Assembly: GCA_963727895.1 (NCBI GenBank) | Contig: CAVSHT010000011.1 | Span: 160,001-224,000 of the forward strand | Direction of reading: 5' to 3' | Source of the DNA: an uncultured Methanosarcinaceae archaeon | Lineage (GTDB): Archaea; Halobacteriota; Methanosarcinia; Methanosarcinales; Methanosarcinaceae | DNA: 64,000 nucleotides | Part shown: in pieces, positions 1 through 64,000 of the stretch | Position numbering within the stretch: the first letter of the stretch is position 1 | Layout: each line of letters begins with the position of its first letter | Program-made: the position numbers and the translations under genes | The notes under the pieces: generated by a model | Told to the model about the DNA's origin: nothing | The model's input: only the letters and a program-made list of their open reading frames with translations | Database searches by the model: none

Positions 1-557
1 ATCCTTGTTTTAGTGGAAACTACTTCTTGACAAAAAAAATAGAGAGGTTACAAAAGTGGATGACATTCTGAAGTTTCAATCCTTGTTTTAGTGGAAACTA
101 CTTCTTGACAAATAGCGGAAGTGATACCACGAAAACCAATAATACTAAGTTTCAATCCTTGTTTTAGTGGAAACTACTTCTTGACATGAAGATTGCTGAA
201 TTGAAGAATCAGCGGAATGAGACGTTTCAATCCTTGTTTTAGTGGAAATTACTTCTTGACAGTAGTGACCGATGACAAAAGCGATAATTGAAAAGTTTCA
301 ATCCTTGTTTTAGTGGAAACTACTTCTTGACACTTAAACAGTGGCAATGTCCCAGGAATAATCACAAGTTTCAATCCTTGTTTTAGTGGAAACTACTTCT
401 TGACGATTTTATGGAAGAGCTTAAACTCTTATTTGAGGAGTTTCAATCCTTGTTTTAGTGGAAACTACTTCTTGACTTTCAAATGAATCGTATGATTATG
501 GAAATGAGACAATACGGACGGTTTCAATCCTTGTTTTAGTGGAAACTACTTCTTGAC
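1..557 (-). CRISPR. CRISPR array segment with repeat A (crRNA sense GTCAAGAAGTAGTTTCCACTAAAACAAGGATTGAAAC); continues beyond the window start
   Basis: Eight copies of + strand GTTTCAATCCTTGTTTTAGTGGAAACTACTTCTTGAC at 1 (partial), 73, 149, 224 (one C>T variant), 295, 368, 440 and 521. Spacers are 34-44 nt. The ATTGAAAC 3' end places transcription on the minus strand. Confidence 0.97.
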
Positions 558-596
558 GAAGCAAAATGGAAGAAACAAAAGAAGCGAAGCATACAG

Positions 597-3500
597 GTTT
601 CAATCCTTGTTTTAGTGGATCTTGCTCACGAATCCTTCACTTTTTCCCATTGTCAACGGACTTTGTAGGTTTCAATCCTTGTTTTAGTGGATCTTGCTCA
701 CGAATTGTTAACGAAACTATCATGCACAAAATATACCCTGTATGTTTCAATCCTTGTTTTAGTGGATCTTGCTCACGAATATGTAAAAGGGCAGATAATA
801 TCCAGACTATACGTCCTCGTTTCAATCCTTGTTTTAGTGGATCTTGCTCACGAATTATAAGTTTGTGCGTTAGCTATTGAAATCAATGAAAGTTTCAATC
901 CTTGTTTTAGTGGATCTTGCTCACGAATCCAATCTTGTGAGGTTTAATTCCCACATATTGTAGGTGTTTCAATCCTTGTTTTAGTGGATCTTGCTCACGA
1001 ATACAAATTTTACATATTTTGTTTTGGAAGATTTTAAAGTTTCAATCCTTGTTTTAGTGGATCTTGCTCACGAATTAATATTAGGAGTTACGATCCCGTG
1101 TGCTGACAAGTGTTTCAATCCTTGTTTTAGTGGATCTTGCTCACGAATATTGCTACCCCTTACCAAAGGTCTAGCAAAAAATGTTTCAATCCTTGTTTTA
1201 GTGGATCTTGCTCACGAATAACTGCTAAACTTGCTATAGATGCTATTAGAAATGGTTTCAATCCTTGTTTTAGTGGATCTTGCTCACGAATAAATGAGAA
1301 GTTCGGTTCGGGCTTATATATTTTATAGTTTCAATCCTTGTTTTAGTGGATCTTGCTCACGAATCTACAAATCCCCAACTTGCGCAAGGGCTTCCAGATT
1401 TGTTTCAATCCTTGTTTTAGTGGATCTTGCTCACGAATCGTTTTTTGTTCAAAAGAGTTATCTAATTTATTTGTAGTTTCAATCCTTGTTTTAGTGGATC
1501 TTGCTCACGAATAGATGTTTGAAAAGTAGCTGTTTCCTTGTGGGATGTGTTTCAATCCTTGTTTTAGTGGATCTTGCTCACGAATACTTAGCCATCTGCT
1601 CTTGTGTTTTGCCCTCTGCAATGTTTCAATCCTTGTTTTAGTGGATCTTGCTCACGAATGGTGACGGTTTCGTTGAGGGATGATGGCACAGTCTGAGGTT
1701 TCAATCCTTGTTTTAGTGGATCTTGCTCACGAATTCCGAAATCACCATCTGGATCATCTACCCATACTTCAGTTTCAATCCTTGTTTTAGTGGATCTTGC
1801 TCACGAATTCCGAAATCACCATCTGGATCATCTACCCATACTTCAGTTTCAATCCTTGTTTTAGTGGATCTTGCTCACGAATTCCGAAATCACCATCTGG
1901 ATCATCTACCCATACTTCAGTTTCAATCCTTGTTTTAGTGGATCTTGCTCACGAATTAAGTAAATGAAATCATCAAATGGCATTCTAGAACTATGTTTCA
2001 ATCCTTGTTTTAGTGGATCTTGCTCACGAATATGCTAAAGAAATCATGGCAGTAATGCAGGTTTACGGGTTTCAATCCTTGTTTTAGTGGATCTTGCTCA
2101 CGAATGCTTCTACAATTATTCCCTCTTTGGTTCTATAGCGTTTCAATCCTTGTTTTAGTGGATCTTGCTCACGAATCAGTGCATAACCATAATTGTTTAC
2201 AAAAGTGTTATTGGTTTCAATCCTTGTTTTAGTGGATCTTGCTCACGAATAAAGAATATCCAGCCTCATGTAGCTATTACATGGAAGTAATGTTTCAATC
2301 CTTGTTTTAGTGGATCTTGCTCACGAATTGACGGCATGTTTTTTGTTGAGTTAACAGGATCTAAGTTTCAATCCTTGTTTTAGTGGATCTTGCTCACGAA
2401 TATATTCCGATGATTGGGGGGATACATGGTATTTGGGTTTCAATCCTTGTTTTAGTGGATCTTGCTCACGAATATATAATATTCAAAATTAAAAATTGTG
2501 ATATCTATATGTTTCAATCCTTGTTTTAGTGGATCTTGCTCACGAATAGTGAAATGTCCGAGGGTGGCAGCGAAATAGTTTAGTTTCAATCCTTGTTTTA
2601 GTGGATCTTGCTCACGAATTATAAAAAATACTTCAGGCGGTGTAGACATCTGTCCAATGTTTCAATCCTTGTTTTAGTGGATCTTGCTCACGAATTCAAC
2701 ATATAACAAAGATATTGTTGAGGCATTTGGGTAGTTTCAATCCTTGTTTTAGTGGATCTTGCTCACGAATGGATGTTAGCCAGAAACTTGCGGTCTCGTG
2801 GAATAAGTTTCAATCCTTGTTTTAGTGGATCTTGCTCACGAATGGATGTTAGCCAGAAACTTGCGGTCTCGTGGAATAAGTTTCAATCCTTGTTTTAGTG
2901 GATCTTGCTCACGAATCATTGAATGGACATGAATCTCAGAAGGGGTATTGGTTTCAATCCTTGTTTTAGTGGATCTTGCTCACGAATACATGCACATCTA
3001 GGATACAAACAATCCGTACACAACTGTTTCAATCCTTGTTTTAGTGGATCTTGCTCACGAATATCATCCCAATCCAGTTCCCAATTTCAGTTTTGTTTCA
3101 ATCCTTGTTTTAGTGGATCTTGCTCACGAATAATATGCTCCATAATACAATATTCTTTTAATCATGTGTTTCAATCCTTGTTTTAGTGGATCTTGCTCAC
3201 GAATAAAAAGGGTATGCGTTTACCTTTCTGGAAACCCGATGTGTTTCAATCCTTGTTTTAGTGGATCTTGCTCACGAATATGCAAGAGCCACCTAGGATT
3301 AATTGATAAGTTGGTTTCAATCCTTGTTTTAGTGGATCTTGCTCACGAATAGGTGCCCTTGCTATTACCGCGATGGGCTTTTTTATGTTTCAATCCTTGT
3401 TTTAGTGGATCTTGCTCACGAATGATTATTCATGGACTTCTGAAGGAGTTGATAAATTTGAGTTTCAATCCTTGTTTTAGTGGATCTTGCTCACGAATTC

Positions 3501-6500
3501 TGCGAGTACCCATTGCCCTAGAATATATCTTTTGGTTTCAATCCTTGTTTTAGTGGATCTTGCTCACGAATCGCAAAAAGATAGGAGATTAACGACTATG
3601 CAGAGAAGTTTCAATCCTTGTTTTAGTGGATCTTGCTCACGAATCAAAATAAGAAAAGACACTGTAATTGTAGAAATGAGGTTTCAATCCTTGTTTTAGT
3701 GGATCTTGCTCACGAATTAATTGAAAGCGAAAACTATACCATTTCAATCCAAGAGTTTCAATCCTTGTTTTAGTGGATCTTGCTCACGAATCTCTCCTTT
3801 AAGAAATTCCGGCATAACATTTTTTACATAAAACTGTTTCAATCCTTGTTTTAGTGGATCTTGCTCACGAATAAGTCTGTTAATTATTGTTTCAAGTGTC
3901 ATTTGTTGTTTCAATCCTTGTTTTAGTGGATCTTGCTCACGAATGTTACTGGGTTTGTTGCATTTGAGGTTGGCTGTAGGTGTTTCAATCCTTGTTTTAG
4001 TGGATCTTGCTCACGAATTCTATTAGGATACTCTCATTCATATGCAATAGAGCGAGACATGTTTCAATCCTTGTTTTAGTGGATCTTGCTCACGAATCAA
4101 TCGTTCCAAACATCATACAATATTGTAAAACAAAGTTTCAATCCTTGTTTTAGTGGATCTTGCTCACGAATCAGATTATAGTTTTTGAATCAGAGGGAAG
4201 TATATTGTTTCAATCCTTGTTTTAGTGGATCTTGCTCACGAATACATAGAACCATATTGGTTTTGCGTTCCGATAACTGGTTTCAATCCTTGTTTTAGTG
4301 GATCTTGCTCACGAATTTGTATACATTTGTATTTGTGTGTAACAGAACGGTGCAGTTTCAATCCTTGTTTTAGTGGATCTTGCTCACGAATCTTTGCTCG
4401 TTCTTCTAGTCTACCCTTTAGTTCTGAGTTTCAATCCTTGTTTTAGTGGATCTTGCTCACGAATAATATCAAGGTTCCTGGAAAGAAGGTCCACTTCCAA
4501 TGTTTCAATCCTTGTTTTAGTGGATCTTGCTCACGAATAATTAAAGCGTTTATGTATCTGGCTCCGTTGATTGATAGTTTCAATCCTTGTTTTAGTGGAT
4601 CTTGCTCACGAATGCAGAAAATTATTTGATGAACAAAAATATCCTGGGTTTCAATCCTTGTTTTAGTGGATCTTGCTCACGAATTGTTTATCAGGTCACA
4701 AAAGAAGAGTGTATGACGTTAGTTTCAATCCTTGTTTTAGTGGATCTTGCTCACGAATGTAAATTAGGAGGAAAACAAAAGATGGAAACTTTAAGTTTCA
4801 ATCCTTGTTTTAGTGGATCTTGCTCACGAATGTTGCGTCGTAATCTCCGGCTGCAATGCCATAACCGTTTCAATCCTTGTTTTAGTGGATCTTGCTCACG
4901 AATAATAAGTCCAGTCGTCCTATTCCAATAACATCTTCTGTTTCAATCCTTGTTTTAGTGGATCTTGCTCACGAATCAGGCTTCAGCATGTGGGGTATCG
5001 TTCCATTCGGGGTTTCAATCCTTGTTTTAGTGGATCTTGCTCACGAATAAGTAATTATTATGCATCTAGATATGGAGTGAAAGTCGTTTCAATCCTTGTT
5101 TTAGTGGATCTTGCTCACGAATCCAATGACGACGATTTACCCACATTGATGTTAAAACTATGTTTCAATCCTTGTTTTAGTGGATCTTGCTCACGAATAA
5201 TAGAACCTGAATGTATTCAGGAATACCAACATCGGAAGTTTCAATCCTTGTTTTAGTGGATCTTGCTCACGAATAAGATGAAAAATTGAGACCGACTTCG
5301 AATGCATTGTTTCAATCCTTGTTTTAGTGGATCTTGCTCACGAATAACATGTGCTGATACCTCATCGGGGTCATCCATCTCAAGTTTCAATCCTTGTTTT
5401 AGTGGATCTTGCTCACGAATGCTCATATGAAATTGAGACAAAACGCAGAGGTTGGTTTCAATCCTTGTTTTAGTGGATCTTGCTCACGAATTGCACATTT
5501 ACCCTGTATGGGAGTTATAATTCTAATTGTTTCAATCCTTGTTTTAGTGGATCTTGCTCACGAATTCATGCATTGTGGCTAGAAAACGCAAAAGAAGCAA
5601 GTTTCAATCCTTGTTTTAGTGGATCTTGCTCACGAATTAGCTCAAAAAATCACAAAACGTTGTCCTTCTTGTAAGTTTCAATCCTTGTTTTAGTGGATCT
5701 TGCTCACGAATACTTCAATTTTCATTTTCAACATCTCCTTTCCTGTTTCAATCCTTGTTTTAGTGGATCTTGCTCACGAATTAGGTGCCCTTGCTATTAC
5801 CGCGATGGGCTTTTTTATGTTTCAATCCTTGTTTTAGTGGATCTTGCTCACGAATATTATCTTCAAAATTCGCTCGAAATGAAATTCCTAGTTTCAATCC
5901 TTGTTTTAGTGGATCTTGCTCACGAATACACTTTTTCAATGCTATTAATATTTCCTCATCTGGTTTCAATCCTTGTTTTAGTGGATCTTGCTCACGAATT
6001 AAGTAAATGAAATCATCAAATGGCATTCTAGAACTATGTTTCAATCCTTGTTTTAGTGGATCTTGCTCACGAATTATCATATTGGCGTTTGAATAGTTTC
6101 CAATGCAGATGTTTCAATCCTTGTTTTAGTGGATCTTGCTCACGAATCAGGATTCTAGTTTAAGATACAGATCTGCGGCGGTTGGGGTTTCAATCCTTGT
6201 TTTAGTGGATCTTGCTCACGAATTTCTATTTTCTATAATCCGTATTATAGTTTCTAGTTTCAATCCTTGTTTTAGTGGATCTTGCTCACGAATAGATGCA
6301 TATAACTCCTTATGTTTCGGTGGATCTTTTGTTTCAATCCTTGTTTTAGTGGATCTTGCTCACGAATACTTTGTCCTCTTTTAATAGTACCATCACTATC
6401 CATGTTTCAATCCTTGTTTTAGTGGATCTTGCTCACGAATAAGATTTCAAGCGGAAGGAATAAGAAACGATTGTAGTTTCAATCCTTGTTTTAGTGGATC

Positions 6501-9500
6501 TTGCTCACGAATTTGAAGTATTTAATACGTATAGACAGTCTCTAATTGCGTTTCAATCCTTGTTTTAGTGGATCTTGCTCACGAATGGATCTTGGACGTT
6601 TAAGACTGCTACCGTAAAATCTTAGTTTCAATCCTTGTTTTAGTGGATCTTGCTCACGAATATGTCCGCATTAGGAGATAATAGACTCAATCAGTCTAAG
6701 TTTCAATCCTTGTTTTAGTGGATCTTGCTCACGAATTAGGATCCTTCAGAACGAAGGTGTTAATGCAACAATGTTTCAATCCTTGTTTTAGTGGATCTTG
6801 CTCACGAATTATTTTAGTACCTTTAAACAAATCTCTAATTGATTTGTGTTTCAATCCTTGTTTTAGTGGATCTTGCTCACGAATTGTGAGCGTTTTTTTC
6901 AAATTCAGGGACTGAGTAGGTTTCAATCCTTGTTTTAGTGGATCTTGCTCACGAATACAAACACCCTAATTGCTGTTATTGATACTTATAAACTGTTTCA
7001 ATCCTTGTTTTAGTGGATCTTGCTCACGAATCGAAGTTAAAAGAATTGATGAAGAAATATCCCGAAATCGGTTTCAATCCTTGTTTTAGTGGATCTTGCT
7101 CACGAATCATGATGTGTGGAATGTTGACCCTTGACAGTGCAAGTTCGTTTCAATCCTTGTTTTAGTGGATCTTGCTCACGAATCAATTACTCTGTTTCCA
7201 GCTCCAGTATTACTCACCGCGGTTTCAATCCTTGTTTTAGTGGATCTTGCTCACGAATCCAGCAGCGTACAGTGTCATAGATGATGCCTGCAAGAGTTTC
7301 AATCCTTGTTTTAGTGGATCTTGCTCACGAATACGTATGAGTTGGATATTGACACGCAAACCTAGGTTTCAATCCTTGTTTTAGTGGATCTTGCTCACGA
7401 ATTTATTAGAAAAATCCATTAACTCTTCAAAGCTCAAGGTTTCAATCCTTGTTTTAGTGGATCTTGCTCACGAATCTCTTTTGTAGTCGAAATGAGCTTA
7501 CCATATGCATTAGGTTTCAATCCTTGTTTTAGTGGATCTTGCTCACGAATGATTGGACTGGGACAGCAGCAGGAACTATTTGGGTGTTTCAATCCTTGTT
7601 TTAGTGGATCTTGCTCACGAATTGAATACGGTACTTTCAACATTCAGTATGCTCTGTCGTTTCAATCCTTGTTTTAGTGGATCTTGCTCACGAATCCAAT
7701 GTAACTTTATATTTGATTTAGAGAGATTATGTTTCAATCCTTGTTTTAGTGGATCTTGCTCACGAATCCAGCAGCGTACAGTGTCATAGATGATGCCTGC
7801 AAGAGTTTCAATCCTTGTTTTAGTGGATCTTGCTCACGAATAGGACGAACGAAAATTAATGAAAGATATTGAAATGTTTCAATCCTTGTTTTAGTGGATC
7901 TTGCTCACGAATGAAGCCGATGGGTTAGAAGAAACTATTCAAAAAAGTTTCAATCCTTGTTTTAGTGGATCTTGCTCACGAATTATTAGAAGAATGTTTA
8001 GGATCAACCTGTTGAAATATGTTTCAATCCTTGTTTTAGTGGATCTTGCTCACGAATATGAAAGTACAGGAGCGAGGTCTACACTTCGCAGGAGTTTCAA
8101 TCCTTGTTTTAGTGGATCTTGCTCACGAATTATCAACGATATGTTGAACTTCTGGAACAATCTTGTTTCAATCCTTGTTTTAGTGGATCTTGCTCACGAA
8201 TTTTGTTGGCAGCAAATGATAGCGCGTCGTCAATTGGTTTCAATCCTTGTTTTAGTGGATCTTGCTCACGAATGAATCAAATCAGAATTTGAGTCTCTTG
8301 TTAAATTTGAAGTTTCAATCCTTGTTTTAGTGGATCTTGCTCACGAATATTTCTTGCTATATACTACAATAACACTAATAGTGTTTCAATCCTTGTTTTA
8401 GTGGATCTTGCTCACGAATTCCGTACTCCGTGGTAAAACGGATGCTGAGTTAGTGTTTCAATCCTTGTTTTAGTGGATCTTGCTCACGAATTCCAATGGA
8501 ACGATGACGTTTTAAAAGAAATCCCTGATGTTTCAATCCTTGTTTTAGTGGATCTTGCTCACGAATTTTTTGATAAGCCTCTTGAATTCAAAGAATGGTT
8601 TGAATATCGTTTCAATCCTTGTTTTAGTGGATCTTGCTCACGAATAGACATTTACAGCCTCCTTAGATCCCTGATGCAGCGGTTTCAATCCTTGTTTTAG
8701 TGGATCTTGCTCACGAATTTAAAACATGGAATTAACTCTCAACGATAATGTAACGTGTTTCAATCCTTGTTTTAGTGGATCTTGCTCACGAATCAGGATA
8801 CCCGTTGCTTTAGCTGCGGGAGGAATGCGGTTTCAATCCTTGTTTTAGTGGATCTTGCTCACGAATACTCTAAAATAGAAGATATCAAAGCCATGAATGA
8901 GTTTCAATCCTTGTTTTAGTGGATCTTGCTCACGAATCTTAGATCCGTGATTGATATATTGGTTGTAGGAGTAGTTTCAATCCTTGTTTTAGTGGATCTT
9001 GCTCACGAATAAGACACAAGCTGAATTATGGAATCAGAGGGCATTGTGTTTCAATCCTTGTTTTAGTGGATCTTGCTCACGAATTTCACTGGACTTGAGG
9101 GAATTGACGACAAGGGACATAGTTTCAATCCTTGTTTTAGTGGATCTTGCTCACGAATTTGTATTTAGATTGCGTAGGATTTTGAAGGTGAAGTTTCAAT
9201 CCTTGTTTTAGTGGATCTTGCTCACGAATTGGATACCTCAAGTATTAGTACAGAAGGGGAATCTGGTTTCAATCCTTGTTTTAGTGGATCTTGCTCACGA
9301 ATTTGCGGCTTTAACAATTGAAATTATCCCATTGATAGGTTTCAATCCTTGTTTTAGTGGATCTTGCTCACGAATCTCTCAAAATTGAAACAATTGTGTT
9401 TAGAATTTGATTGTTTCAATCCTTGTTTTAGTGGATCTTGCTCACGAATCCGGTTCAATCCCGGATGACCAGACCTATAGTTACTGTTTCAATCCTTGTT

Positions 9501-9522
9501 TTAGTGGATCTTGCTCACGAAT
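597..9522 (-). CRISPR. CRISPR array with repeat B (crRNA sense ATTCGTGAGCAAGATCCACTAAAACAAGGATTGAAAC), about 122 repeats
   Basis: The 37-bp GTTTCAATCCTTGTTTTAGTGGATCTTGCTCACGAAT recurs about every 73 bp from 597 to 9486-9522 (manual count ~122). Spacers are mostly 33-40 nt. Leader and cas genes lie on the right side. Confidence 0.99.
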
Positions 9523-9635
9523 AGGGCAAAATTTTCCGTCATTTGGCCAGAAAAAGCCTGAAATAAGCCCTTTTTTTGGGCTAAAATTCTTGCTGGAAAA
9601 TTATCAAACCCTTTATAAATACAAGAAAAATCTCT
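9523..9635 (-). promoter_or_regulatory. CRISPR leader
   Basis: AT-rich non-coding gap between the cas4 stop and the first repeat, with a TATA-like TTTATAAA at ~9612-9619. Confidence 0.75.
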
Positions 9636-10367
9636 TCATACGCAGATATTCCTGTAACAGCAATCTACGCATTTTCTAGAAGACTTAGCGGTTTTGGGAT
9701 ATAAACCTTTTTGAACAATATCGAGTATTTCCCCAATAATTTTCTCAGCCTTTTTGAAATCAGAAGTAGTAATCTCCATTTCTTTAACCAGGCTGTTGCT
9801 TCTGGTAAAACATATGTAAGCACGATTTACTTCAATATCGTAATTTTCTCTAATCAAAAGAGCCTGCAAAACCAGCTGAAATTTATAGGTTTTAAAAATC
9901 TTGTCTTTATACTCGGCAAATTTGTATTCAAGAGGAGCAGCAGTTCCATCTTCAAGAAAAAGCACCTCATCAACTATTCCCTTTATATGATGTTGTTTTG
10001 AAGCAATGAAAACGTCACTCTCTTTCCTTATGCAGTTTAGTTTTTTTCTCACATAATCCCTGTTGGTTAGTTTCCTTGTTTCATGGACCTCGCGGCCTTT
10101 GATAACCTTAAACCTTTTCTCTTCATACTGGGGAATATCGAGGCAATACATATAGTAGATAAAACGAGAACAGAAAAGGTATTCAAGAACATCTGAAATT
10201 CGGATTATTGTTCCGGAATCTTTATCAAAATCAGGCTCAGTGTATATCCCTTCTTCATTATCAGGATCACTTTCAGGAGCTATATCTTTTTCACAATCTA
10301 TTGCAGCTTGCTGATCACTTCCCGCACAAGCAGAAGAGCTACCTTCTTTGAGAGAAAAATTCGTCAT
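9636..10367 (-). CDS. cas4: CRISPR-associated exonuclease Cas4 with acidic N-terminal extension
   Basis: EYLFCSR, GIVD, PLEYK, QLVLQAL and C-terminal CVDCCYRNIC Fe-S cysteines; position next to the array. Confidence 0.93.
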   Translation of the reverse strand: MTNFSLKEGSSSACAGSDQQAAIDCEKDIAPESDPDNEEGIYTEPDFDKDSGTIIRISDVLEYLFCSRFIYYMYCLDIPQYEEKRFKVIKGREVHETRKLTNRDYVRKKLNCIRKESDVFIASKQHHIKGIVDEVLFLEDGTAAPLEYKFAEYKDKIFKTYKFQLVLQALLIRENYDIEVNRAYICFTRSNSLVKEMEITTSDFKKAEKIIGEILDIVQKGLYPKTAKSSRKCVDCCYRNICV

Positions 10368-10381
10368 ACTTACCTCAAAAC

Positions 10382-10673
<292 letters not shown>

Positions 10674-10758
10674 ACCCAATCCCCTCATTCTTATTTTATC
10701 AAATTATTACTTTCGAATTATTACTTTACCTTTTCACAAACTTATCGCGTTAAAAGTT

Positions 10759-11731
10759 TTATTTCCCGATCAGGCTGTTTGCAATCCTGTGACAGTCAAA
10801 CTGGATTGTATTTCCAATTTTTATTTTCCTTCCCTTGTAGCTTATTTCTTTATCAAAAGTTTCATTGACAGCCTGAATAAGGACGGCTTTACCTTCTTTG
10901 TTAAGAGTCATTCCATTAGGAATTTCATCAAAAAAGCTGTTTGAAACCTGTTTTTTCGAGAAAAGATTGAAAACGGTCCTGTCAATGTGGATGCGGTACA
11001 TTTCAATCAGGTCAAACACAAAAGATTTTTTGTTGTAGTCATCCGTATGGTTGAAGCCGACATAAGGATCAAGTCCTGCTATAATGCACGCTTTTTCCAC
11101 CTTTGAATACAAAACCCCATATCCGTAATTCAAAAGGCAGTTGAATCCGTCCTTTGCAGGATTCCGGCTTCTGCCATTGAATTTCCATCTGTCCGGTAAA
11201 AGAAAACTCAAAGCTTCAAAATAGTATCTGGAAGCCATTCCCTCAAGCCCCATGATTTTTCCCCGCATCTCATCAAGTTTTCCTTCAAGGACTTCAAGCT
11301 GGGATTTCATGTCTTCCATTCCAGAAATGTAGTCGTCAAGTTCGTCCTTCTGGTCAGGCCTGTTCTTTTTAAGGTCTTTCAAAAAAAGAATCTGGCTGTC
11401 AATCTTCTGCTCAATCCAGCCTTTTGCAAGCCTGAACCCTTCAGGCTCTTCCGAAATTTCAAGCTGCCTTCTTCTTATGTAAGTCGTGCTCCCAAGTTTT
11501 GAGTGCCATACTCTGCCGTAAGGGTCCCCGAAATTATCCAGAAAAACGATGTCAATATTGTTTTCTACTGCAAATTTAATGGCATCGGTTGTTATGGTTG
11601 CAGAAGTTGTAATCAGGATGCTGTCAACTTTCTTTTCAGAGACTTCGAAAGTCTTGTCGTCAACTTTTACAAGAAAAGCAGTTGTTCTGTTTTTTTAGAA
11701 ATGAACCGCGGGTGTTGATTACAAGCTGCAT
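10759..11731 (-). pseudogene. cas1: Cas1, apparent +1 frameshift near 11675
   Basis: Starts MQLVINTRGSFLKK (ATG 11729-11731). An extra T falls in a homopolymer run, then the frame is open: DIVFLDNFGDPYGR...GLEGMASRYYF...NCLLNYGY...GLDPYVGFNH...DLIEMYR. Confidence 0.92.
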
Positions 11732-12387
11732 TTTCTCACCGTTCCAAAACCGCGAGATACGGATTTTCCAAGACCGAAATAGTCGGGGATAAGGAAATTT
11801 ACCATAAACTCCCCTTTGAACGTAGCAATTTCCACTCCTTTCATTTTACTAGAACCTGGGTTCATATTAATCTCGCATTTGATCTGTCCCGGAACAGTAT
11901 ATCCAAGAGACTTGGACATCGAAAGAATGTTTCCAACCAGAGTTTTTCGAAGGAGTTCTTTTTGTGCTGTAGAGTCCATCTTCTTGTATTTGCCAGTGAA
12001 GTTTTCTTGGTTGAGGGCAAACCAGGGAGTTTCAAATCTGTAGGTATGGATTTTGTCTGAAATGCCAAAATCTTGTTCTTTAAAAGAGATTTTCTTTTCC
12101 AGAATTTCATATGTGGATTCACCTAGTTCGATTTTTTCATATTTATTGAAAATTTCCTGCAAGACTTCTACACCCTCATTTATCCCGAAAACTAGAGGAA
12201 TCCCTTTCAAAATTTGATATTGAACCAAAGGATACATATAGATAACTTTATCACAATTGTGTTGGTGCAAAAGTGTATACTCATTAAACCGGGTAGCGAA
12301 AAAACCTCGAAGTTTTGAGGCGTTTGTTCCTACTTTTCGGTCAGGAACAAGAGTTAGAGTTAGCGTTTTGACTTTCATGTCAATCAC
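11719..12387 (-). CDS. cas6: CRISPR endoribonuclease Cas6 (Cas6b-like)
   Basis: LHQH, YPLVQY and the C-terminal Gly-rich loop GLGKSVSRGFG; intact ORF. Confidence 0.9.
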   Translation of the reverse strand: MIDMKVKTLTLTLVPDRKVGTNASKLRGFFATRFNEYTLLHQHNCDKVIYMYPLVQYQILKGIPLVFGINEGVEVLQEIFNKYEKIELGESTYEILEKKISFKEQDFGISDKIHTYRFETPWFALNQENFTGKYKKMDSTAQKELLRKTLVGNILSMSKSLGYTVPGQIKCEINMNPGSSKMKGVEIATFKGEFMVNFLIPDYFGLGKSVSRGFGTVRKCSL

Positions 12388-14804
12388 ATATCATGCTGGA
12401 CTTTAATTCAAAAACAAAACCGGTTTCAGGATCATAATAATGTTTTATTTGTTCAAAAGGAATATATCCTATATTGAGATCCTCTAGTTCTTCACAGGAA
12501 AAGTCTTTTTTAGGCACCGAGATGATGTATTCATTGAATTTTTTCCTGATGGACAGGAATTTCTCTTTTCGATCCAGTGGATTTTTAAGAGATTTCATTA
12601 CAATGTATTCTTTCCATATTTCAGCCGCTTCGTTATCATTTTCTACAAATACATCTATTTTTTCGTATCCTGTTTTGTCATCTATTAACCTGAAATCGGA
12701 TGTAAGAGTTTTAAATTTAAGCTCATTTATGTATGAGAGTAGCTCTTTGGACTCATCTTCACTTGAAGTATCTTTAACTTTCCTGAAATAGTTGTTATTT
12801 AAAAAGAGCAGGTCTTTTTCATAAATTTCAGAGGGGAGGTCTTTCAACACTTCTTTTGTTTTGTCAATTAGAAAACTCGAATATATATATCGATGAAACT
12901 CTTTCCTTTCATCTTTCAGAACCACAATGTTTACTTGTCCTCGAGAACTCTTGGAAGAATTCCTGTTACATCTCCCTGAAACCTGATTTATTGAATCAAT
13001 TGTGGCAAAATCCCTGTAAACAACATCTACGTCGATATCTACTCCGGCTTCTATAAGCTGAGTGCTAACAATAATTTTTCTTTTTTCCGACTTTTCTTTG
13101 ATTTCCTTAATTTTTGTAAGCCTTTCTTTTGGAATAATGTTAGTAGAAAGATAATAATAATCACTATTTTCAAGTTCTAAATTCTTTAAATGATTAAATA
13201 CCTCAAGCGAAGATTTAAGAGTGTTCAATACAAACAAAAAATCTTTTTCGGAATTATTTTTTACTTCAGATTCAATTATTTCCTTGAAATGATCCATATC
13301 CATCGGATTCAGGTTTATATTCAGCTTAACTCGATCAAATTCCCTGAAATACGTATCTTTATTTTTTACCAGCTCAACAATTTCTCCCTTTTCAGGATCA
13401 AAAATGAGAGGTTGAGTTGCTGTTACAAAAATGAAGTACGTATTAAAATATTCTGCAAAACCCGAAATGATCTGTTTTAACAGTAGCCAGTACTTATGAG
13501 GAATTGACTGGATCTCATCAAGTATTACAATCGAATTTGCAATTGTATGAAATTTTCTGAGTGAGCGATTTTTATTAGACACAATTGTGTGGAAAAACTG
13601 GACAAATGTAGTTACGATTATCTCAGAGTTCCACCCCTCAATTAAAAATAAACCTTTAAGCCCTTCAAATTCTTCATCGTCTTGCGTTCTATAAAATATA
13701 TCTGCAAGGTGATGATGTTTAAGTAGCACTTCCTCAGAAGGATTTGCGGTCTCAACTGTTTTAAAAACATCTTCAAAAACATCGTAGTTCTGGTCTATTA
13801 TACTCAAAAAAGGTAGAGAATAAATTATTTTTGCTTTGATTCTCTTTTCCTCTCTTAATCTTGCTTTCAATTTTAATGCAAACGAAAGTGATGTGAGAGT
13901 TTTTCCCGAACCTGTAGGGACACTTATTGAATATATTTTATTATTAAGATCAAGTTTCTCAATACTTTCTGTAACTTCCTCATAAATCTCGTTACGTACT
14001 TTATTCATTATACCTTCACTATTTTGGAAACCCTTTTCTACCTTATACTTATCCACAAGTTCAGGTGAAATTTCGATTTCACTGGAAACATCAATAGAAG
14101 ACGCATCTATCTTATCAGAGTTTATAAGAATTGAGTATAGAGTTAATGTAATTAAATAATAGCCTGTAAATTGCTCCTTCTTGAGCAATTTTATGAATTT
14201 CCTTCTATTTTTTAAAATTTCGTTAGCTATGGAACGGTATTCATTGCAGAAAGTGTCGATGTCAAAAGAAATATCATACCCATCTAGTAACTTTTCATAT
14301 ATTGTTTTTAATTCACTTGTATCTAATGACTTTATTTGAAGATCAATAATTTCAAGAGTATCTTCATCTATAATTCTCGTATTTCATCCTCAGCATCTTT
14401 CAGGTTTCCATGATGCCTTTTTACAATGAGATATCCTATGATAGGAGTATATTCCAGAATATTTTTATCGTTAAGCGAATCTACATACTTTTTTAATATG
14501 TAATAGGTAAAAATAGCTGATATCAAGGCCATGATGATATTCTTTTTTATTTTTTAAGCCCCTCTGTATGGAAGGATCTAGTCTCAAAAAGATATCTTTG
14601 AAAATACCTTGTGCCTTTCCCAAAATCGTGACAAACACCTATAAGAAATGTTATTTTTGAAAAAGTATTTTCATCAATTCCAAACTTTTCCAGTGATAAT
14701 CTTTTCTCCCTGCTTGTCGAGATAGATTTGTTTCCTACATTGGATAAATGTTTAAATAGTATTTTATCGGGATGGGAATAAAGATGGAAATCACATGAAG
14801 ACAA
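12380..14804 (-). pseudogene. cas3: Cas3 HD-nuclease/helicase; HD part broken by several indels (~14190-14590)
   Basis: HD-region motifs YSHPDK, CHDFGK and the helicase motifs PTGSGKT, ILDEIQ, TAT, STQLIEAGVD, QVSGRCNR. Confidence 0.92.
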
Positions 14805-15493
14805 TTCCTTCTCCATTCTCAAGCCTCCAGAGATTATTTACATTCGCAAGAATGCATTTTGCATTTTTTTCAAACAAAACTTTGCCGTATTCTGTAACTT
14901 CCCTATTAGGAAGCATTTCTATTGGAATAGTCTCTGAAAAATACTCTTTTCCTTCTTCAAAATTGATTTTTATTAGCTCTTTTTCGGGAATTACAGAATG
15001 AATTTCCCTTTCAGAGTCTGAAAGTTCACTGACAGCCTCCATTTCTCCTATAAATTCATAATTGGCAATGTGTTCACTCAGACCGAGGCACAGAGTATAC
15101 ACCGACTTGTGCTCTTTTAACATAGAGTAAAGTTTGTTATATACTTCTTCCGAAGAATGAGAAAAATAAATCCTGTATCTTACATCTTTTAATACCTCGA
15201 ATCTTATCTGAGTTCTGGTCTTTATTCTGCTCATCATGGGAGCAATTTTGGTGTCGATTAAATTTTCTGCAATTCTGGTCTTTTTGATAGGACAGACCTA
15301 TTTTTACTGCAATATTTGCATCTTCTTTAGATAAATACTGCAGATACTCATCTTTTCCAAACCCCTCTATAGCACCAATCATTCCAGCAATAGCTGTTCG
15401 AGGAGGAATAGAATATGTAAGGGGAGAAGTTGTAGTATAGTGTTTTCGGAAATGACCGAATTCTCCCCATACATCGAACACTAATACTTTCAT
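14791..15493 (-). pseudogene. cas5: Cas5 (type I-B/Hmari), split by a frameshift near 15297
   Basis: MKVLVFDVWGEFGHFRKHYTTTSPLTYSIPPRTA N-terminus; C-terminal half is ORF 14791-15237. Confidence 0.9.
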
Positions 15494-15502
15494 GTTCTTA
15501 GC

Positions 15503-16487
15503 TCACATTGATAATTTTTCAGTATTAATCCCGGCTTCATTAAGGCTCTTTTCGAAGTCAGTCTCTTCTCCGCCATATGTGAACATAAGAGACCCGTCCA
15601 GACAAATCTGGATATTTTCAATCTTGTCTTTGTTTTTAGCCAGTATCATCAACCAATCTCTGGACATCAATCCTCTACCTGTGAGATATCCCGAATCTCT
15701 TCATCAATCAAATCAGACTTTAAGACTGAAAAGGTTGTTCAGATCCCCAATGTGATAATTTCCCTCTTTGTAGTTTACTTTCAACAGGAGACGGGGAACC
15801 TGGCCGACTTTTGACCTGGAAATCAGGTTCTTAGTTCCATTCCACATTCCATCAAGAAGCAGATCTACATCTTCCTCTGAAAGTTTCGTATCCTTTGCCG
15901 CATTTTCATTAATAATTCCGTAAAAACTTATCAAAGAATAGGGTAAGAAATCCTCTTCACGGAACGTTTTCTGACTGGCTCCTTCCTTTGAAGCAAAAGC
16001 TCCTGTTCCACGGAAATGTTTCATGAAGACTTTATGCATTGATCTACCGATCTTAAACTGTACAGGACCAGTATGAGTTATTGAACCTGTTTCTTTTTCC
16101 CCTTTCTTGACTTTAAGTTCAAGTGGAACAGTTCCACCAAATAAACGAACGTCAATACAATCAGCCAGAAGATTTCTCATTTATGGCACTTTTACCAGTT
16201 TCGAATGAATCAAGAGTCTCTTCAGTTGTCAAAAAATCTCTTGCTCTCATTTTTGCATCTTGAATAGAACCATTTTCATCTGAGATTTCTCTAACAAAAA
16301 TCTCTTTACCTCTAAACTTGTAGAGATGATCACGTATTGTTCTCTTAAGCCTGACATCTGTTACAAGGTTTATTCCTGTCTCTTCGTCAATCCGTGGTTT
16401 GTTTTCATCAAGTGGATCTCCGTTTGGATTTCCATCTTTTATATCATACAAAAATACAATTTCAGATCTTCTGTTTACTTCAGTCAT
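15503..16487 (-). pseudogene. cas7: Cas7/Csh2 (type I-B), split by frameshifts near 16175 and 15650-15715
   Basis: NPNGDPLDENKPRID, VTDVRLKRTIRD, IDVRLFG, SRSKVGQVPRLL; the tail can be followed to TGA at 15503. Confidence 0.9.
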
Positions 16488-18350
16488 TTTTAATCTCCTT
16501 TTCAGATTTAGGTGACTTTAAAAGGTTTGACAAATTCATACCAAGAACAAAATAGAAACTGATTTCATCGTTTGACATTTTCCAATTATTGCCAGATTGA
16601 ATCATGTATTTTGAGATCAGAGTATTCAAGTTCTTTATAATAATTAGCATCATACTCTTCGAGTTTATTTATGGTTTCAGGGAAGATTCTTTTTACATAA
16701 CGCTCATCAAGATTCAGGCCTCGAAGTTTAGTTCTAAAAGGAGTACTTCCACGCTGAAATTTTTGAATATTTAGTAAATACTGAACAAGTGCGCCTTCTA
16801 AAAAAATAGCCTTCTTTGCATCGGTATTGAAGAAATGTTCAAATTCCGAAAAGATAACATTTGTTCGTTCCTCATAACCATTGTTTTCCTTTGGTTCCAT
16901 GTCACTTAATAAAGTTGATAAATTCGTAGAATTCACACATTTACCTCCTGTATAATTTCCAAGCAAACATAAATTGACTTAAAAAATCTAACATTTGGAA
17001 TCCCAAAAACAGAGAATATCTTGTTGAATTTTCATTTCTGAAATCTTTTCTAATACGCTGCATAATATACTTTAACAGAAAATTATAATCAATGGAAGTT
17101 CCTGTAAATATCCCGTTTGTGATTTCTAAAAAGTACTTGTTTAAATCAGGGTCATCTAGAGTATTTGGGAAGAACCATCTTAAATTACCTAATGTGAATT
17201 GAATGGATTTTACTTCGGTATCATTAGAAAAATAGTTACTGAATATTTTTCTTTTGTCAACGATTTCTTTGGATTTGAAAAGCTCTCTTAACCTTGAAGG
17301 AAGAATGTCCTCGATATACAAAAGAATTCGATATGCCGAATTGGATTTTTCATAAAATTGGAAATTAAAATTAAGATAATTATCCTCTTCACTTAGAATT
17401 TCAAGGATATCGTTTTCATTAGTTGTTAAAAATCTTTTATAGTCCTTATTAAATGTAAATTTTTTCTCATTAAATTTCTCAAAAGTATCGAAAAGGTCCT
17501 CGTTAGTACTATTATTAAATAGCTTAGGGATAATGAGGAAATTGAACCCATAAAAACCAAAGGACATGTATTTTTCGATATATTCTTTTCCCGCTGTAAT
17601 TTTCAAGGCACATTCAAGGCAAATAGGATTATTTCTCCATGCCTTACTTTGGTCAAATCCTCCGCTAACAAATCCTCTTTTATCTACTGTATAGAATTCA
17701 TAAGGCGTAACGAAACCATAAACTTCATTATGTTTTTTACAAACCGAGCATAATTTATCATCGGCTTTAGAGATAATATCATATTTATTGTAAAACTTGG
17801 AAGCCCCATTGTTCTTAAGGATCTTACGAAATACTTCAAAATCTCCGACATATCTGATGAAGTCATTTTCTTCAAAAACTAAGGTTAATATCGAGTTCTC
17901 CTTTGAATCGATGGAATTAACTTTAGGTTCCAGATCTAAGAGTATTTTCTCTTCATTCTCTTTTATACACTTTCCAAGAAGCTCCAAAAATTGGACTTCT
18001 CCACTATCTAATATAGGCTTTGCTTCTTTCAAAGGCTTTGAGAACCAGCCTATAATCTTGTTAGAGAATGTTTTTTTGATTTCTGTGACTCGTGCAGTAG
18101 GAGTAATGTCTGGTCCATTAGAAGATCCTCTCTTATAGAGATATTTTATAATTTTCTCCTTTGAGTACTCCTGATGCTCAATTTCTTTAAACTCAAAATA
18201 ATCTTTGCAAGAAACTAACTTAATGCAAAATACATGTTTATAAGTTTCATTGCTCGCAGGGTTTTCAACTAGAATTGACACAAAATCATTTAAATCCTTA
18301 TTATCTTTTTCGAGTGCATACTCACCAATTTCTTTCATTGCTTCAATCAC
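16480..18350 (-). pseudogene. cas8b: Cas8b/Csh1 (TM1802-like) large subunit, split near 16960 and 16615
   Basis: CSVC...FYTVDKRGF...PICLEC zinc motif and C-terminal EISFYFVLGM; first gene of the operon. Confidence 0.87.
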
Positions 18351-18773
18351 AGAAATTACACCCTCTTAAAATAGTGAAATAGGTCCTATGTTTAATTTAG
18401 CGCACTTGTGTATCTTTGAAATATAGTCCATTATATACAAGTCATAAAATTGGATAGTTAACATATTTTATATATATTCCTAAAATTAATTATAAAAATA
18501 AATAAATTAATCAAAAACTCAAGTAGATCTGTTATTGTGACATATTTAATAAAAATAAACAATTGAGTAACTATAAGTTCAAATTTGCTTTGATTTATAC
18601 AAGAGATTCATTTAATTATGTCGTTATCTACTTGACTAGGATTTTCCCTTCAAAAATTATACTGCTGTCAGAGGAAGAGGCACCTGAAAAAAGGTTCAGT
18701 CTGAGGAAATGATCGAAAAAACATTTTACGATTATATAAAGAGGTCCTCTCGTAGTAGATGAAGATAAATTCA

Positions 18774-18895
18774 GATAGGACTTACGCGATTGAACTGAAA
18801 AATCAATAGCATTAAACCTATAACTGTCTAAAACGTATTTTTAACTATAACGTCTATTGTGCTTGATTTTAGATTTCAACTGTGTAAGTCCTATC
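18774..18895. mobile_element. MITE-like element with imperfect ~35-bp terminal inverted repeats
   Basis: GATAGGACTTACGCGATTGAACTGAAAAATCAA on the left and TTGATTTTAGATTTCAACTGTGTAAGTCCTATC on the right, with a non-coding interior. Confidence 0.55.
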
Positions 18896-19240
18896 AGATT
18901 TGATACTTTCATAATTCTCATTGAGGAATGGCTTAGAAAAAAGTTAAGGGTTAGGTTAGTGGTGGAGTGTATGAGGTAGATGAATAGGAGGAAATATGGG
19001 ATGAGGAATTTTAGCGAAGTACTGAGCGTATATATGTCAGCAGAGCCATATAAGCAAAAATATCATTTTGATGTTTATGACCGACTTCCCCTAGTAAAGG
19101 ACGAAAACTTTCAAACACTTTCTTTTCGAAATTTAGCTGTTACTGATTACCATTATATTTTGGAAATATATTTTATTTATTGTCCTTTTGGCTTTCAAAG
19201 TGGGACAAACAAATTTATTTAGCCCAATGTCTCTAAAGAT

Positions 19241-19255
19241 CGAAAGGTTTAAATA
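19241..19255 (+). promoter_or_regulatory. Archaeal BRE/TATA promoter of the small three-gene operon
   Basis: CGAAAGG-TTTAAATA about 50 nt upstream of ATG 19306; GGAG ribosome-binding site before the ATG. Confidence 0.6.
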
Positions 19256-19305
19256 TTTTGACGGCGTATATACTGTTAGTAATCGAAGATTCGGAGTTTT
19301 AAAAA

Positions 19306-19461
19306 ATGCTTAAAAAAGTTTTAAAATTAAATAGGGACGGCAGTATTGGTATTGGCGTTCCAGCAAAATTAGCAAGAGAACTTGCTCTAACTAGCGAAAG
19401 TTGCGTCAATATTGAAAAAGTCGGAAACAGTTTACATATTACTAAAATAAAAATTGATTAA
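19306..19461 (+). CDS. AbrB/MazE/SpoVT-like small DNA-binding protein (51 aa, not in the ORF track)
   Basis: MLKKVLKLNRDGSIGIGVPAKLARELALTSESCVNIEKVGNSLHITKIKID* matches the swapped-hairpin pattern (K-x-GS-x-x-IP..A..L.L..G..V.I...G..L.I). Confidence 0.75.
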   Translation: MLKKVLKLNRDGSIGIGVPAKLARELALTSESCVNIEKVGNSLHITKIKID

Positions 19462-19471
19462 GGCGATTAAA

Positions 19472-19780
19472 ATGACAACTACAAAAACGAAACTATTACA
19501 GACAGTTAGAAAACACTGTTTAAACTGCTGCGGCGGTTCATACCTCGATGTGGAAAACTGTGCAGCGGGTTCAAATGCTGAAACTTACTCGCAATGTGCA
19601 CTATGGCCGTTTCGATTAGGTAAAGATCCTGAGGAACCCTCAGTTGCTATGAGGGAAAAGGGACGAAAAATTTCCGAAAAACAAAAAGTTTTGAAGCAAG
19701 TACCCACAGGAAATAAAATCGCCAAAATTAGAGCAACAAGTCAGCGTCATGACATGGCTGAAAAAGTGTTTCTAGAGTAA
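19472..19780 (+). CDS. Cys-rich putative zinc-binding protein of mobile-element type
   Basis: VRKHCLNCCGGS..DVENC...QCALWPFRLGKDP motif followed by a basic tail; likely ATG at 19472. Confidence 0.7.
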   Translation: MTTTKTKLLQTVRKHCLNCCGGSYLDVENCAAGSNAETYSQCALWPFRLGKDPEEPSVAMREKGRKISEKQKVLKQVPTGNKIAKIRATSQRHDMAEKVFLE

Positions 19781-19818
19781 ACTCACAACTTATAACATAA
19801 TTTGACAGGGGATTAAAA

Positions 19819-20154
19819 GTGGAGTACCCAAAAAAGCTTATCTCACAGACGGAAGTTAAAAAAAGAGGGTGGACTGTTGAAATAATGAAGGAGCTTGGTT
19901 TAGAGTGCACAACTTTTGTCACAAACAGGCACAGACCAGACAGACCTGTAAAATTATTCTCAATTGAAGAAGTCACCAGCCTTGAAAAAACCGAGCAGTT
20001 CAAAAAAGCTTTTGAGCTGAACGAGGAAAAGAAAAAAGAGCGTCGTGCAAAGTCGGAAAAGAGCAAAGAGAAAAAGGCTGCACAATTGCAGAAACAGTGG
20101 GAAAAACTCAGGGTTAAACTTAGTACAGAAGGGCACATCCTTTTTCATGGATGA
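19819..20154 (+). CDS. Hypothetical basic protein
   Basis: 111-aa ORF in the operon, with KKRGWT...VKLFSIEEV and a Lys/Glu-rich helix. Confidence 0.6.
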   Translation: MEYPKKLISQTEVKKRGWTVEIMKELGLECTTFVTNRHRPDRPVKLFSIEEVTSLEKTEQFKKAFELNEEKKKERRAKSEKSKEKKAAQLQKQWEKLRVKLSTEGHILFHG

Positions 20155-20245
20155 GACAAAGTGTTGAAATTCAGCTGTCCTCCAAACTGTTATTTGATTA
20201 ACTCCTGCTTGCTTTGCAATTTTTTCACTTGTCTTTACCAAGTTA

Positions 20246-21574
20246 TCATTTTGATAACTTGGAGAATTTGTTCTTTCCCACCCACCATGAGCTTTCTTTT
20301 CTGATTTTTGCTTGTTCTGCAGCTGTTCTTGCTTTTTCTTCTGCTACTTTACGGGCATGTTCTATTAGCTCTAAACGCATTTCTTCTTCTTCTATGCGTT
20401 CTTTTTCAAGACGTGCTTTTTCAAGTTTTTCTTTTTCTTCTCGTTCTTTTTTTAGCCTTTCGCGTTCTGAGGCTAAGTTTTTTTCACGATTGAGCCTTGC
20501 TTCTTCTTCAAGCTGCTTTCTTTTTGCTTCCAGTTCTTCCATTCGCTTGGCAGTGTCTTCACGTTCAGTTTTTATTATTGCAGACTCAATGTCGTCTTTA
20601 TCTTGGATTACTTTTTCCATTGCCCTGATTTGAAATTCTTTGTCATGCTTTGCAAGGGCTGTTAAGTCTTCTTGATGATAGTTAATTTTTCTTGCAAGAA
20701 TTGTAGCTCTTGATATACCTGTGTTGGCTGTAATAGTGTCTATTGCTTCTGTTAATTCTTCTGCATAACGTACTTGTCGAGCGCTGATATTCATTTGATC
20801 TGCGAGTTTTTCATCTGTTTTAATCGAGTGGCAATTTTTGCCACTCGATAGTTTATACTCCAAACCTCCCCAAGCTTTCTTTTCTACTTTATACCTTCTT
20901 CCTATCAAATCATTTCTTGTGATACTGTTTATGTTTCTGCGCGCAAGTTGATTGTCAATAATCCATGCATATGCTTCATCTCTTGAAGCAAAGTTCTGCT
21001 CAATAGTTGTAAATTCAACGTTGTGCTTTTGGCATATATGATAACGGTTATGCCCGTCGATAAGGGTATTATTCCAAATGACTATCGGAAAGGCGGGGTT
21101 GAAGCCGTTTTCTACTATATTTTTCTCTAATCCCTCGTACTCTTCCTGAGTCAATGGAGGACGTAACGCTTCAAACTCAACATCTATTTTAAGCTCGGTT
21201 GATGCACTCCTAAACTGACGTGTGGAAAATCTCACTTGTTGTATATTCAATAGTTTTGTGGTGCTGTGTGTAAATAGCCTAAAAAGAATCATGTTGTTTG
21301 ATTCGTCAGGATAGGCTCTAATATCTTGCACTCTCTTGAATACATCAGATGAGACTCTAATTACCTTGTTCACAGGAGTGAACATAGGAATTTCAATCTC
21401 TTTTTCATCTATAAGTAGTATGAATTTTCCAGAACTTTTGATAATAGAGTCATTTGGTTTGTACTCGTCTAACATTGATGCAACAGTTGAGGATATTGAC
21501 ACAGCATCACTTTTGCAACTCATTAACATTTGTAGTACTTCATTTGAAACTCTAATTGTTTTGTCTTTATTCAT
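20246..21574 (-). CDS. Tandem ribbon-helix-helix-like + ParB/Srx-like domain + HTH + coiled-coil protein
   Basis: KTIRVSNEV and KVIRVSSDV (RHH-like); PPLTQEEYEGLEKNI...PIVIWNNTLIDGHNRY (ParB-like); DEKLADQMNISARQVR (HTH). Likely start MNKDK at 21574 behind GAGGGA. Confidence 0.8.
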   Translation of the reverse strand: MNKDKTIRVSNEVLQMLMSCKSDAVSISSTVASMLDEYKPNDSIIKSSGKFILLIDEKEIEIPMFTPVNKVIRVSSDVFKRVQDIRAYPDESNNMILFRLFTHSTTKLLNIQQVRFSTRQFRSASTELKIDVEFEALRPPLTQEEYEGLEKNIVENGFNPAFPIVIWNNTLIDGHNRYHICQKHNVEFTTIEQNFASRDEAYAWIIDNQLARRNINSITRNDLIGRRYKVEKKAWGGLEYKLSSGKNCHSIKTDEKLADQMNISARQVRYAEELTEAIDTITANTGISRATILARKINYHQEDLTALAKHDKEFQIRAMEKVIQDKDDIESAIIKTEREDTAKRMEELEAKRKQLEEEARLNREKNLASERERLKKEREEKEKLEKARLEKERIEEEEMRLELIEHARKVAEEKARTAAEQAKIRKESSWWVGKNKFSKLSK

Positions 21575-21584
21575 ATGATCCCTC

Positions 21585-21688
21585 GTATACATATGTATAC
21601 AACACTAAGGATATAAATTTTTGTATACACATGTATACACCTAGAATGATTAAAAATGTGTACACATATGTATACATATAAATGTATA
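21585..21688. promoter_or_regulatory. Three GTATAC-based palindromic clusters flanking the TATA box of the RHH-ParB gene (putative operators)
   Basis: GTATACATATGTATAC (21585-21600), TGTATACACATGTATACA (21622-21639), TGTGTACACATATGTATACA (from 21657); minus-strand TTTATAT at 21611-21617. Confidence 0.55.
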
Positions 21689-21759
21689 GGCTCAAAAATG
21701 CGGTAAAAATTTCGCCATTTTGGCGGAGTTTTTGTCTATGTTTTGCCCACGTGGCCCAC

Positions 21760-22040
21760 ATTCTGACTTTTTGATCAGCTATTATATCTGCATTCTCAGA
21801 GGATCCCTCATTTTGAGGGATCCTATTTAGACTGTTTGCAGCAAATTGATTTGTCCCCCAAACATTCTTTGTTTCATTATACCACCTGCCAAGCAAATCA
21901 TTTCTTATGATATTGTTTATATTTCTCCTGCCAAGTTGGTTTTCTATGATCCACATCTTAGCTGCAGATCTTGAAGCAAAGTCCTGCTCGTAATCTTCCT
22001 GAGTCAGTGGCGGAATTAACTCTTCAAACTCTTGAATTTC
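21760..22040 (-). pseudogene. Internally deleted second copy of the ParB-like gene
   Basis: EFEELIPPLTQEDY joins directly to EQDFASRSAAKMWIIENQLGRRNINNIIRNDLLGRWY. It is homologous to the 20246-21574 protein but lacks the GHNR core. Confidence 0.7.
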
Positions 22041-22238
22041 TTTTTTTCGTTCTATTTCGTTTTGGCATATAACCTTCTAGAGAAACGAAAGATTTTTGGA
22101 GGAGCCTTTTAGTTAAATATATAGGGACTTGCGCGCGGGCGCTTTCTTCGTTTTGACCTTTTTAGTGGCAACTGATACGTGCTGTATTTTTATAATATTT
22201 CGTTTCAGGCATTTTTTGTTTCGTTTTATTTCGTTAGT

Positions 22239-22411
22239 CTAGACCGACCAGTCTATATAATGTCCAGTTTAGTGTACTAGACTGACTGGTCTAGATAGAC
22301 TGATCTACATAATACGTGACTAGCATACTAGACCAATTGATACAGGTAGACTTGTCTACATAACGCTTAGTTTAGTGTACTAGACCAACTGGTCTAGACC
22401 GATTGGTCTAG
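22239..22411. repeat. Tract of CTAGACC-N4-GGTCTAG palindromes with ~51-bp periodicity
   Basis: Copies at 22239, 22277, 22328 (degenerate), 22380 and 22394; direct repeat AGTTTAGTGTACTAGAC at 22266 and 22369. Confidence 0.8.
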
Positions 22412-22557
22412 GTGTTTGAAGTATATATTTAAAAATTAAAGTATATACTATGATAGTTTATATAATTTTATGGATAAAAAGACATATCGTTATATAGTTT
22501 GAAGAACATATATAGATATGTAAAGCATTTATGCAATGAAAAACGAAAAGCAGGACG

Positions 22558-22892
22558 TTAAAAACGGTATCGGTTTCTGCTCCGATACGCCCATACAAAA
22601 GGAGGCATTGGGCGATGCCTCCAACTCCCTTTATGCTAAATGCACGTTTACTCTTTGGCGTGCTCCAAAAATCACCTTGCAGGGTCTTTAAACATTCTCC
22701 CTGCAAAAAGCGAACAGTCAATCCATTCCCTTTTGTTGCCTCGGGCTGTTCGCAATATAATTATTATCAAGAACGGCAAGCCAAGATCCAACTACACAGC
22801 CTGTTTAGTCAGGCCACACGTCACCACTTCGGTGAGCCACTGTTGCAATGTTACCCACATATTTTTTGCGGCTGCCGTTCCTTAAAAACGGT
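22558..22892 (+). ncRNA. Candidate structured ncRNA or ssDNA element, about 330 nt
   Basis: Five consecutive hairpins plus a multibranch domain, with G-U wobbles valid only on the + strand. It has A-rich linkers, is GC-rich within AT-rich flanks and is followed by a T-tract. Confidence 0.6.
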
Positions 22893-23607
22893 TTCTCTTT
22901 TCTGTAAATAGTCCATTTTTAAAAACTAGATTATTTTAATATGGAGTTCCAATACTTAACAAGGCTTACTATATAATTGCTTTCTTTATTTCTTTTAAAT
23001 ATGTTAGTTTAAAAGAAGTCAGGTTTGATTATCTTCTATCATATAGGGGTCTCCCTTATGAAATATTCTAGAGTGAAAACGTGGTCAGTGCAAATTCTTA
23101 TTATGCAATTACCCAATAAGTGCTAGCAAAATTACTAACCGATGAATACTGTAAACTCCGATATCGGCTGTTTATATTATGGAATTTTAATCATACGTCT
23201 GATAAAGTATCCATTTTTAGAAGCAGACATTCACCTGCTCGAAAGAGAAACGGCTCTTTCTCATGTCAATCAGTTTATTCAGTAAATACTGTACTCAATT
23301 TAAGCTTTGTTATGATATTAATAGAAAAATCATTTTTTTAGTTTTTTACTGTATGAATTTGTATTAGTTATTTGCACTATTTTTATTATTTACTTTTTAT
23401 ATAGTACATAAATCCAAGAATTTAAGATTAGAACTTGAAGAAAAAGATTATCGTAAAAAAAGTCAAAATACGCTGTATATACACTTATACACATGGAAAA
23501 CAAGCAGTAAGGTATTAAATTGAAACTCTAATTTCAATTTTTTTTCATTAGCCAATTAATTCTCAAATTTTCTGAAATATATACCTATAGCTTACATAAC
23601 AATTAGA

Positions 23608-24347
23608 GAGTTTGGAAGTTAACTATAGTTATTTATTATGAGAACCTCTATTTCTTCATTAACTGCCCCAGATGCAATAGTTCCAGTCACAAAAAGAATG
23701 GTATAGTTGGTGGGCGTCAACGGTACAAATGCTCTGATTGTGGATATAACTATACAGTAGAGCTAAAATCAACTGCTTTTTCCGCTTTTGTAAAAAGACA
23801 GGCTTTACAACTCTATCTTGAAGGATTGGGCTTTCGCTCAATAGGAAGAGTTTTAGGGGTGAGTCATGTTTCTGTCCAAAGATGGATAAAGAAATTTGGT
23901 CAAGAGTGAGAGAACCTAAAAAGTGAAAGTGAGATATCTATTGTTGAAATGGATGAAATGCACACTTACATCGGTAACAAAAAAAATATTGCTGGATCTG
24001 GATTGCTGTTGATAGAGTTGGGAAAAAGTTCATCAACTGCTCTTTTGGTAGCAGAGGAACAGAAACTGGAAAACTACTCTGAAAAAAATTGAAGAAAAAA
24101 GAGATTGGAGAAGTGATGACCGATCACTGGAGGGCATATGCAGAGTTTCTTTCTGAAACGATTAATACTCAATCAAAAGCAGAAACGTATACTGTTGAAG
24201 GATATAACAGCATATTGAGGCACTTTTTGGCAAGATTGAGAAGAAAGACAAAGTGTTATATAAAAAGTCTTGAAATGCTAAAGTACTCGGTTATTCTATT
24301 AATGAAATACAGAAATAAAGAGCTAAATATATTTAGTTAACAATTAT
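23608..24347 (+). mobile_element. IS1-family element, degraded copy 1
   Basis: Near-identical to the copies at 28612 and 33286; carries nonsense changes (TGA near 23907 and 24080) and eroded TIRs. Confidence 0.9.
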
Positions 24348-24966
24348 TAAGCATCATATATTTCTAAATTAGATACACTTTCTTATATTCTCTATATCTT
24401 ATGATAACAATTGGTTATATAATAATTTAATAAGATAATAATGTACAAATATAAATACAGTTGGAATATTATATGAAAAAGACGCATCAGTAAATGGACA
24501 TTATCTCTTGAGTAAAACGTCAGAATAAATAGAATAAAGATCTTTTTAAGACAAATTATTGTTCTCGTCCTGAAGAAACAAAGAATGTAATAAGGACGTA
24601 TAACCAGCATTATGAGTGGGTACAGTAGATAAAGAGCAAAAGAGTTTTAATTTAAAATAAAACTCAATTATAAACAATTTTATAGTATAAATGATATTAT
24701 TCAACTGCTCCAATTGCAGATGACGACCTATTTTTACTTGGCTTTGTCCTTGAGATCTTCATGTAGCAAGTTTTTATTTAATGATATATTTAAATAAGAA
24801 TCAAACTCTTTAAGACTTATGAAATTACCTCGATGTAGAGGCAACCTCTGTTACTCATAAGGTAGTAAGTTTCATTCACATATAATGTTAGAAGTTTCTA
24901 ATCGCTTGACATGATAAACTTCTCAAAAACAATTTCACCAACGGCCTTAAATAATAGTGATTTTTC

Positions 24967-25536
24967 ATGGGTAGTGCGAAAATTTATATTCTCCCATCTA
25001 GATATTTTATGAGTTTTAAAAGTCTGCTGAACTACACCGTTGGCAGTCAATTGGTAAAAAAATGGAAATCGATAGAGAAAGAAGATATTGTCTCTATAGA
25101 GGACTCTATACTTCCTGATGTTCTCAGAATCCAAGAAGAAGGATTTAAAAATATAAACCCGGAAATAATGGTAAAGTATTCAAAGAATTTCAGAGATATT
25201 TTTTTTGTTATTAAAAGCAAGGGTAAAATCGTGGGTTACTGTATCTACTATCTGAAACCTTCAATTTCCCTCAGAGGCTTTGCGAAACAATCCGTAATAT
25301 CTTCAATTGCAACTGACAGTAATTTCAGAGGCAAGGGGTTTGCTGAAAAATTATTAAGGAACAGTATAGAAGAGATGAAAGTAAACGGGATATCATCCGT
25401 TCTCCTATATGTCAATGTAAATAACCTCCCTGCAATAAAATTATACAAAAAAATAGGCTTTAAAGAAACTAAAGAAGTAGAAAATATATGTGGACAGAAC
25501 GAGAAATGTTATGAGATGAAATTAAGGCTTTTTTGA
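24967..25536 (+). CDS. GNAT family N-acetyltransferase (RimI-like)
   Basis: SIATDSNFRGKGFAEKLL acetyl-CoA motif A and NLPAIKLYKKIGF. Confidence 0.88.
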   Translation: MGSAKIYILPSRYFMSFKSLLNYTVGSQLVKKWKSIEKEDIVSIEDSILPDVLRIQEEGFKNINPEIMVKYSKNFRDIFFVIKSKGKIVGYCIYYLKPSISLRGFAKQSVISSIATDSNFRGKGFAEKLLRNSIEEMKVNGISSVLLYVNVNNLPAIKLYKKIGFKETKEVENICGQNEKCYEMKLRLF

Positions 25537-25742
25537 AGTTTTTCCATCTTTACATGACTTATTTTTCTTTTCCACCTTAAATGATTTATTTTTTTTTCTA
25601 CCTTTACATGACTTATATTCTCTTTCACCTTAAATGATCTATTTTTCTTTATTTAGAAACTTTTTTCAGACCATTTTTTGCTTTTCAGGGTAATTTTATG
25701 TGTTAAGATATATTTAAATAAACATGGATTTCACATTTCAAT

Positions 25743-26958
25743 GTGATTGCAATTAATGTCCTTATATTTCTTGGTGGACTCTTACGACTCGTTAAAAGGA
25801 GCAGATCTTTTTGTATTAGCCTCTTCCATGATTGCAAAAAGACTTGGAGTATCTGAATTTGTAATAGGATTGACTCTTGTGTCCATTGGCACCTCAGTAC
25901 CGGAGCTTGCATCTGCTCTGACAGTATCTTTCCAGCAAGAAAGCAAAATAGTTATAGGCAATATACTAGGATCAAACATTGCCAACATAGGACTAATTGC
26001 AAGTACGGCGGCTATTCTTGCAAATATTAATACTGAAAAAGTTATTTTGAGAAGGAACGGCTATATAATGCTCTTCTCCTCATTTCTCCTTTTTCTTTTT
26101 ATGCTTGACTTTAAAATATCAAGAGTAGAAACTTTAGTATTCATTTTGTTATATATAGTCTATCTTTTATTCTTACTCAATAAAGTGAATAAAGATGAGG
26201 AAGAACTTTATTTCAAAGATTTTATTATTTATTTATTAAAATTCGAGTACTTCTTTGATTTAAAATCAAGAATAAATCTCCAAACTGGAAAATATATAAA
26301 ACAAATTCAGGTATACAGAAAAAGAAACGGAAAATATGAAGGTTTAATAAAATATGTCCTGAATAAAGAAGAGATTAACGAAAAGAAAACCGAGGAAGGA
26401 CTTAATACTGAAAAAAAGATATGGAACGAAACAAAAGTCCAACCTGTAGTTGAATATAAACATGAAGATATTGACGTTGACATTCCAGAAAAAATTATTT
26501 TTGAAACTAGCCTTTTAATAGAATTTTTCAAGTTAATTACAAGTGGAATTGCAATAATAATTGGTGCTAAGTATTTTGTTGAACAGGCAGTATTCTTTGC
26601 CTCACTATTACAAGTTCCAGAGACACTTATTGGAGTCAGCCTTGTTGCAATTGGGACTTCAGTTCCTGAACTCATGGTAACTATCTCAGCAGCCAGGAAT
26701 GACTATGCTGCTATAGCTCTTGGTAATGCTATAGGGTCAAATATAACTAATATACTTTTAATACTGGGCTGCTCAGGGCTTGTACATCCCATTACAATAA
26801 CATATCTTGCTATTTATTACATAGCGCCTTTCATGATGATAATAACCACTTTATTTCTCCTATTTCTTCGAACAGGTTGGAGAATAAAAAAAATAGAGGG
26901 ATTTATTTTGCTTTTCTTCTATCTCGGTTTTATGCTATCGCTTCTTCAAATGGAGTAA
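25743..26958 (+). CDS. Ca2+/Na+ antiporter (CaCA/YrbG family); probable N-terminal frameshift near 25795
   Basis: Two alpha-repeats GTSVPEL...GNxxGSN. The hydrophobic N-terminus (GTG 25743, IAINVLIFLGGLL) is out of frame with the rest. Confidence 0.88.
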
Positions 26959-27219
26959 AGAGACCTCATAAAGATTAATGGAAGTGAAGAGACCTTATAA
27001 AGTCAATGACGATTTTTTAATATATATGCAAAAACCAGAAACTATCGATTTATGTTTCAATCAAAATAAAAAAGGTAAAATCAAAGTTTTGCGCTGGCAC
27101 ACCCCGCTGAAAGCTAGCTAGGGTATTTGACTGAATAAGATATAAAAAGAAGGAATAATTATGTAAGAGAACAAATTATATGTACAAGTGAGAGAGATTA
27201 AGAAGACAGGAGTAAAAAA

Positions 27220-27870
27220 ATGATAAGTGAGATGATAACTGAAAACATCGGGTTTTTCATCTACACATTCACATCTGTCTTTGTCGTTGTCAGCCCTGTC
27301 AGTGCAGTAGTGACTTTTATTTCTCTGACCAGCAAGATGACACATGAAGAAAAAAATCACATTGCAAAGAAATCAGTCACATTAGCATGTTTAATAGCTA
27401 TTTTTTTTGCAATTGCAGGAAACATTATACTTAATCTATTTAGCATTAATGTGGATTCACTTAGAGTTGCAGGAGGGATCCTGCTTTTCAGCATTGCCTT
27501 TGATATGATGCATGCAAAAATCTCAGGAGAAAGTATTACTGAAGAAGAAATATCGCAATCTCAAGAACGTGAAGATATTTGGGTATTTCCTATAGGTTTA
27601 CCTCTTCTTACAGGTCCAGGCGCGATTAGTACGGTAATTGTCCTTATGGGAAGTACAGATCATATTGAACAGAAAATAATAATCCTCGTATCGATAATAC
27701 TGACATTCGTTCTCTGCTTGTACACTTTTCTCTTCTCAAGAAGGATCCATAAATTAATTGGGTACAACGGAATGTTAGTCTTTACAAGGCTGATGGGACT
27801 TTTGTTAGCAGCTCTTGCAGTAGACCTGACTTCAACAGGTATAATAAATATATTCCGTATAACCGGTTAA
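27220..27870 (+). CDS. MarC family membrane protein
   Basis: SLRVAGGILLF, PLLTGPGAI, RLMGLLLAALAV. Confidence 0.9.
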   Translation: MISEMITENIGFFIYTFTSVFVVVSPVSAVVTFISLTSKMTHEEKNHIAKKSVTLACLIAIFFAIAGNIILNLFSINVDSLRVAGGILLFSIAFDMMHAKISGESITEEEISQSQEREDIWVFPIGLPLLTGPGAISTVIVLMGSTDHIEQKIIILVSIILTFVLCLYTFLFSRRIHKLIGYNGMLVFTRLMGLLLAALAVDLTSTGIINIFRITG

Positions 27871-28041
27871 AACATTTAATGGGTTCATCACAAAAATTTT
27901 TATTTTTAAAATCAATAAAATCGGTTATATGAACATACCTAACGCAAATTGAAAGGTATTAGACTGAAATAAATGAGAGAAATGTTATTTATTAAAAAAG
28001 TGTATAAATATAATTTAATGGAACTTTAAAAAACCGATATT

Positions 28042-28587
28042 TCACTTTTTCAAGCCACGGAGTATATTCTGTAAAAATCCTTTCTTTTCGAAATACTGCT
28101 GGTGATATTCCTCAGCCATATAAAACTCGGAAACCGGTATAATCTCAGTCACGACCGGATTTTTAAAGGTCCTGGATTTTTCAAGTTTCTCCTTCGAGGC
28201 TAAAGCAGCGGCTTTTTGATCTTCGTAATGGAAAAAGATAACTGAACGATATTGTTTCCCGATATCAGGACCTTGCCTGTTTTTTGTAGTGGGATCATGA
28301 ATATTCCAGAAGACATCAAGTAAGGATTCATAAGATACAAATTTCGGATCAAAAATGACCCTAACTGCCTCTGCATGACCTGTATCATGAGAACAGACCT
28401 GTTCGTAGCTAGGGCTTTTAAAATGCCCACCACTAAAGCCGACTGCAGTTGCAACAACTCCCTCAACGTTCCTAAAAGCTTCTTCAACTCCCCAGAAACA
28501 GCCTGCAGCAAATGTTGCTTTTTCCAGACCCTTCCCAGGATTTTCGAAGAAATCAGGATCCAATTCAGCTGTTTGGCTTTCTTCCAC
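28042..28587 (-). CDS. msrA: Peptide-methionine (S)-S-oxide reductase
   Basis: AAGCFWG catalytic motif, [27 protein letters not shown]. Confidence 0.96.
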
Positions 28588-28611
28588 TCATTTCCCCCCA
28601 TATATATTATT

Positions 28612-29351
28612 GGTATTGTTAACTAAACATAGTTAACTCTTTCTTTCTGTATTTCATCAATAGAAGAACCGAGTACTTTAGCATTTCAAGACTCTTCGTA
28701 TAACACTTTGTCTTTCTTCTCAACCTTGCTAAAAAGTGCCTCAATATGCTGTTATATCCCTCAACTGTAAATGTTTCTGCTTTTGATTGAGTATGGATCT
28801 TTTCTGGAATAAACTCTGCATATGCCCTCCAGTGATCGGTCATCACTTCTCCAATCTCTTTTTTCTTCAATTTTTCCCAGAGTAGTTTTCCAGTTTCCGT
28901 TCCTCTGCTGCCAAAAGAGCAGTTGATGAACTTTTTCCCAACTCTATCAACAGCAATCCAGATCCAGCAATATTTTTTTTGTTACCGATGTAAGTGTGCA
29001 TCTCATCCATTTCAACAATAGATATCTCATTTTCACTTTTTAGGTTCTCTAACTCTTGACCAAATTTCTTGATCCATCTTTGGACAGAAACATGACTCAC
29101 CCCTAAAACTCTTCCTATTGAGCGAAAGCCCAATCCTTCAAGGTAAAGTTGTAAAGCCTGTCTTTTTACAAAAGCGGAAAAAGCAGTTGATTTTAGCTCT
29201 ACTGTATAGTTATAGCCACAATCAGAGCATTTGTACCGTTGACAACCACCAACTATACCGTTCTTTTTGTGACTGGAACTATTACATTTTGGGCAGTTCA
29301 TGAAGAAATATACTTTCTAATAGTATATAACTATGTTTAAGTATCAAAGCC
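28612..29351 (-). mobile_element. IS1-family element copy 2 (InsA 28867-29301 and InsB 28619-28870, A9 slippery site)
   Basis: CPKC...YKCSDC zinc finger, HTH, EMDEMH, TDHWRAY; imperfect ~23-bp TIRs; no matching target-site duplication. Confidence 0.93.
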
Positions 29352-30214
29352 AAAAATTTTTGTCATCTATACCTTCTGAAACACATAGATCATAAAACTT
29401 ATTGTATGAAATCCAGTACTCATTTAATATTTCAAGTCTTTCTCGGACTCTATGCCAAGAATCTACCCTCGGTGTTCTCATTAAAGGAAGTTTCCAGGTT
29501 GTTTCACTGATACATTCTTTTAAACGTTGAATTCCTTTTCCATCTTTACTATCGATTTTTAAAGAACCTACAATTTGAGGGAACCTACTTTTTAGTTCTT
29601 TCAGGTTAAGATCATCATTTTCATTCATATTACTCATCACAAGAATTATTGGACTATCTCCTCCAGAAGCTTCAATCGTGTGCAACCAAGTGAATATGTT
29701 GTCAAAATCTTTTGCCTTCCGTGCATTCCATATAAGTAAATATACCGAACGCTCAGTTAGAAAAAACTGGTGAGTAGCGTGGTATATTTCCTGCCCTCCA
29801 AAATCCCAGATATTCAGTTTGATTATACTATTTTTGGAATCTGGCGCAAAAGTAATCCACTCAGAGATCTTAATTCCTTCAGTGATCACATCTCTATAAA
29901 TTTGCCATTAATTAGCCTGTTATAACTAAACATGTTTTTCCAACTTCCCCATTACCAACAAGTATTAACTTAGCCTCATTATTTTCTGCAGTTTTTGTTT
30001 GTCTCAGAAAGATGAAGACCGCTTCCAATCCCATTGAAACAATTTCAGGAGGAGGTGAGGTTAAAGGATTCTCTGACAAATTAAGCGTTGTAAGGGTTTT
30101 AAGTTCTGTAATTTCAGGTGGCAGTTGTGTCAGCTGATTTCCGGATAAATTAAGCGTTGTAAGGTTTCTTTCATAAGCTTTTCTGATAAGCTGCATCACC
30201 CTTTCACTTGTCAT
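29344..30214 (-). pseudogene. Truncated LRR-Roc-COR (Roco) GTPase
   Basis: LNLSGNQLTQLP LRRs, GNGEVGKT P-loop, IWDFGGQEIYHATHQFFLT. Frameshifted near 29900 and cut by IS1 at 29351. Confidence 0.88.
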
Positions 30215-30563
30215 TGATATAATCTCATTTACATATCAGCTATGAGAAAGTTTCAATTTATTTACTTTCCCTCTACACTTTAACTCTAAAAGCTTTTTCT
30301 TTTTATTCAAATATTTTTATCATTACACAAATTTTTCCAGTCGTTTTGAAAAATGAGTTCTGGTTTTTAGGTCGTGAATTATTAGTTATTTGATGTTATC
30401 TCTAAAACATTTTTAGTGGTGCATAATATCTTTTTTCCAATTTGGTATGGTTAATAGCATGCTTGATACAAGAAACATAAGGCATTTCTAGCACGGGAAA
30501 ATTAATAATGAAAACATCAACTGCATAATAATTGACAACACAAAACTTAAATCAAAGCTTAAA

Positions 30564-31256
30564 TCAAAGATCTATAGATTCTCCAGGTTTCATGATAGTA
30601 ACTTTTGTATTTGTTTTTGATTCAACGGCTCTTTTAAACTCTTCAGGATCCTGGCTGATTACGTCAAAGGTGTTATAATGCATAGGGATTGCGATTTTTG
30701 GTCGGAGAAGTTCTACGGCTTTTATGGCTTCTTTTATCCCCATTGTAAATAGATCTCCTATTGGCAGGAGAGCTACTTCGGGGTTGTAGAGTTCGCCTAT
30801 AAGCTGCATGTCCCCAAAAACTCCGGTGTCTCCGGCGTGGTAAATGGAATGACCATTGATTTGTATAACAAAACCTGCTGGGGAACCGCCGTCAAAACTG
30901 AAACCCGATGCATCAATGGAAGAAGAATGAAGTGCTTCAGTCATGGTCAGTTTTATTCTCTCTATGTTTACTGTACCGCCTTTTCCCATGCCTTCTGCAA
31001 AAACCCCTTTTGATTTGATATAATTTGCAACCTCATGAACAGATATTATCCGGCAGCCGGTACGTTTCCCAATTTCTATTGTATCTCCAAGGTGGTCGCG
31101 GTGTCCGTGAGTTACGGCTATTATGTCAGGGTTCAGTTCATCAGGGTTGCACGGAGCCAGTGGATTCCCTGAAATAAAAGGATCAATTAATAATTTCTTA
31201 TTAGCTTCAAACAAAAAAGCCGAATGCCCAAGCCATGTAATCTTCACGCCAGCCAT
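30564..31256 (-). CDS. Metallo-beta-lactamase-fold hydrolase (UPF0173-like)
   Basis: WLGHS, THGHRDH, HAGDT, PMHY. Confidence 0.92.
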
Positions 31257-31298
31257 CTTTTTGCCTCATAATCTTGTTTTGTCAAAATTTAATAAATT

Positions 31299-31481
31299 GT
31301 AGTTTAACAATCGTATTTAGTTATCAGTAATTTAAGTATCAGTAGTTTAGCCATCAGTAATTTAAGTATCAGTAGTTTAGCTATCAGTAGTTTAACAATC
31401 GTATTTAGCGATCAGTAGTTTAACAATCGTATTTAGCTATCAGTAATTTAAGTATCAGTAGTTTAGCTATCAGTAATTTAA
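31299..31481. repeat. Degenerate 14-15-bp tandem repeat, consensus ATC(A)GTA(G/A)TTTA(G/A)NN, about 12 units
   Basis: Directly visible in the divergent intergenic region. Confidence 0.88.
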
Positions 31482-31621
31482 TTTTCGATAATTTCGGATA
31501 ATAATGAATTTCAATAAAAGAAATGAAAAAAATGAAAAATAGACAAAAAAGAAACGAAAAAGATAAAATGAGTTGTACTGAGGATTATGTTAATATGTTT
31601 CTTCTGTCAAACGGACTGAAA

Positions 31622-32806
31622 ATGAAGATAGGTATGGTTATCCACGGACCCGAAGTAATTGACTCGGGAGAAGCAAAAAACGTCCTTGAAAAGCTTTTCT
31701 GTCTTGGCAAAATTGAAGCAAAGCTTGGAGGGACTATGGGAAAAGTAGCTGTTCTGGATGCAGGATTTGAAGACGTTATAGATATAACCAGACATCAGAA
31801 GCCAAGCTCCTGCATTGATTCACTTCTCGAAACCTCATACCTTGTATGCCTCCTGAATAAAGGAAAAACAATTGAAACAGGAAAAGCATTTGGAGAAATA
31901 GTTGCTTCACGGATTTGAGAACCGGAGATAAAACCTCTTATCCAGATCGAAAGTCCTGAAAGTACCAATGGAATCTTGATATCTCTTAATAAAAAGACCA
32001 GAGAACATGGAGAATATCTTGAAAAGCTTTCTGAGATTTTAGGGCTTCCCATGGAAAAAACGTTACCGCTTCAAAATTCTATTGTTCAGAATTCGATTTT
32101 TATAGAAAAGCGCTCTGAAACAGGTAAAATTCAGGTTATACGCAAGCTTTCAGGCGTCTTTCCCGGAGAAAATATTCTTGTAAATGGAATCGTGATTGGA
32201 AAAGCCCTTTCTTCCAAAGTAAGAATAGTTTCCGAAAACGGTTTTATTGTCGCAATCGAAGGTGGAGAAATAAAAGAGCATGGACTCGAAAAACTTCACA
32301 ATTATGAAAAAAGAGATCAAGTAGACCTTGCAAAAGCCTGGGTGAAAAGTGGAGACATTAGGAGAAGCAATTTCTTACCCCTGAAAGCCCGAAAACCTAA
32401 CGTGCATGGTAGAAATGCGGGTTTTTCTTTCAAACCAGTTGGAAGAAGAATTGTACTTATAGACCATGTTGCAGAAGATACCTTTGAACTGGCAGCAGGT
32501 GCTGAACTTGCAGTTACAGTGGAAGATGATACAACATCTATAGCAGGCGACATTCTCTCCAGACTCGGGATTCCTATAATTGGAATTACGGGCGGAGATT
32601 GCGATGGGATATCTTGCAGGACTGAAGTCTTTCCGGGTTCTGTCGTGCTCAGACTGGCGTCTGGAAATGACGATATTCTGGGTAAAAAACTAAAACAGGA
32701 ATTTTTCAGGGGAAAAAATTCTGCGGTTTTAGGGGACATAAGCGCTTTTAAAGAAAATGTGCTGAAACTTGCAGAGCCCTTGATTGAAGCTGTTTTTGAA
32801 TACTGA
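31622..32806 (+). pseudogene. DUF2117-like methanogen protein interrupted by an in-frame TGA at 31916-31918
   Basis: MKIGMVIHGPEVIDSG...LGGTMG; both ORF halves share one frame (RI*EPEIKPLIQIE). Confidence 0.75.
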
Positions 32807-33025
32807 TATTAAAGTAGCATACGGTTCAAAATCCTAATTTCTGACCTTTACAACGTCATTTGCAACGTCATTCGTCATACTATGTCGTTTTTGTCACAAG
32901 AGATTAAGCAGAAAATTTTGGCATTAACCCGTTGAAGAAGCAAAAAAGTTGGGAGTAAAGCATAGAAGTATATTATGAGAATTAAAAGAGATATAACAAA
33001 AGATGTGTAACTTGATTTTCTTGAT

Positions 33026-33251
33026 TTATATTCCCTTATTCCCTTTCTTAAATAAGAAAATATAAAGAATAGGTAAAATACCAGCTGTATTCAAGATTAG
33101 TAGAGCGATAAACCAGTATTTCTGAGATTCTCGTGCTGACTTCCATAGAGCTGCTATACCTTTCCAGAAAAAGCTCCCACAGCATTAGAATTAAAATCAG
33201 AGCTGAAAATTGTGGATTTGTTTGAAGCAATGAGAAAGAAGTGTTTATCAT
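33026..33251 (-). pseudogene. Small membrane protein (DUF5652-like), frameshifted
   Basis: LMLWEL/FWKGIAALWKSARESQKYWFIALLILNTAGILPILYIF reads across one frameshift. Confidence 0.6.
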
Positions 33252-33285
33252 ATCTCTCTTTGGAATAAATGTTATTTAAATTTAA

Positions 33286-34025
33286 GGCTTTGATAATTAA
33301 CTATAGTTATATACTATTAGAAAGTATATTTCTTCATTAACTGCCCCAGATGCAATAGTTCTAATCACAAAAAGAATGGTATAGTTGGCGGGCGTCAACG
33401 GTACAAATGCTCTGATTGTGGCTATAACTATACGGTAGAGCTAAAATCAACTGCTTTTTCCACTTATGTCAAAAGACAGGCTTTACAACTCTATCTTGAA
33501 GGATTGGGCTTTCGCTCAATAGGAAGAGTTTTAGGGGTAAGTCATGTTTCTGTCCAAAAATGGATCAAGAAATTTGGTCAAGAGTTAGAGAACCTAAAAA
33601 GTGAAAGTGAGATATCTATTGTTGAAATGGATGAGATGCACACTTACATCGGTAACAAAAAAAATATTGCTGGATCTGGATTGCTGTTGATAGAGTTGGG
33701 AAAAAGTTCATCAACTGCTCTTTTGGCAGCAGAGGAACAGAAACTGGAAAACTACTCTGGGAAAAAGTGAAGAAAAAAGACATTGGAGAAGTAATGACAG
33801 ATCACTGGAGGGAATATGCAGAGTTTCTTCCAGAAAAGAGTCATACTCAATCCAAAGCAGAAACATTTACAGTTGAGGGATATAACAGCATATTGAGGCA
33901 CTTTTTAGCAAGGTTGAGAAGAAAGACAAAGTGTTATACGAAGAGTCTTGAAATGCTAAAGTACTCGGTTATTCTATTGATGAAATACAGAAATAAAGAG
34001 TTAACTATGTTTAGATAACAATGCC
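33286..34025 (+). mobile_element. IS1-family element copy 3 with 8-bp target-site duplication AAATTTAA
   Basis: TIRs GGCTTTGATAATTAACTATAGTT and AACTATGTTTAGATAACAATGCC; AAATTTAA at 33278-33285 and 34026-34033; InsA start reads ATT. Confidence 0.93.
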
Positions 34026-34411
34026 AAATTTAAATAATTTTGCACTTACTGACATTACAACAAAGCAAGACATAAGAATTTTGAGTACTAAGTGGAATCT
34101 TCTAAATTTAAAGTCTTCAAGAATACCAGTCCCGTTGTCCGAGAATATTTAAACAAAATCTGTAATGTTCTTCAATCTCTTTCCGGATACTTATATTGGA
34201 TCCATAAATATCTACACACTTTTCATAAGATGAGGATTGAAACGCTAGATTGAAACGCCATCGAGTATACATTTATATATATTGTCACTTTTATTCTTTC
34301 AGGTATATTTAAGGAAATCACATTATGTACATTATTTTCTAGATTGAGTAATAGTATAAAACAAAAAATGATATAAATAGATAAGAGAGTAAAAATTAGT
34401 AGGAGAAATAA

Positions 34412-35050
34412 GTGATAACCGAAAATCTCGGATTTTTAATCCACTTTTTCACAATTATCTTCGTTGTTGTCAACCCTCTTAGCGGAGTAGTTACTTTCAT
34501 CTCTTTGACCAGCAAGATGAGAAATGAAGAAAAAAACGAAATCGCAAAAAAGTCAGTTATACTTGCATGTGTAATTGCCCTATTTTTTGCAATTGCAGGA
34601 AATATTATACTTAACCTGTTCAACATTAGCGTAGATTCGTTGCGGGTTGCAGGAGGAATTCTGCTTTTCAGCATTGCTTTTGATATGATGCATGCTAAAA
34701 TCTCAAAGGGAAGGATTACTGAAGAAGAGATTTCTCATTCTCAGGAACGAGAAGACATCTGGATCTTCCCGATAAGCCTTCCTCTTCTGACAGGTCCCGG
34801 TACGATCAGTACAGTTATTGTTTTGATGGGAGGAACAGCATCAATTGTTCAAAAAATGATAATTCTCATATCAATCATATTGACGTTCATTATCTGCTAT
34901 TATATCTTCCACTTCTCAAGAGGGATTCACAAGATGATAGGATATAATGGGATGCTGGTTTTTACAAGGCTGATGGGGCTTTTGCTTGCTGCTCTTGCAG
35001 TGGATTTAACTTTTAAAGGTATAATAAATATATACCAGTTAGCAATGTGA
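34412..35050 (+). CDS. MarC family membrane protein (paralog of 27220-27870)
   Basis: Very similar sequence: SLRVAGGILLFSIAFDMMHAKIS...RLMGLLLAALAVDL. Confidence 0.9.
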   Translation: MITENLGFLIHFFTIIFVVVNPLSGVVTFISLTSKMRNEEKNEIAKKSVILACVIALFFAIAGNIILNLFNISVDSLRVAGGILLFSIAFDMMHAKISKGRITEEEISHSQEREDIWIFPISLPLLTGPGTISTVIVLMGGTASIVQKMIILISIILTFIICYYIFHFSRGIHKMIGYNGMLVFTRLMGLLLAALAVDLTFKGIINIYQLAM

Positions 35051-35252
35051 GACAGTACATTTTAAAAGCTGTCTCAAAACCCAACCTATTTTCTAAATCT
35101 CTTAATGCTCTATAATTACTCGTTTATAGAAAATTTTGTATAAATGGACTTATCTCTGTAAATTTTCTTTTTTTGGATACTAAATAGTAAAATTTATTTC
35201 GCTAGCTCTTAGTATCAAAAAATAGTATTAAAGAATAATAATTCAACAACTG

Positions 35253-36265
35253 ATGATGAATATGGTAAATTTGAATGTGAAATATCAATTTGTCCCTGCG
35301 TATACTTTTGGTAAGCCAAATCAATCAGTAGTGCTTGCAGAACAAGAAGCATCTATTAAAGACATCAATGAATATGTAATAGACGGAAATGCAAAAGTTT
35401 GTCTTGATCTGTTACCAAATCCTAGTATTAATGTATATTTTTCCGGCAAAAAACTCGACACTACTAAAGTATCACTAAGAAAGTTACATGGAGAATATAT
35501 AGATCAAAAACAATTTGAATTTACATTTAAAAAATATATAAATTGGTCTGAAGGATATATACTACAAGCCAACTTTTTAAATATTAATGGACCTTCACTA
35601 GTTTTTTTCCCGCGTTTTGATCCAATGATTGTAGTTGGAGACGATGACACACAGATACAATATGTTGTTTTCCATTTATTCAATTTCGTGAATTTTCTTG
35701 GAACAAGTACAAGTATAGAGGAATTTGTAACCTCTCATTCCTATGGAGGTTACCTAATTCAGCATGTCCATTTCAAAACAGATGATTGGGCTGTAGAGCT
35801 ACGATCTTTATCAGAATCAAAAACTAATTTTAAAATATTGGATGAAAGGGCGGATATGGGATTACACACATAGGGAAATTTGAAAACGTGGACAATACTA
35901 AATTTTCAGATAAGGAAGCTAAAGATCAGCTAAATGCTCTACACTCATTTTTCTCTTTTGTGAAGGGATTTTCTTGTAGACCCATTTGTGCTGTAGGCTA
36001 TGATTCTTCAGGGAATCCTATATGGGAAGGGTGGTCTGCACCAACTGAGTCTACTTTTTCATCATCATTTTCTTCAATTTCGTGGTTTGATAGAATGCAT
36101 TCTGATCAAATGGAAAAACTGTTCTTGGGTTTTATGAAATGCTGGTTTAAGGAAAGATGGAATGATACTTTTCAAAAAGTAATTTATTGGTATTATAATG
36201 CTAATACCTCTAAAAAAGATGCAGGAATTATACTTGCTCAAACTGCTCTTGAAAGATTATTTTAG
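35253..36265 (+). pseudogene. Hypothetical protein, frameshifted (~35860) and C-terminally truncated by the adjacent IS
   Basis: Two consecutive ORFs read as one protein ending IYWYYNAN...GIILAQTALERL at the transposase boundary. Confidence 0.55.
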
Positions 36266-37527
36266 AGTCTTTTTAATTTTTTCTGGTTTTTCTGCGATTC
36301 TATAATAACAATGGAATTCTATCCAAATTCATTAAACTCATTTCCTCATTTTGGAAAAGTTGATCCACTTATTTTTAACTTTTTTATACATATTTCTGAT
36401 TTTTTTCAAAATCATTCGATAGCTACCGCTGTAAAGTTGCATGTTTATAGTGGAAGTTTCCATTCACCCTTTATTATCCATACTGGAATCTCGCCCTCAT
36501 CAAGGGCGAAAATCCTGCCCATTTTCCAGTGCGGAAACACCTTTTGTTGAAATAAGCAAACAAATTGTAGCAAAAATTAGTTAGACCACTATCAGTTTTG
36601 AATGATCTTGTCTTGTCTACGATGTCTCCTATCAAAGAAAATATCTGTTCCATTGTATTATCCGTCTCAGGTGTAAATCCTTTTTTCAAAAAGTTTATGT
36701 TCTTCATGAAAATTTCTTTTGCATAAGAAATCGCTTTTTGAGATGCTTTTGAAAGTTCAAGATTAGATGCCAGGTTTAGGATATTTTGAAAACACACGAC
36801 AGAATTAATGACCGTATCAGACTGTATTAATTGACAGATTTCATTGTACACAAGTTTATCATTGTCTGGAATACTTTTTACAGATCCAAAATCATCACTA
36901 TACGTAAACGGATTGATATCGCATCTTTTTCCATTCTTTTAATGTAATCTCTCGTCCTATCAGAGTCTCAAACTTCTTTTTCCATCCTTTCTTGACCCGA
37001 TCTCCATCAATATACAAAGTTCCATCAAAATCAGGATTTTGGTCTAAAAGTTCTTGCTTAGAAAATGCAGATTGTTTTTGCTCATGCAACCATAATGAAG
37101 AGGCACAAGGAGCTCTGCCGCATATATCAGTCAAACCTTCTGTATATGTTTCGCCTACCCTACAGGAATTGTGAAGACTGCATCTGCTATCGTATCTGAC
37201 AAGCATTTGTTCGTCATAGAACTCATCACTGTAATTTGCGGATCCAGAAACACCAACGATCTGATCATGAAAATGCTTTTTACAAGTAGGACAAATCCAG
37301 TATGTAGTATTGCAAGTTATGGTGCCATAACTTGTGAGAATTGAACGAGTATAGTGAGAGTTCACATTTAATTTAGCGCCACAAAAATCACAATGAGTAG
37401 GAGATATTAAAGAGAACAGAGAATGAAAGCGATTTTCAACTAGCAATTTCGGCAAAGGAATTAATACATTGCCTTCAAATATCGTTTTTATCATTGAATT
37501 CTCGATTGATTTATTTCCTCTTCCCAT
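36263..37527 (-). mobile_element. Fragmented transposase (ISNCY/DDE-like)
   Basis: CDFCG...CPTC zinc ribbon, TLYIDGD and TDNTMEQIFS (DDE-like) motifs, with an internal deletion between ORFs 36898-37527 and 36474-36851. Confidence 0.7.
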
Positions 37528-38017
37528 TAAAACGAATTTATCTCAATGAAATTAAAATTTTATTGTTTTGCACGATTGAGAAAAAAAGAGGTAGACCAGA
37601 AAATAATAAAAAGTCTCAGAATTTAACAGAGAAAAAGCAGAAGCTCAGCCAAAACAAAAAGACATCTCCATCAACTGTTTCTCCTGCGGACTAGCTATCT
37701 AATTCCTATCAGACACAACCTGCAAAGCCTCTGGGTCTGTACCCGCTGCCTTCCTAAACTGATTCACGGTTAACCCTTCTTTCAACTCTTTTTTGCTCAA
37801 TAAATCTGCTTGAGCACAAATGTCAGTCACAACTATTGCACTTGATGACCATATCGTATCTACCTGTCTTGAGGGCAAGCTTATTAAAAGCGGCTTTTTA
37901 ACAGATTTGCAGGGTTCTGCAAAATTTGTGGGATTCTGTAAGGTCTTAGGAATAGATAAATAATATGCAGTATATTAATATTAAATATTAAATATACTGT
38001 AATTGGGGGTTAATTAA

Positions 38018-38380
38018 ATGAGAGGGCATCAAGAACTTGAGCACAAAGAGTTACTTGAAAGTATGAGTGAGAAGCTGGGTTTTACCCCGCATATTCTTGA
38101 AATTCTTGGAGACCTTGACGAGGAATCTCTTAAAAAATACAACAGGTGTAATAACAAATTACTGTCAGATGGCGCTCTGCCTGCAAAAGTGAAAATCCTG
38201 ATAGCACTTGCTGTAGTTGCATCCAAGCAATGTGAAAGATGTACAGTTGTACAGATGCAGAGTGCACTTAAAAATGGTGCCACCAAAGAAGAAATAATGG
38301 AAGTTATGGATGTCATATTCATAACATCAGGAGCACCTGCAGTCGCAGCTTGTAGGGATGCATTAAAGCTGTTAAAGTAA
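38018..38380 (+). CDS. Carboxymuconolactone decarboxylase/AhpD family protein
   Basis: [15 protein letters not shown]...CERC...[11 protein letters not shown]. Confidence 0.9.
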
Positions 38381-38444
38381 AATTTTACTTAATTTATTTT
38401 TTAAAAATTGAAAAAGGGAACCCTCATCGACTTTGGTTTATATT

Positions 38445-38576
38445 GAGCTTCTCCAAAACTCAAAATTAGTTTTCTGAATCTCGAATTTTGAACAATCAAT
38501 CGAGTTTCTTTTTATAAAATAGACTTTTTGAAACTTTTGTTGATTTAAGAAGAAATAAAGTTTTTAGGATGAGCTC
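38445..38576. repeat. Possible MITE remnant with short imperfect inverted ends
   Basis: GAGCTTCTCCAAAAC on the left and TTTTAGGATGAGCTC on the right. Confidence 0.3.
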
Positions 38577-38821
38577 TCTACAAAAAGCAATATCATTATG
38601 AATTCATCACTCTATCTTAATAGAGTATATTCTATCGTGAGAATGAGTAATGTTACAGAAACAGTTACAGAAACGCTGGCGGAAAGAGCGTCTTAGTTGA
38701 CGACCGCCGGCAGATTCCTCAGCAATTGCTGAGTAGTTAGAAAATATTATGAAACAATGAATGAAAAGAGGGTTTCAAGACCGGGTACAGAGAATTTCTG
38801 TAGCCTGTCTCTTTTCTCGTT

Positions 38822-40436
<1,615 letters not shown>

Positions 40437-40786
40437 TTATAATTCTCCTGTAATACTTGATGAGTTTCATCGTATTCAAATATTTACTATATATTAACAT
40501 AAGAGACGGGTCCCAATATTGATTTACTAGCTTGTACATATTCTATTTTATCAATATTGTCAGTTTTCCCTTTCCGGGCTCCTTCTCGAACCGCAACTCT
40601 ATAAATTTCCAGTGGTCTGGACTGCTTTCCCCAATATAGGCATATCTTGTTTTAAAGCTTTCCGATTGGCCATATCCCCGAACCGATAGGGATTCTCTTC
40701 CCTTCCAGATCAGTCGGGTACTTTTTTGTCCTGCCTGAGGAGACAGGTATAACCTTAAAAATATTAAGGGTAAGCGAAAAATTCGC

Positions 40787-42980
40787 TTACATTGAAAGGA
40801 AGTCTGCAGCTTTGGGCAGTTCCTTCTTCAGACCCTTCCTTTCTCTGATCTTACCCACAATCTCGTTCTGGATGCTGGTAGGCACAACGTCAAAGCCGCC
40901 GAATTCAGTGCTCCACATAGCACGTCCTTCGGTTGCAGACCTGATCTCGCCTGCAAATCCAAACATCTCAGCTACAGGCACTCTTGCCTCAATAATTGCC
41001 AGGTCTCCTTCCGTGGTCATGTTAAGAATAACTCCACGGCGACCCTGCAGTTCCTTTGTTGCACCACCCATTAAAAGCTGGGGCACCTGGATAAAGACCT
41101 TCTGATAAGGCTCAAGCAGGGTGTCATCTGCCATAAGCATACCTGCCTGAATGGCCTGCCTTGAAGCAGGAATAACCTGTGCCGGACCTCTGTGGATTGC
41201 GTCTTCGTGAAGCTTGGCATCTACGAGCACACATTTCACATTTGCTACAGGTTCCCTAGTAAGTGGGCCTGCACGCATGACTTCCTCAAACCCATCAAGT
41301 ATGAGTTCCATTGTCTCATTCAGGTACTGGATACCTTTGGTCATATCGATGAAAATATTGGAATTAAAGATGCCGACAATACCTTTTGCTTCTTCTTTCT
41401 CCATGCCAAGATCAATCAGCTTCTGCCTGCGCTCAAGTTCAGGCAGGTTCATGTTGATATCACCGGATTTGATAGCACTGACGATCTCAAGGTCAAGGGG
41501 TTCCACATGGATATAGAACCTGTTGTGCCTGTTTGGAGACTTTCCTTCAACAGCTTCAATCTTCTTCTTAATGGTTTCCCTGTAAACGACAATTGGCTTG
41601 CTTGTGGTGATTTCCACATTCTTGTCCCTTTCAATCCTGTGGGCAATAACCTCAAGGTGAAGTTCTCCCATACCTGCCATAAGGTGTTCCCCGGTTTCCT
41701 CATCAAGAGTTATCTGAAGAGTTGGGTCTTCCTTTGCAACCTGTCTGAGTACCTCAATTAGTTTGGGCAAGTCTTTGGTGTGTTTTGCTTCAACAGCTAC
41801 AGTCACCACAGGTTCACTCACGTGCCTTATGCTTTCAAAAGGAGCCATGCCATCAAGAGTAGTCACAGTAGATCCGACGATTGCATCTTTCAGGCCGGTA
41901 ACTGCAGCAATGTTTCCTGCAGGAATCTTGTCCACTTCAAGCCTTTCAGGCCCCATGAAGATACTAACCTGCTGGACTCTGCTCTTCTTTGCAGTTCCTG
42001 AAGTAAAGACCTCCATACCACGGGTAAAAGAACCACTAAACAGCCTTCCTGTTGCAACTTCTCCTGCGTGGGGGTCAATTGAAATGTCAGTTACCATGAA
42101 TGCAAGATCTCCGTCTGCATTTGCATGGATCATTGAAGTTCCGATATCAGAGTCCTCATCCCCATGCCAGATGACCTTTACTCTATCCTTCTGAGCTTCA
42201 AGAGGATTTGGCAAGAAGTTAATGACCATATCAAGAACAGCTTCGTGCAGAGGACATTTTTGTGCCAGAGACTTCATATCTCCAACTTTACAGAACTCAT
42301 ATACGTCGTTAAAAGAGACCCCGGTTTTCTTCATCATGGGTACACTGATTGCCCAGTTGTAAAGAGCGGACCCAAAAGCAACAGTTCCGGCTGCAGCATC
42401 GACTCTCCAGCCTGCCTTGTATTTTTCAGGGTTCATATTCTTGATGAGCTTGTTCACGTGATCAATAACTTTTCCAAGACGAACCTGCATTTCCTGGGAA
42501 TCAACTTGTAACTCATTGATCAGCCTGTCAACCTTGTTAACGAAAAGTACAGGTCTAACATGTTCCCTTAAAGCCTGTCTCAGCACGGTTTCAGTCTGAG
42601 GCATAGTACCTTCGACTGCATCCACAACAACAACTGCACCGTCCACGGCTCTCATAGCACGAGTAACGTCCCCACCGAAGTCAACGTGTCCAGGAGTATC
42701 GATCAAGTTAATCAGGTAGTCTTCATTATCGTAATTGTGAACCATGGAAACGTTCGAGGCGTCAATTGTGATACCTCTTGCCTGTTCCTCTTCGTCGGAA
42801 TCCATGAATAATTGTCTGCCCGCAAGTTCCTTGGAAATCATGCCGGCGCCAGCTAACAGGTTATCCGATAATGTAGTCTTTCCGTGGTCAATGTGCGCAA
42901 CGATTCCAATGTTTCTGATCTTTGTTGGTTCATTCATGAGCGTCGTTACGCGCTCGACCATCTTTCTTCCTTCGTCCCAT
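40787..42980 (-). CDS. fusA: Elongation factor 2 (apparent 1-nt insertion just after the start)
   Basis: [25 protein letters not shown]. The ATG at 42978-42980 (MGRRKK) is one base out of frame with MVERV. Confidence 0.97.
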
Positions 42981-43049
42981 AATAATACCTTGTAAATAAA
43001 TATGTCCAGATTATATTGACTTTTTAATCGGGGAAACCCGCATAAGTAA

Positions 43050-44055
<1,006 letters not shown>

Positions 44056-44142
44056 TTAAAAATTGATCTCAGTTTTTAGAGGCATACCGGATGCCAGAGT
44101 ATTCTTCAACGCCGGATTAGTAGATCAATGTAATAAGATAAA

Positions 44143-44568
44143 TTACTGCAGGATCACATCTTCGAAATCATGATGACGACGGGCAAGTATCTTTACCTTT
44201 TCAATATTCTTCCCGTTACGGCCTATGGCAAGACCCTTCTCTTTATTGGGTACCTCTACATAAGCTAATCGCTTGCCATTTTTACTTATAATGTTTACCG
44301 AGCTCACGGACACTGGTCCGAAGGCATTCTTCAGGAAGGTTACAGGGTCATCTGAATATTCCACAAGTTCTATAGGTTTGTCCAGAACCTTTTTAACACG
44401 GTTTATGTTCTCCCCATTTTTGCCTATGGCAAGTCCCATATCACCATGTTTTACGACATATACAAGCCTTTCCTCTTCAGCGATACAGTCTAGAATTTTG
44501 GCCCGTGTCATATTTTCAAATAACGCAATATGCTGGATACTTTCTGCAGTAAGTCTTATTTCACCCAA
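44143..44568 (-). CDS. nusA: Archaeal NusA
   Basis: Two KH repeats (GLAIGKNG, GLAIGRNG); conserved operon position. Confidence 0.95.
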   Translation of the reverse strand: MGEIRLTAESIQHIALFENMTRAKILDCIAEEERLVYVVKHGDMGLAIGKNGENINRVKKVLDKPIELVEYSDDPVTFLKNAFGPVSVSSVNIISKNGKRLAYVEVPNKEKGLAIGRNGKNIEKVKILARRHHDFEDVILQ

Positions 44569-44588
44569 GACGTTGCCAACTCCTTCTA

Positions 44589-44885
44589 TTAAACTGTAGC
44601 TGCCAGAATATCAGATTCTCCTACATCGAGAATTGCCATGGCTGCAATCGTAAAAGGCTTACCGCATATAGGTCCAAGTTCTACACTTGTGCCTTCATAT
44701 TCCAGAACAGGTACATTTGTTGCCTGAACTTTATTTTTGATATCTTCTGGGCAGTTTGATGCCAGTACCACCATTTTTGCAGTGCCTTCTGTAGCTACAT
44801 CAACGGTCCTATTGGCTCCAATGATTACTTTTCCTGTTTTCACAGCCTTGATAAGAGATTTATCAACATTGATCTTCATTTTCAT
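44589..44885 (-). CDS. rpl30e: 50S ribosomal protein eL30
   Basis: [10 protein letters not shown]...ASNCP...[10 protein letters not shown]...GESDI. Confidence 0.95.
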
Positions 44886-45139
44886 CAACTCTGTCTCAAA
44901 TGAGCTCGTTTACTCGATCTCTTTCTTAATAACGATTTTCCAAGCTCGGTGAATATATGGTACTCTAAATACCTGATGCCTTATATTTATTTACTGGTTA
45001 TGAGCTTAGCGGGCTCAAGGTTTTGCAGCAGGACTTTCTGAGTTTCATAAAGGTAATGTATACCTGATTTGGACTGGTCTTCTATCAGGTTACACATTTA
45101 AATAATTATAGGTTAAGGTTCAGGTTTTTACCCTGAAAA

Positions 45140-46324
45140 TCACTCTTCTTCGACTTTAATTTCGTCTCTTTTTTTAGTTATCAGGTGAACGTCTCCAGTA
45201 CCCATGCGAATTGGCTGTCCAACAATAATATTTTCCGTGACCCCCTGAAGATGATCCACATCCCCGCGCATCCCTGCATCCAGAAGGTGATTTACTGTAA
45301 CTTCGAAAGCTGCACGAGCAAATACACTTGCCTTTTCGCCTGAAATCCCATGTCTTCCGATCTGTTTTACTTCTCCATCACAGGTCATGAGATCGGCCAC
45401 AAGCATAATATGACGGATATCAACAGTTAGACCCTGTTCACGCAGGGTATCTGTAGCTTCCTTAATAATTGCATTTCTCGCAGCTTCAACCCCAAGAACT
45501 TCATAAATTTCATTAATATTATTAGTACTTGTCCTTGTTTTGTCTACGCCTTCAAACTGCAGTACTTCACGCAGGGCAGAACCTTCAGTATAAAGAGTAT
45601 ATTCCTCCCCTTCTTTTCGAACCACTACACGCTTGATTCCTTCTATCCCTTTAAGAGTGACATTGTGGATACTTTTCGCAAGCTGCAAAAGCTCCCTGTA
45701 AGAAGGCTCTCCTGGGACAATAACAATTTGATTATCTATATCTGGAGAAATACTAACCAGCACGTTCAGCTCTTCGGTGAACTTTTCCTTTACCTGATCT
45801 ATAGTAATGTTCCGGCCTTCCATTGCTTTTTCATGAAGGTCAATTATTAACTTCATCTGAGAAAGATCAGTGGTCACATCAGCAATGTGGTCGATTTTCG
45901 TTGCTTCAATTTCCCAAGCAAGGGCTCTTGTCTTTTCCCTGTCGTAAGCATAATCTTCAGGATTCTCTTTAGAAAGAGCAATTGTCATCATAGGAGTGCT
46001 CGGAATTTTCCGAGCATCCACAATTTCGATAAGACGAGGCAGACCTAGCGTAACGTTAATCTCAGCCACACCAGCGTAGTGGAAAGTACGCATCGTCATC
46101 TGAGTACCAGGTTCCCCTATAGACTGAGCCGCAACCACACCAGCAGCATCACAGGGCTCGATACATGAGACCTCATATTCTTCCATTGCCTTTTCTATTA
46201 TCTCTTCCATTTCTTTTTTGCTTACTCCGGCTTTGATGACATCTTCCTTGATAGTGTTGATAATATTCGAAGGAAAAGGAAGATCTTTCAGCATGCTATC
46301 AATTGTAGTTTCACTGATACTCAT
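45140..46324 (-). CDS. rpoA2: RNA polymerase subunit A''
   Basis: AAQSIGEPGTQMTMRTFH, TLGLPRL, DIRHIMLVAD. Confidence 0.98.
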   Translation of the reverse strand: MSISETTIDSMLKDLPFPSNIINTIKEDVIKAGVSKKEMEEIIEKAMEEYEVSCIEPCDAAGVVAAQSIGEPGTQMTMRTFHYAGVAEINVTLGLPRLIEIVDARKIPSTPMMTIALSKENPEDYAYDREKTRALAWEIEATKIDHIADVTTDLSQMKLIIDLHEKAMEGRNITIDQVKEKFTEELNVLVSISPDIDNQIVIVPGEPSYRELLQLAKSIHNVTLKGIEGIKRVVVRKEGEEYTLYTEGSALREVLQFEGVDKTRTSTNNINEIYEVLGVEAARNAIIKEATDTLREQGLTVDIRHIMLVADLMTCDGEVKQIGRHGISGEKASVFARAAFEVTVNHLLDAGMRGDVDHLQGVTENIIVGQPIRMGTGDVHLITKKRDEIKVEEE

Positions 46325-48966
46325 CAGGCCACCTCCTTGTTAACAACCGAACGGACAATTCTATGGATAGTATCAGGCTTGCTGAAATCGCTCTTTGTAG
46401 GATTGATCCCATCTTCCCCATACTTGAACTGTACGAGCACGCCTCTGGTATCCCTGACAGTAAGGTCATACTGAACTTCGAGATCCTGAAGAGCATTGAC
46501 AAGTCTCCTCTGCAGGTACCCTGACTGCGATGTTCTGACTGCAGTGTCCACAAGACCTTCTCTACCACCAATTGCGTGGAAGAAATATTCGGTTGGGTTT
46601 AACCCGCTCTTGTAACTAGCCTTCACGAATCCATGAGCATCCGAACCAAGGTCTCCCTTTTCGAAATGAGGCAATGTTCTGCCTGCATATCCTCTGCGGA
46701 TACGTTCACCACGTACCGCCTGTTGACCAACGCAGGCTGCCATTTGAGTAAGGTTCAGGATAGAACCTCTGGCACCTGAGCGGGCCATGATAACTGCTGA
46801 ATTTTCAAGTCCCATGTGACTGTCTGCAATGTTACCGGTCTCGTCTCTGGCCTTTCCGAGCTTCTGCATAATGCTCATTTCAATTGTCTCATCAAGGGTT
46901 CTTCCAGGAAGGGGTTCAAGCTCTTTATTTTGATAAGATATAATAAGGTTCTGAACAGCATCTTCAGCTTTGCCTAGGACCTCGTTGATCTGGATCCTTG
47001 CTTCTTTTGGAATATCTTCATCAGCTATTCCGAAACTCAAACCTGTCCGCATGATAGCCCGAATCGCAAGCATTGTCATATTATCTATGAACTTGGACCC
47101 AGCTTCGGGACCTATCTCCTTGATAATTCGATCCTGGATCTTTCCTTTAAATGCTCCGATCGCCGCCTCGTCTATCGTGCCCATGATGAGCTGTCCATCT
47201 CGGATTACCACATAGGCATCATTCGGACACTCTTCTTTCTTACAGGTGTCACAGTGCGAGCAAACCTGGGCTGAAAACTGTGTATTCAGGTTTTTGGGCA
47301 GGATCTGGCTGAAAATCTGTTTTCCTGTCCAGTAAGGCTTCCCCTCTGGATCATACCCTGCAGGTGCAGGCAAATCTCGAGCGCTGCTCTTTCGGAGCAT
47401 ATCGTAAGCATCGTAGCTGGAAATATGATTTTCGAAACGTGTCAGCAAAAAAAGTCCTGAAATGTGGTCGTGGATTCCACCTATAATAGGACCGCCAAAA
47501 CGCGGAGAAAGAATATTTTCCTGAACCTGCATCAGGATCTTTGCCTCAGCCCTGGACTCTTCGGTCTGAAGGGCATGCATGTTCATCTCGTCCCCATCAA
47601 AGTCAGCGTTATATGGAGGACATACAGCAGGATTCAGCCTGAAAGTCTTATTCGGAAATACCTTCACAGAATGAGCCATAATACTCATCTTGTGTAGGGA
47701 CGGCTGCCTGTTAAAGAGTACAATATCTCCATCCTTTAACTGGCGTTCAACTGTCCATCCAAACTCCAGCTTTTCGGCAAGATCATCTTTGTTTACATTG
47801 GTAACTTTTATACGTCTTTCATCACGACGCAGTACGTAGTTTGCTCCGGGATGTACATCTCCCCCATTGCGCACGTAAATTTTGAGCTGTTCTATATTCC
47901 TTGGCGTTACCACCTCGGGCATTGTTAGAGTCCGTGCAATGGGCATAGGAACCCCTACTTCATTAATACTCAGGTTTGGATCAGGCGAGATTACTGTACG
48001 GGCTGAGAAATTAACACGCTTACCCGACAAACTTCCTCTGAAACGACCTTCTTTACCCTTTAAACGCTGAGAAAGGGTTTTTAAAGGTCTGCCTGACCTG
48101 TGCCTTGCAGGAGGAATTCCTGAAACGGAGTTATCAAAGAACGTTGTTACGTGATACTGAAGGAGTTCCCAGAGATCCTCAATAATGAGCTGAGGAGCAC
48201 CAGCTTCCCTGTTTTCCTGGAAACGCTGGTTAATTCTGATAATATCTACCAGTTTGTGGGTCAGGTCATCTTCACTGCGCTGCCCGGATTCAAGAGTAAT
48301 TGAAGGACGAACTGTAACAGGAGGCACGGGAAGAACCGTAAGGATCATCCATTCAGGCCTTGCATTTTTCGGGTCCATCCCAATAACTTTGATGTCTTCG
48401 TCAGGAATATTCTCAAAGCGGTCCCTTATTTCGGTAGGGGTTAATTTTTCTCCGTTTTCGAGATATTCAGTAGGCTTTTCGAATTTAATTTCCAGCTGTT
48501 CCTCATTACAGTAAGGACAGACCTTTACTTTGCTGGCTTCCTTATAAGCCTCGTTAATCACGTCATCAGGCATATGTCCGATTTCTTCAATGCCTGTAAG
48601 CTGGTCCAGATAATGCTGTTTCTGTGCAGGTTCAAGCAGGATCTTGCTGCATTTCCGGCAGGTTGCTCTGAGAAGTTTTCGGATTACCTTGTTGAAACCA
48701 ACATGTACTACCGGAGAAACAAGTTCAATGTGTCCGAAGTGTCCCGGACACTCACCAGCCCGCCCTGAACATGTCTTGCAGCGAAGGCCTGGATCAATAA
48801 CTCCGAGCCTAGTGTCCATAAGCCCCATGTCAATTGGAAATCCGTCATCATCGTAAGTGTCGGCTGTGATAACAGGCGTTGAACTCATTTTACGGATTTC
48901 TTTAGGAGACATTAAGCCGAATTTAATAGAAGAAATTCTTTTCGGAATTGGAGGTACGTTTGCCAT
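46324..48966 (-). CDS. rpoA1: RNA polymerase subunit A'
   Basis: CPGHFGH and the NADFDGD catalytic motif. Confidence 0.99.
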   Translation of the reverse strand: MANVPPIPKRISSIKFGLMSPKEIRKMSSTPVITADTYDDDGFPIDMGLMDTRLGVIDPGLRCKTCSGRAGECPGHFGHIELVSPVVHVGFNKVIRKLLRATCRKCSKILLEPAQKQHYLDQLTGIEEIGHMPDDVINEAYKEASKVKVCPYCNEEQLEIKFEKPTEYLENGEKLTPTEIRDRFENIPDEDIKVIGMDPKNARPEWMILTVLPVPPVTVRPSITLESGQRSEDDLTHKLVDIIRINQRFQENREAGAPQLIIEDLWELLQYHVTTFFDNSVSGIPPARHRSGRPLKTLSQRLKGKEGRFRGSLSGKRVNFSARTVISPDPNLSINEVGVPMPIARTLTMPEVVTPRNIEQLKIYVRNGGDVHPGANYVLRRDERRIKVTNVNKDDLAEKLEFGWTVERQLKDGDIVLFNRQPSLHKMSIMAHSVKVFPNKTFRLNPAVCPPYNADFDGDEMNMHALQTEESRAEAKILMQVQENILSPRFGGPIIGGIHDHISGLFLLTRFENHISSYDAYDMLRKSSARDLPAPAGYDPEGKPYWTGKQIFSQILPKNLNTQFSAQVCSHCDTCKKEECPNDAYVVIRDGQLIMGTIDEAAIGAFKGKIQDRIIKEIGPEAGSKFIDNMTMLAIRAIMRTGLSFGIADEDIPKEARIQINEVLGKAEDAVQNLIISYQNKELEPLPGRTLDETIEMSIMQKLGKARDETGNIADSHMGLENSAVIMARSGARGSILNLTQMAACVGQQAVRGERIRRGYAGRTLPHFEKGDLGSDAHGFVKASYKSGLNPTEYFFHAIGGREGLVDTAVRTSQSGYLQRRLVNALQDLEVQYDLTVRDTRGVLVQFKYGEDGINPTKSDFSKPDTIHRIVRSVVNKEVA

Positions 48967-48978
48967 ATCTACCTCACC

Positions 48979-50793
48979 TCATACCGCATCTTCAAGGTTA
49001 AGCCTGGGAGCAACTCCCAGAGATTTGATTTCGTCTAGCAGCAACTTGAATGCATAGCTCATTTCAACAGGATATATATCCGTATCAGCTCCACATGTTG
49101 AGCAGAAAGAGACGTTACGCTGCTTATCATACGTTGCAATCATTCCACAGTGAGAGCAGACAAGTTCTACAACCTTGTCAGACTCGTCAAGCAACCTTTC
49201 TTTTAATGACATGGCAGCGCCGTGCCCTACCAGCACATCACGTTCCATTTCTCCGAACCTGAGACCACCTTCTCTGGCTCGACCTTCTGTTGGCTGGCGG
49301 GTAAGCACCTGTACAGGTCCACGTGAACGTGCATGCATTTTTGAAGTAACCATGTGGTGTAGTTTCTGGTAGAGAATTACTCCAACAAAAACATCTGCAG
49401 GGATCATCTTGCCGGTTGCACCATCATAAAAAATCTCTTTTCCGGTATGTGCAAAACCATGTTTTTTCAGAGCGTCTCTGAGATCTTCTTCGTTTTCCCC
49501 TGAGAAAGCTGTTGCATTAATTCTTCGGCCTTCCATTGAACCTACTTTTCCACCAATCATTTCCAGAACGTGTCCCACAGTCATACGAGAAGGAATTGCA
49601 TGCGGGTTAATCATAAGGTCTGGAGTTAAGCCAGATTCCGTAAACGGCATATCTGCAATCGGAACTTTCAGACCGATAACTCCTTTCTGCCCGTGCCTTG
49701 AAGCGAACTTGTCTCCAATATCAGGAATTCGTTCATCTCTGACCTTTACCTTGGAAAGCCTGGTTCCGTTAATGGATTCGGTCAGGATAACCGTATCAAC
49801 AATTCCAGTTTCATTTGACCGCATGGTAATCGAGCTTTCTCTTCTCTGCTCTACTGCAATCCCGAAGTCCGATGGTTCTTCAAGGAACCTTGGAGGACTG
49901 GTTTTTCCGATAAGCACGTCATTAGGGCCAACAGGAGTCTCAGGATTTACAAGTCCATCAGTATCCAGGTTCGCATATGCTTCTGCACTTCTAGATCCAC
50001 GGTACTCTGAATCCGGAATTTCGAATTTGTCTTCCTGCCCACCAGGATATCTTCTTTCTTCTCCTTCAAAAGTTCTGAGGAAGTGACTTCTTCCAAGACC
50101 CCTATCAATTGAGCCTTTATTGAAAATCAGAGCGTCTTCAATGTTATATCCTTCATAAGACAGAATTGCGACCACGAAGTTCTGACCTGCAGGTCTGTCA
50201 TCAAAACCTATTGCTTCACAGGTTCTGGTTCTGGTCATTGCCCTCTGAGGATAGTGAAGAACATGGGCACGAGTATCAGGTCTGAGTTTCTGGTTTGCCG
50301 TAGAGACTCCAATACACTGTTTAATCATAGCTGCACCCATGGTATTACGCGGAGATGCATTATGTTCAGGATAAGGAACCATCCCCGTACAAATTCCAAG
50401 CATAAGTTCTGGATCAATTTCCATGTGAGTATGCCTTGGAGTTAGGTCAGCCTCGTAAAGAGCAATGTATGCATTTTCTTCTTCTTCAGCATCAAGATAC
50501 TCTACACAGCCTTCTTTTACCAGGTCGTCAAAACTGATTTCTTTGTTTTTCAGTTTCTGTACGTGTTCTTCGGTTACCAAAGGAGCCCCATTTTCTACAA
50601 CTAAAAGGGGCCTTCTTGCTCTGCCCATATCGGAGCTTATAATTACTTCCCTTGTACTGTTGTTAAGGGATACATTGACTTGTCTGGATATGAAACCCTG
50701 ACGTCTCATATTTCTAAGCTCATCTACAAGCTCCAAAGGGTTATCATGGGTTCCAACAAGTTCCCCATTTATGAATACTTTTGCTTTAGTCAT
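48979..50793 (-). CDS. rpoB1: RNA polymerase subunit B'
   Basis: [33 protein letters not shown]. Confidence 0.98.
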
Positions 50794-50807
50794 CTGGCAT
50801 CGACCCC

Positions 50808-52454
50808 TTACTCATCAAACATTGATCCGCCATCATCCGTATCTGAGTAATCGTAAAAATCATTATCTTTGAATTTGCTTTCGGTTTCAGAAGACTCTTC
50901 TATTTCTTCCACAATCTCTTCTCCAAACTCATCAAGTAAGGTTTCTTTCATCTTAGCTGGGAGTTCCGGAACCTTTACAACCACACGCTCAACGTTCAGA
51001 TCATAGAGAATTTTCTTTATTCCTTCTGTTTCTTCAATACCTGTGGAAAGTTCAACCATCTCTGCAAAATTTTTCACCAGACCACAGTTCGGACCTTCAG
51101 GAGTTTCCGAAGGGCAGAGCCTTCCCCACTGAGTGGCATGCAGGTCTCTAGCTTCAAAATGAGGTTGAGCACGGGAAAGAGGAGAAATAACACGGCGCAG
51201 ATGAGAAAGAGTCGAAATATAGTCATTTCTATCAAGGAGTTGGGAGACACCTGTTCTTCCTCCGACCCAGTTTCCTGTTGCCAGGGGGTGTTGCAGACGG
51301 TCAGTCAAGACATCTGCCCTGACAATTGTGGCAACGTTCAGTTCCCTATTTCTCATATTTGCGCGTTCAAGCTGGTATTTTATGTCTCTTGCAAGCCTGT
51401 TGAAAGATACTCTAAAAAGGTCTTCCATCAGGTCTCCTGCGAGTTTCAGCCTTTTGTTTGCATAGTGGTCTTTATCATCTTCTGAACGCTTAAAAAGAGC
51501 CAGCTCAAAACAGGACTCCGCCATTCTTGCCAGGAAATGAGCTTTTGCGACCCTGTCTTTCATATCGTTTCCAAGATGCGGGAAAAGATACCTGTCAATA
51601 ACGTAGTTTGCCCTTTTTATCTGGTATTCCTTGGCTTGCCCAGCGGCGACCCTAGCCCCAATTTTTTCGATTGCTTCTTCCTGGGTTTCAACTTCGGCTT
51701 CTTCGAGATTTTCCAGCATGAATTTGATAATTTCGGGATCACTTGAAACTGCATTTACAATATCTTCATCAGTTACAATCCCAAGAGCTCTCATGAGAGT
51801 AATAAAGAAGACTCTGCCTGAAATCGAAGGGAAAGAAACCTCAAGCAAGGATTTTCGTCCTCTTTCTACAATTACGAGTGCCCTATATCCACGTTTCTGG
51901 GAGAATACTTTTGCAACTTCTATAGTATCGCCATATCTCTCGCCATATTCCACAAGAATTTTGTTGGGGGCAAGGTCTTCAAGAGTCATAACCACTCTTT
52001 CGGTACCGCCGATAATGAAATATCCCCCCGGATCAAGGGGGTCTTCTCCATAGCGGACTTTTTCAGTCTCGCTAAGCCCGAGAAGATTACAGATCTTGGA
52101 TTTGATCATGACAGGAAGCTGTCCTATTTTTGCTTCCATAACTTCAGACTCAATCCCCTCTTTTACTACGCTCATTTCAAGGTAGAGAGGACCTGAGTAT
52201 GAAAGGTTCCTGAGTCTTGCTTCGTTTGGATAAAGTTTTTCTATTGCCCCATCTGCTTCTTTTACCACAGGATGTTCTACCCGTATCTTTCCAAGTTTAA
52301 GGTAGGTATCCTCGATATCGGTTTCTATTATTCGCTGTTCATCTATGATTTTTTGCAGCCCGTAATCTATAAACTTGTTAAATGAGTCTATATGGTGCTG
52401 CACTATCTTGTCCTGTGTAAAATAAGCCTGCGACAGTATACTTGTTTCTAACGT
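50808..52454 (-). CDS. rpoB2: RNA polymerase subunit B'' (start uncertain, near 52454)
   Basis: [42 protein letters not shown]. Confidence 0.95.
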
Positions 52455-52615
52455 GATGATAGCACCCTCTTTGCTTATTAAAATGAAAATAAAGAATATG
52501 AGTGAGCTTTGAATCGGCATGTAGTTATTGAATTTTTCCGTACGGTGGTGCATGGAATTCAAAAAGACATTTCCTGAAGAAAACATGATAATGCAAGCGA
52601 TTTACTCCCCTTCGC

Positions 52616-52852
52616 TTACTCTATCACAAGTCTGTAATACTCTGCATCCCCTGCAGTTTGACTCTTTCTTGTGATTTTCACTACATCTCCGACAACAGCC
52701 CCTATCTCTTTACTAACAGGATCCTGCACTTTGAGCTTAGGAAGTTGTTCCTTTTCAATAGAATATTTGCTTAAAACAGACTTTAACTCGCCCTCATACA
52801 TAATTTCATGTTTAGGGACCGACTCATGGTCGAGCAGGCTGAATTTTGTCAA
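52616..52852 (-). CDS. rpoH: RNA polymerase subunit H
   Basis: HESVPKHEI...QLPKL..QDPV...GDVVKITRKS.TAG...YYRLV. Confidence 0.96.
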   Translation of the reverse strand: MTKFSLLDHESVPKHEIMYEGELKSVLSKYSIEKEQLPKLKVQDPVSKEIGAVVGDVVKITRKSQTAGDAEYYRLVIE

Positions 52853-52936
52853 ATCCTTTCCTCCAAAAATAAAGTATTCAAAAAACTTGGTCAAATTTCC
52901 CGCGAATGGCCTTTCCGCCGGGTATAATAAAGAATA

Positions 52937-53013
52937 TGGCGGGCCCGTAGGGATTTGAACCCTAGGCCGACTGGTTAAAAGCCAGTCGCTCTGCCTGACT
53001 GAGCTACGGGCCC
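52937..53013 (-). tRNA. tRNA-Lys(TTT), CCA encoded
   Basis: GGGCCCGTAGCTCAGTCAGGCAGAGCGACTGGCTTTTAACCAGTCGGCCTAGGGTTCAAATCCCTACGGGCCCGCCA folds as a cloverleaf with anticodon TTT. Confidence 0.97.
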
Positions 53014-53504
53014 ATATTACTTATTCACTTATTTCATCCTGGAGTATTTCATACCACTCTGCAGCCCCGCTGCCTCAGAGGGCACCTCCTACACCAGTGC
53101 AACCCTCTAATTCTGGGTATTCTATAAATAGTTTATGGTCAACGGGGGTTGTCTTTCGTTATTATTTTAAAAATACAGTAATTTTATTATATATGTGAAG
53201 GATTTTTTCAGAAATATTCCAGATTTTGCTGGAAAGCTATATTTACGAGAATTTTCACTTTTTAAACTGTAAAGCTAAGAATTAATATGTTCCTCCATAA
53301 TTCTGGCTTCTGGTAAATAGAGAATGTCGCCCCGATATTAAATAACGTCCCAATTTCCTTCAATCCTCCTTTCCAAAAGATATTAACTAAAATTGTTTAA
53401 TTGCCTACTTGACAAGAATAATAAAGTTAAAAACCATATGGAAACTTAAATTTCGTGTGGAAGTCGTTATTAAATCACTATTATTTTTTTCATTACTGTA
53501 AGTT

Positions 53505-55625
53505 TTAACAAATCTTCTTATAATCTTCTGTTACTGTAAACTTAATGACAAACTCAGTCCCGCACGCCCGATTCAACTCAAATTCACCGTCTAACTGTTC
53601 TATCAGAATAGTTACCAATTGCATTCCAAGCGTATCAGAATCTTCCAAACTAATACTTTCAGGTATACCAATTCCATTATCCGAAACAGTCAGGATATAG
53701 TCTATACTTTTGCATTCTTTGTTTTTGATTTCGAATTTGCCGTTTTCACTTTCTAAGTTGAAGTTTTCATTGAAGTTTTCACTTTCTAAATTACAGTTTT
53801 CAGAAATTTCATTCGTGTCTTTAGATAGCGTAATCTGAATTTTTCCATTTTTTCCATCAGAAAATGCATGCTTAAGAGAATTTGAAACAAGCTCGTTAAC
53901 AATCATGCCTAATGGGACTGCAGTATCCATATCAAAAAAAATATTTTCCTCGATTTCTAGAAGCATATCAATTTCTGAAACGCCAACGTTGTAACACTTA
54001 AACAGTTCCTCTGTCAGCTTGCTCAAATACACCGCAAAATTAAGAGTATTGACATCTTTTGATCCATATAGTTCTTCATGTATAAGAGCCATAGAAATAA
54101 CCCTATTCTGGCTGTCTCTAAAAGCTGCAAGAATCTTTGAAGTGTCGCAGACCTCGTCTTGAGTGAACTTTTCCGCCTGTAAATCGAGAAGAGAAGAAAT
54201 TACCTGCAAATTATTTTTAATTCTGTGATGGATTTCTTTTTTACGAGCTTCTTCTATTTTTTTCCGGAAACTTTCAGCTTCTTTCCTCTCTGTGATGTCC
54301 TTCATTATCCCAAGAACTTTATTTGTAAGATAATTTCCCTTTTGAAGATAGACTCCGTGATCTTCAATATGAATGTATTTCCCATCTCTCTTTCTAAAAC
54401 AATATTCCAGCTTGAAGTTTCTCTTATTTTCAGAACATTTTACATTCTGATCGCAGTTTTTTATCTTTTGATCCCATAAATTTTTCTGGTCTTCAGGATG
54501 GACATTGTTTATCCAGAGATTAAGTCCAGCGTTCTGTAATTCTTCATGAGTATATCCTGTAACCTTTTCTATGGCTCCTGCCCAGTAAATTTTATTTTCT
54601 TCAGGATCATACTCGTACACAATCTGACCAGTCTGTTCTGTTACAATCCGATACCTTTCCTCACTTTTCTGAAGCTTTTCTTCAGCTTTTTTACTTTCTG
54701 TTATATCTCTGGCAATAACCGAAATAGCCATAAGCTCTCCAGACATATCAAAAACCGGAGAGGCTCCTGCCCAGTAAATTTTATTTTCTTCAGGATCATA
54801 CTCGTACACAATCTGACCAGTCTGTTCTGTTACAATCCGATACCTTTCCTCACTTTTCTGAAGCTTTTCTTCAGCTTTTTTACTTTCTGTTATATCTCTG
54901 GCAATAACCGAAATAGCCATAAGCTCTCCAGACATATCAAAAACCGGAGAAAAAGTTATTGAGACATCGATAATCTTACCGTCTTTTCTTAACCTTGAAG
55001 TCTTATACTGGTGAATTTTTTCGCCCTGTTTTACCATCTCAGTTAGATTCTGTGTTTCATTTTCCAGTGTACATGGTATTAAGATTGCTGCAGACTTCCC
55101 TAAAATTTCTTCAGCTGAATACCCATAGATATGCTCTGCCCCCAAATTCCAGCTGGTAATGAAACCGTCAAGAGAACGTGTCACAATAGCATCATTTGAC
55201 GATTCCACTATATTAGCTAAGTTCTGAGCTCTCTCTTCTGTTTTTTTACGCTCAATAGAATACTGGATAGAACGTCTTAATAACCTGCCATCTACTTGCC
55301 CTTTAACAATATAGTCCTGAGCGCCTTTCTTTACAGCATCGATCCCTATTTTCTCATTACTCATCCCAGTCAGAATTATAATGGGAATTCGTGAGTTCCT
55401 TGCATGAATTTCAAGAAAAGTATCAATACCATCGCTATCTGGCAACCCTAAATCAGATAATATTATATCAAACGGATTCTCTCGGAGAAGAATCAGACCT
55501 TCATTCAAAGTCTCAACAACTTTAAGCTCATATTGAAAATCGGCAAACTCTTCGAGCATTTCTTCAATTAAGCATGCGTCTCCTAGATTATCCTCAAAAA
55601 GTAAAATTTCAATTTTGTTCTCCAT
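53505..55625 (-). CDS. REC-PAS-PAS-HisKA_2/HATPase sensor histidine kinase
   Basis: N-terminal receiver (DLGLPD), PAS repeats, EIHHRIKNNLQ H-box, NELVSN, DNGIG. Confidence 0.94.
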   Translation of the reverse strand: MENKIEILLFEDNLGDACLIEEMLEEFADFQYELKVVETLNEGLILLRENPFDIILSDLGLPDSDGIDTFLEIHARNSRIPIIILTGMSNEKIGIDAVKKGAQDYIVKGQVDGRLLRRSIQYSIERKKTEERAQNLANIVESSNDAIVTRSLDGFITSWNLGAEHIYGYSAEEILGKSAAILIPCTLENETQNLTEMVKQGEKIHQYKTSRLRKDGKIIDVSITFSPVFDMSGELMAISVIARDITESKKAEEKLQKSEERYRIVTEQTGQIVYEYDPEENKIYWAGASPVFDMSGELMAISVIARDITESKKAEEKLQKSEERYRIVTEQTGQIVYEYDPEENKIYWAGAIEKVTGYTHEELQNAGLNLWINNVHPEDQKNLWDQKIKNCDQNVKCSENKRNFKLEYCFRKRDGKYIHIEDHGVYLQKGNYLTNKVLGIMKDITERKEAESFRKKIEEARKKEIHHRIKNNLQVISSLLDLQAEKFTQDEVCDTSKILAAFRDSQNRVISMALIHEELYGSKDVNTLNFAVYLSKLTEELFKCYNVGVSEIDMLLEIEENIFFDMDTAVPLGMIVNELVSNSLKHAFSDGKNGKIQITLSKDTNEISENCNLESENFNENFNLESENGKFEIKNKECKSIDYILTVSDNGIGIPESISLEDSDTLGMQLVTILIEQLDGEFELNRACGTEFVIKFTVTEDYKKIC
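54573..54950. repeat. Exact in-frame 189-bp tandem duplication inside the kinase
   Basis: 54573-54761 matches 54762-54950; SPVFDMSGEL...KIYWAGA (63 aa) appears twice. Confidence 0.95.
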
Positions 55626-55656
55626 ATCCAGACCGTCCTATCCGATAATTCTGGCC

Positions 55657-56103
55657 TTACCTCGATGGCAACTTTACAATTTCAAGCCAGAAATTTTCGA
55701 TGGACTTAACCACGTTTAGAAACTGATCAAAGTCAACAGGCTTAGTAATATATGCATTGGCATGAAGATTGTAAGATCGCATTATGTCATCTTCAGCTCT
55801 GGAAGTCGTTAAAACCACAACTGGTATATTCTTAAGTTCATCATCTCCTTTAACTTCCTCGAGAACTTCACGTCCGTCTTTTTTTGGTAAATTTAAATCA
55901 AGAAGTATGATGTCTGGTCGTGGAGCCCCTGAAAACTGATCTTTAGCGCGTAAAAAAGAGATTGCTTCTTCTCCATCTTCTGCAATATGAAGAATATTAA
56001 CACTTTTTGCGTCCTCAAAAATTTCTTCAATTAATCCTATGTCTCCTTTGCTGTCCTCTACTAAGAGAATGTCTATAGGTTTAGATGTGATGTGGGTTTC
56101 CAT
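55657..56103 (-). CDS. Stand-alone response regulator (Rcp1-like)
   Basis: ILLVED, LLDLNLPKKDG, VLTTS, ANAYITKP, FWL. Confidence 0.95.
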   Translation of the reverse strand: METHITSKPIDILLVEDSKGDIGLIEEIFEDAKSVNILHIAEDGEEAISFLRAKDQFSGAPRPDIILLDLNLPKKDGREVLEEVKGDDELKNIPVVVLTTSRAEDDIMRSYNLHANAYITKPVDFDQFLNVVKSIENFWLEIVKLPSR

Positions 56104-56227
56104 TTATATGACCTTCCTGGGTTGTAAGTCAAGACGGGGTTAGAATTAAAATAAAATATTGAAATTTCCGAAATCGATTATTGAACATGAACCAAATTCT
56201 GGAAAATCAAATTTATGCGACAAAATA

Positions 56228-59128
56228 TCATTCATGAAATTTTTGGATTATTGGCAAAGTGAAATAAAAGGTTGAACCAATTTCAGGTTCAGATTCTACC
56301 CAAATATGTCCTCCATGTCTTTCAATAATTTTCTTACATATTGAAAGCCCTATACCTGTTCCTGGGTATTCATCCCTTTTATTGAGTCTTTTAAAAACCT
56401 CAAAGATTCTCTCAGAGAATTTTGGATCTATTCCAATTCCGTTATCCTGTACTGAAAAGAGCCATTGATTGTTTTTTTTCTTTGCAGAGATTTTAATTTT
56501 GGGGGTATTCTCGCTGCGAAATTTTATTGCATTGCTGATAAGGTTCTGGAATACTTGAGCAAGTTGACTAGAATCCGCCATTACTACAGGTAAAGAATCA
56601 TAAGATACATCAGCTTCGTTTTCTTTTATAGAAACCTCCAGATCAAACACTACCTGTTTCAAAATAGAGTTGCAATTTGTAGGTTCAAATTCTCTGGCTT
56701 TTGTAGTAACTCTGGAGAATTCCAGAAGGTCATTAATCAGGTTTTGCATACGGGAAGCCCCGTCTACAGCAAAATAGATGTATTTGTCAGCCTTATCGTC
56801 AAGCTTTCCCTGATATTTTCTTTGTAAAAGTTGTAAATAACTCGCTATCATTCTTAAAGGTTCTTGTAAATCGTGGGATGATACGTAAGCAAACTGTTCT
56901 AATTCAGCATTTGAGCGAGCAAGTTCTTTTAATTTTAATTTTAACATTGATTCTGCATTTTTTAGTTCAGTAATGTCACGTGCAGCTGCAAAAACTCCAA
57001 TAACTTCCCCATCTTCGTTTCTGTAAACCGATGCGTTATATAAAACCGGTGTCACATATCCGTCTTTGTGCTGAATTTCAAGCTCATAGTCCAGCACCAA
57101 TCCTTCCCTGAAAACCTGCTGGTAACTTTCCCTAGCTTTGTCAGGCTCAGTGAAATAATCTGAAAAATCAGTTCCTATTAATTCACATCTGGAAAAACCG
57201 GTAACCAGTTCCGTAGCTTTATTCACATCAGTAATTTTACCATCAGGACCAATAGTTACAAGGGGATCTATGCTTGCCTCAATAAGACTGCGATTGTATT
57301 CATTAGCTAGCTTTAACGCCTTTTCAGTCTTTTTATGTTCAGTAATATCCTGAACTGTCCCTCTCATCCGGACAGGAATATTTTTTTCATTAAAAATAAC
57401 CTCGGCCTGTTCGTGTACCACACGTTCTTCTCCACTGACTAAGATTATCCGGTGATTGATGTTGTAGTTTTTTCCGTTTAAAGCTTCTTTAACAGCCCTG
57501 TTTACATAATCTCGGTCTTCTTGATGTACATATTTAAGAAATTCATCATAAGTTGTCCAGACTTCTTGAGGGCTACATCCGAAGATGCGATATACTTCAT
57601 CGGACCAGTATAACTCATTAGTTACAATATTCCAGTCCCAGTTTCCAAGATGCGCCATTTTCTGTGCTTCAGAAAGACTTCTTTCACTTTCCTTCAAAGA
57701 ATAATAGGCTTTTTCAACTTCTGATGTCCTTTCTTCAACTAACGTTTCTAAATTATCAAGTGTCTCTTTTAACCTGAATTCAGCTTTTTTTATATCTTTA
57801 ATATCACGGGAAACAGCAAGGACAGATGTTACTTTTCCATTAACAGACTCAGGTACTATTCTTGTATTAAAATAGTATTCTTTTCCTTGAGGCGATATAT
57901 ACTGGAATTCCATTGTTCTGGGTTCTCCAGTAGCAAATACGCTCTGATAATTTTGTTCCCATAATTTTATTTGTTCAGGACCTTTGCCAAGTTCTTGATT
58001 GTTTTTCCCAATAATTTCGTTCTGAGAATAACCATATACTTCAGCAGCAGCAGGATTGACATAAATGTGGCGATTTTGCCTATCAAAACGTGCTATTACG
58101 TCAGGAGAATTTTCAGCCAGCGCACGGAATTCAGTTTCACTTCTTAACAGAGCTTCTTCAGCGTTTTTACGTTCATTGATGTCATGGGCAACATGAACGC
58201 TTCCAATAATATTTCCTTCAGAGTCATAAAGCGGCGAGACACTCACTATGAAATAACCACCAAGGCAATCCTCACAAATCTCAACAGTATGTTCAAGTCC
58301 GTCGTCAAGCAGTCGCCTGTGAGGACAAAAATAAGGAGGCTCATCTATTCCATGCATAACCCGATAACAATTTAAGCCGTTACACTTTTCTGGAGATAAA
58401 CCCAATCTTGCCGCCATAGCTCGATTTGCACGGACAATCCGGTATTCTTTGTCAAGGATAGCTATCAGGTCCGGAATACTATCAAAGGTAGATTTCCAAT
58501 ACTGTGTGGATTGAAAAACACTCTCTTTTTCCCTTTTACGCCTGAAACTCTCAATTTGCGTCCATTTCTCTTCTTTTTTAATCAGGGAAAACTGATGGTT
58601 AATGACTACATCGGCAATCTCGGTTGCACTGCACTTATCAAGGAAATAGGTACACAGAGCTATCATGGAGTAATTGCCAATGATACTGTCAATTTCCCCT
58701 TCATAATTAACAAAACTATTCCAGTCTTTTTTTTCCAGCCAAAGAATGTTTCCACTCAACCTCAAACCATCGTAACCATCAGCCAGAGCTCTATTGAGTT
58801 TTTCAATCCAGCCGTTAATCACTTTTTGCGAATCGAAAATTCCCTCTTTGAAATACCAGTGAGTGAAAGGAAGAATCTCAATTTGTTCTTTTTCCAGGTA
58901 AACATCAATTTCTGGAACAGCTTCTCTAAGAGCTTTTTTTGCATCTTCTATTTCCAGGGGTTCTGATGTGATCCACATACAAAATTCGTTATTTTCCAGC
59001 CCTGCTTTGAAGTAGGGAACCAGTATGTCAATCAAATCCTGTTTTGTCTGGTAAAATTGACAGAAGTGCGTTCCCCAGGGCACCTCACCAATAATGTCAA
59101 TTCCAGATTTTCTTAAACTTTTTTTCAT
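56228..59128 (-). CDS. MEDS + multi-PAS + HisKA/HATPase sensor kinase
   Basis: SGIDIIGEVPWGTHFCQFY (MEDS), four PAS-like repeats, SHDLQEPLR, NLISNAIKF, GTGIGL. Confidence 0.95.
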   Translation of the reverse strand: MKKSLRKSGIDIIGEVPWGTHFCQFYQTKQDLIDILVPYFKAGLENNEFCMWITSEPLEIEDAKKALREAVPEIDVYLEKEQIEILPFTHWYFKEGIFDSQKVINGWIEKLNRALADGYDGLRLSGNILWLEKKDWNSFVNYEGEIDSIIGNYSMIALCTYFLDKCSATEIADVVINHQFSLIKKEEKWTQIESFRRKREKESVFQSTQYWKSTFDSIPDLIAILDKEYRIVRANRAMAARLGLSPEKCNGLNCYRVMHGIDEPPYFCPHRRLLDDGLEHTVEICEDCLGGYFIVSVSPLYDSEGNIIGSVHVAHDINERKNAEEALLRSETEFRALAENSPDVIARFDRQNRHIYVNPAAAEVYGYSQNEIIGKNNQELGKGPEQIKLWEQNYQSVFATGEPRTMEFQYISPQGKEYYFNTRIVPESVNGKVTSVLAVSRDIKDIKKAEFRLKETLDNLETLVEERTSEVEKAYYSLKESERSLSEAQKMAHLGNWDWNIVTNELYWSDEVYRIFGCSPQEVWTTYDEFLKYVHQEDRDYVNRAVKEALNGKNYNINHRIILVSGEERVVHEQAEVIFNEKNIPVRMRGTVQDITEHKKTEKALKLANEYNRSLIEASIDPLVTIGPDGKITDVNKATELVTGFSRCELIGTDFSDYFTEPDKARESYQQVFREGLVLDYELEIQHKDGYVTPVLYNASVYRNEDGEVIGVFAAARDITELKNAESMLKLKLKELARSNAELEQFAYVSSHDLQEPLRMIASYLQLLQRKYQGKLDDKADKYIYFAVDGASRMQNLINDLLEFSRVTTKAREFEPTNCNSILKQVVFDLEVSIKENEADVSYDSLPVVMADSSQLAQVFQNLISNAIKFRSENTPKIKISAKKKNNQWLFSVQDNGIGIDPKFSERIFEVFKRLNKRDEYPGTGIGLSICKKIIERHGGHIWVESEPEIGSTFYFTLPIIQKFHE

Positions 59129-59451
59129 TACAACCCTTTCCAAATGCAATTCTAGTTTAAAAATTAATGTTGATAAGCTGTGAATTAATATAAATTTAAA
59201 ACTGTTTTGTAAAATAATAAATATACTATTTATTGAAATATTTTTGTAAAATCAATTATTTATTATTCGTGCTCTTTGATTTTTTTGAGTTATAAGATTG
59301 CCTATAATAAAAATAAAACATTTGAATATGGAATAGAAAATTAGTAAAAAGAGTTACTTTGTACATTAGAGAGATACAATAAATATTAGGAAGTACAAAA
59401 AATATTATAAGACATAGAAGTGTTTTTACTTTTCAAAAAGAAAAATAAAGC

Positions 59452-62400
59452 TCACTTTTTTGTTTCTGTTTCTATTTTTGAACGTATCATCTTAGCACGC
59501 TTAGAGATTTTTGTAGCTTCTCGATTCCTTTTTATGTAATTCAACAAGGATGGATAATGCTCTAAGAGACTAGCAAGCTCAAGAATATTTTCCCCTTTGG
59601 TTTTTTCCATAACTTTAATTGCTCGCTCAAAATAAGGTGTGGATTTGAGATACTTTTTTTGTTTGTATAAACAAATTGCTAAATTTTGAAGGCGATTACA
59701 CATATCTGGATGTTCAGGGCCAAGTGCTTTTTCTGTGATTTTCAAGGCACGAGTATACAGAGACTCGTCTTCAGAATATCTGCCTATATCAATATAAACT
59801 CCGGCTAAATTATTAAGGCACGTACTTATATTTGGATGTTCAAAGCCAAGCACTTTTTCTGTGATTTTCAAGGCACGAGTATACAGAGGTTCAGCTTCAG
59901 AATACCTGCCCAAATCAATATAAACTGTGGCTAAATTATTAAGGCAATTACCCATATCTGGATGTTCAGGACCAAACACTTTTTCAGTGATATTCAATGC
60001 TCGGATTCGTAGTGATTCGGCTTCTGAATACCTACCCAAATCTCTGCAAACTCCAGCTAAGTTGTCGAGGCTCTCTGCTATAGCTGGATCATCTGAATTT
60101 AAAATAGTTTCTCGGATTTTTAATGCACGTACACTTAGCGGTTCCGCTTTAGAATACTTACCTAAATATCTGTAAAGTTCCGCTAAATTGTTAAGACTCT
60201 CTGCTATAGCTGAATTATCTGAATTTAAAGTATTTTCTCGAATATCAAGTGCATGCAAATATAGTGGTTCTGCTTCAGAGTACCTACCTAAATCGTAATA
60301 CATCCTCCCTAAATTATTGAAACTTTCAGAAATATCAAAATGTTCAGGTTCCAGAATATTCTTTCTGATTTCCAATGAACTTTTTAAAAGTACCTCACTT
60401 TCCTTAAAACGTGCACTTTTATGCAGGTAACTACAGGTTGCGTTTAACAATTTTGCGGACTCTTCAGTTTCGAGGTCCCACAACCCAATACTTATTCTGC
60501 ACAGGTATGAGCATGTGGAAGAAGTTTCTCGCAAAGTTCCCAATTTTTATACTCAACCTCAGGAAATGCACGGTTTACAGCTTTAACAACACTTTCAGCC
60601 CAGAGTTTCTGTTCATTTATTTCCATTCCGTCTTTAAGAACAGCCTGTACAAGATGGTGGATATCATAAGTATGGGAACCAGCATCACGATTAATTAAAG
60701 AGTATTGCCAAAGTGGATTAAGAATTTCATCAAAAACTAGTGGATCTATATCAGCTTCAGCAAATGCGGCAGAAATTAACGGTCCTAACTCATTCGCCCC
60801 TTTATAAAAAATATCAGATGGTATTTCGTTTGGATTGAGAAAAGCACTGACATATACAAAATCTGCTGATACCTTTGAATTTTTCGTTACTTTTTCAAAA
60901 TTCATTAACCAAGTGGCGGCTATCGATTCTGGGTATTTATTAGTATTGATTGGAGATTTTTCTAATAACTTCAAACCACGTTTATTGTAGCTGACCAAAT
61001 AATCTTTGAAACTGGAGTTGTTTGCATAAATATAGGCTCCTGCTTGTTCTAAAGCCAATGGGAGATAACCAAGTTCATGTACAAGCTTTTCAAGGGCTTC
61101 AATCTCGGATTGATCCAGATTATTACGCAGCGTGCGTTTCAAAAGGAAACTTTTAGCTTCGTCAGGAGTCATTGCCTCCATATCAACAAGTTTTGTAATG
61201 TCCAATTTATCAAAAACTCTTAACCTTGAGGTTAGGAGAATATGCCCTTTGGGATCTGGGAGGAGATAACGCTTTACAAAAGAAATGTCATCTGCATTGT
61301 CAAAAACAAGTAACCATTTTTCGTGGGTTCTAAACCAGTTTAATACAGATGAAACAATATTATTCTGGTCGGAGTCGTTTTTAACCGGTAAATTCAATAA
61401 TTTTGCAATATCGACGTAGCTGGAAATTATTTAATCTTCAGAATAAGCTTTTACCCAGAATATAAATTCATATTCAGCACGATAACGATAAGTATATTCA
61501 ATCGCAGTTTGTGTTTTCCCAATACCTCCAAGTCCACACACAGCAACAGGTTGAGATACAACAACCGTATTCTCTGAAAGAAGAGCTTCACGTATTTGTT
61601 TTAACTTGTCTTTACGTCCTGTAAAACGAAGATTTCTTGAATAAGGAATGTTTGATATTGCGGTTTTTGTTTCTTGCTCAGTCTCAGAAGATGTCAGTTT
61701 TTTTAGATTTCCAACATATGAGTTTTCACTATTTTGTTTAGTTAGAAATTGAAAAGAAGAATCACCCGTTTGCTGCATTTGTTCATTTAAAACAGCAATT
61801 ATCTCCGAAGGAAATTTTGGGGCATGATCATACTCCACTACAGCAGAATTATTTGATATTGTAATTGGAATTCCATACTTGACCAGAACATCCATAACAG
61901 GTTGAGTTTTAATTTTAAATTTGTTAATGAACTCTTCATGGATGAAAGAATTATACGGTCCAAAGTCTTCAGAGCGAAGCCTGATTGTTATAAGAATCTC
62001 GCCAGAATCATTGAAAACGACCTTTGTGTTGTTATGCACCCACCAGAAAACACTATTATGGACATCAAGTGAAAAATTCAGAACGGTTTTAATCGAAACT
62101 CTATTGCTGTCAATATCAAGCTCATCTGCAAAACGTAAAAGCGCCGCCACCATTCTTTTACGCTCATGAGGATCAAAGATTAAACCTTCTGAACATTTAG
62201 TAAGAAATAATTTGGAATGGTATTTACAAATATCCATTAAATCATTAACTAAATCATCAGGCACACTTTTAATGGCACTATGTAATTCAGATGTGTTATT
62301 TCCGTATGCATCGTCAATCCATGCAGCAGTTAAATATTGATGATTTTTACGAATCTGTCTTTGATCATCTACAGAATACGTGCTAGACTTCTTTGAATTA

Positions 62401-62735
62401 AATTCACCGTCAAATTCTGCACCTAAATTTTCAGCTTTAGCCTTAAGTTGGGGAAACTTAACGATATCACATTGCATTCCTATATCATGTAGATAAATGC
62501 CTGCAAATAGCAGGTATATTTCTTGTTCTGAAAAATCCTTGTCTAATTTCGCCTGAAGTAACTTATCCACAAAATGAGCAAGCCTTTCACTATGTTTAAC
62601 ACCATGATCAGTATAATCCTGTACTATTCTAGGAGCATCACTTGCCCAGATCTCTTCCATTGCCCCACGAATAGAATTAAGGCTATCGAGCAAACGGCGA
62701 TCAGAAATGTATTCAGTTATACTTTTAGTTTCCAC
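59452..62735 (-). pseudogene. HD-domain + NB-ARC (STAND) + TPR protein, broken by an in-frame TAA (61431) and a frameshift (~60495)
   Basis: YTDHGVKH, YLHDIGM, LRFADELD; GLGGIGKT Walker A, LLVFDNA Walker B, GYLPLAL; about 7 LNNLA..Y..LGRY.EAE TPRs. Confidence 0.88.
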
Positions 62736-63123
62736 TTTAGTAAATGTCTCCGTTGAAATGTCACTTCGTTTTGTTGAAGCATCCGAATTCTGAATGACAA
62801 GCGAAATTTTTGATGTAAATAATTTTATAAATTATTATTTAAGCTTTGTTAAATTTTTGTGTGTTTTTAAGTTATCATTCGAAATTAACGAAAATGGATG
62901 ATATTAACGTAGTTTTGGGAAAAACAAAGTAAACATTTGAACCCAATTTCAAGACAAAAAGCTAATACTTCTTGGGTCAAAACAACTAAAAATAGTTAAA
63001 AGCTACGAAAAATCAGGTGCAGTAAAGACGATCAATTCCCGAAAATGGAAAATAACCGGCATTTACTGCGTTTTAAATTATGATTTGTAGAGTGCTGGAA
63101 ATATTTCTCAGCTTTTTTTAAAA

Positions 63124-64000
63124 TTATGTTCCGCATTCCCAGTCGTTCATGTAGCATTCCTGTGTCGACGTGAGTTCATCGATACTTACGCCCATTGATT
63201 CAAGCTTCATTTTTGCTACAAAAGTATCAAGCTCAAGAGGAACTTTGTGAACTCCATTTGGAAGCTTATTTTCGGCGATATAGCGTACACAAAGAGCCTG
63301 GTTTGCAAAACTCATATCCATAACCTCGGCAGGATGGCCGTCGCCAGCAGCAAGGTTAACCAGTCTTCCTTCAGCTATAACATTAATGCGCCTGTCGCCG
63401 AGATCATATTCCTTTATATTGTGTCTTACTGTTCTGCTGGATTTCGCAAGTGAAGCAAGGGCTTCCATATCGATTTCTACATTGAAGTGCCCGGAATTTG
63501 CAAGGATCGCTCCGTCAGGCATGGACTTGAAATGTTCGGCTGTAAGGATATCCCGATTTCCTGTGGTGGTCACAAAGATTTCACCTACTTTTGCGGCATC
63601 TGCCATTTTCATAACCCTGTACCCGTCCATCCTTGCTTCAAGAGCTCTTATAGGATCGACTTCGGTAACGATTACATTTGCCCCAAGTCCTGAAGCTCGC
63701 ATGGCAACTCCGCGCCCGCACCAGCCGTAGCCTGCAACAACAACATTTTTGCCTGCAACCAGAAGATTTGTGGTCCTATTAATTCCGTCCCATGCTGACT
63801 GACCTGTTCCATAACGGTTGTCAAACAGATATTTAGTCATGGCATCGTTTACTGCGATTACCGGCATTTTCAAGGCTCCATCCTTGTCCATTGAATGAAG
63901 TCTATGAACGCCAGTTGTTGTTTCTTCACAGCCGCCAAGGATATTCGGGAGCAGATCGGTTCTTTCTGTATGTAACTTAAATATAAGATCTGCTCCGTCA
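63124..64000 (-). CDS. ahcY: Adenosylhomocysteinase (5' end outside the window)
   Basis: [38 protein letters not shown]. Confidence 0.97.

Follow-up and report, generated by a model that had tools for sequence, protein, structure and literature searches.

The CRISPR array spanning contig C11:159846-169522, which extends into the start of the window (the whole 64,000-nt stretch of DNA analysed), is composed of 132 repeats of two types, with 122 B repeats on the leader side and 10 A repeats at the far end. It is probably the product of a fusion, in which two co-oriented neighbouring arrays were joined by a deletion, through recombination within the 23 nt common to both repeats, leaving a leaderless and frozen type III remnant. 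Direct B-to-A fusion looks like a real and recurrent event in Methanosarcina rather than a new kind of system. These data suggest that a shared half-repeat allows arrays from different CRISPR systems to merge and that the merger strands the memory of one system as a frozen, leaderless tail, a process repeated in Methanosarcina; in annotation, an abrupt switch of repeat would then be read as a fusion scar and not as a new array type.

Array organization and flanking cas genes

The array has regular, near-identical repeats, mostly unique spacers of similar length, adjacent cas genes including one for Cas6b, and a leader at one end. Both repeat types are 37 nt long. Read on the minus strand, which is the transcribed one, the two types have their 3' 23 nt in common, including the ATTGAAAC handle, while among the 14 positions at the 5' end only 4 match and 10 differ, and no repeat forms intermediate between A and B were found in the array. 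A sequence-only reading had already described the common 23 nt and the divergent 14-nt 5' end, and our comparison agrees; its assignment of the shared part to the 3' end of the crRNA was, however, loosely worded, because the 23 nt in common close the repeat at its 3' end, and the last 8 of them become the 5' handle of the crRNA. The crRNA 5' tag predicted from the repeat is AUUGAAAC (8 nt).

The A segment (positions 1..557, minus strand) forms the trailer, or old, end of the array, and 8 of its 10 repeats lie in the window: a partial repeat at 1-31 and seven full repeats, beginning at 73, 149, 224, 295, 368 and 440 and ending with that at 521-557, six of which are exact and one of which carries a C>T change (224-260). 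Upstream of the window, the segment contains two more full repeats in addition to the one crossing the window start, and it terminates at C11:159846, with the two outermost A repeats being degenerate. The junction spacer (558..596, minus strand), which separates the B repeats from the A repeats, is 39 nt long, an ordinary length given the range of 32-44 nt for all spacers, and no gap, leader or degenerate repeat is present at the A/B junction. The abrupt switch between repeats across a single ordinary spacer, as noted in the sequence-only reading, is thus borne out by the repeat listing.

The B segment (597..9522, minus strand) consists of 122 identical 37-nt repeats and 121 spacers, 116 of which are distinct. 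Judging from the geometry of a homology-guided deletion, with the crossover within the shared 3' 23 nt, its oldest repeat (597..633, minus strand) is presumed to be the recombinant one, with a 5' half of B type. Spacer duplicates in the array include one tandem triplication (with a unit of 74 nt), one tandem duplication and two dispersed duplicates, which fit recombination from repeat to repeat. Neither the A nor the B repeat was predicted to fold better than shuffled sequences, both being essentially unstructured, and folding thus gave no structural clue to Cas6b specificity. When the 131 spacers were compared with the rest of the assembly for self-targets, matches extended over 17-21 nt only, which is the level expected by chance.

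The leader (9523..9635, minus strand), of which the 107-108 nt nearest the repeats are also present upstream of B-type arrays in relatives, is followed by a type I-B cas operon, all genes of which are on the minus strand: cas4 (9636..10367; TIGR00372, 1.4e-49), cas1 (10759..11694; interrupted by a 1-nt insertion at 11673), cas6b (11719..12387; an intact ORF with the domains Cas6b_N and Cas6b_C), cas3 with helicase and HD domains (12380..14837; split by frameshifts), and cas5b (14791..15493), cas7 (Csh2; 15713..16487) and cas8b (16586..18350), each of which is also split. As assembled, the I-B operon contains 11 apparent single-base insertions. Its cas1 is the only one in the assembly, no second copy having been found. 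At the A end, upstream of the window, where the sequence-only reading had proposed to look for cas genes tied to repeat A, we found genes for a reverse transcriptase (RT), a second Cas6b (46% identical to that of the I-B operon), a CARF protein, Cas10-like pieces, Csx10, Csx19 and RAMP proteins, the effector genes being those of a type III-D operon. The RT (364 aa) reached 293.8 bits with TIGR04416, the model for group II intron RTs, just below the cutoff of 300, and is followed by the Cas6b and type III genes in an operon without cas1. By its genes and model score, this module matches the RT-associated type III CRISPR-Cas systems of Methanosarcinaceae, which would place it in RT-CRISPR clade 1.

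Separate arrays in relatives and the origin of the junction

Both repeat types occur in the genus as independent array families, each with its own leader. The A leader is common to nine A arrays in six genomes and is unlike the B leader, which was found next to B arrays at 13 of the 15 loci searched, with 89-93% identity. In five members of the same genus, a B array and an A array are co-oriented but apart, separated by 6483 nt in G006, 4226 nt in G028, approximately 3158 nt in G062, approximately 2829 nt in G026 and approximately 3135 nt in G007, with the RT gene directly beyond the A array; three of these genomes (G006, G028 and G062) are complete, and the arrays are kept separate in all three. 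The two flanks of the array studied here retain positional homology with two separate loci, the flank from the RT to the III-D genes being 91% identical to G062 up to the end of the array and the I-B flank 92% identical to G028, and the intervening DNA is missing. Searches of this assembly with the gap sequences of the five relatives, including their A leaders, returned only matches of 90-185 nt with 69-76% identity, although absence from the assembly is weaker evidence than absence from the genome, since the assembly is 84% complete and has frameshifts even in a housekeeping gene.

Comparison with relatives thus lends good support to the earlier proposal that two arrays of different systems recombined within the shared half of their repeats, and we would refine it on two points: the arrays lay side by side in the same orientation, and what joined them was most likely a deletion in which the A array lost its own leader. 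The parents would have been a B array of the type I-B system, with its own leader, and an A array of the RT/Cas6b/type III module, with a different one. Recombination or replication slippage between a B and an A repeat, inside the common 23 nt, would have removed the far end of the B array, the DNA between the two arrays (A leader included) and the portion of the A array that lay nearest that leader. The remaining A repeats, now leaderless, could no longer gain spacers, and their transcription would depend either on the I-B leader, as the far end of a precursor of approximately 9.7 kb, or on promoters present by chance within the array. A point against this reading is that in G028 and G062 the B array neighbouring the A array is not beside the I-B operon, which is located elsewhere with a B array of its own; for the present genome, one or more additional rearrangements, or an ancestor arranged differently, must therefore be assumed.

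Another, rather doubtful, route to the same layout is a swap of the acquisition end, in which a pure A array would have exchanged nothing but its leader and first repeat for the I-B leader and a B repeat, by recombination or by gene conversion within the 23 nt in common, with the 121 B-flanked spacers being acquired later as the new first repeat was copied. The junction would look the same, the 122 identical B repeats are what recent copying is expected to give, and the I-B operon lies directly at the leader here, unlike in G028 and G062. However, the five relatives have long B arrays already upstream of their A arrays, so that a simple deletion is enough, and relatives that show no fusion also generally have long B arrays of identical repeats. 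The sole difference between the two routes is the amount of B array that arrived with the incoming end.

Assembly error is an unlikely source of the repeat switch here, and we assign a very small probability to the possibility that separate arrays were wrongly joined via the shared 23-mer. Its appeal is that no public run spans the junction, that the assembly carries indel errors, and that the other direct junctions are likewise in metagenome-derived contigs. Among the four public runs examined, the best contained 0.24-0.27 of the sampled words, and their contigs extended no further than the RT gene side (L008:1-1382; identity of 90-99%) and bare repeats, with the spacers of this array in none of them, so that the join rests on one assembly. 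No RNA run containing the array was found either. The assembly nevertheless resolved 132 repeats of 37 nt and the triplicated 74-nt unit, which would need reads or k-mers longer than the repeat, and an overlap of 23 nt should therefore be unable to create the join. Furthermore, such an error should leave over the A leader and the gap, yet no other contig carries them, and four assemblies share the type of join, with differing spacers and numbers of A repeats.

Specifically, three further contigs, one from a genome and two from metagenomes, have direct B-to-A junctions, with 48 B repeats followed by 4 A repeats (L028/L078), at least 21 B repeats followed by 3 A repeats and then the RT (L079), and at least 2 B repeats followed by 6 A repeats and then the RT (L080); those in the genome collection are from metagenome-derived assemblies. 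The spacers of these arrays differ from those of the present array, with none in common. In the genomes G012 and G067, each a single contig and 99% complete, a B array abuts remnants of the RT gene, a layout that is a further step of the same erosion and that also speaks against an assembly artefact. The reverse order, A followed by B, was met by chance in G016. A comparison of 1167 spacers from 21 arrays revealed none common to this array and any other, the only matches across arrays being a run of six adjoining spacers shared by G012 and L079 and a single spacer shared by G007 and G066; a genealogy of the array could thus not be built.

Arrays do propagate repeat variants that arise at the leader end, but ordinary drift, in which a mutated leader-end repeat spread by copying in a single array, has a negligible probability here, because 10 of 14 positions change together without intermediates, whereas variants normally differ by one or a few point changes, often with intermediates, and because in the genus A and B each form a family of their own, with a separate leader.

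Spacer composition and guide use

The spacers on each side of the junction bear the compositional signature of the parent array. A-type spacers are pyrimidine-rich in the crRNA sense in all 13 A sets, with AT skews of -0.11 to -0.43, as compared with -0.12 to +0.11 in the B sets (n=11). In the present array, the 10 A-type spacers have a purine fraction of 0.357 and 116 B spacers one of 0.489 (Mann-Whitney p = 0.001). If the crossover lay within the shared 23 nt, the junction spacer should derive from the A array, and its composition is of that kind, its purine fraction of 0.18 being the lowest among the 131 spacers. L079 and L080 show this signal less strongly, the purine fractions of their junction spacers being 0.447 and 0.583. 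Spacer length did not separate the two types significantly (means of 38.1 nt for A and 36.5 nt for B, p = 0.098).

Cleavage by Cas6b at 8 nt before the end of the repeat would fall inside the shared part, and the fusion would thus give rise to no chimeric guide, all crRNAs bearing the same 5' tag and a 3' part of either A or B type. It is possible, as the sequence-only reading suggested, that a single transcript may feed crRNAs to both effector types. Such feeding is not created by the fusion: B-type arrays bearing the same 5' handle already adjoin type III loci in relatives, and cross-cleavage by Cas6b is reported for M. mazei. The unlike strand bias of A and B spacers in the same cells argues against interchangeable use of the two repeat types, the bias tracking the type of repeat within one cell and not the effector.

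We tentatively suggest that the 5' 14 nt of the repeat, together with the matching leader, may act as an identity tag that sets the regime of acquisition, the 37-nt repeat having two functional halves, with B arrays sampling DNA without regard to strand and A arrays sampling transcripts strand-specifically, possibly in an RT-dependent manner. If so, fused arrays would amount to natural experiments, with guides still shared but the identity for acquisition lost, and either the stand-alone Methanosarcina RT module would set the direction at acquisition or type III loading would be specific to repeat type. Within single genomes, RT-linked A arrays are strongly strand-biased and B arrays with the same handle are not, a contrast that allows the origin of type III strand bias to be tested in a genetically tractable genus of methanogens.

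Comparison with known systems

Several elements of this locus have counterparts in Methanosarcina mazei, for which cross-cleavage by Cas6b is reported in work cited by PMC7465815 and PMC12102369, and for which PMC7465815 describes a conserved 108-nt part of the leader. [quoted passage not shown] Clade 1 of the RT-CRISPR systems, or 'branch 11', is characterized in the accessible parts of Toro et al. 2017 (PMC5541045) and Silas et al. 2017 (PMC5513706) by a stand-alone RT resembling those of group II introns, located beside cas6 and without cas1, in type III loci of Methanosarcina. In the module studied here, an RT likewise precedes the Cas6b and type III genes, and the operon lacks cas1. The same parts mention neither an A-type array and its leader nor the strand bias of its spacers or its fusion with a I-B array.

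Among the main texts of the literature searched, we found no report of arrays joining two repeat families, whether termed hybrid, chimeric or fused. A related case of rearrangement is in the Sulfolobales, where, according to the sections available from a review (PMC4390879), CRISPR loci undergo deletion, duplication and exchange through short direct repeats, also between loci, and a leaderless locus is inactive in acquisition and invariant. The recombining repeats in those sections are alike, whereas here 23 of 37 nt are common and the product joins two repeat families. Vink et al. 2021 (PMC8482600), in the portion available, describe arrays compatible with multiple effectors and a bias of type III-linked spacers toward guides that pair with mRNA. 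As regards compatibility with multiple effectors, what the present array shows is the identical 8-nt handle, and the A and B spacers differ in strand bias, which makes equal use less likely. That study, in the same portion, treats whole arrays, whereas the present array contains two regimes in one, with the bias following the repeat type and not the cell.

Array layout and gene neighbours

The assembly analysed (3.67 Mb in 19 contigs, 84% complete) contains one CRISPR array in total, built from two 37-nt repeat types, A and B. The window corresponds to positions 160001-224000 of contig C11. Read on the minus strand, 122 identical type B repeats occupy window 597-9522, and seven full copies of type A, six identical and one with a single change, lie in window 73-557. 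A partial A repeat is found at window 1-31, and the A segment extends beyond the window start to position 159846 of the contig (C11:159846), giving 10 A repeats, of which the two outermost are the degenerate ones. On the minus strand the two types share their 3' 23 nt, including ATTGAAAC, and match at 4 of the 14 positions of their 5' part, with intermediate forms absent from the array. The spacer at the junction (window 558-596) is 39 nt long, inside the normal range of 32-44 nt. Repeat positions and sequence comparison thus bear out the sequence-only reading, which had described a switch between A and B repeats over one ordinary spacer. Duplicate spacers in the B segment comprise one tandem triplicate (window 1735-1957), one tandem duplicate (2771-2916) and two dispersed pairs (1957/6000 and 7259/7768).

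Since the minus-strand repeat has ATTGAAAC at its end, the degenerate repeats are at the A end, and the 107-108 nt adjoining the B end recur beside B arrays (89-93% identity at 13 of the 15 loci searched), we place the predicted leader at window 9523-9635 and array transcription on the minus strand. On the other side of the leader is a type I-B operon (cas8b, cas7, cas5, cas3, cas6b, cas1 and cas4, minus strand). Starting 259 nt past the A end, and running in the same direction as the array, is a module encoding a group-II-intron-like RT of 364 aa and a second Cas6b (227 aa) sharing 46% identity with the I-B Cas6b, together with a CARF protein, Cas10-like pieces, Csx10, Csx19 and RAMP proteins, which by gene content indicate a putative type III-D system.

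Compared with two relatives of the same genus in which the I-B genes are intact (G028 and G022), the I-B operon (window 9523-18400) shows 11 private insertions of one base each and not one private single-base deletion; the insertions break the frames of cas1, cas3, cas5, cas7, cas8b and one, presumably cas2, between cas4 and cas1; cas4 and cas6b remain open. The frameshift density is four to five times that of the surroundings, with two frameshifts in a control stretch of 11.3 kb, both in one long housekeeping gene, two in the 7.9 kb from the RT to III-D, one of them in cas10 and the other close to where the second Cas6b ends, and none in the 132 repeats. As only insertions were found, in a non-homopolymer pattern, they resemble sequencing error more than natural decay; if real, the array would neither grow nor serve the I-B effector. 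The type III-linked cas6b has one inserted base, relative to G062, toward its 3' end (L001:17748, equal to C11:157748), which alters the C-terminal glycine-rich stretch of the protein.

Related genomes and direct junctions

Of 59 genomes of the genus, 51 have B-type repeats; A-type repeats occur in 8 of the 37 sampled, the analysed genome counted among the eight. In five relatives (G006, G028, G062, G026 and G007), the two arrays are separate and co-oriented, with B upstream at distances of 6483, 4226, ~3158, ~2829 and ~3135 nt, respectively, and the A array followed by an RT and a type III operon. The G006 gap holds one cas1 and one Csa3-like gene; those of G007 and G026 align to it across its cas1-bearing stretch, those of G062 and G028 hold unrelated small genes, and a stretch adjoining the A array is common to all five. 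When the 180 nt preceding nine A arrays from six genomes were aligned, a conserved A leader unlike the B leader emerged. The five gap sequences had no counterpart in our assembly, where they gave only matches of 90-185 nt at 69-76% identity, and the sole cas1 in the assembly is the I-B copy. The RT to III-D flank is 91% identical to that of G062 right up to the array end, and the I-B flank is 92% identical to that of G028; both array flanks retain positional homology.

The I-B operons of G028 and G062 are far from the A/RT/type III locus, each having its own B array. Ahead of the B leaders at type III loci of G067, G006 and G022, where an I-B operon is lacking, stand 47-138 nt left over from the cas4 3' end (138 nt at L028:14951-15200, 79 nt at L025:10810-10997 and 47 nt at L050:13452-13609), suggesting that these B arrays descend from a copied I-B leader-array unit. 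Given these remnants and the distant I-B operons, the ancestral layout may have resembled that of the present genome, or a second rearrangement may have joined the loci here. Degenerate repeats scattered 3' of the I-B-linked B arrays of G028 (L069:8843-12414) and G062 (L071:1258-8870) look like fossils of earlier arrays; those of G028 include two A-like repeats beside one B repeat.

A scan for direct B-to-A junctions found one other contig in a species-representative genome collection (L078, which matches G022:C44 in length and junction), with 48 B repeats, then 4 A and a type III-A operon. In a metagenome collection the scan found two more: L079 runs from at least 21 B repeats into 3 A repeats and L080 from at least 2 B into 6 A, and past the A end each has an RT 75-82% identical to ours. 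No spacers were common to our array and those of L078, L079 or L080. Because an A segment without a leader cannot gain spacers, yet the A spacers differ, separate fusion events probably lie behind these junctions. In G016, 13 A-type repeats (one a divergent form) lead directly into 2 B repeats, and G066 and G014 are mosaics with other 5' halves. Their RT-linked arrays carry these halves on the same 3' 22-23 nt, that of G014 (L048:8845-10663) with 23 copies of one form and then 2 of another, that of G066 (L052) with a fourth form interspersed with single B repeats. In G012 (L051) and G067 (L050), both single-contig genomes 99% complete, the B array abuts a truncated RT gene and no A repeats are left. 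L079 has six consecutive B spacers in common with G012 and retains 3 A repeats and a longer RT, so that the two connect an intermediate stage with one of further erosion.

Origin of the junction

The array probably arose by fusion of two neighbouring, co-oriented arrays. A deletion through the shared 23 nt would have joined B to A and removed the A leader, leaving the A segment as a frozen remnant whose transcription would depend solely on the I-B leader ~9 kb upstream or on chance promoters. As Cas6b would cut inside the shared part, all guides would carry one 5' tag, with the 3' part of each being A-type or B-type and no guide chimeric. Cross-cleavage by Cas6b has been reported in Methanosarcina mazei, as cited in excerpts of PMC7465815 and PMC12102369, and it is possible that both A and B guides are used by type III-D or I-B complexes.

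That only the leader end of the array was swapped is a less likely origin. Misassembly, which we regard as improbable, would draw support from the fact that the direct junctions found are all in metagenome-derived assemblies, whereas the arrays are apart in the three complete genomes examined, and from indel errors in this assembly. For example, a long housekeeping gene on the minus strand (window 40787-44055) reads as three overlapping frames because of one private insertion (42962) and one private deletion (43605), which points to indel errors spread over the assembly and fits its 84% completeness. However, resolving 132 repeats and the tandem triplicate of a 74-nt unit, as this assembly does, takes reads or k-mers of more than 37 nt, and at such lengths a 23-nt overlap should be unable to produce the join. 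In addition, none of the contigs of the assembly carries a stray A leader or gap, and joins of the same type occur with different spacers in several other assemblies. Among public sequencing runs, none carrying the spacers of this array was found, the retrieved contigs covering the RT side and bare repeats only. Drift of the repeat by point mutation can practically be dismissed, the array holding no intermediate forms.

Spacer composition and comparison with known systems

We found that A-type spacers were pyrimidine-rich in crRNA orientation in 13 of 13 sets (AT skew -0.11 to -0.43; two sets are halves of a single G006 array), sampled from L047, L049, L055, L026, L025/L024, L028, L029, L057-L059, L052 and window 1-596, whereas 11 B sets ranged from -0.12 to +0.11. 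In those genomes the B arrays, despite an 8-nt handle identical to that of A, are near-symmetric, and the strand bias therefore tracks repeat and leader type, not the cell. In the present genome, the sense strand of long ORFs is purine-rich (more A than T in 87% of 574 frames), so that A-type guides are preferentially antisense to coding strands, in keeping with what excerpts of PMC8482600 lead one to expect of type III systems that target RNA.

Within our array, the mean purine fraction was 0.357 for the 10 A-type spacers and 0.489 for the 116 distinct B spacers (Mann-Whitney p = 0.001), with no significant difference in length. The contrast is weakened by the newest 23 B spacers, which lean mildly toward pyrimidines (0.447 vs 0.499, permutation p = 0.015). 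A crossover in the shared 23 nt would make the junction spacer A-derived and the preceding repeat recombinant; as predicted, the purine fraction of this spacer, 0.18, is the minimum among all 131. This signal is weakened by L079 and L080, whose junction spacers, with fractions of 0.447 and 0.583, are not pyrimidine-rich. In G022, the junction repeat has the B-type base at a position of the otherwise shared part where A and B differ, placing the likely crossover inside the last 17 nt.

The ingredients of the fused array are each already known. Repeat-mediated rearrangement of CRISPR loci is described in excerpts of PMC4390879, and the Methanosarcina RT and Cas6 module in excerpts of PMC5513706 and PMC5541045, where type III loci have a stand-alone RT beside cas6 and lack cas1, like the locus here. 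As far as the literature was searched, what is new is the documented merger of two repeat families in one array, with the unfused state kept in relatives, and the sharply different strand bias of A and B arrays despite a common crRNA handle.

Follow-up and report, generated by a model that had tools for sequence, protein, structure and literature searches.

The window analyzed here, a 64,000-nt stretch of a contig from an uncultured Methanosarcinaceae archaeon, opens with a long CRISPR array followed by its leader and a set of type I-B cas genes. The host genome belongs to the largest genus of its family (59 genomes), probably Methanosarcina. The features are as follows.

1..596, minus strand: distal block with the variant-B repeat, 10 copies counting the 155-base part that lies outside the window on the upstream side
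597..9522, minus strand: variant-A CRISPR array, in which 122 copies of one 37-nt repeat, all identical, flank 121 spacers, 115 of them unique
7842..9485, minus strand: the leader-proximal (newest) 23 spacers of the variant-A array
9523..9635, minus strand: leader of the variant-A array
9636..10367, minus strand: cas4, intact (TIGR00372, 168 bits, cut-off 65)
10382..10703, minus strand: cas2, identified by reading of translations; split into two overlapping partial frames whose break shows no long homopolymer
10759..11845, minus strand: cas1 (335 bits), with two TAA codons inside the match and an N-terminal stretch in another frame
11719..12387, minus strand: cas6b, intact (Cas6b_N and Cas6b_C)
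12380..14383, minus strand: helicase part of cas3 (TIGR01587, 136 bits)
14547..14822, minus strand: what is left of the cas3 HD domain, matching just positions 1-54 of the 178-position model
14791..15493, minus strand: I-B cas5, split into two overlapping ORFs (model positions 1-82 and 91-211)
15713..16487, minus strand: I-B cas7 (Csh2), split, with three TGA and one TAA within the match
16586..18350, minus strand: cas8b, split in two frames (TIGR02556 positions 1-418 and 455-539, in different ORFs)

Four lines of support identify the minus strand as the crRNA strand. The variant-A repeat, which is also present in related genomes, ends in its reverse complement with a 3′ ATTGAAAC, which, at the end of a repeat, we take to be the usual 8-nt crRNA handle. 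Rfam CRISPR-DR7 matches to the array lie on the minus strand, as does the cas operon next to it. In most of 29 related loci, the array is bordered at that end, after its final repeat, by a near-identical leader-like sequence; the 17 leader-bearing loci were used in the leader-proximal comparison below. The agreement among handle, CRISPR-DR7, leader position and cas operon bears out the proposal in the first-pass annotation that crRNA comes from the minus strand. Because the host is an archaeon, we set aside a sigma-70 scan for promoters in the leader.

NCBIfam models matched all four I-B signature genes, cas8b, cas7 (Csh2), cas5 (Cas5h) and cas3. Between the HD remnant and the helicase part of cas3, stops occur in all frames. 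The host cas7 is the strongest stop-bearing match in our search of the family, and internal stops were found in none of the above-cut-off I-B cas7 matches from 30 related genomes. The three adaptation genes cas4, cas1 and cas2 adjoin the leader and are all present, with cas4 alone intact; the break in cas1, the sole cas1 of the genome, falls at an A7 run and may be a frameshift or an assembly error. Elsewhere in the window, translation and RNA polymerase genes spanning roughly 14 kb are intact. Judged by its reading frames, this locus is a decayed member of type I-B whose interference genes do not form an intact set. The decay suspected earlier is thus evident in cas8b, cas7, cas5 and the cas3 HD domain, and it reaches cas1 and cas2 as well. 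A tblastn search of the region past the variant-A array in a related genome, G116, found no homologue of these I-B genes.

Type III-D systems are marked by csx10, csx19, fused Cas7 RAMPs and a short Cas10. Directly past the distal (old) end of the array lies a III-D gene set, accompanied by cas6b, a gene for a Card1-like CARF nuclease and one for a reverse transcriptase (RT). Its csx19 (129 bits, cut-off 35) and TIGR03986 RAMP (414 bits, cut-off 161) score well, and its csx10 reaches 153.5 bits (E=9e-45), under the curated cut-off of 177.3. The set has five RAMP genes and includes a csx7-like double RAMP, and cas10 carries an FGGDD motif. The first-pass annotation had proposed a type III effector acting in trans and a genome search for cas10, csm or cmr; the search recovered this module with its GGDD-bearing cas10, but in cis, past the distal end of the array. 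As a genome-wide cas1 search showed, the module here lacks a cas1-cas2 pair of its own. A +1 frameshift at a G7 run interrupts cas10 about 20 codons before the GGDD. At this site, one G fewer is found in contigs of two related strains (X3 and X10); the X1 and X2 contigs do not span it. Among sequencing runs, the share of sampled words reached 0.25 at most. The additional G may be real, in which case the III-D effector may be dead in this genome because of the frameshift, or it may be an assembly error.

We scored spacer orientation as a codon-usage log-likelihood ratio, + minus - strand, a measure with an accuracy of 78% on host 36-mers from training ORFs and 75% on those from held-out ORFs. 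By this score, 15 of the newest 23 spacers are + sense (mean 1.24), giving a maximum-likelihood estimate (MLE) for the sense fraction of 0.95 (95% CI 0.55-1.0). For the older variant-A spacers (98 minus 6 duplicates), 41 of 92 unique sequences are + sense, with a mean of -0.25 and an MLE of 0.41 (CI 0.24-0.58). The two sets differ by a Mann-Whitney test (p=0.014) and a likelihood-ratio test (LRT, p=0.017). Taken alone, the newest 23 yield p=0.21 in a sign test and p=0.03 in a one-sample t test. A permutation-based scan of leader blocks gave p=0.017, with a best block of 41 spacers (from 6441), and a CUSUM along the array gave p=0.026. The change-point analysis suggested in the first-pass annotation is therefore positive for codon score but negative for purine skew (scan p=0.12). 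The boundary at 7842 was itself picked post hoc, after inspection, and the contrast in bias between newest and older spacers is marginal.

That boundary came from a reading by eye in which nearly every newest spacer was + sense. A modest lean is seen (15/23, mean 1.24), but "nearly every" is overstated, because two of the nine example peptides offered have negative codon scores (8131-8164, -0.31; 9376-9412, -1.59; the other seven are positive), open frames show no + excess, and the spacer at 8646-8681 is very likely reversed. Stop-free frames are more numerous on the + strand in 6 of the 23 spacers and on the - strand in 8, with 9 tied. The spacer at 8646-8681 has AGGAGG followed by ATG on its minus strand, and very likely has the orientation opposite to the one first read.

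The same score was applied to 29 related arrays. Of their 1293 unique spacers, 55.9% are + sense (mean 0.364, p=4e-7); the MLE is 0.62 (CI 0.58-0.68), i.e. about 62% with classifier error corrected, and the older part of the present array (0.41, CI 0.24-0.58) lies below it. Blocks as biased as the newest one occur among them: a mean of 1.24 is reached by 4.5% of 661 sliding 23-spacer blocks, by 3 of 44 blocks without overlap, where permutation predicts about 5%, and by 2 of 16 leader-proximal blocks. The latter two, the most biased, belong to G117 and G015, genomes with an intact I-B cas7; no cas genes were found around these arrays in the 7-20 kb fetched per side. Across relatives there is no newest-versus-older trend (0.404 vs 0.255, p=0.41), and array bias does not differ between those with an above-cut-off I-B cas7 (0.417, 17 arrays) and those without (0.292, 12 arrays; p=0.43). 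This repeat family does not tend to strand runs, its strand scores having a lag-1 correlation of -0.011 (n=1264). Between-block variance slightly exceeds its permutation value (p=0.063), a small departure of the family null from a perfect binomial.

We also considered PAM composition as a source of the family-wide bias. The published Methanosarcina PAM, TTA, cannot explain it, because host gene composition then predicts an mRNA-pairing fraction of 0.50. If the PAM were instead TTC or TTT, the expected fraction would be 0.62-0.64, which may account for the bias.

A much stronger orientation bias is seen in variant-B arrays. The variant-B repeat has its first 23 of 37 nt (+ strand) in common with the variant-A repeat, including the crRNA handle, and differs in the last 14. 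In the window, the variant-B block is fused to the variant-A array in register, without a leader between them, and 8 of its 10 spacers, the oldest, are + sense, with a purine content of 0.64. Together with the variant-B arrays of five relatives, 57 of 76 spacers are + sense (MLE 1.0, CI 0.83-1.0). In the variant-B arrays of G116 and G136, purine content is unusually high (0.56-0.64, compared with 0.539 for host coding strands), and RBS-start motifs are sense in 9 cases versus antisense in 2. The RT, which adjoins cas6b, is intact (364 aa, TIGR04416 293.8 bits), group-II-intron-like, not fused to cas1 and 76% identical to the RT of G116. The surrounding 4 kb yielded no group II intron RNA, Rfam matches (E<=0.1) being limited to CRISPR repeats. 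The same RT occurs in G116 and G136 beside a variant-B array with a cas1-cas2-csa3-like set on its far side; by comparison, this genome has lost both that set and the leader, and its array is joined to the I-B array. The variant-B block is what remains of a III-D array linked to the RT and now fused to an I-B array, and the fusion appears to have come with a deletion that removed the leader and cas1-cas2 of the RT system.

Searches for protospacers of the array were all negative. All 131 spacers matched their own genome only by chance, over 22-23 nt. Among INPHARED phages there was nothing for the array at 5600-9522, and for 1-5640 only weak matches (E 0.01-0.5) of 33-39 nt to Clostridium/Clostridioides and Aeromonas phages; the Clostridium/Clostridioides match of the spacer at 4759-4794 was read as an RBS-like word. 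PLSDB plasmids, searched with 5600-9522, matched at foreign CRISPR repeats alone. Exact-word searches covered 3 of the 131 spacers and found nothing, whether in IMG/VR (all three), metagenomes (two) or genome contigs (one). When the whole block was used as a DNA query against 177 family genomes, only other arrays were recovered, because repeats dominate such a query. Conversely, the 1293 spacers of relatives have two plausible diverged targets in this genome, TnpB/IS605 copies on one contig (C15), with mismatches at 4 of 34 and 6 of 37 positions, too few targets for a PAM reading. HK97-capsid proviruses were found in none of the 59 genomes of the genus.

We give an even chance to the reading that the + excess of the newest block combines a family-wide preference with sampling fluctuation. 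The block is the leader end of a large array; in this reading, Cas6b cuts the minus-strand transcript into crRNAs that could be loaded both by the I-B effector, now decayed, and by the neighbouring III-D effector. One part of the excess would be the coding-strand preference of the whole repeat family (~56% raw), and the other an ordinary sampling fluctuation within 23 spacers. Several observations favour this explanation: the sign test gives p=0.21 for a boundary chosen post hoc; the bias exists family-wide and related blocks reach 1.24; relatives show neither a newest-older trend nor an effect of cas7; stop-free frames in the block have no + excess; and a weak coding-strand bias of I-B arrays has been published (PMC8482600). 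The newest block is probably not a true change point. The anatomy, the decay of the genes, the size of the bias and its position among related arrays are shown; that the block needs no separate recent selection regime is what we infer from them. Against this, the contrast outlasts both scan correction (p=0.017) and CUSUM (p=0.026), the block has an MLE of 0.95 while the older part falls below the family value of 0.62, and the slightly raised between-block variance in relatives (p=0.063) leaves the null imperfect. The classifier does detect strong bias where variant-B spacers are concerned (57/76), and this genome, with a broken I-B effector beside a III-D module, is the exact case in which one would expect a shift.

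Such a shift, which we regard as possible but doubtful, would follow from a change of regime. I-B interference would have been lost first, so that only mRNA-pairing spacers were protective, via III-D and its cOA-activated Card1-like nuclease, and only lineages with such spacers persisted; cas4-cas1-cas2 would still have been adding spacers, the last ~23-41 of them nearly all + sense, and adaptation would have decayed later. The first-pass annotation had proposed recent type III selection, possibly after I-B decay, in this sense. Its premises stand: six I-B genes are disrupted next to intact housekeeping genes, cas7 being the strongest stop-bearing match in the family, and a III-D set (cas10 with GGDD, five RAMP genes, csx19, cas6b, Card1-like) adjoins the array. 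III-D could plausibly load crRNAs of the variant-A array, because the repeats share the handle-bearing 23 nt, and the III-D-linked variant-B arrays (57/76) show the type-III-only pattern. The shift itself, which the proposal requires, is marginal. The difference between 0.95 and 0.41 (LRT and scan both p=0.017) favours it, but the boundary was set post hoc and the sign test of the block gives p=0.21; the leader blocks of G117 and G015 are as biased despite intact I-B cas7, while relatives without I-B cas7 are not more biased. Within the block, at least one spacer (8646-8681) is very likely of opposite orientation, no protospacer was found confirming the orientation of any spacer, and the cas10 of the presumed effector has its own frameshift at the G7 run.

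Two other sources of a strand run fare worse. Priming in I-B systems leads to strand-skewed acquisition, and a run of spacers could come from one strand of a single mobile element with co-oriented genes, without selection at the RNA level; the array does hold duplicated spacers (1735/1809/1883, 2771/2844, 1957/6000, 3351/5782 and 7259/7768), a sign of repeated hits on the same targets. Every duplicate, however, lies outside the newest 23. No pair inside the block overlaps or shares at least 11 nt, the words its spacers share are 11-13 nt long and lead to older spacers with disagreeing flanks, block GC equals that of the older part (0.370 vs 0.366, p=0.86), and the lag-1 correlation in relatives is -0.011, all of which makes this explanation improbable. 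More improbable still is acquisition from RNA, in which, after the fusion, the stand-alone RT and I-B Cas1-Cas2 would have fed transcript-derived, orientation-biased spacers into the variant-A leader. The RT is intact, adjoins cas6b and has no intron RNA within 4 kb, and the RT-flanked variant-B arrays of G116 and G136, with their own cas1-cas2, are nearly all sense, purine-rich and enriched in sense RBS-start motifs (9 vs 2). The newest variant-A spacers nevertheless lack this signature (purine content 0.553, one RBS-start motif per orientation), nothing indicates that the RT partners with I-B Cas1, and no published test of whether this archaeal RT clade takes up spacers from RNA turned up in our literature search.

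A genuine shift would mean that a single array shows effector turnover, with I-B lost and III-D using the same crRNAs, a process usually reached only via comparison of many genomes. A fuller version, in which the array is a layered record of an old RT-linked III-D block essentially all antisense to mRNA, a long I-B era neutral in orientation and a last mRNA-pairing era after I-B decay, seems rather unlikely to us. Were it true, spacer orientation could date the loss of the I-B effector and the type III takeover, and an archaeal stand-alone RT system would make or keep only transcript-sense spacers. The contrast between variant-B and I-B arrays is more solid than the newest-block shift. Variant-B arrays associated with RT and III-D are near-entirely transcript-sense, purine-rich and often lie over ribosome-binding sites, whereas sister-repeat I-B arrays are only ~60% sense, and this contrast lets one ask whether the archaeal RT acquires from RNA.

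Set against known systems, the neighbouring module resembles type III-D in its csx19 and TIGR03986 RAMP, both above cut-off, and in its csx10, double RAMP and GGDD-bearing cas10; it differs in that cas10 is split at the G7 run and csx10 falls below cut-off. The RT can be compared with the RT-CRISPR-1 clade, which includes the stand-alone CRISPR-associated RT of Methanosarcinaceae (Toro et al. 2017, PMC5541045), and with the arrangement "RT next to cas6, no cas1 in the locus" noted by Silas et al. 2017 (PMC5513706). Like the Methanosarcina RT of that clade, ours is group-II-like, unfused, without intron RNA and next to cas6b and type III genes; the likeness is one of gene context, and the sequence comparison covered the G116 RT (76% identity).

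The closest parallel for the array as a whole comes from Vink et al. 2021 (Genome Biol 22:281, PMC8482600), who give a 55% coding-strand bias for I-B arrays and place I-B/III arrays with shared repeats and acquisition first in frequency among "multi-effector compatible" classes, with 71 genomes. A trait of such shared arrays is a preference for coding-strand protospacers that retain the type I PAM, for which the codon score is our proxy (55.9% in the family, 15 of 23 in the block). As in that class, I-B here stands beside type III, the handle part of the repeats is common and there is one cas1, and our raw family excess of 55.9% matches the published 55%. The I-B genes here are pseudogenes, however, and our bias derives from codon usage where theirs derives from mapped protospacers; a shift within one array, marginal here, is not part of that description. 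The same paper cites 88% coding-strand spacers in Moraxella III-B as a natural type III bias, and the variant-B arrays (57/76, MLE 1.0) are comparable or stronger. Relative to such strand-biased type III arrays, the newest variant-A block is biased only weakly. A coding-strand bias of I-B arrays that share with type III is already known (PMC8482600), and the newest block, as it stands, is within the known weak bias of such I-B plus type III arrays.

The array in this window, contig C11 positions 160001-224000, is built from two repeat variants, A and B, and adjoins a type III-D module.

Window 597-9522, crRNA from the minus strand: A array, 122 identical 37-nt repeats and 121 spacers
Window 1-596 plus contig positions 159846-160000 (155 bases upstream of the window): B block, 10 repeats
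L002 (the region past the array's distal end) 8522-19586, contig positions 148522-159586, minus strand: type III-D module with a separate cas6b, a CARF-nuclease and a reverse transcriptase (RT), outside the window, just past the distal end of the array

Read on the + strand, the B and A repeats are identical over their first 23 nt and differ over the last 14, and the two blocks join in register, without an intervening leader. A DNA search matched the array segment in 58 of 58 other species genomes of the same genus (2.3-5.8 Mb), presumably Methanosarcina. The assembly (3.67 Mb, 19 contigs, 84% complete by marker genes) holds no further CRISPR array; apart from one tandem repeat of non-CRISPR type, all other periodic matches are repeats that code for protein. 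At 71300-71760 contig C14 carries some six near-perfect tandem copies of a ~73-nt unit; the stretch looks non-coding and is no CRISPR array. Within the A array, duplicated spacers occur as three adjacent copies (window 1735-1919), two adjacent copies (2771-2879) and three distant pairs (1957/6000, 3351/5782, 7259/7768). One duplicated pair is offset by 1 nt, which points to independent acquisition from the same protospacer.

That the crRNA comes from the minus strand is supported by four observations. The reverse complement of the repeat terminates in ATTGAAAC, a typical 8-nt handle; Rfam CRISPR-DR7 matches the array on the minus strand; in most of 29 related loci (17 of which were treated as leader-bearing) the corresponding end of the array continues, after its last repeat, into a conserved leader-like sequence; and the cas operon, which is located upstream of the leader, is encoded on the minus strand. 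Spacers in + sense therefore give mRNA-complementary crRNAs, as the first-pass annotation had proposed.

That annotation had also claimed that nearly all of the newest ~23 spacers are in + sense. We scored strand as a codon-usage log-likelihood ratio, + minus -, summed over three frames, with 799 long ORFs from the genome as training set (accuracy on 36-mers 78% for training genes and 75% for held-out ORFs). Among the 23 leader-proximal spacers 15 are positive (mean 1.24), with a mixture-fit sense fraction of 0.95 (95% CI 0.55-1.0), compared with 41 of 92 unique older A spacers (six duplicates dropped; mean -0.25, sense fraction 0.41, CI 0.24-0.58). The two groups differ marginally (Mann-Whitney p=0.014, LRT p=0.017). 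By codon score, a permutation scan of leader-proximal blocks of 8-60 spacers gives p=0.017 (best boundary 41 spacers) and CUSUM gives p=0.026; a purine-skew scan gives p=0.12. By sign test, 15 of 23 is not significant (p=0.21). Stop-free frames, the measure closest to reading by eye, show no + excess in the newest 23 (six favour +, eight favour -, nine are tied); two of the nine example peptides offered for the claim score negative and seven positive, and the minus strand of the spacer at 8646-8681 has a Shine-Dalgarno-like AGGAGG followed by an ATG. What the newest spacers show is therefore a modest lean rather than a property of nearly every spacer.

A lean of this kind has a background in the repeat family. 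Across 29 related-genome arrays oriented as in the window, 55.9% of 1293 unique spacers are positive (mean 0.364, p=4e-7), for a corrected sense fraction of 0.62 (CI 0.58-0.68). When these relatives' arrays are cut into blocks of 23 spacers, a mean of 1.24 is reached by 4.5% of 661 sliding blocks, 3 of 44 non-overlapping blocks (~5% expected by permutation) and 2 of 16 leader-proximal blocks. The arrays show neither a trend from older to newest spacers (p=0.41) nor a lag-1 correlation between strand scores (r=-0.011). The Methanosarcina I-B PAM given in Table 1 of PMC8482600 is TTA. The mRNA-pairing fraction expected from host genes is 0.50 with TTA and 0.62-0.64 with TTC or TTT, and, taking the PAM as TTA, a PAM composition artefact is not needed for the family bias.

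The I-B module upstream of the leader (minus strand; cas8b, cas7, cas5, cas3, cas6b, cas1, cas2, cas4) has decayed, as had been supposed. Each of cas8b, cas7 and cas5 is split between two frames, only model positions 1-54 of 178 are left of the cas3 HD domain, the N-terminal stretch of cas1 lies in another frame beyond a break at an A7 run, and cas2 occupies two frames; both cas6b and cas4 remain intact. We read this decay as real, with assembly noise an unlikely cause, because the breaks in cas5, cas7 and cas2 lie away from long homopolymers, ~14 kb of ribosomal-protein, elongation-factor and RNA-polymerase genes in the same window (38.8-53 kb) are unbroken, and the I-B cas7 match, with four internal stops here, has none in 30 of 30 related genomes above the family cut-off in a family-wide search. 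Since the frameshifted I-B cas1 is the sole copy in the genome, new spacers can probably no longer be added to the array.

Several other features lie nearby. Three ORFs of 136-452 aa directly upstream of cas8b (window 19731-22076, minus strand) gave no Pfam match, and the start-codon ORFs tested gave no NCBIfam match. An inverted pair of IS1-family transposases (28622-29316, minus; 33321-34015, plus) flanks ~4 kb containing Roc/LRR GTPase fragments, a metal-dependent hydrolase and a DUF2117 gene (31508-32803, plus). One in-frame TGA (31916-31918) breaks this gene into two parts, which match the Pfam model consecutively, at positions 1-93 and 99-325.

The first-pass annotation had further invoked a type III effector acting in trans. 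A type III module, with cas10, is indeed present, but in cis, adjoining the array. It is of type III-D, and from the array outward its genes are the RT, cas6b, a Card1-like CARF-nuclease (401 aa), cas10, a RAMP gene, csx10, a double csx7-like RAMP, csx19 and a TIGR03986 RAMP. The RT (364 aa) is group-II-intron-like and stand-alone, has FSDD rather than YADD as its catalytic box and shares 76% identity with its counterpart in the related genome G116; an Rfam search detected no group II intron RNA around it. The cas10 gene keeps its FGGDD, but is split ~20 codons upstream at a G7 run (L002 15515-15521, minus strand) that is one letter shorter in contigs of two related strains; two metagenome runs gave no coverage there. 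Either a genuine slip mutation or a fault in the assembly may account for this frameshift; the best run in a search of sequencing runs contains just 0.25 of the sampled words of this assembly. Next to the module (L002 4980-6749, minus strand) are genes for a 589-aa Schlafen-group-3-like helicase and for an unannotated protein of 263 aa, which may form one defence island with it.

Related genomes G116 and G136 carry, in order, III-D genes, RT, B array, a 660-bp presumed leader, cas1-cas2 with a csa3-like gene on the opposite strand, and the A array. The inter-array segment is missing both in the genome studied and in its relative G010, and in each B abuts A; from this gene order, the two repeat variants are evidently two arrays fused by deletion. 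A crossover inside the common 23 nt would yield exactly the fused product. Four more genomes have single B-like repeats near A-type arrays.

It is the variant-B arrays that are strongly biased. Eight of the 10 variant-B spacers here (purine 0.64) and 49 of 66 in five relatives are positive, pooling to 57 of 76 (p=1.5e-5; sense fraction 1.0, CI 0.83-1.0). This result shows that the codon-score test can detect a strong bias, and that the transcript-sense arrays are the RT-linked III-D ones, not the I-B ones. Purine content is 0.56-0.64 in variant-B spacers (window 1-596 and loci L044, L046, L048, L049, L050 and L028) versus 0.539 in host coding strands, and RBS-plus-start motifs number nine sense versus two antisense (one each in the newest A block; 90 and 64 among the 1293 spacers of related A arrays), which suggests a preference for 5' parts of transcripts. 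Either RNA-derived acquisition or type-III-only selection may be the source of this bias.

For the newest A block, the most likely reading, to which we give about an even chance, is that its lean would reflect the known family-wide coding-strand bias plus sampling. A recent switch of the array to type III selection after I-B decay is possible, though doubtful: its premises hold (crRNA strand, type III module, I-B decay), but related arrays without an above-cut-off I-B cas7 are not more biased (mean 0.292 in 12 arrays versus 0.417 in 17 with one, p=0.43; a coarse comparison of related genomes), which points against loss of I-B raising the bias. Primed adaptation is less likely than either and improbable. 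No protospacer was found for any spacer in searches of the genome itself and INPHARED phages, of PLSDB for the array's newer half, and of IMG/VR, metagenomes and genome contigs with exact words from 3 of 131 spacers. Contig C15 1-13500 (L036) holds five TnpB/IS605 OrfB copies within 13.5 kb, and spacers of two related genomes match this region with 4/34 and 6/37 mismatches. RT-fed acquisition at the A leader is the least likely of these explanations.

The family bias we favour agrees with known systems. PMC8482600 reports a 55% coding-strand bias for I-B arrays, matched by the 55.9% found in this repeat family (by codon score rather than mapped protospacers). In the same paper the commonest "multi-effector compatible" class consists of I-B/III arrays that share repeats and acquisition, a description that the family bias fits. 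The RT, group-II-like and with no intron RNA detected, would match the Methanosarcinaceae "RT-CRISPR-1" clade (PMC5541045), and its arrangement with cas6b agrees with the published "RT next to cas6, no cas1" gene order (PMC5513706).

Follow-up and report, generated by a model that had tools for sequence, protein, structure and literature searches.

A chain of hairpins about 330 bases long lies just inside one end of a plasmid-like element that is integrated in a methanogen genome. It probably represents a new small structured RNA belonging to this element, or else a signal in single-stranded DNA. The candidate, whether a structured RNA or a folded + strand of DNA, extends over positions 22538–22892 of the + strand of the window (i.e., the whole 64,000-nucleotide stretch of DNA that was analysed). 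Its 5′ end is a tentative assignment, and its 3′ end falls within T-runs. The best reading, considered evenly balanced between right and wrong, is that these positions constitute a non-coding, highly structured RNA gene of approximately 350 nt that is encoded by the element carrying it.

The hairpin chain is divided into two domains. The 5′ domain (22558–22753, +) consists of five serial hairpins, hp1 (22567–22588), hp2 (22601–22622), hp3 (22642–22663), hp4 (22677–22706), and hp5 (22710–22753), and is present in all three copies known. The 3′ domain (22771–22880, +) is closed by a long-range stem, 22771–22782/22870–22880, which encloses the hairpins GCCTG/CAGGC, TCACC/GGTGA, and GTTGCAA/TTGCGGC. 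The stems proposed in the initial annotation were all recovered at their positions (22567–22573/22582–22588, 22601–22609/22614–22622, 22642–22648/22657–22663, 22677–22684/22699–22706, and 22710–22719/22744–22753, in addition to the long-range stem), and the same helices appear in the RNAfold MFE and centroid structures. The GC-rich island noted there is also real, with a GC content of 0.44–0.48 as opposed to 0.20–0.36 in the flanks.

Comparison with dinucleotide-shuffled sequences on both strands shows a fold that is favored on the + strand. The + strand folds with −100.8 kcal/mol versus −77.1 ± 5.0 kcal/mol for the shuffled controls (z −4.71), none of which (0 of 100) is as good, while the − strand has a z-score of −2.12 with 3 of 100 shuffles as good. 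In each of the three copies, the z-score of the sense strand is better than that of the antisense strand; the values for the other two are −2.01 vs −1.20 and −3.63 vs −2.72. With DNA folding parameters, the z-scores are −4.20 for the + strand and −3.52 for the − strand. In a sliding 160-nt scan of the + strand, stretches within the hairpin chain score from −2.3 to −4.3, and palindromic DNA nearby scores approximately −3.9 to −4.4 (22280–22440) and down to −5.1 (21560–21880). Because this neighboring palindromic DNA scores equally low, fold energy by itself does not set the hairpin chain apart.

Three diverged copies are encoded in the genome (G000, 19 contigs), one in the window (contig C11) and one each on contigs C9 and C8. 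The C9 copy (155835–156145, − strand) shares 83% identity with the window copy over the 3′ half. For the C8 copy (approximately 251865–252075, − strand), identity to the C9 copy is 77% over the 5′ half of the latter. The C8 copy comprises hairpins 1–5 followed by a T6 run and is devoid of the 3′ domain, which is thus confined to the window and C9 copies. All three copies read outward.

Conservation of pairing was assessed in the 5′ domain by a three-way alignment of four helices (hp2–hp5), comprising 29 consensus pairs and 80 cells. Pairing is retained in 98.8% of the 80 cells, and 7 of the 29 pairs have changed on both sides, a count equalled in only 1 of 500 shuffles; slid controls yielded 0–1 two-sided changed pairs and 39–49% pairing. 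One pair in hp4 reads A-U, G-U, and G-C across the three copies, while hp1 keeps its position with a sequence unrelated in C9 and C8. For the 3′ domain, the evidence consists of two copies (window and C9, 90% column identity) with two one-sided stem changes, both from A-U to G-U. The T-G pairs that had been read as wobbles working on the + strand are consistent with this picture, as the consensus pairs of the three copies comprise 120 Watson–Crick cells, 9 G-T cells (wobble on the + strand), and 1 A-C cell (wobble on the − strand). The covariation statistics are weak and indicative only, because they derive from three related sequences of one genome. The comparison of the three copies is nevertheless a stronger line of evidence than fold energy and points to selection on + strand pairing. 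The homologue collection and covariation check that had been suggested for this region ended with paralogues that conserve the pairing within the genome.

Both compensatory change and a + strand wobble bias are equally expected of a folded single strand of DNA and therefore do not tell RNA and DNA apart. Of the original proposal of a structured RNA or ssDNA origin, what stands is a strand-biased element conserved in structure; the choice between its two halves is not separated by covariation. The clear predicted fold and the three natural variants, which amount to ready compensatory mutants, make it a testable candidate.

The hairpin chain overlaps a 98-codon reading frame (22615–22911), which is open in the window as well as in C9. 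A Shine–Dalgarno-like AAGGAGG (22599–22605) is found 9 nt upstream of the ATG at 22615, and the window and C9 differ by a 3-nt indel that preserves the frame. These features would suit a small protein-coding gene, a reading that is nevertheless scarcely credible. The 18 substitutions between the window and C9 are distributed 3/8/7 over codon positions 1/2/3, such that position 2 is altered most, and the differing codons are mainly non-synonymous (10 vs 3 synonymous). The Shine–Dalgarno–ATG pair is missing from C9 and C8, and the frame stops early in C8. There is no Pfam match for the 98-aa product, and a search among 5.8 billion proteins returned only the ORF itself. The overlapping ORFs, dismissed as spurious in the initial annotation, are accordingly lacking in coding constraint and in relatives.

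The hairpin chain also does not belong to any RNA family in Rfam. The absence of hallmarks of SRP RNA, RNase P RNA, tRNA, or intron noted previously is in agreement with the searches run, which gave no match. Rfam 15 at gathering thresholds yields 130 matches over the whole window, namely a 129-repeat CRISPR array and one tRNA, and 0 in 22538–22892. In E-value scans of all three copies, the best match is a generic hairpin (E 0.23, 21 bits vs a cut-off of 90), and ARAGORN detects 0 tRNA or tmRNA genes in 22000–23500.

Homologues outside G000 were not found in the searches run. These included blastn in 60 relatives, blastn against plasmid and phage collections, and exact words (a 20-mer in genome and viral contigs and a 17-mer in viral contigs). 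A covariance model of the 3′ domain identified no copy in 58 other genomes of the genus, and its best match at 84 metagenomic and viral ParB-like loci had an E-value of 0.79. The corresponding 5′ domain model found none in 150 other genomes of the order and, with filters off, reached at best E 0.11 at 18 ParB-like loci within the genus. Across the 58 further genomes of the genus, it gave one weak match only (G035, E 0.037), which was rejected as lying inside an apparent coding region (by eye) with no adjoining ParB-like gene. Neither model finds a copy in the assembly of the closest relative, G001, which shares the island end and the insertion site of the window copy and whose contig begins 15 nt beyond the expected end of the hairpin chain.

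The hairpin chain is a candidate new RNA family of narrow range, with three copies in one genome. To our knowledge, few non-coding RNAs of archaeal plasmids or integrative elements have been described, and almost none in methanogens. If it is an RNA, it would define a new family and offer a route to control of element copy number or gene expression. Its general importance is limited unless relatives are found, given a known range of one genome. Of note, 20 sequencing runs contain 5–17% of the sampled words, among them two RNA runs with 7% and 5%, which is evidence neither way.

The three copies share their genomic context. In each, a divergent gene is followed by a GGGACTYGCGCGCG block, CGTTT repeats, palindromes, an AT-rich spacer of approximately 130 nt, the hairpin chain, and T-runs. 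In the window, the conserved GGGACTYGCGCGCG block occupies 22124–22137, the CGTTT repeats 22149–22226, and the AT-rich spacer 22412–22537. The cluster of 16-bp palindromes, TAGACC-N4-GGTCTA, lies at 22236–22411, resembling an operator or a centromere. A search of 59 genomes of the genus located this pattern at 3 loci, all in G000 and each approximately 130–150 nt upstream of a copy of the hairpin chain. Three palindrome matches in viral contigs were attributed to chance, as they form no repeat cluster, are coding-like by eye, and have a GC content of 0.41.

The divergent gene of the window is ParB-like and encodes a 448-aa ORF (20246–21592, − strand), the relatives of which begin at approximately residue 132. 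A duplicated fragment of this gene (129-aa ORF, 21567–21956, − strand), located beside the palindromes, was detected by tblastn, with a profile match at C11:181768–181989. On the other side of the gene, a block common to the C9 island (19077–20162, +; 76–77% DNA identity) contains small + strand ORFs at 19306–19461, 19454–19780, and 19819–20154; the two ORFs of this block that were tested have no Pfam match.

The AlphaFold model of the ParB-like protein is confident over residues ~132–440. A Foldseek search with the model of the window copy retrieves pNOB8 ParB-N, Spo0J, Noc, ParB, and KorB with E-values of 5e-6 to 7e-3; residues ~132–340 align with 5k5d (pNOB8 ParB-N, E 5e-6) and 1vz0 (Spo0J), with probabilities of 0.99–1.0 over the first 29 ranks. 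On the basis of the predicted structure, the neighboring gene is assigned a ParB/Srx N-terminal domain and a helix-turn-helix. The ParB profiles of Pfam and NCBIfam match neither the neighboring protein at E-values up to 10 nor 12 members of its family at E-values up to 1. Relatives are common in metagenomes, often as fusions to DNA methyltransferases, and one has been named a ParB N-terminal domain protein by NCBI. No ParA-type ATPase is present among the ORFs scanned beside the three ParB-like genes (with small ORFs partly scanned), and the locus is accordingly not classed as a ParABS partition system.

Of the 58 other genomes of the genus, 16 contain relatives of the ParB-like gene, with no comparable structured stretch upstream. 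Four GC-richer upstream stretches were folded as potential analogues and rejected (z −0.39, +1.56, −1.93, and +1.18); at least some of them carry long open frames. The analysis yielded no target or partner of the hairpin chain: its duplexes with the translation start regions of the ParB-like genes do not outperform shuffled controls, of which 19 to 95 in 200 are as good. The assignment of the hairpin chain to the adjacent ParB-like module in the initial annotation holds in the sense that the two travel together, since all three copies adjoin the same palindromes and divergent gene. It is incomplete in that the hairpin chain is also a subterminal, outward-reading part of a plasmid-like element that has integrated and possesses att sites and an integrase of its own.

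The carrier of the window and C9 copies is an integrative element of the tyrosine-integrase type. The relatives G015 and G069 join C11:136,971 straight to C11:183,026 (window 23026), which delimits an insert of 46 kb with an imperfect direct repeat of 19 bp at its ends. Because G015 and G069 are without the hairpin chain at this site, it belongs to the insert. The attR core, TTGATTATCTTCTATCATA (23025–23043), marks the right end of the insert as an imperfect repeat of the attL core (C11:136,95x–136,971), and a class I aminoacyl-tRNA synthetase gene has its first codons within the overlap with the att core. The long stem of the hairpin chain ends 144 nt before the attR core. A 362-aa integrase (PF00589, 84–85 bits) has its ATG 52 nt inside attL and its own TATA-like box 22 nt before the ATG.

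The integrase gene is followed by genes for a primase-polymerase (Prim-Pol) protein (PF09250, E 1e-6) and a 589-aa protein, both of which are absent from the C9 and C8 islands. Next come ParB-like fragments, a Schlafen-like helicase, type III CRISPR–Cas genes, a reverse transcriptase, and Cas6b, and then the CRISPR array, type I-B genes, the ParB-like gene, the palindromes, and the hairpin chain. The hairpin chain has a defined position in this element, for which the att sites are mapped and which encodes an integrase, a Prim-Pol, and a ParB-like regulator. The spacers of the CRISPR array of the window do not match the islands. No HUH Rep or transposase families (Pfam) were found among the scanned ORFs of the three islands, and the hairpin chain is accordingly not classed as a rolling-circle sso or as part of an IS200/IS605-type element.

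For the C9 copy, the relatives G001 and G004 join C9:155,740 straight to C9:180,792. The insert thus delimited measures 25 kb and has TTATGA at each junction. The last stem of this copy ends 115 nt from the left junction, reading outward. At the far end, the C-terminal half of a tyrosine integrase begins exactly at the junction with no start codon and shares 43% identity with the equivalent half of a full-length paralogue (421 aa) on contig C5. The C8 copy adjoins a class III aminotransferase gene at the middle of that gene, with no integrase nearby. The islands are rich in IS copies and gene fragments.

The abundance of such sequences, the low fold z-scores found nearby, and the truncation of the C9 integrase exactly at the junction, with a missing half that was perhaps once located here, could suggest that the region has no function. 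It would then be a decaying gene remnant, a set of chance inverted repeats, or accessory sites of attP for the integrase, a reading that is quite improbable. Neutral decay does not yield 7 two-sided changes along with 98.8% pairing. Arm sites would conserve sequence, whereas the hairpins here differ in sequence and their stems co-vary. An SSV-type split, in which the hairpin chain would be the missing N-terminal half of the C9 integrase, was rejected: the region has no similarity to the full-length C5 paralogue, and the modelled circle junction has stops in all frames.

In the C11 and C9 islands, the hairpin chain and the integrase share a strand and occupy opposite ends of the insert, so that circularisation puts them in series, approximately 215 nt apart in C11. 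The hairpin chain could thus be a cis-acting leader, with transcripts of the circle crossing the hairpins and attP and continuing into the genes for the integrase, Prim-Pol, and helicase. Read-through would then be attenuated by the structure, thereby tying expression to the circular state. Precedents for such an arrangement are the joint-dependent expression of Tn916 and the junction promoters of IS circles. A role as a leader is improbable, given that T5–T6 runs close the hairpin chain and further T-runs precede att. In addition, the C9 integrase is represented only by a C-terminal half without a start codon, and the C8 copy has no integrase near it. The TATA-like box of the C11 integrase is at leaderless spacing; an integrase with a box of its own has no need of the promoter of the hairpin chain, which speaks for a free RNA rather than a leader.

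The hairpin chain has promoter-like signals on one side and terminator-like signals on the other. The TATA-like sequence and the T-tract to which the initial annotation had drawn attention are both in place. The former, ATATATAG (22508–22515, +), lies inside the AT-rich spacer, and the motif GAAAAACG (22538–22545) follows approximately 24 nt downstream. ATATATA is kept at the corresponding place in C9 and C8, the copies of which begin with the same motif. At the other end, a T-rich run (22892–22903, +) follows the last stem, while C9 has T5 straight after the stem and C8 has T6 after hp5. A further T6 run (22862–22867, +) is internal to the 3′ domain and conserved in C9. Archaeal promoters obey a spacing rule and archaeal terminators oligo-T rules, and a T6 run could serve as an oligo-T terminator for archaeal RNA polymerase. 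Of note, TATA-like and T-rich strings are common at 20–30% GC.

An RNA is favored because the TATA-like box is found at a conserved distance of ~24 nt from the shared 5′ motif, because T-runs close the structure in all copies, and because G-U pairs are frequent. It is further favored because five serial hairpins with a branched domain constitute an RNA-typical architecture and because palindromes between divergent promoters fit a ParB/KorB-like operator. The proposed RNA would consist of the five hairpins and the branched 3′ domain and be carried by the integrated plasmid-like element. Transcription may start at a TATA-type promoter within the AT-rich spacer, beside the 16-bp palindrome cluster, which separates this promoter from the divergent ParB/KorB-like gene. 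The palindromes are probably bound by the ParB-like protein, which would then control both promoters. The RNA would end in the oligo-T runs ~130–145 nt before the attR core. Because the gene reads outward, excision as a circle would bring it to a position immediately upstream of attP, with the integrase and Prim-Pol genes following on the strand that it occupies. The RNA may act free, rather than as a leader, in element maintenance (i.e., copy-number, replication, or gene control). A feature that speaks against an RNA is the conserved T6 run within the 3′ domain, which would be expected to terminate some of the transcripts too early for the long stem to close.

A further claim, that the hairpin chain represents a new class of ~330-nt structured RNA and a working component of the machinery by which archaeal integrative plasmids are replicated and maintained, is unlikely. 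In one version, it would be a primer or copy-control RNA at the palindrome and AT-rich region, operating with a Prim-Pol replicase and a ParB/KorB-like switch. This would give RNA-controlled plasmid replication a counterpart in archaea; we know of no description of it in methanogens.

The other reading that merits serious consideration, although it is held only tentatively, is a single-strand DNA signal of the replication origin of the element. Once the adjoining AT-rich DNA is unwound, the + strand would fold, and a primase, either the primase-polymerase of the element or that of the host, would recognize the hairpins and start DNA synthesis, for which ssiA/ssiB of RSF1010 and the stem-loop origin of pRN1 serve as models. 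The layout, comprising a GC-rich block, repeats, an AT-rich stretch, and hairpins, is compatible with an origin, and the element in the window encodes a Prim-Pol (PF09250) followed by the 589-aa protein. Moreover, structure rather than sequence is conserved, as in pRN plasmids, the + strand fold is significant with DNA parameters as well, and the internal T6 run would be harmless for DNA. In contrast, the Prim-Pol gene and its neighbor are missing from the C9 and C8 islands, and the 16-bp palindromes are more like the operator or centromere sites of a ParB-like protein than direct-repeat iterons. Known signals of this type are made up of one or two hairpins of 40–100 nt, as opposed to eight helices over 330 nt. 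The nine G-T pairs are costlier in DNA than in RNA, and the framing by promoter-like and terminator-like signals also argues against a DNA origin.

The pRN plasmids harbor an essential 100-nt origin stem-loop, the structure of which is described as conserved while its sequence is not (PMC4234260). The hairpin chain is similar to the pRN1 origin, as portrayed in that account, in being carried by a plasmid or integrative element of archaea that encodes a replication protein of the Prim-Pol type and in the conservation of structure over sequence (PMC4234260). The account places the single ~100-nt stem-loop of pRN1 downstream of the replication gene, with no iterons in the description given, whereas the present eight helices lie by palindromes and a ParB-like gene. 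There is also no sequence similarity between the two, and 2 of the 3 copies are without a Prim-Pol gene. If the hairpin chain is a single-strand DNA signal, the pRN1 type of origin, defined by structure and not by sequence, would extend to Methanosarcina, which would help in building vectors.

In RSF1010, according to the descriptions consulted, iterons are bound by RepC, RepA unwinds the DNA beside the iterons, and the stem-loops ssiA and ssiB thereby exposed are primed by RepB′, a primase of the same broad fold class as archaeal primases (PMC4234260, PMC8567376). Repeats, AT-rich DNA, and strand-specific hairpins occur in that order both in its oriV, as described, and here. However, ssiA and ssiB are given as two 40-nt inverted repeats on opposite strands, while one strand is favored by all helices in the present case. 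RSF1010 is also bacterial and, in the same descriptions, depends on RepA, RepB′, and RepC; these three proteins were not found here.

As a free RNA, the hairpin chain invites comparison with several known systems. ColE1 RNA II and RNA I are RNAs that control replication, and the likeness to ColE1 would be that of a long RNA with serial 5′ hairpins beside an origin-like region of a plasmid. In contrast to ColE1, an antisense partner, RNase H processing, and a DNA–RNA hybrid site are not in evidence here, and the host is archaeal, not bacterial. GOLLD and ROOL are structured RNAs of phages and plasmids that are represented in Rfam, 500–800 nt in length, bacterial, and widespread. They share with the hairpin chain an elaborate fold carried by a mobile element; the latter differs in its length of 330 nt, the lack of an Rfam match, and its occurrence in one genome only.

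The bridge RNA of IS110 and the ω RNA of TnpB/IscB are guide RNAs encoded at transposon ends. No IS110, TnpB, or IscB genes are present among the ORFs scanned, and no copy-specific match between an RNA loop and the junction was found, which sets the hairpin chain apart from these guide RNAs. The linker between hp2 and hp3 was considered as a guide and rejected, since its likeness to the junction motif TTATGAA is not copy-specific and was noticed post hoc. Like bridge and ω RNAs, the hairpin chain would be a structured RNA at the end of a mobile element that reads toward the junction, yet the recombinase here is a tyrosine integrase with classical att repeats.

Comparison with the empty site of two relatives delimits a 46-kb insert on contig CAVSHT010000011.1 (positions 136,972-183,043, covering nucleotides 1-23043 of the window), with att repeats at both ends. 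This insert contains a CRISPR array with 129 repeats and a full type I-B cas operon, as well as type III genes (RAMPs and a Cas10 fragment), Cas6b, and a reverse transcriptase. These loci share the insert with an integrase and a Prim-Pol. Either an integrative plasmid carries the CRISPR–Cas loci as cargo, or the insert has a composite make-up. Within the array (597-9522), several spacers are present in duplicate, giving four identical pairs.

The 25-kb island on contig C9 of the same genome, which harbors a paralogous copy of the hairpin element, carries at the end opposite this copy the C-terminal half of a tyrosine integrase (C9:180203-180796), the start of which coincides exactly with the island junction. 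Two further integrase fragments, on contigs C3 (28307-28543) and C14 (74198-74428), start at the same profile position. The three fragments could derive from integrases split by integration (SSV-type), but their N-terminal halves were not found. The C9 island and the window also have in common small plus-strand ORFs (window 19306-19780), for one of which a Pfam search returned no match. By eye, one ORF of this group has an AbrB/SpoVT-like appearance, while another is Cys-rich with the motif CxxCC...C...C..LWPFRLGK, known from small mobile-element proteins.

The window copy of the hairpin element is flanked on both sides by an 11-nt direct repeat, TTAAAAACGGT (22558-22568 and 22882-22892), and this bracketing is specific to that copy. 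The window copy also harbors three AACGG and one CCGTT; therefore, alternative pairings with the long stem of the 3′ domain are possible, including a possible 5-bp hairpin ahead of the final T-run. The unpaired linker between the second and third hairpins (22623-22641) is CTCCCTTTATGCTAAAT, and that of the C8 copy contains TTATGAA. The linker is similar to a TTATGAA-like motif that each of the three islands has at its junction or close by (window 23046-23066, C9, and C8), a post hoc observation that is not copy-specific; relatives have the motif at their empty sites as well.

The ParB-like gene fragment and its surroundings (21560-21900) contain AT-rich palindromic repeats of the TATACATATGTATA type, with fold z-scores down to −5.1 on the minus strand. 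The stretch that separates the cas operon from the island genes holds a repeat of ~120-147 nt (18754-18900), which may be a MITE-like element and has 15 blastn matches in the genome, 11 of at least 100 nt. A 734-bp IS1-like element (23612-24345, with a PF03400 fragment at 24089-24340) recurs at 28615-29340 and 33297-34022. The 3.67-Mb genome yields 297 blastn matches to it, of which 203 are at least 700 nt long at ~90-95% identity, and many genomes of the genus carry the element too.
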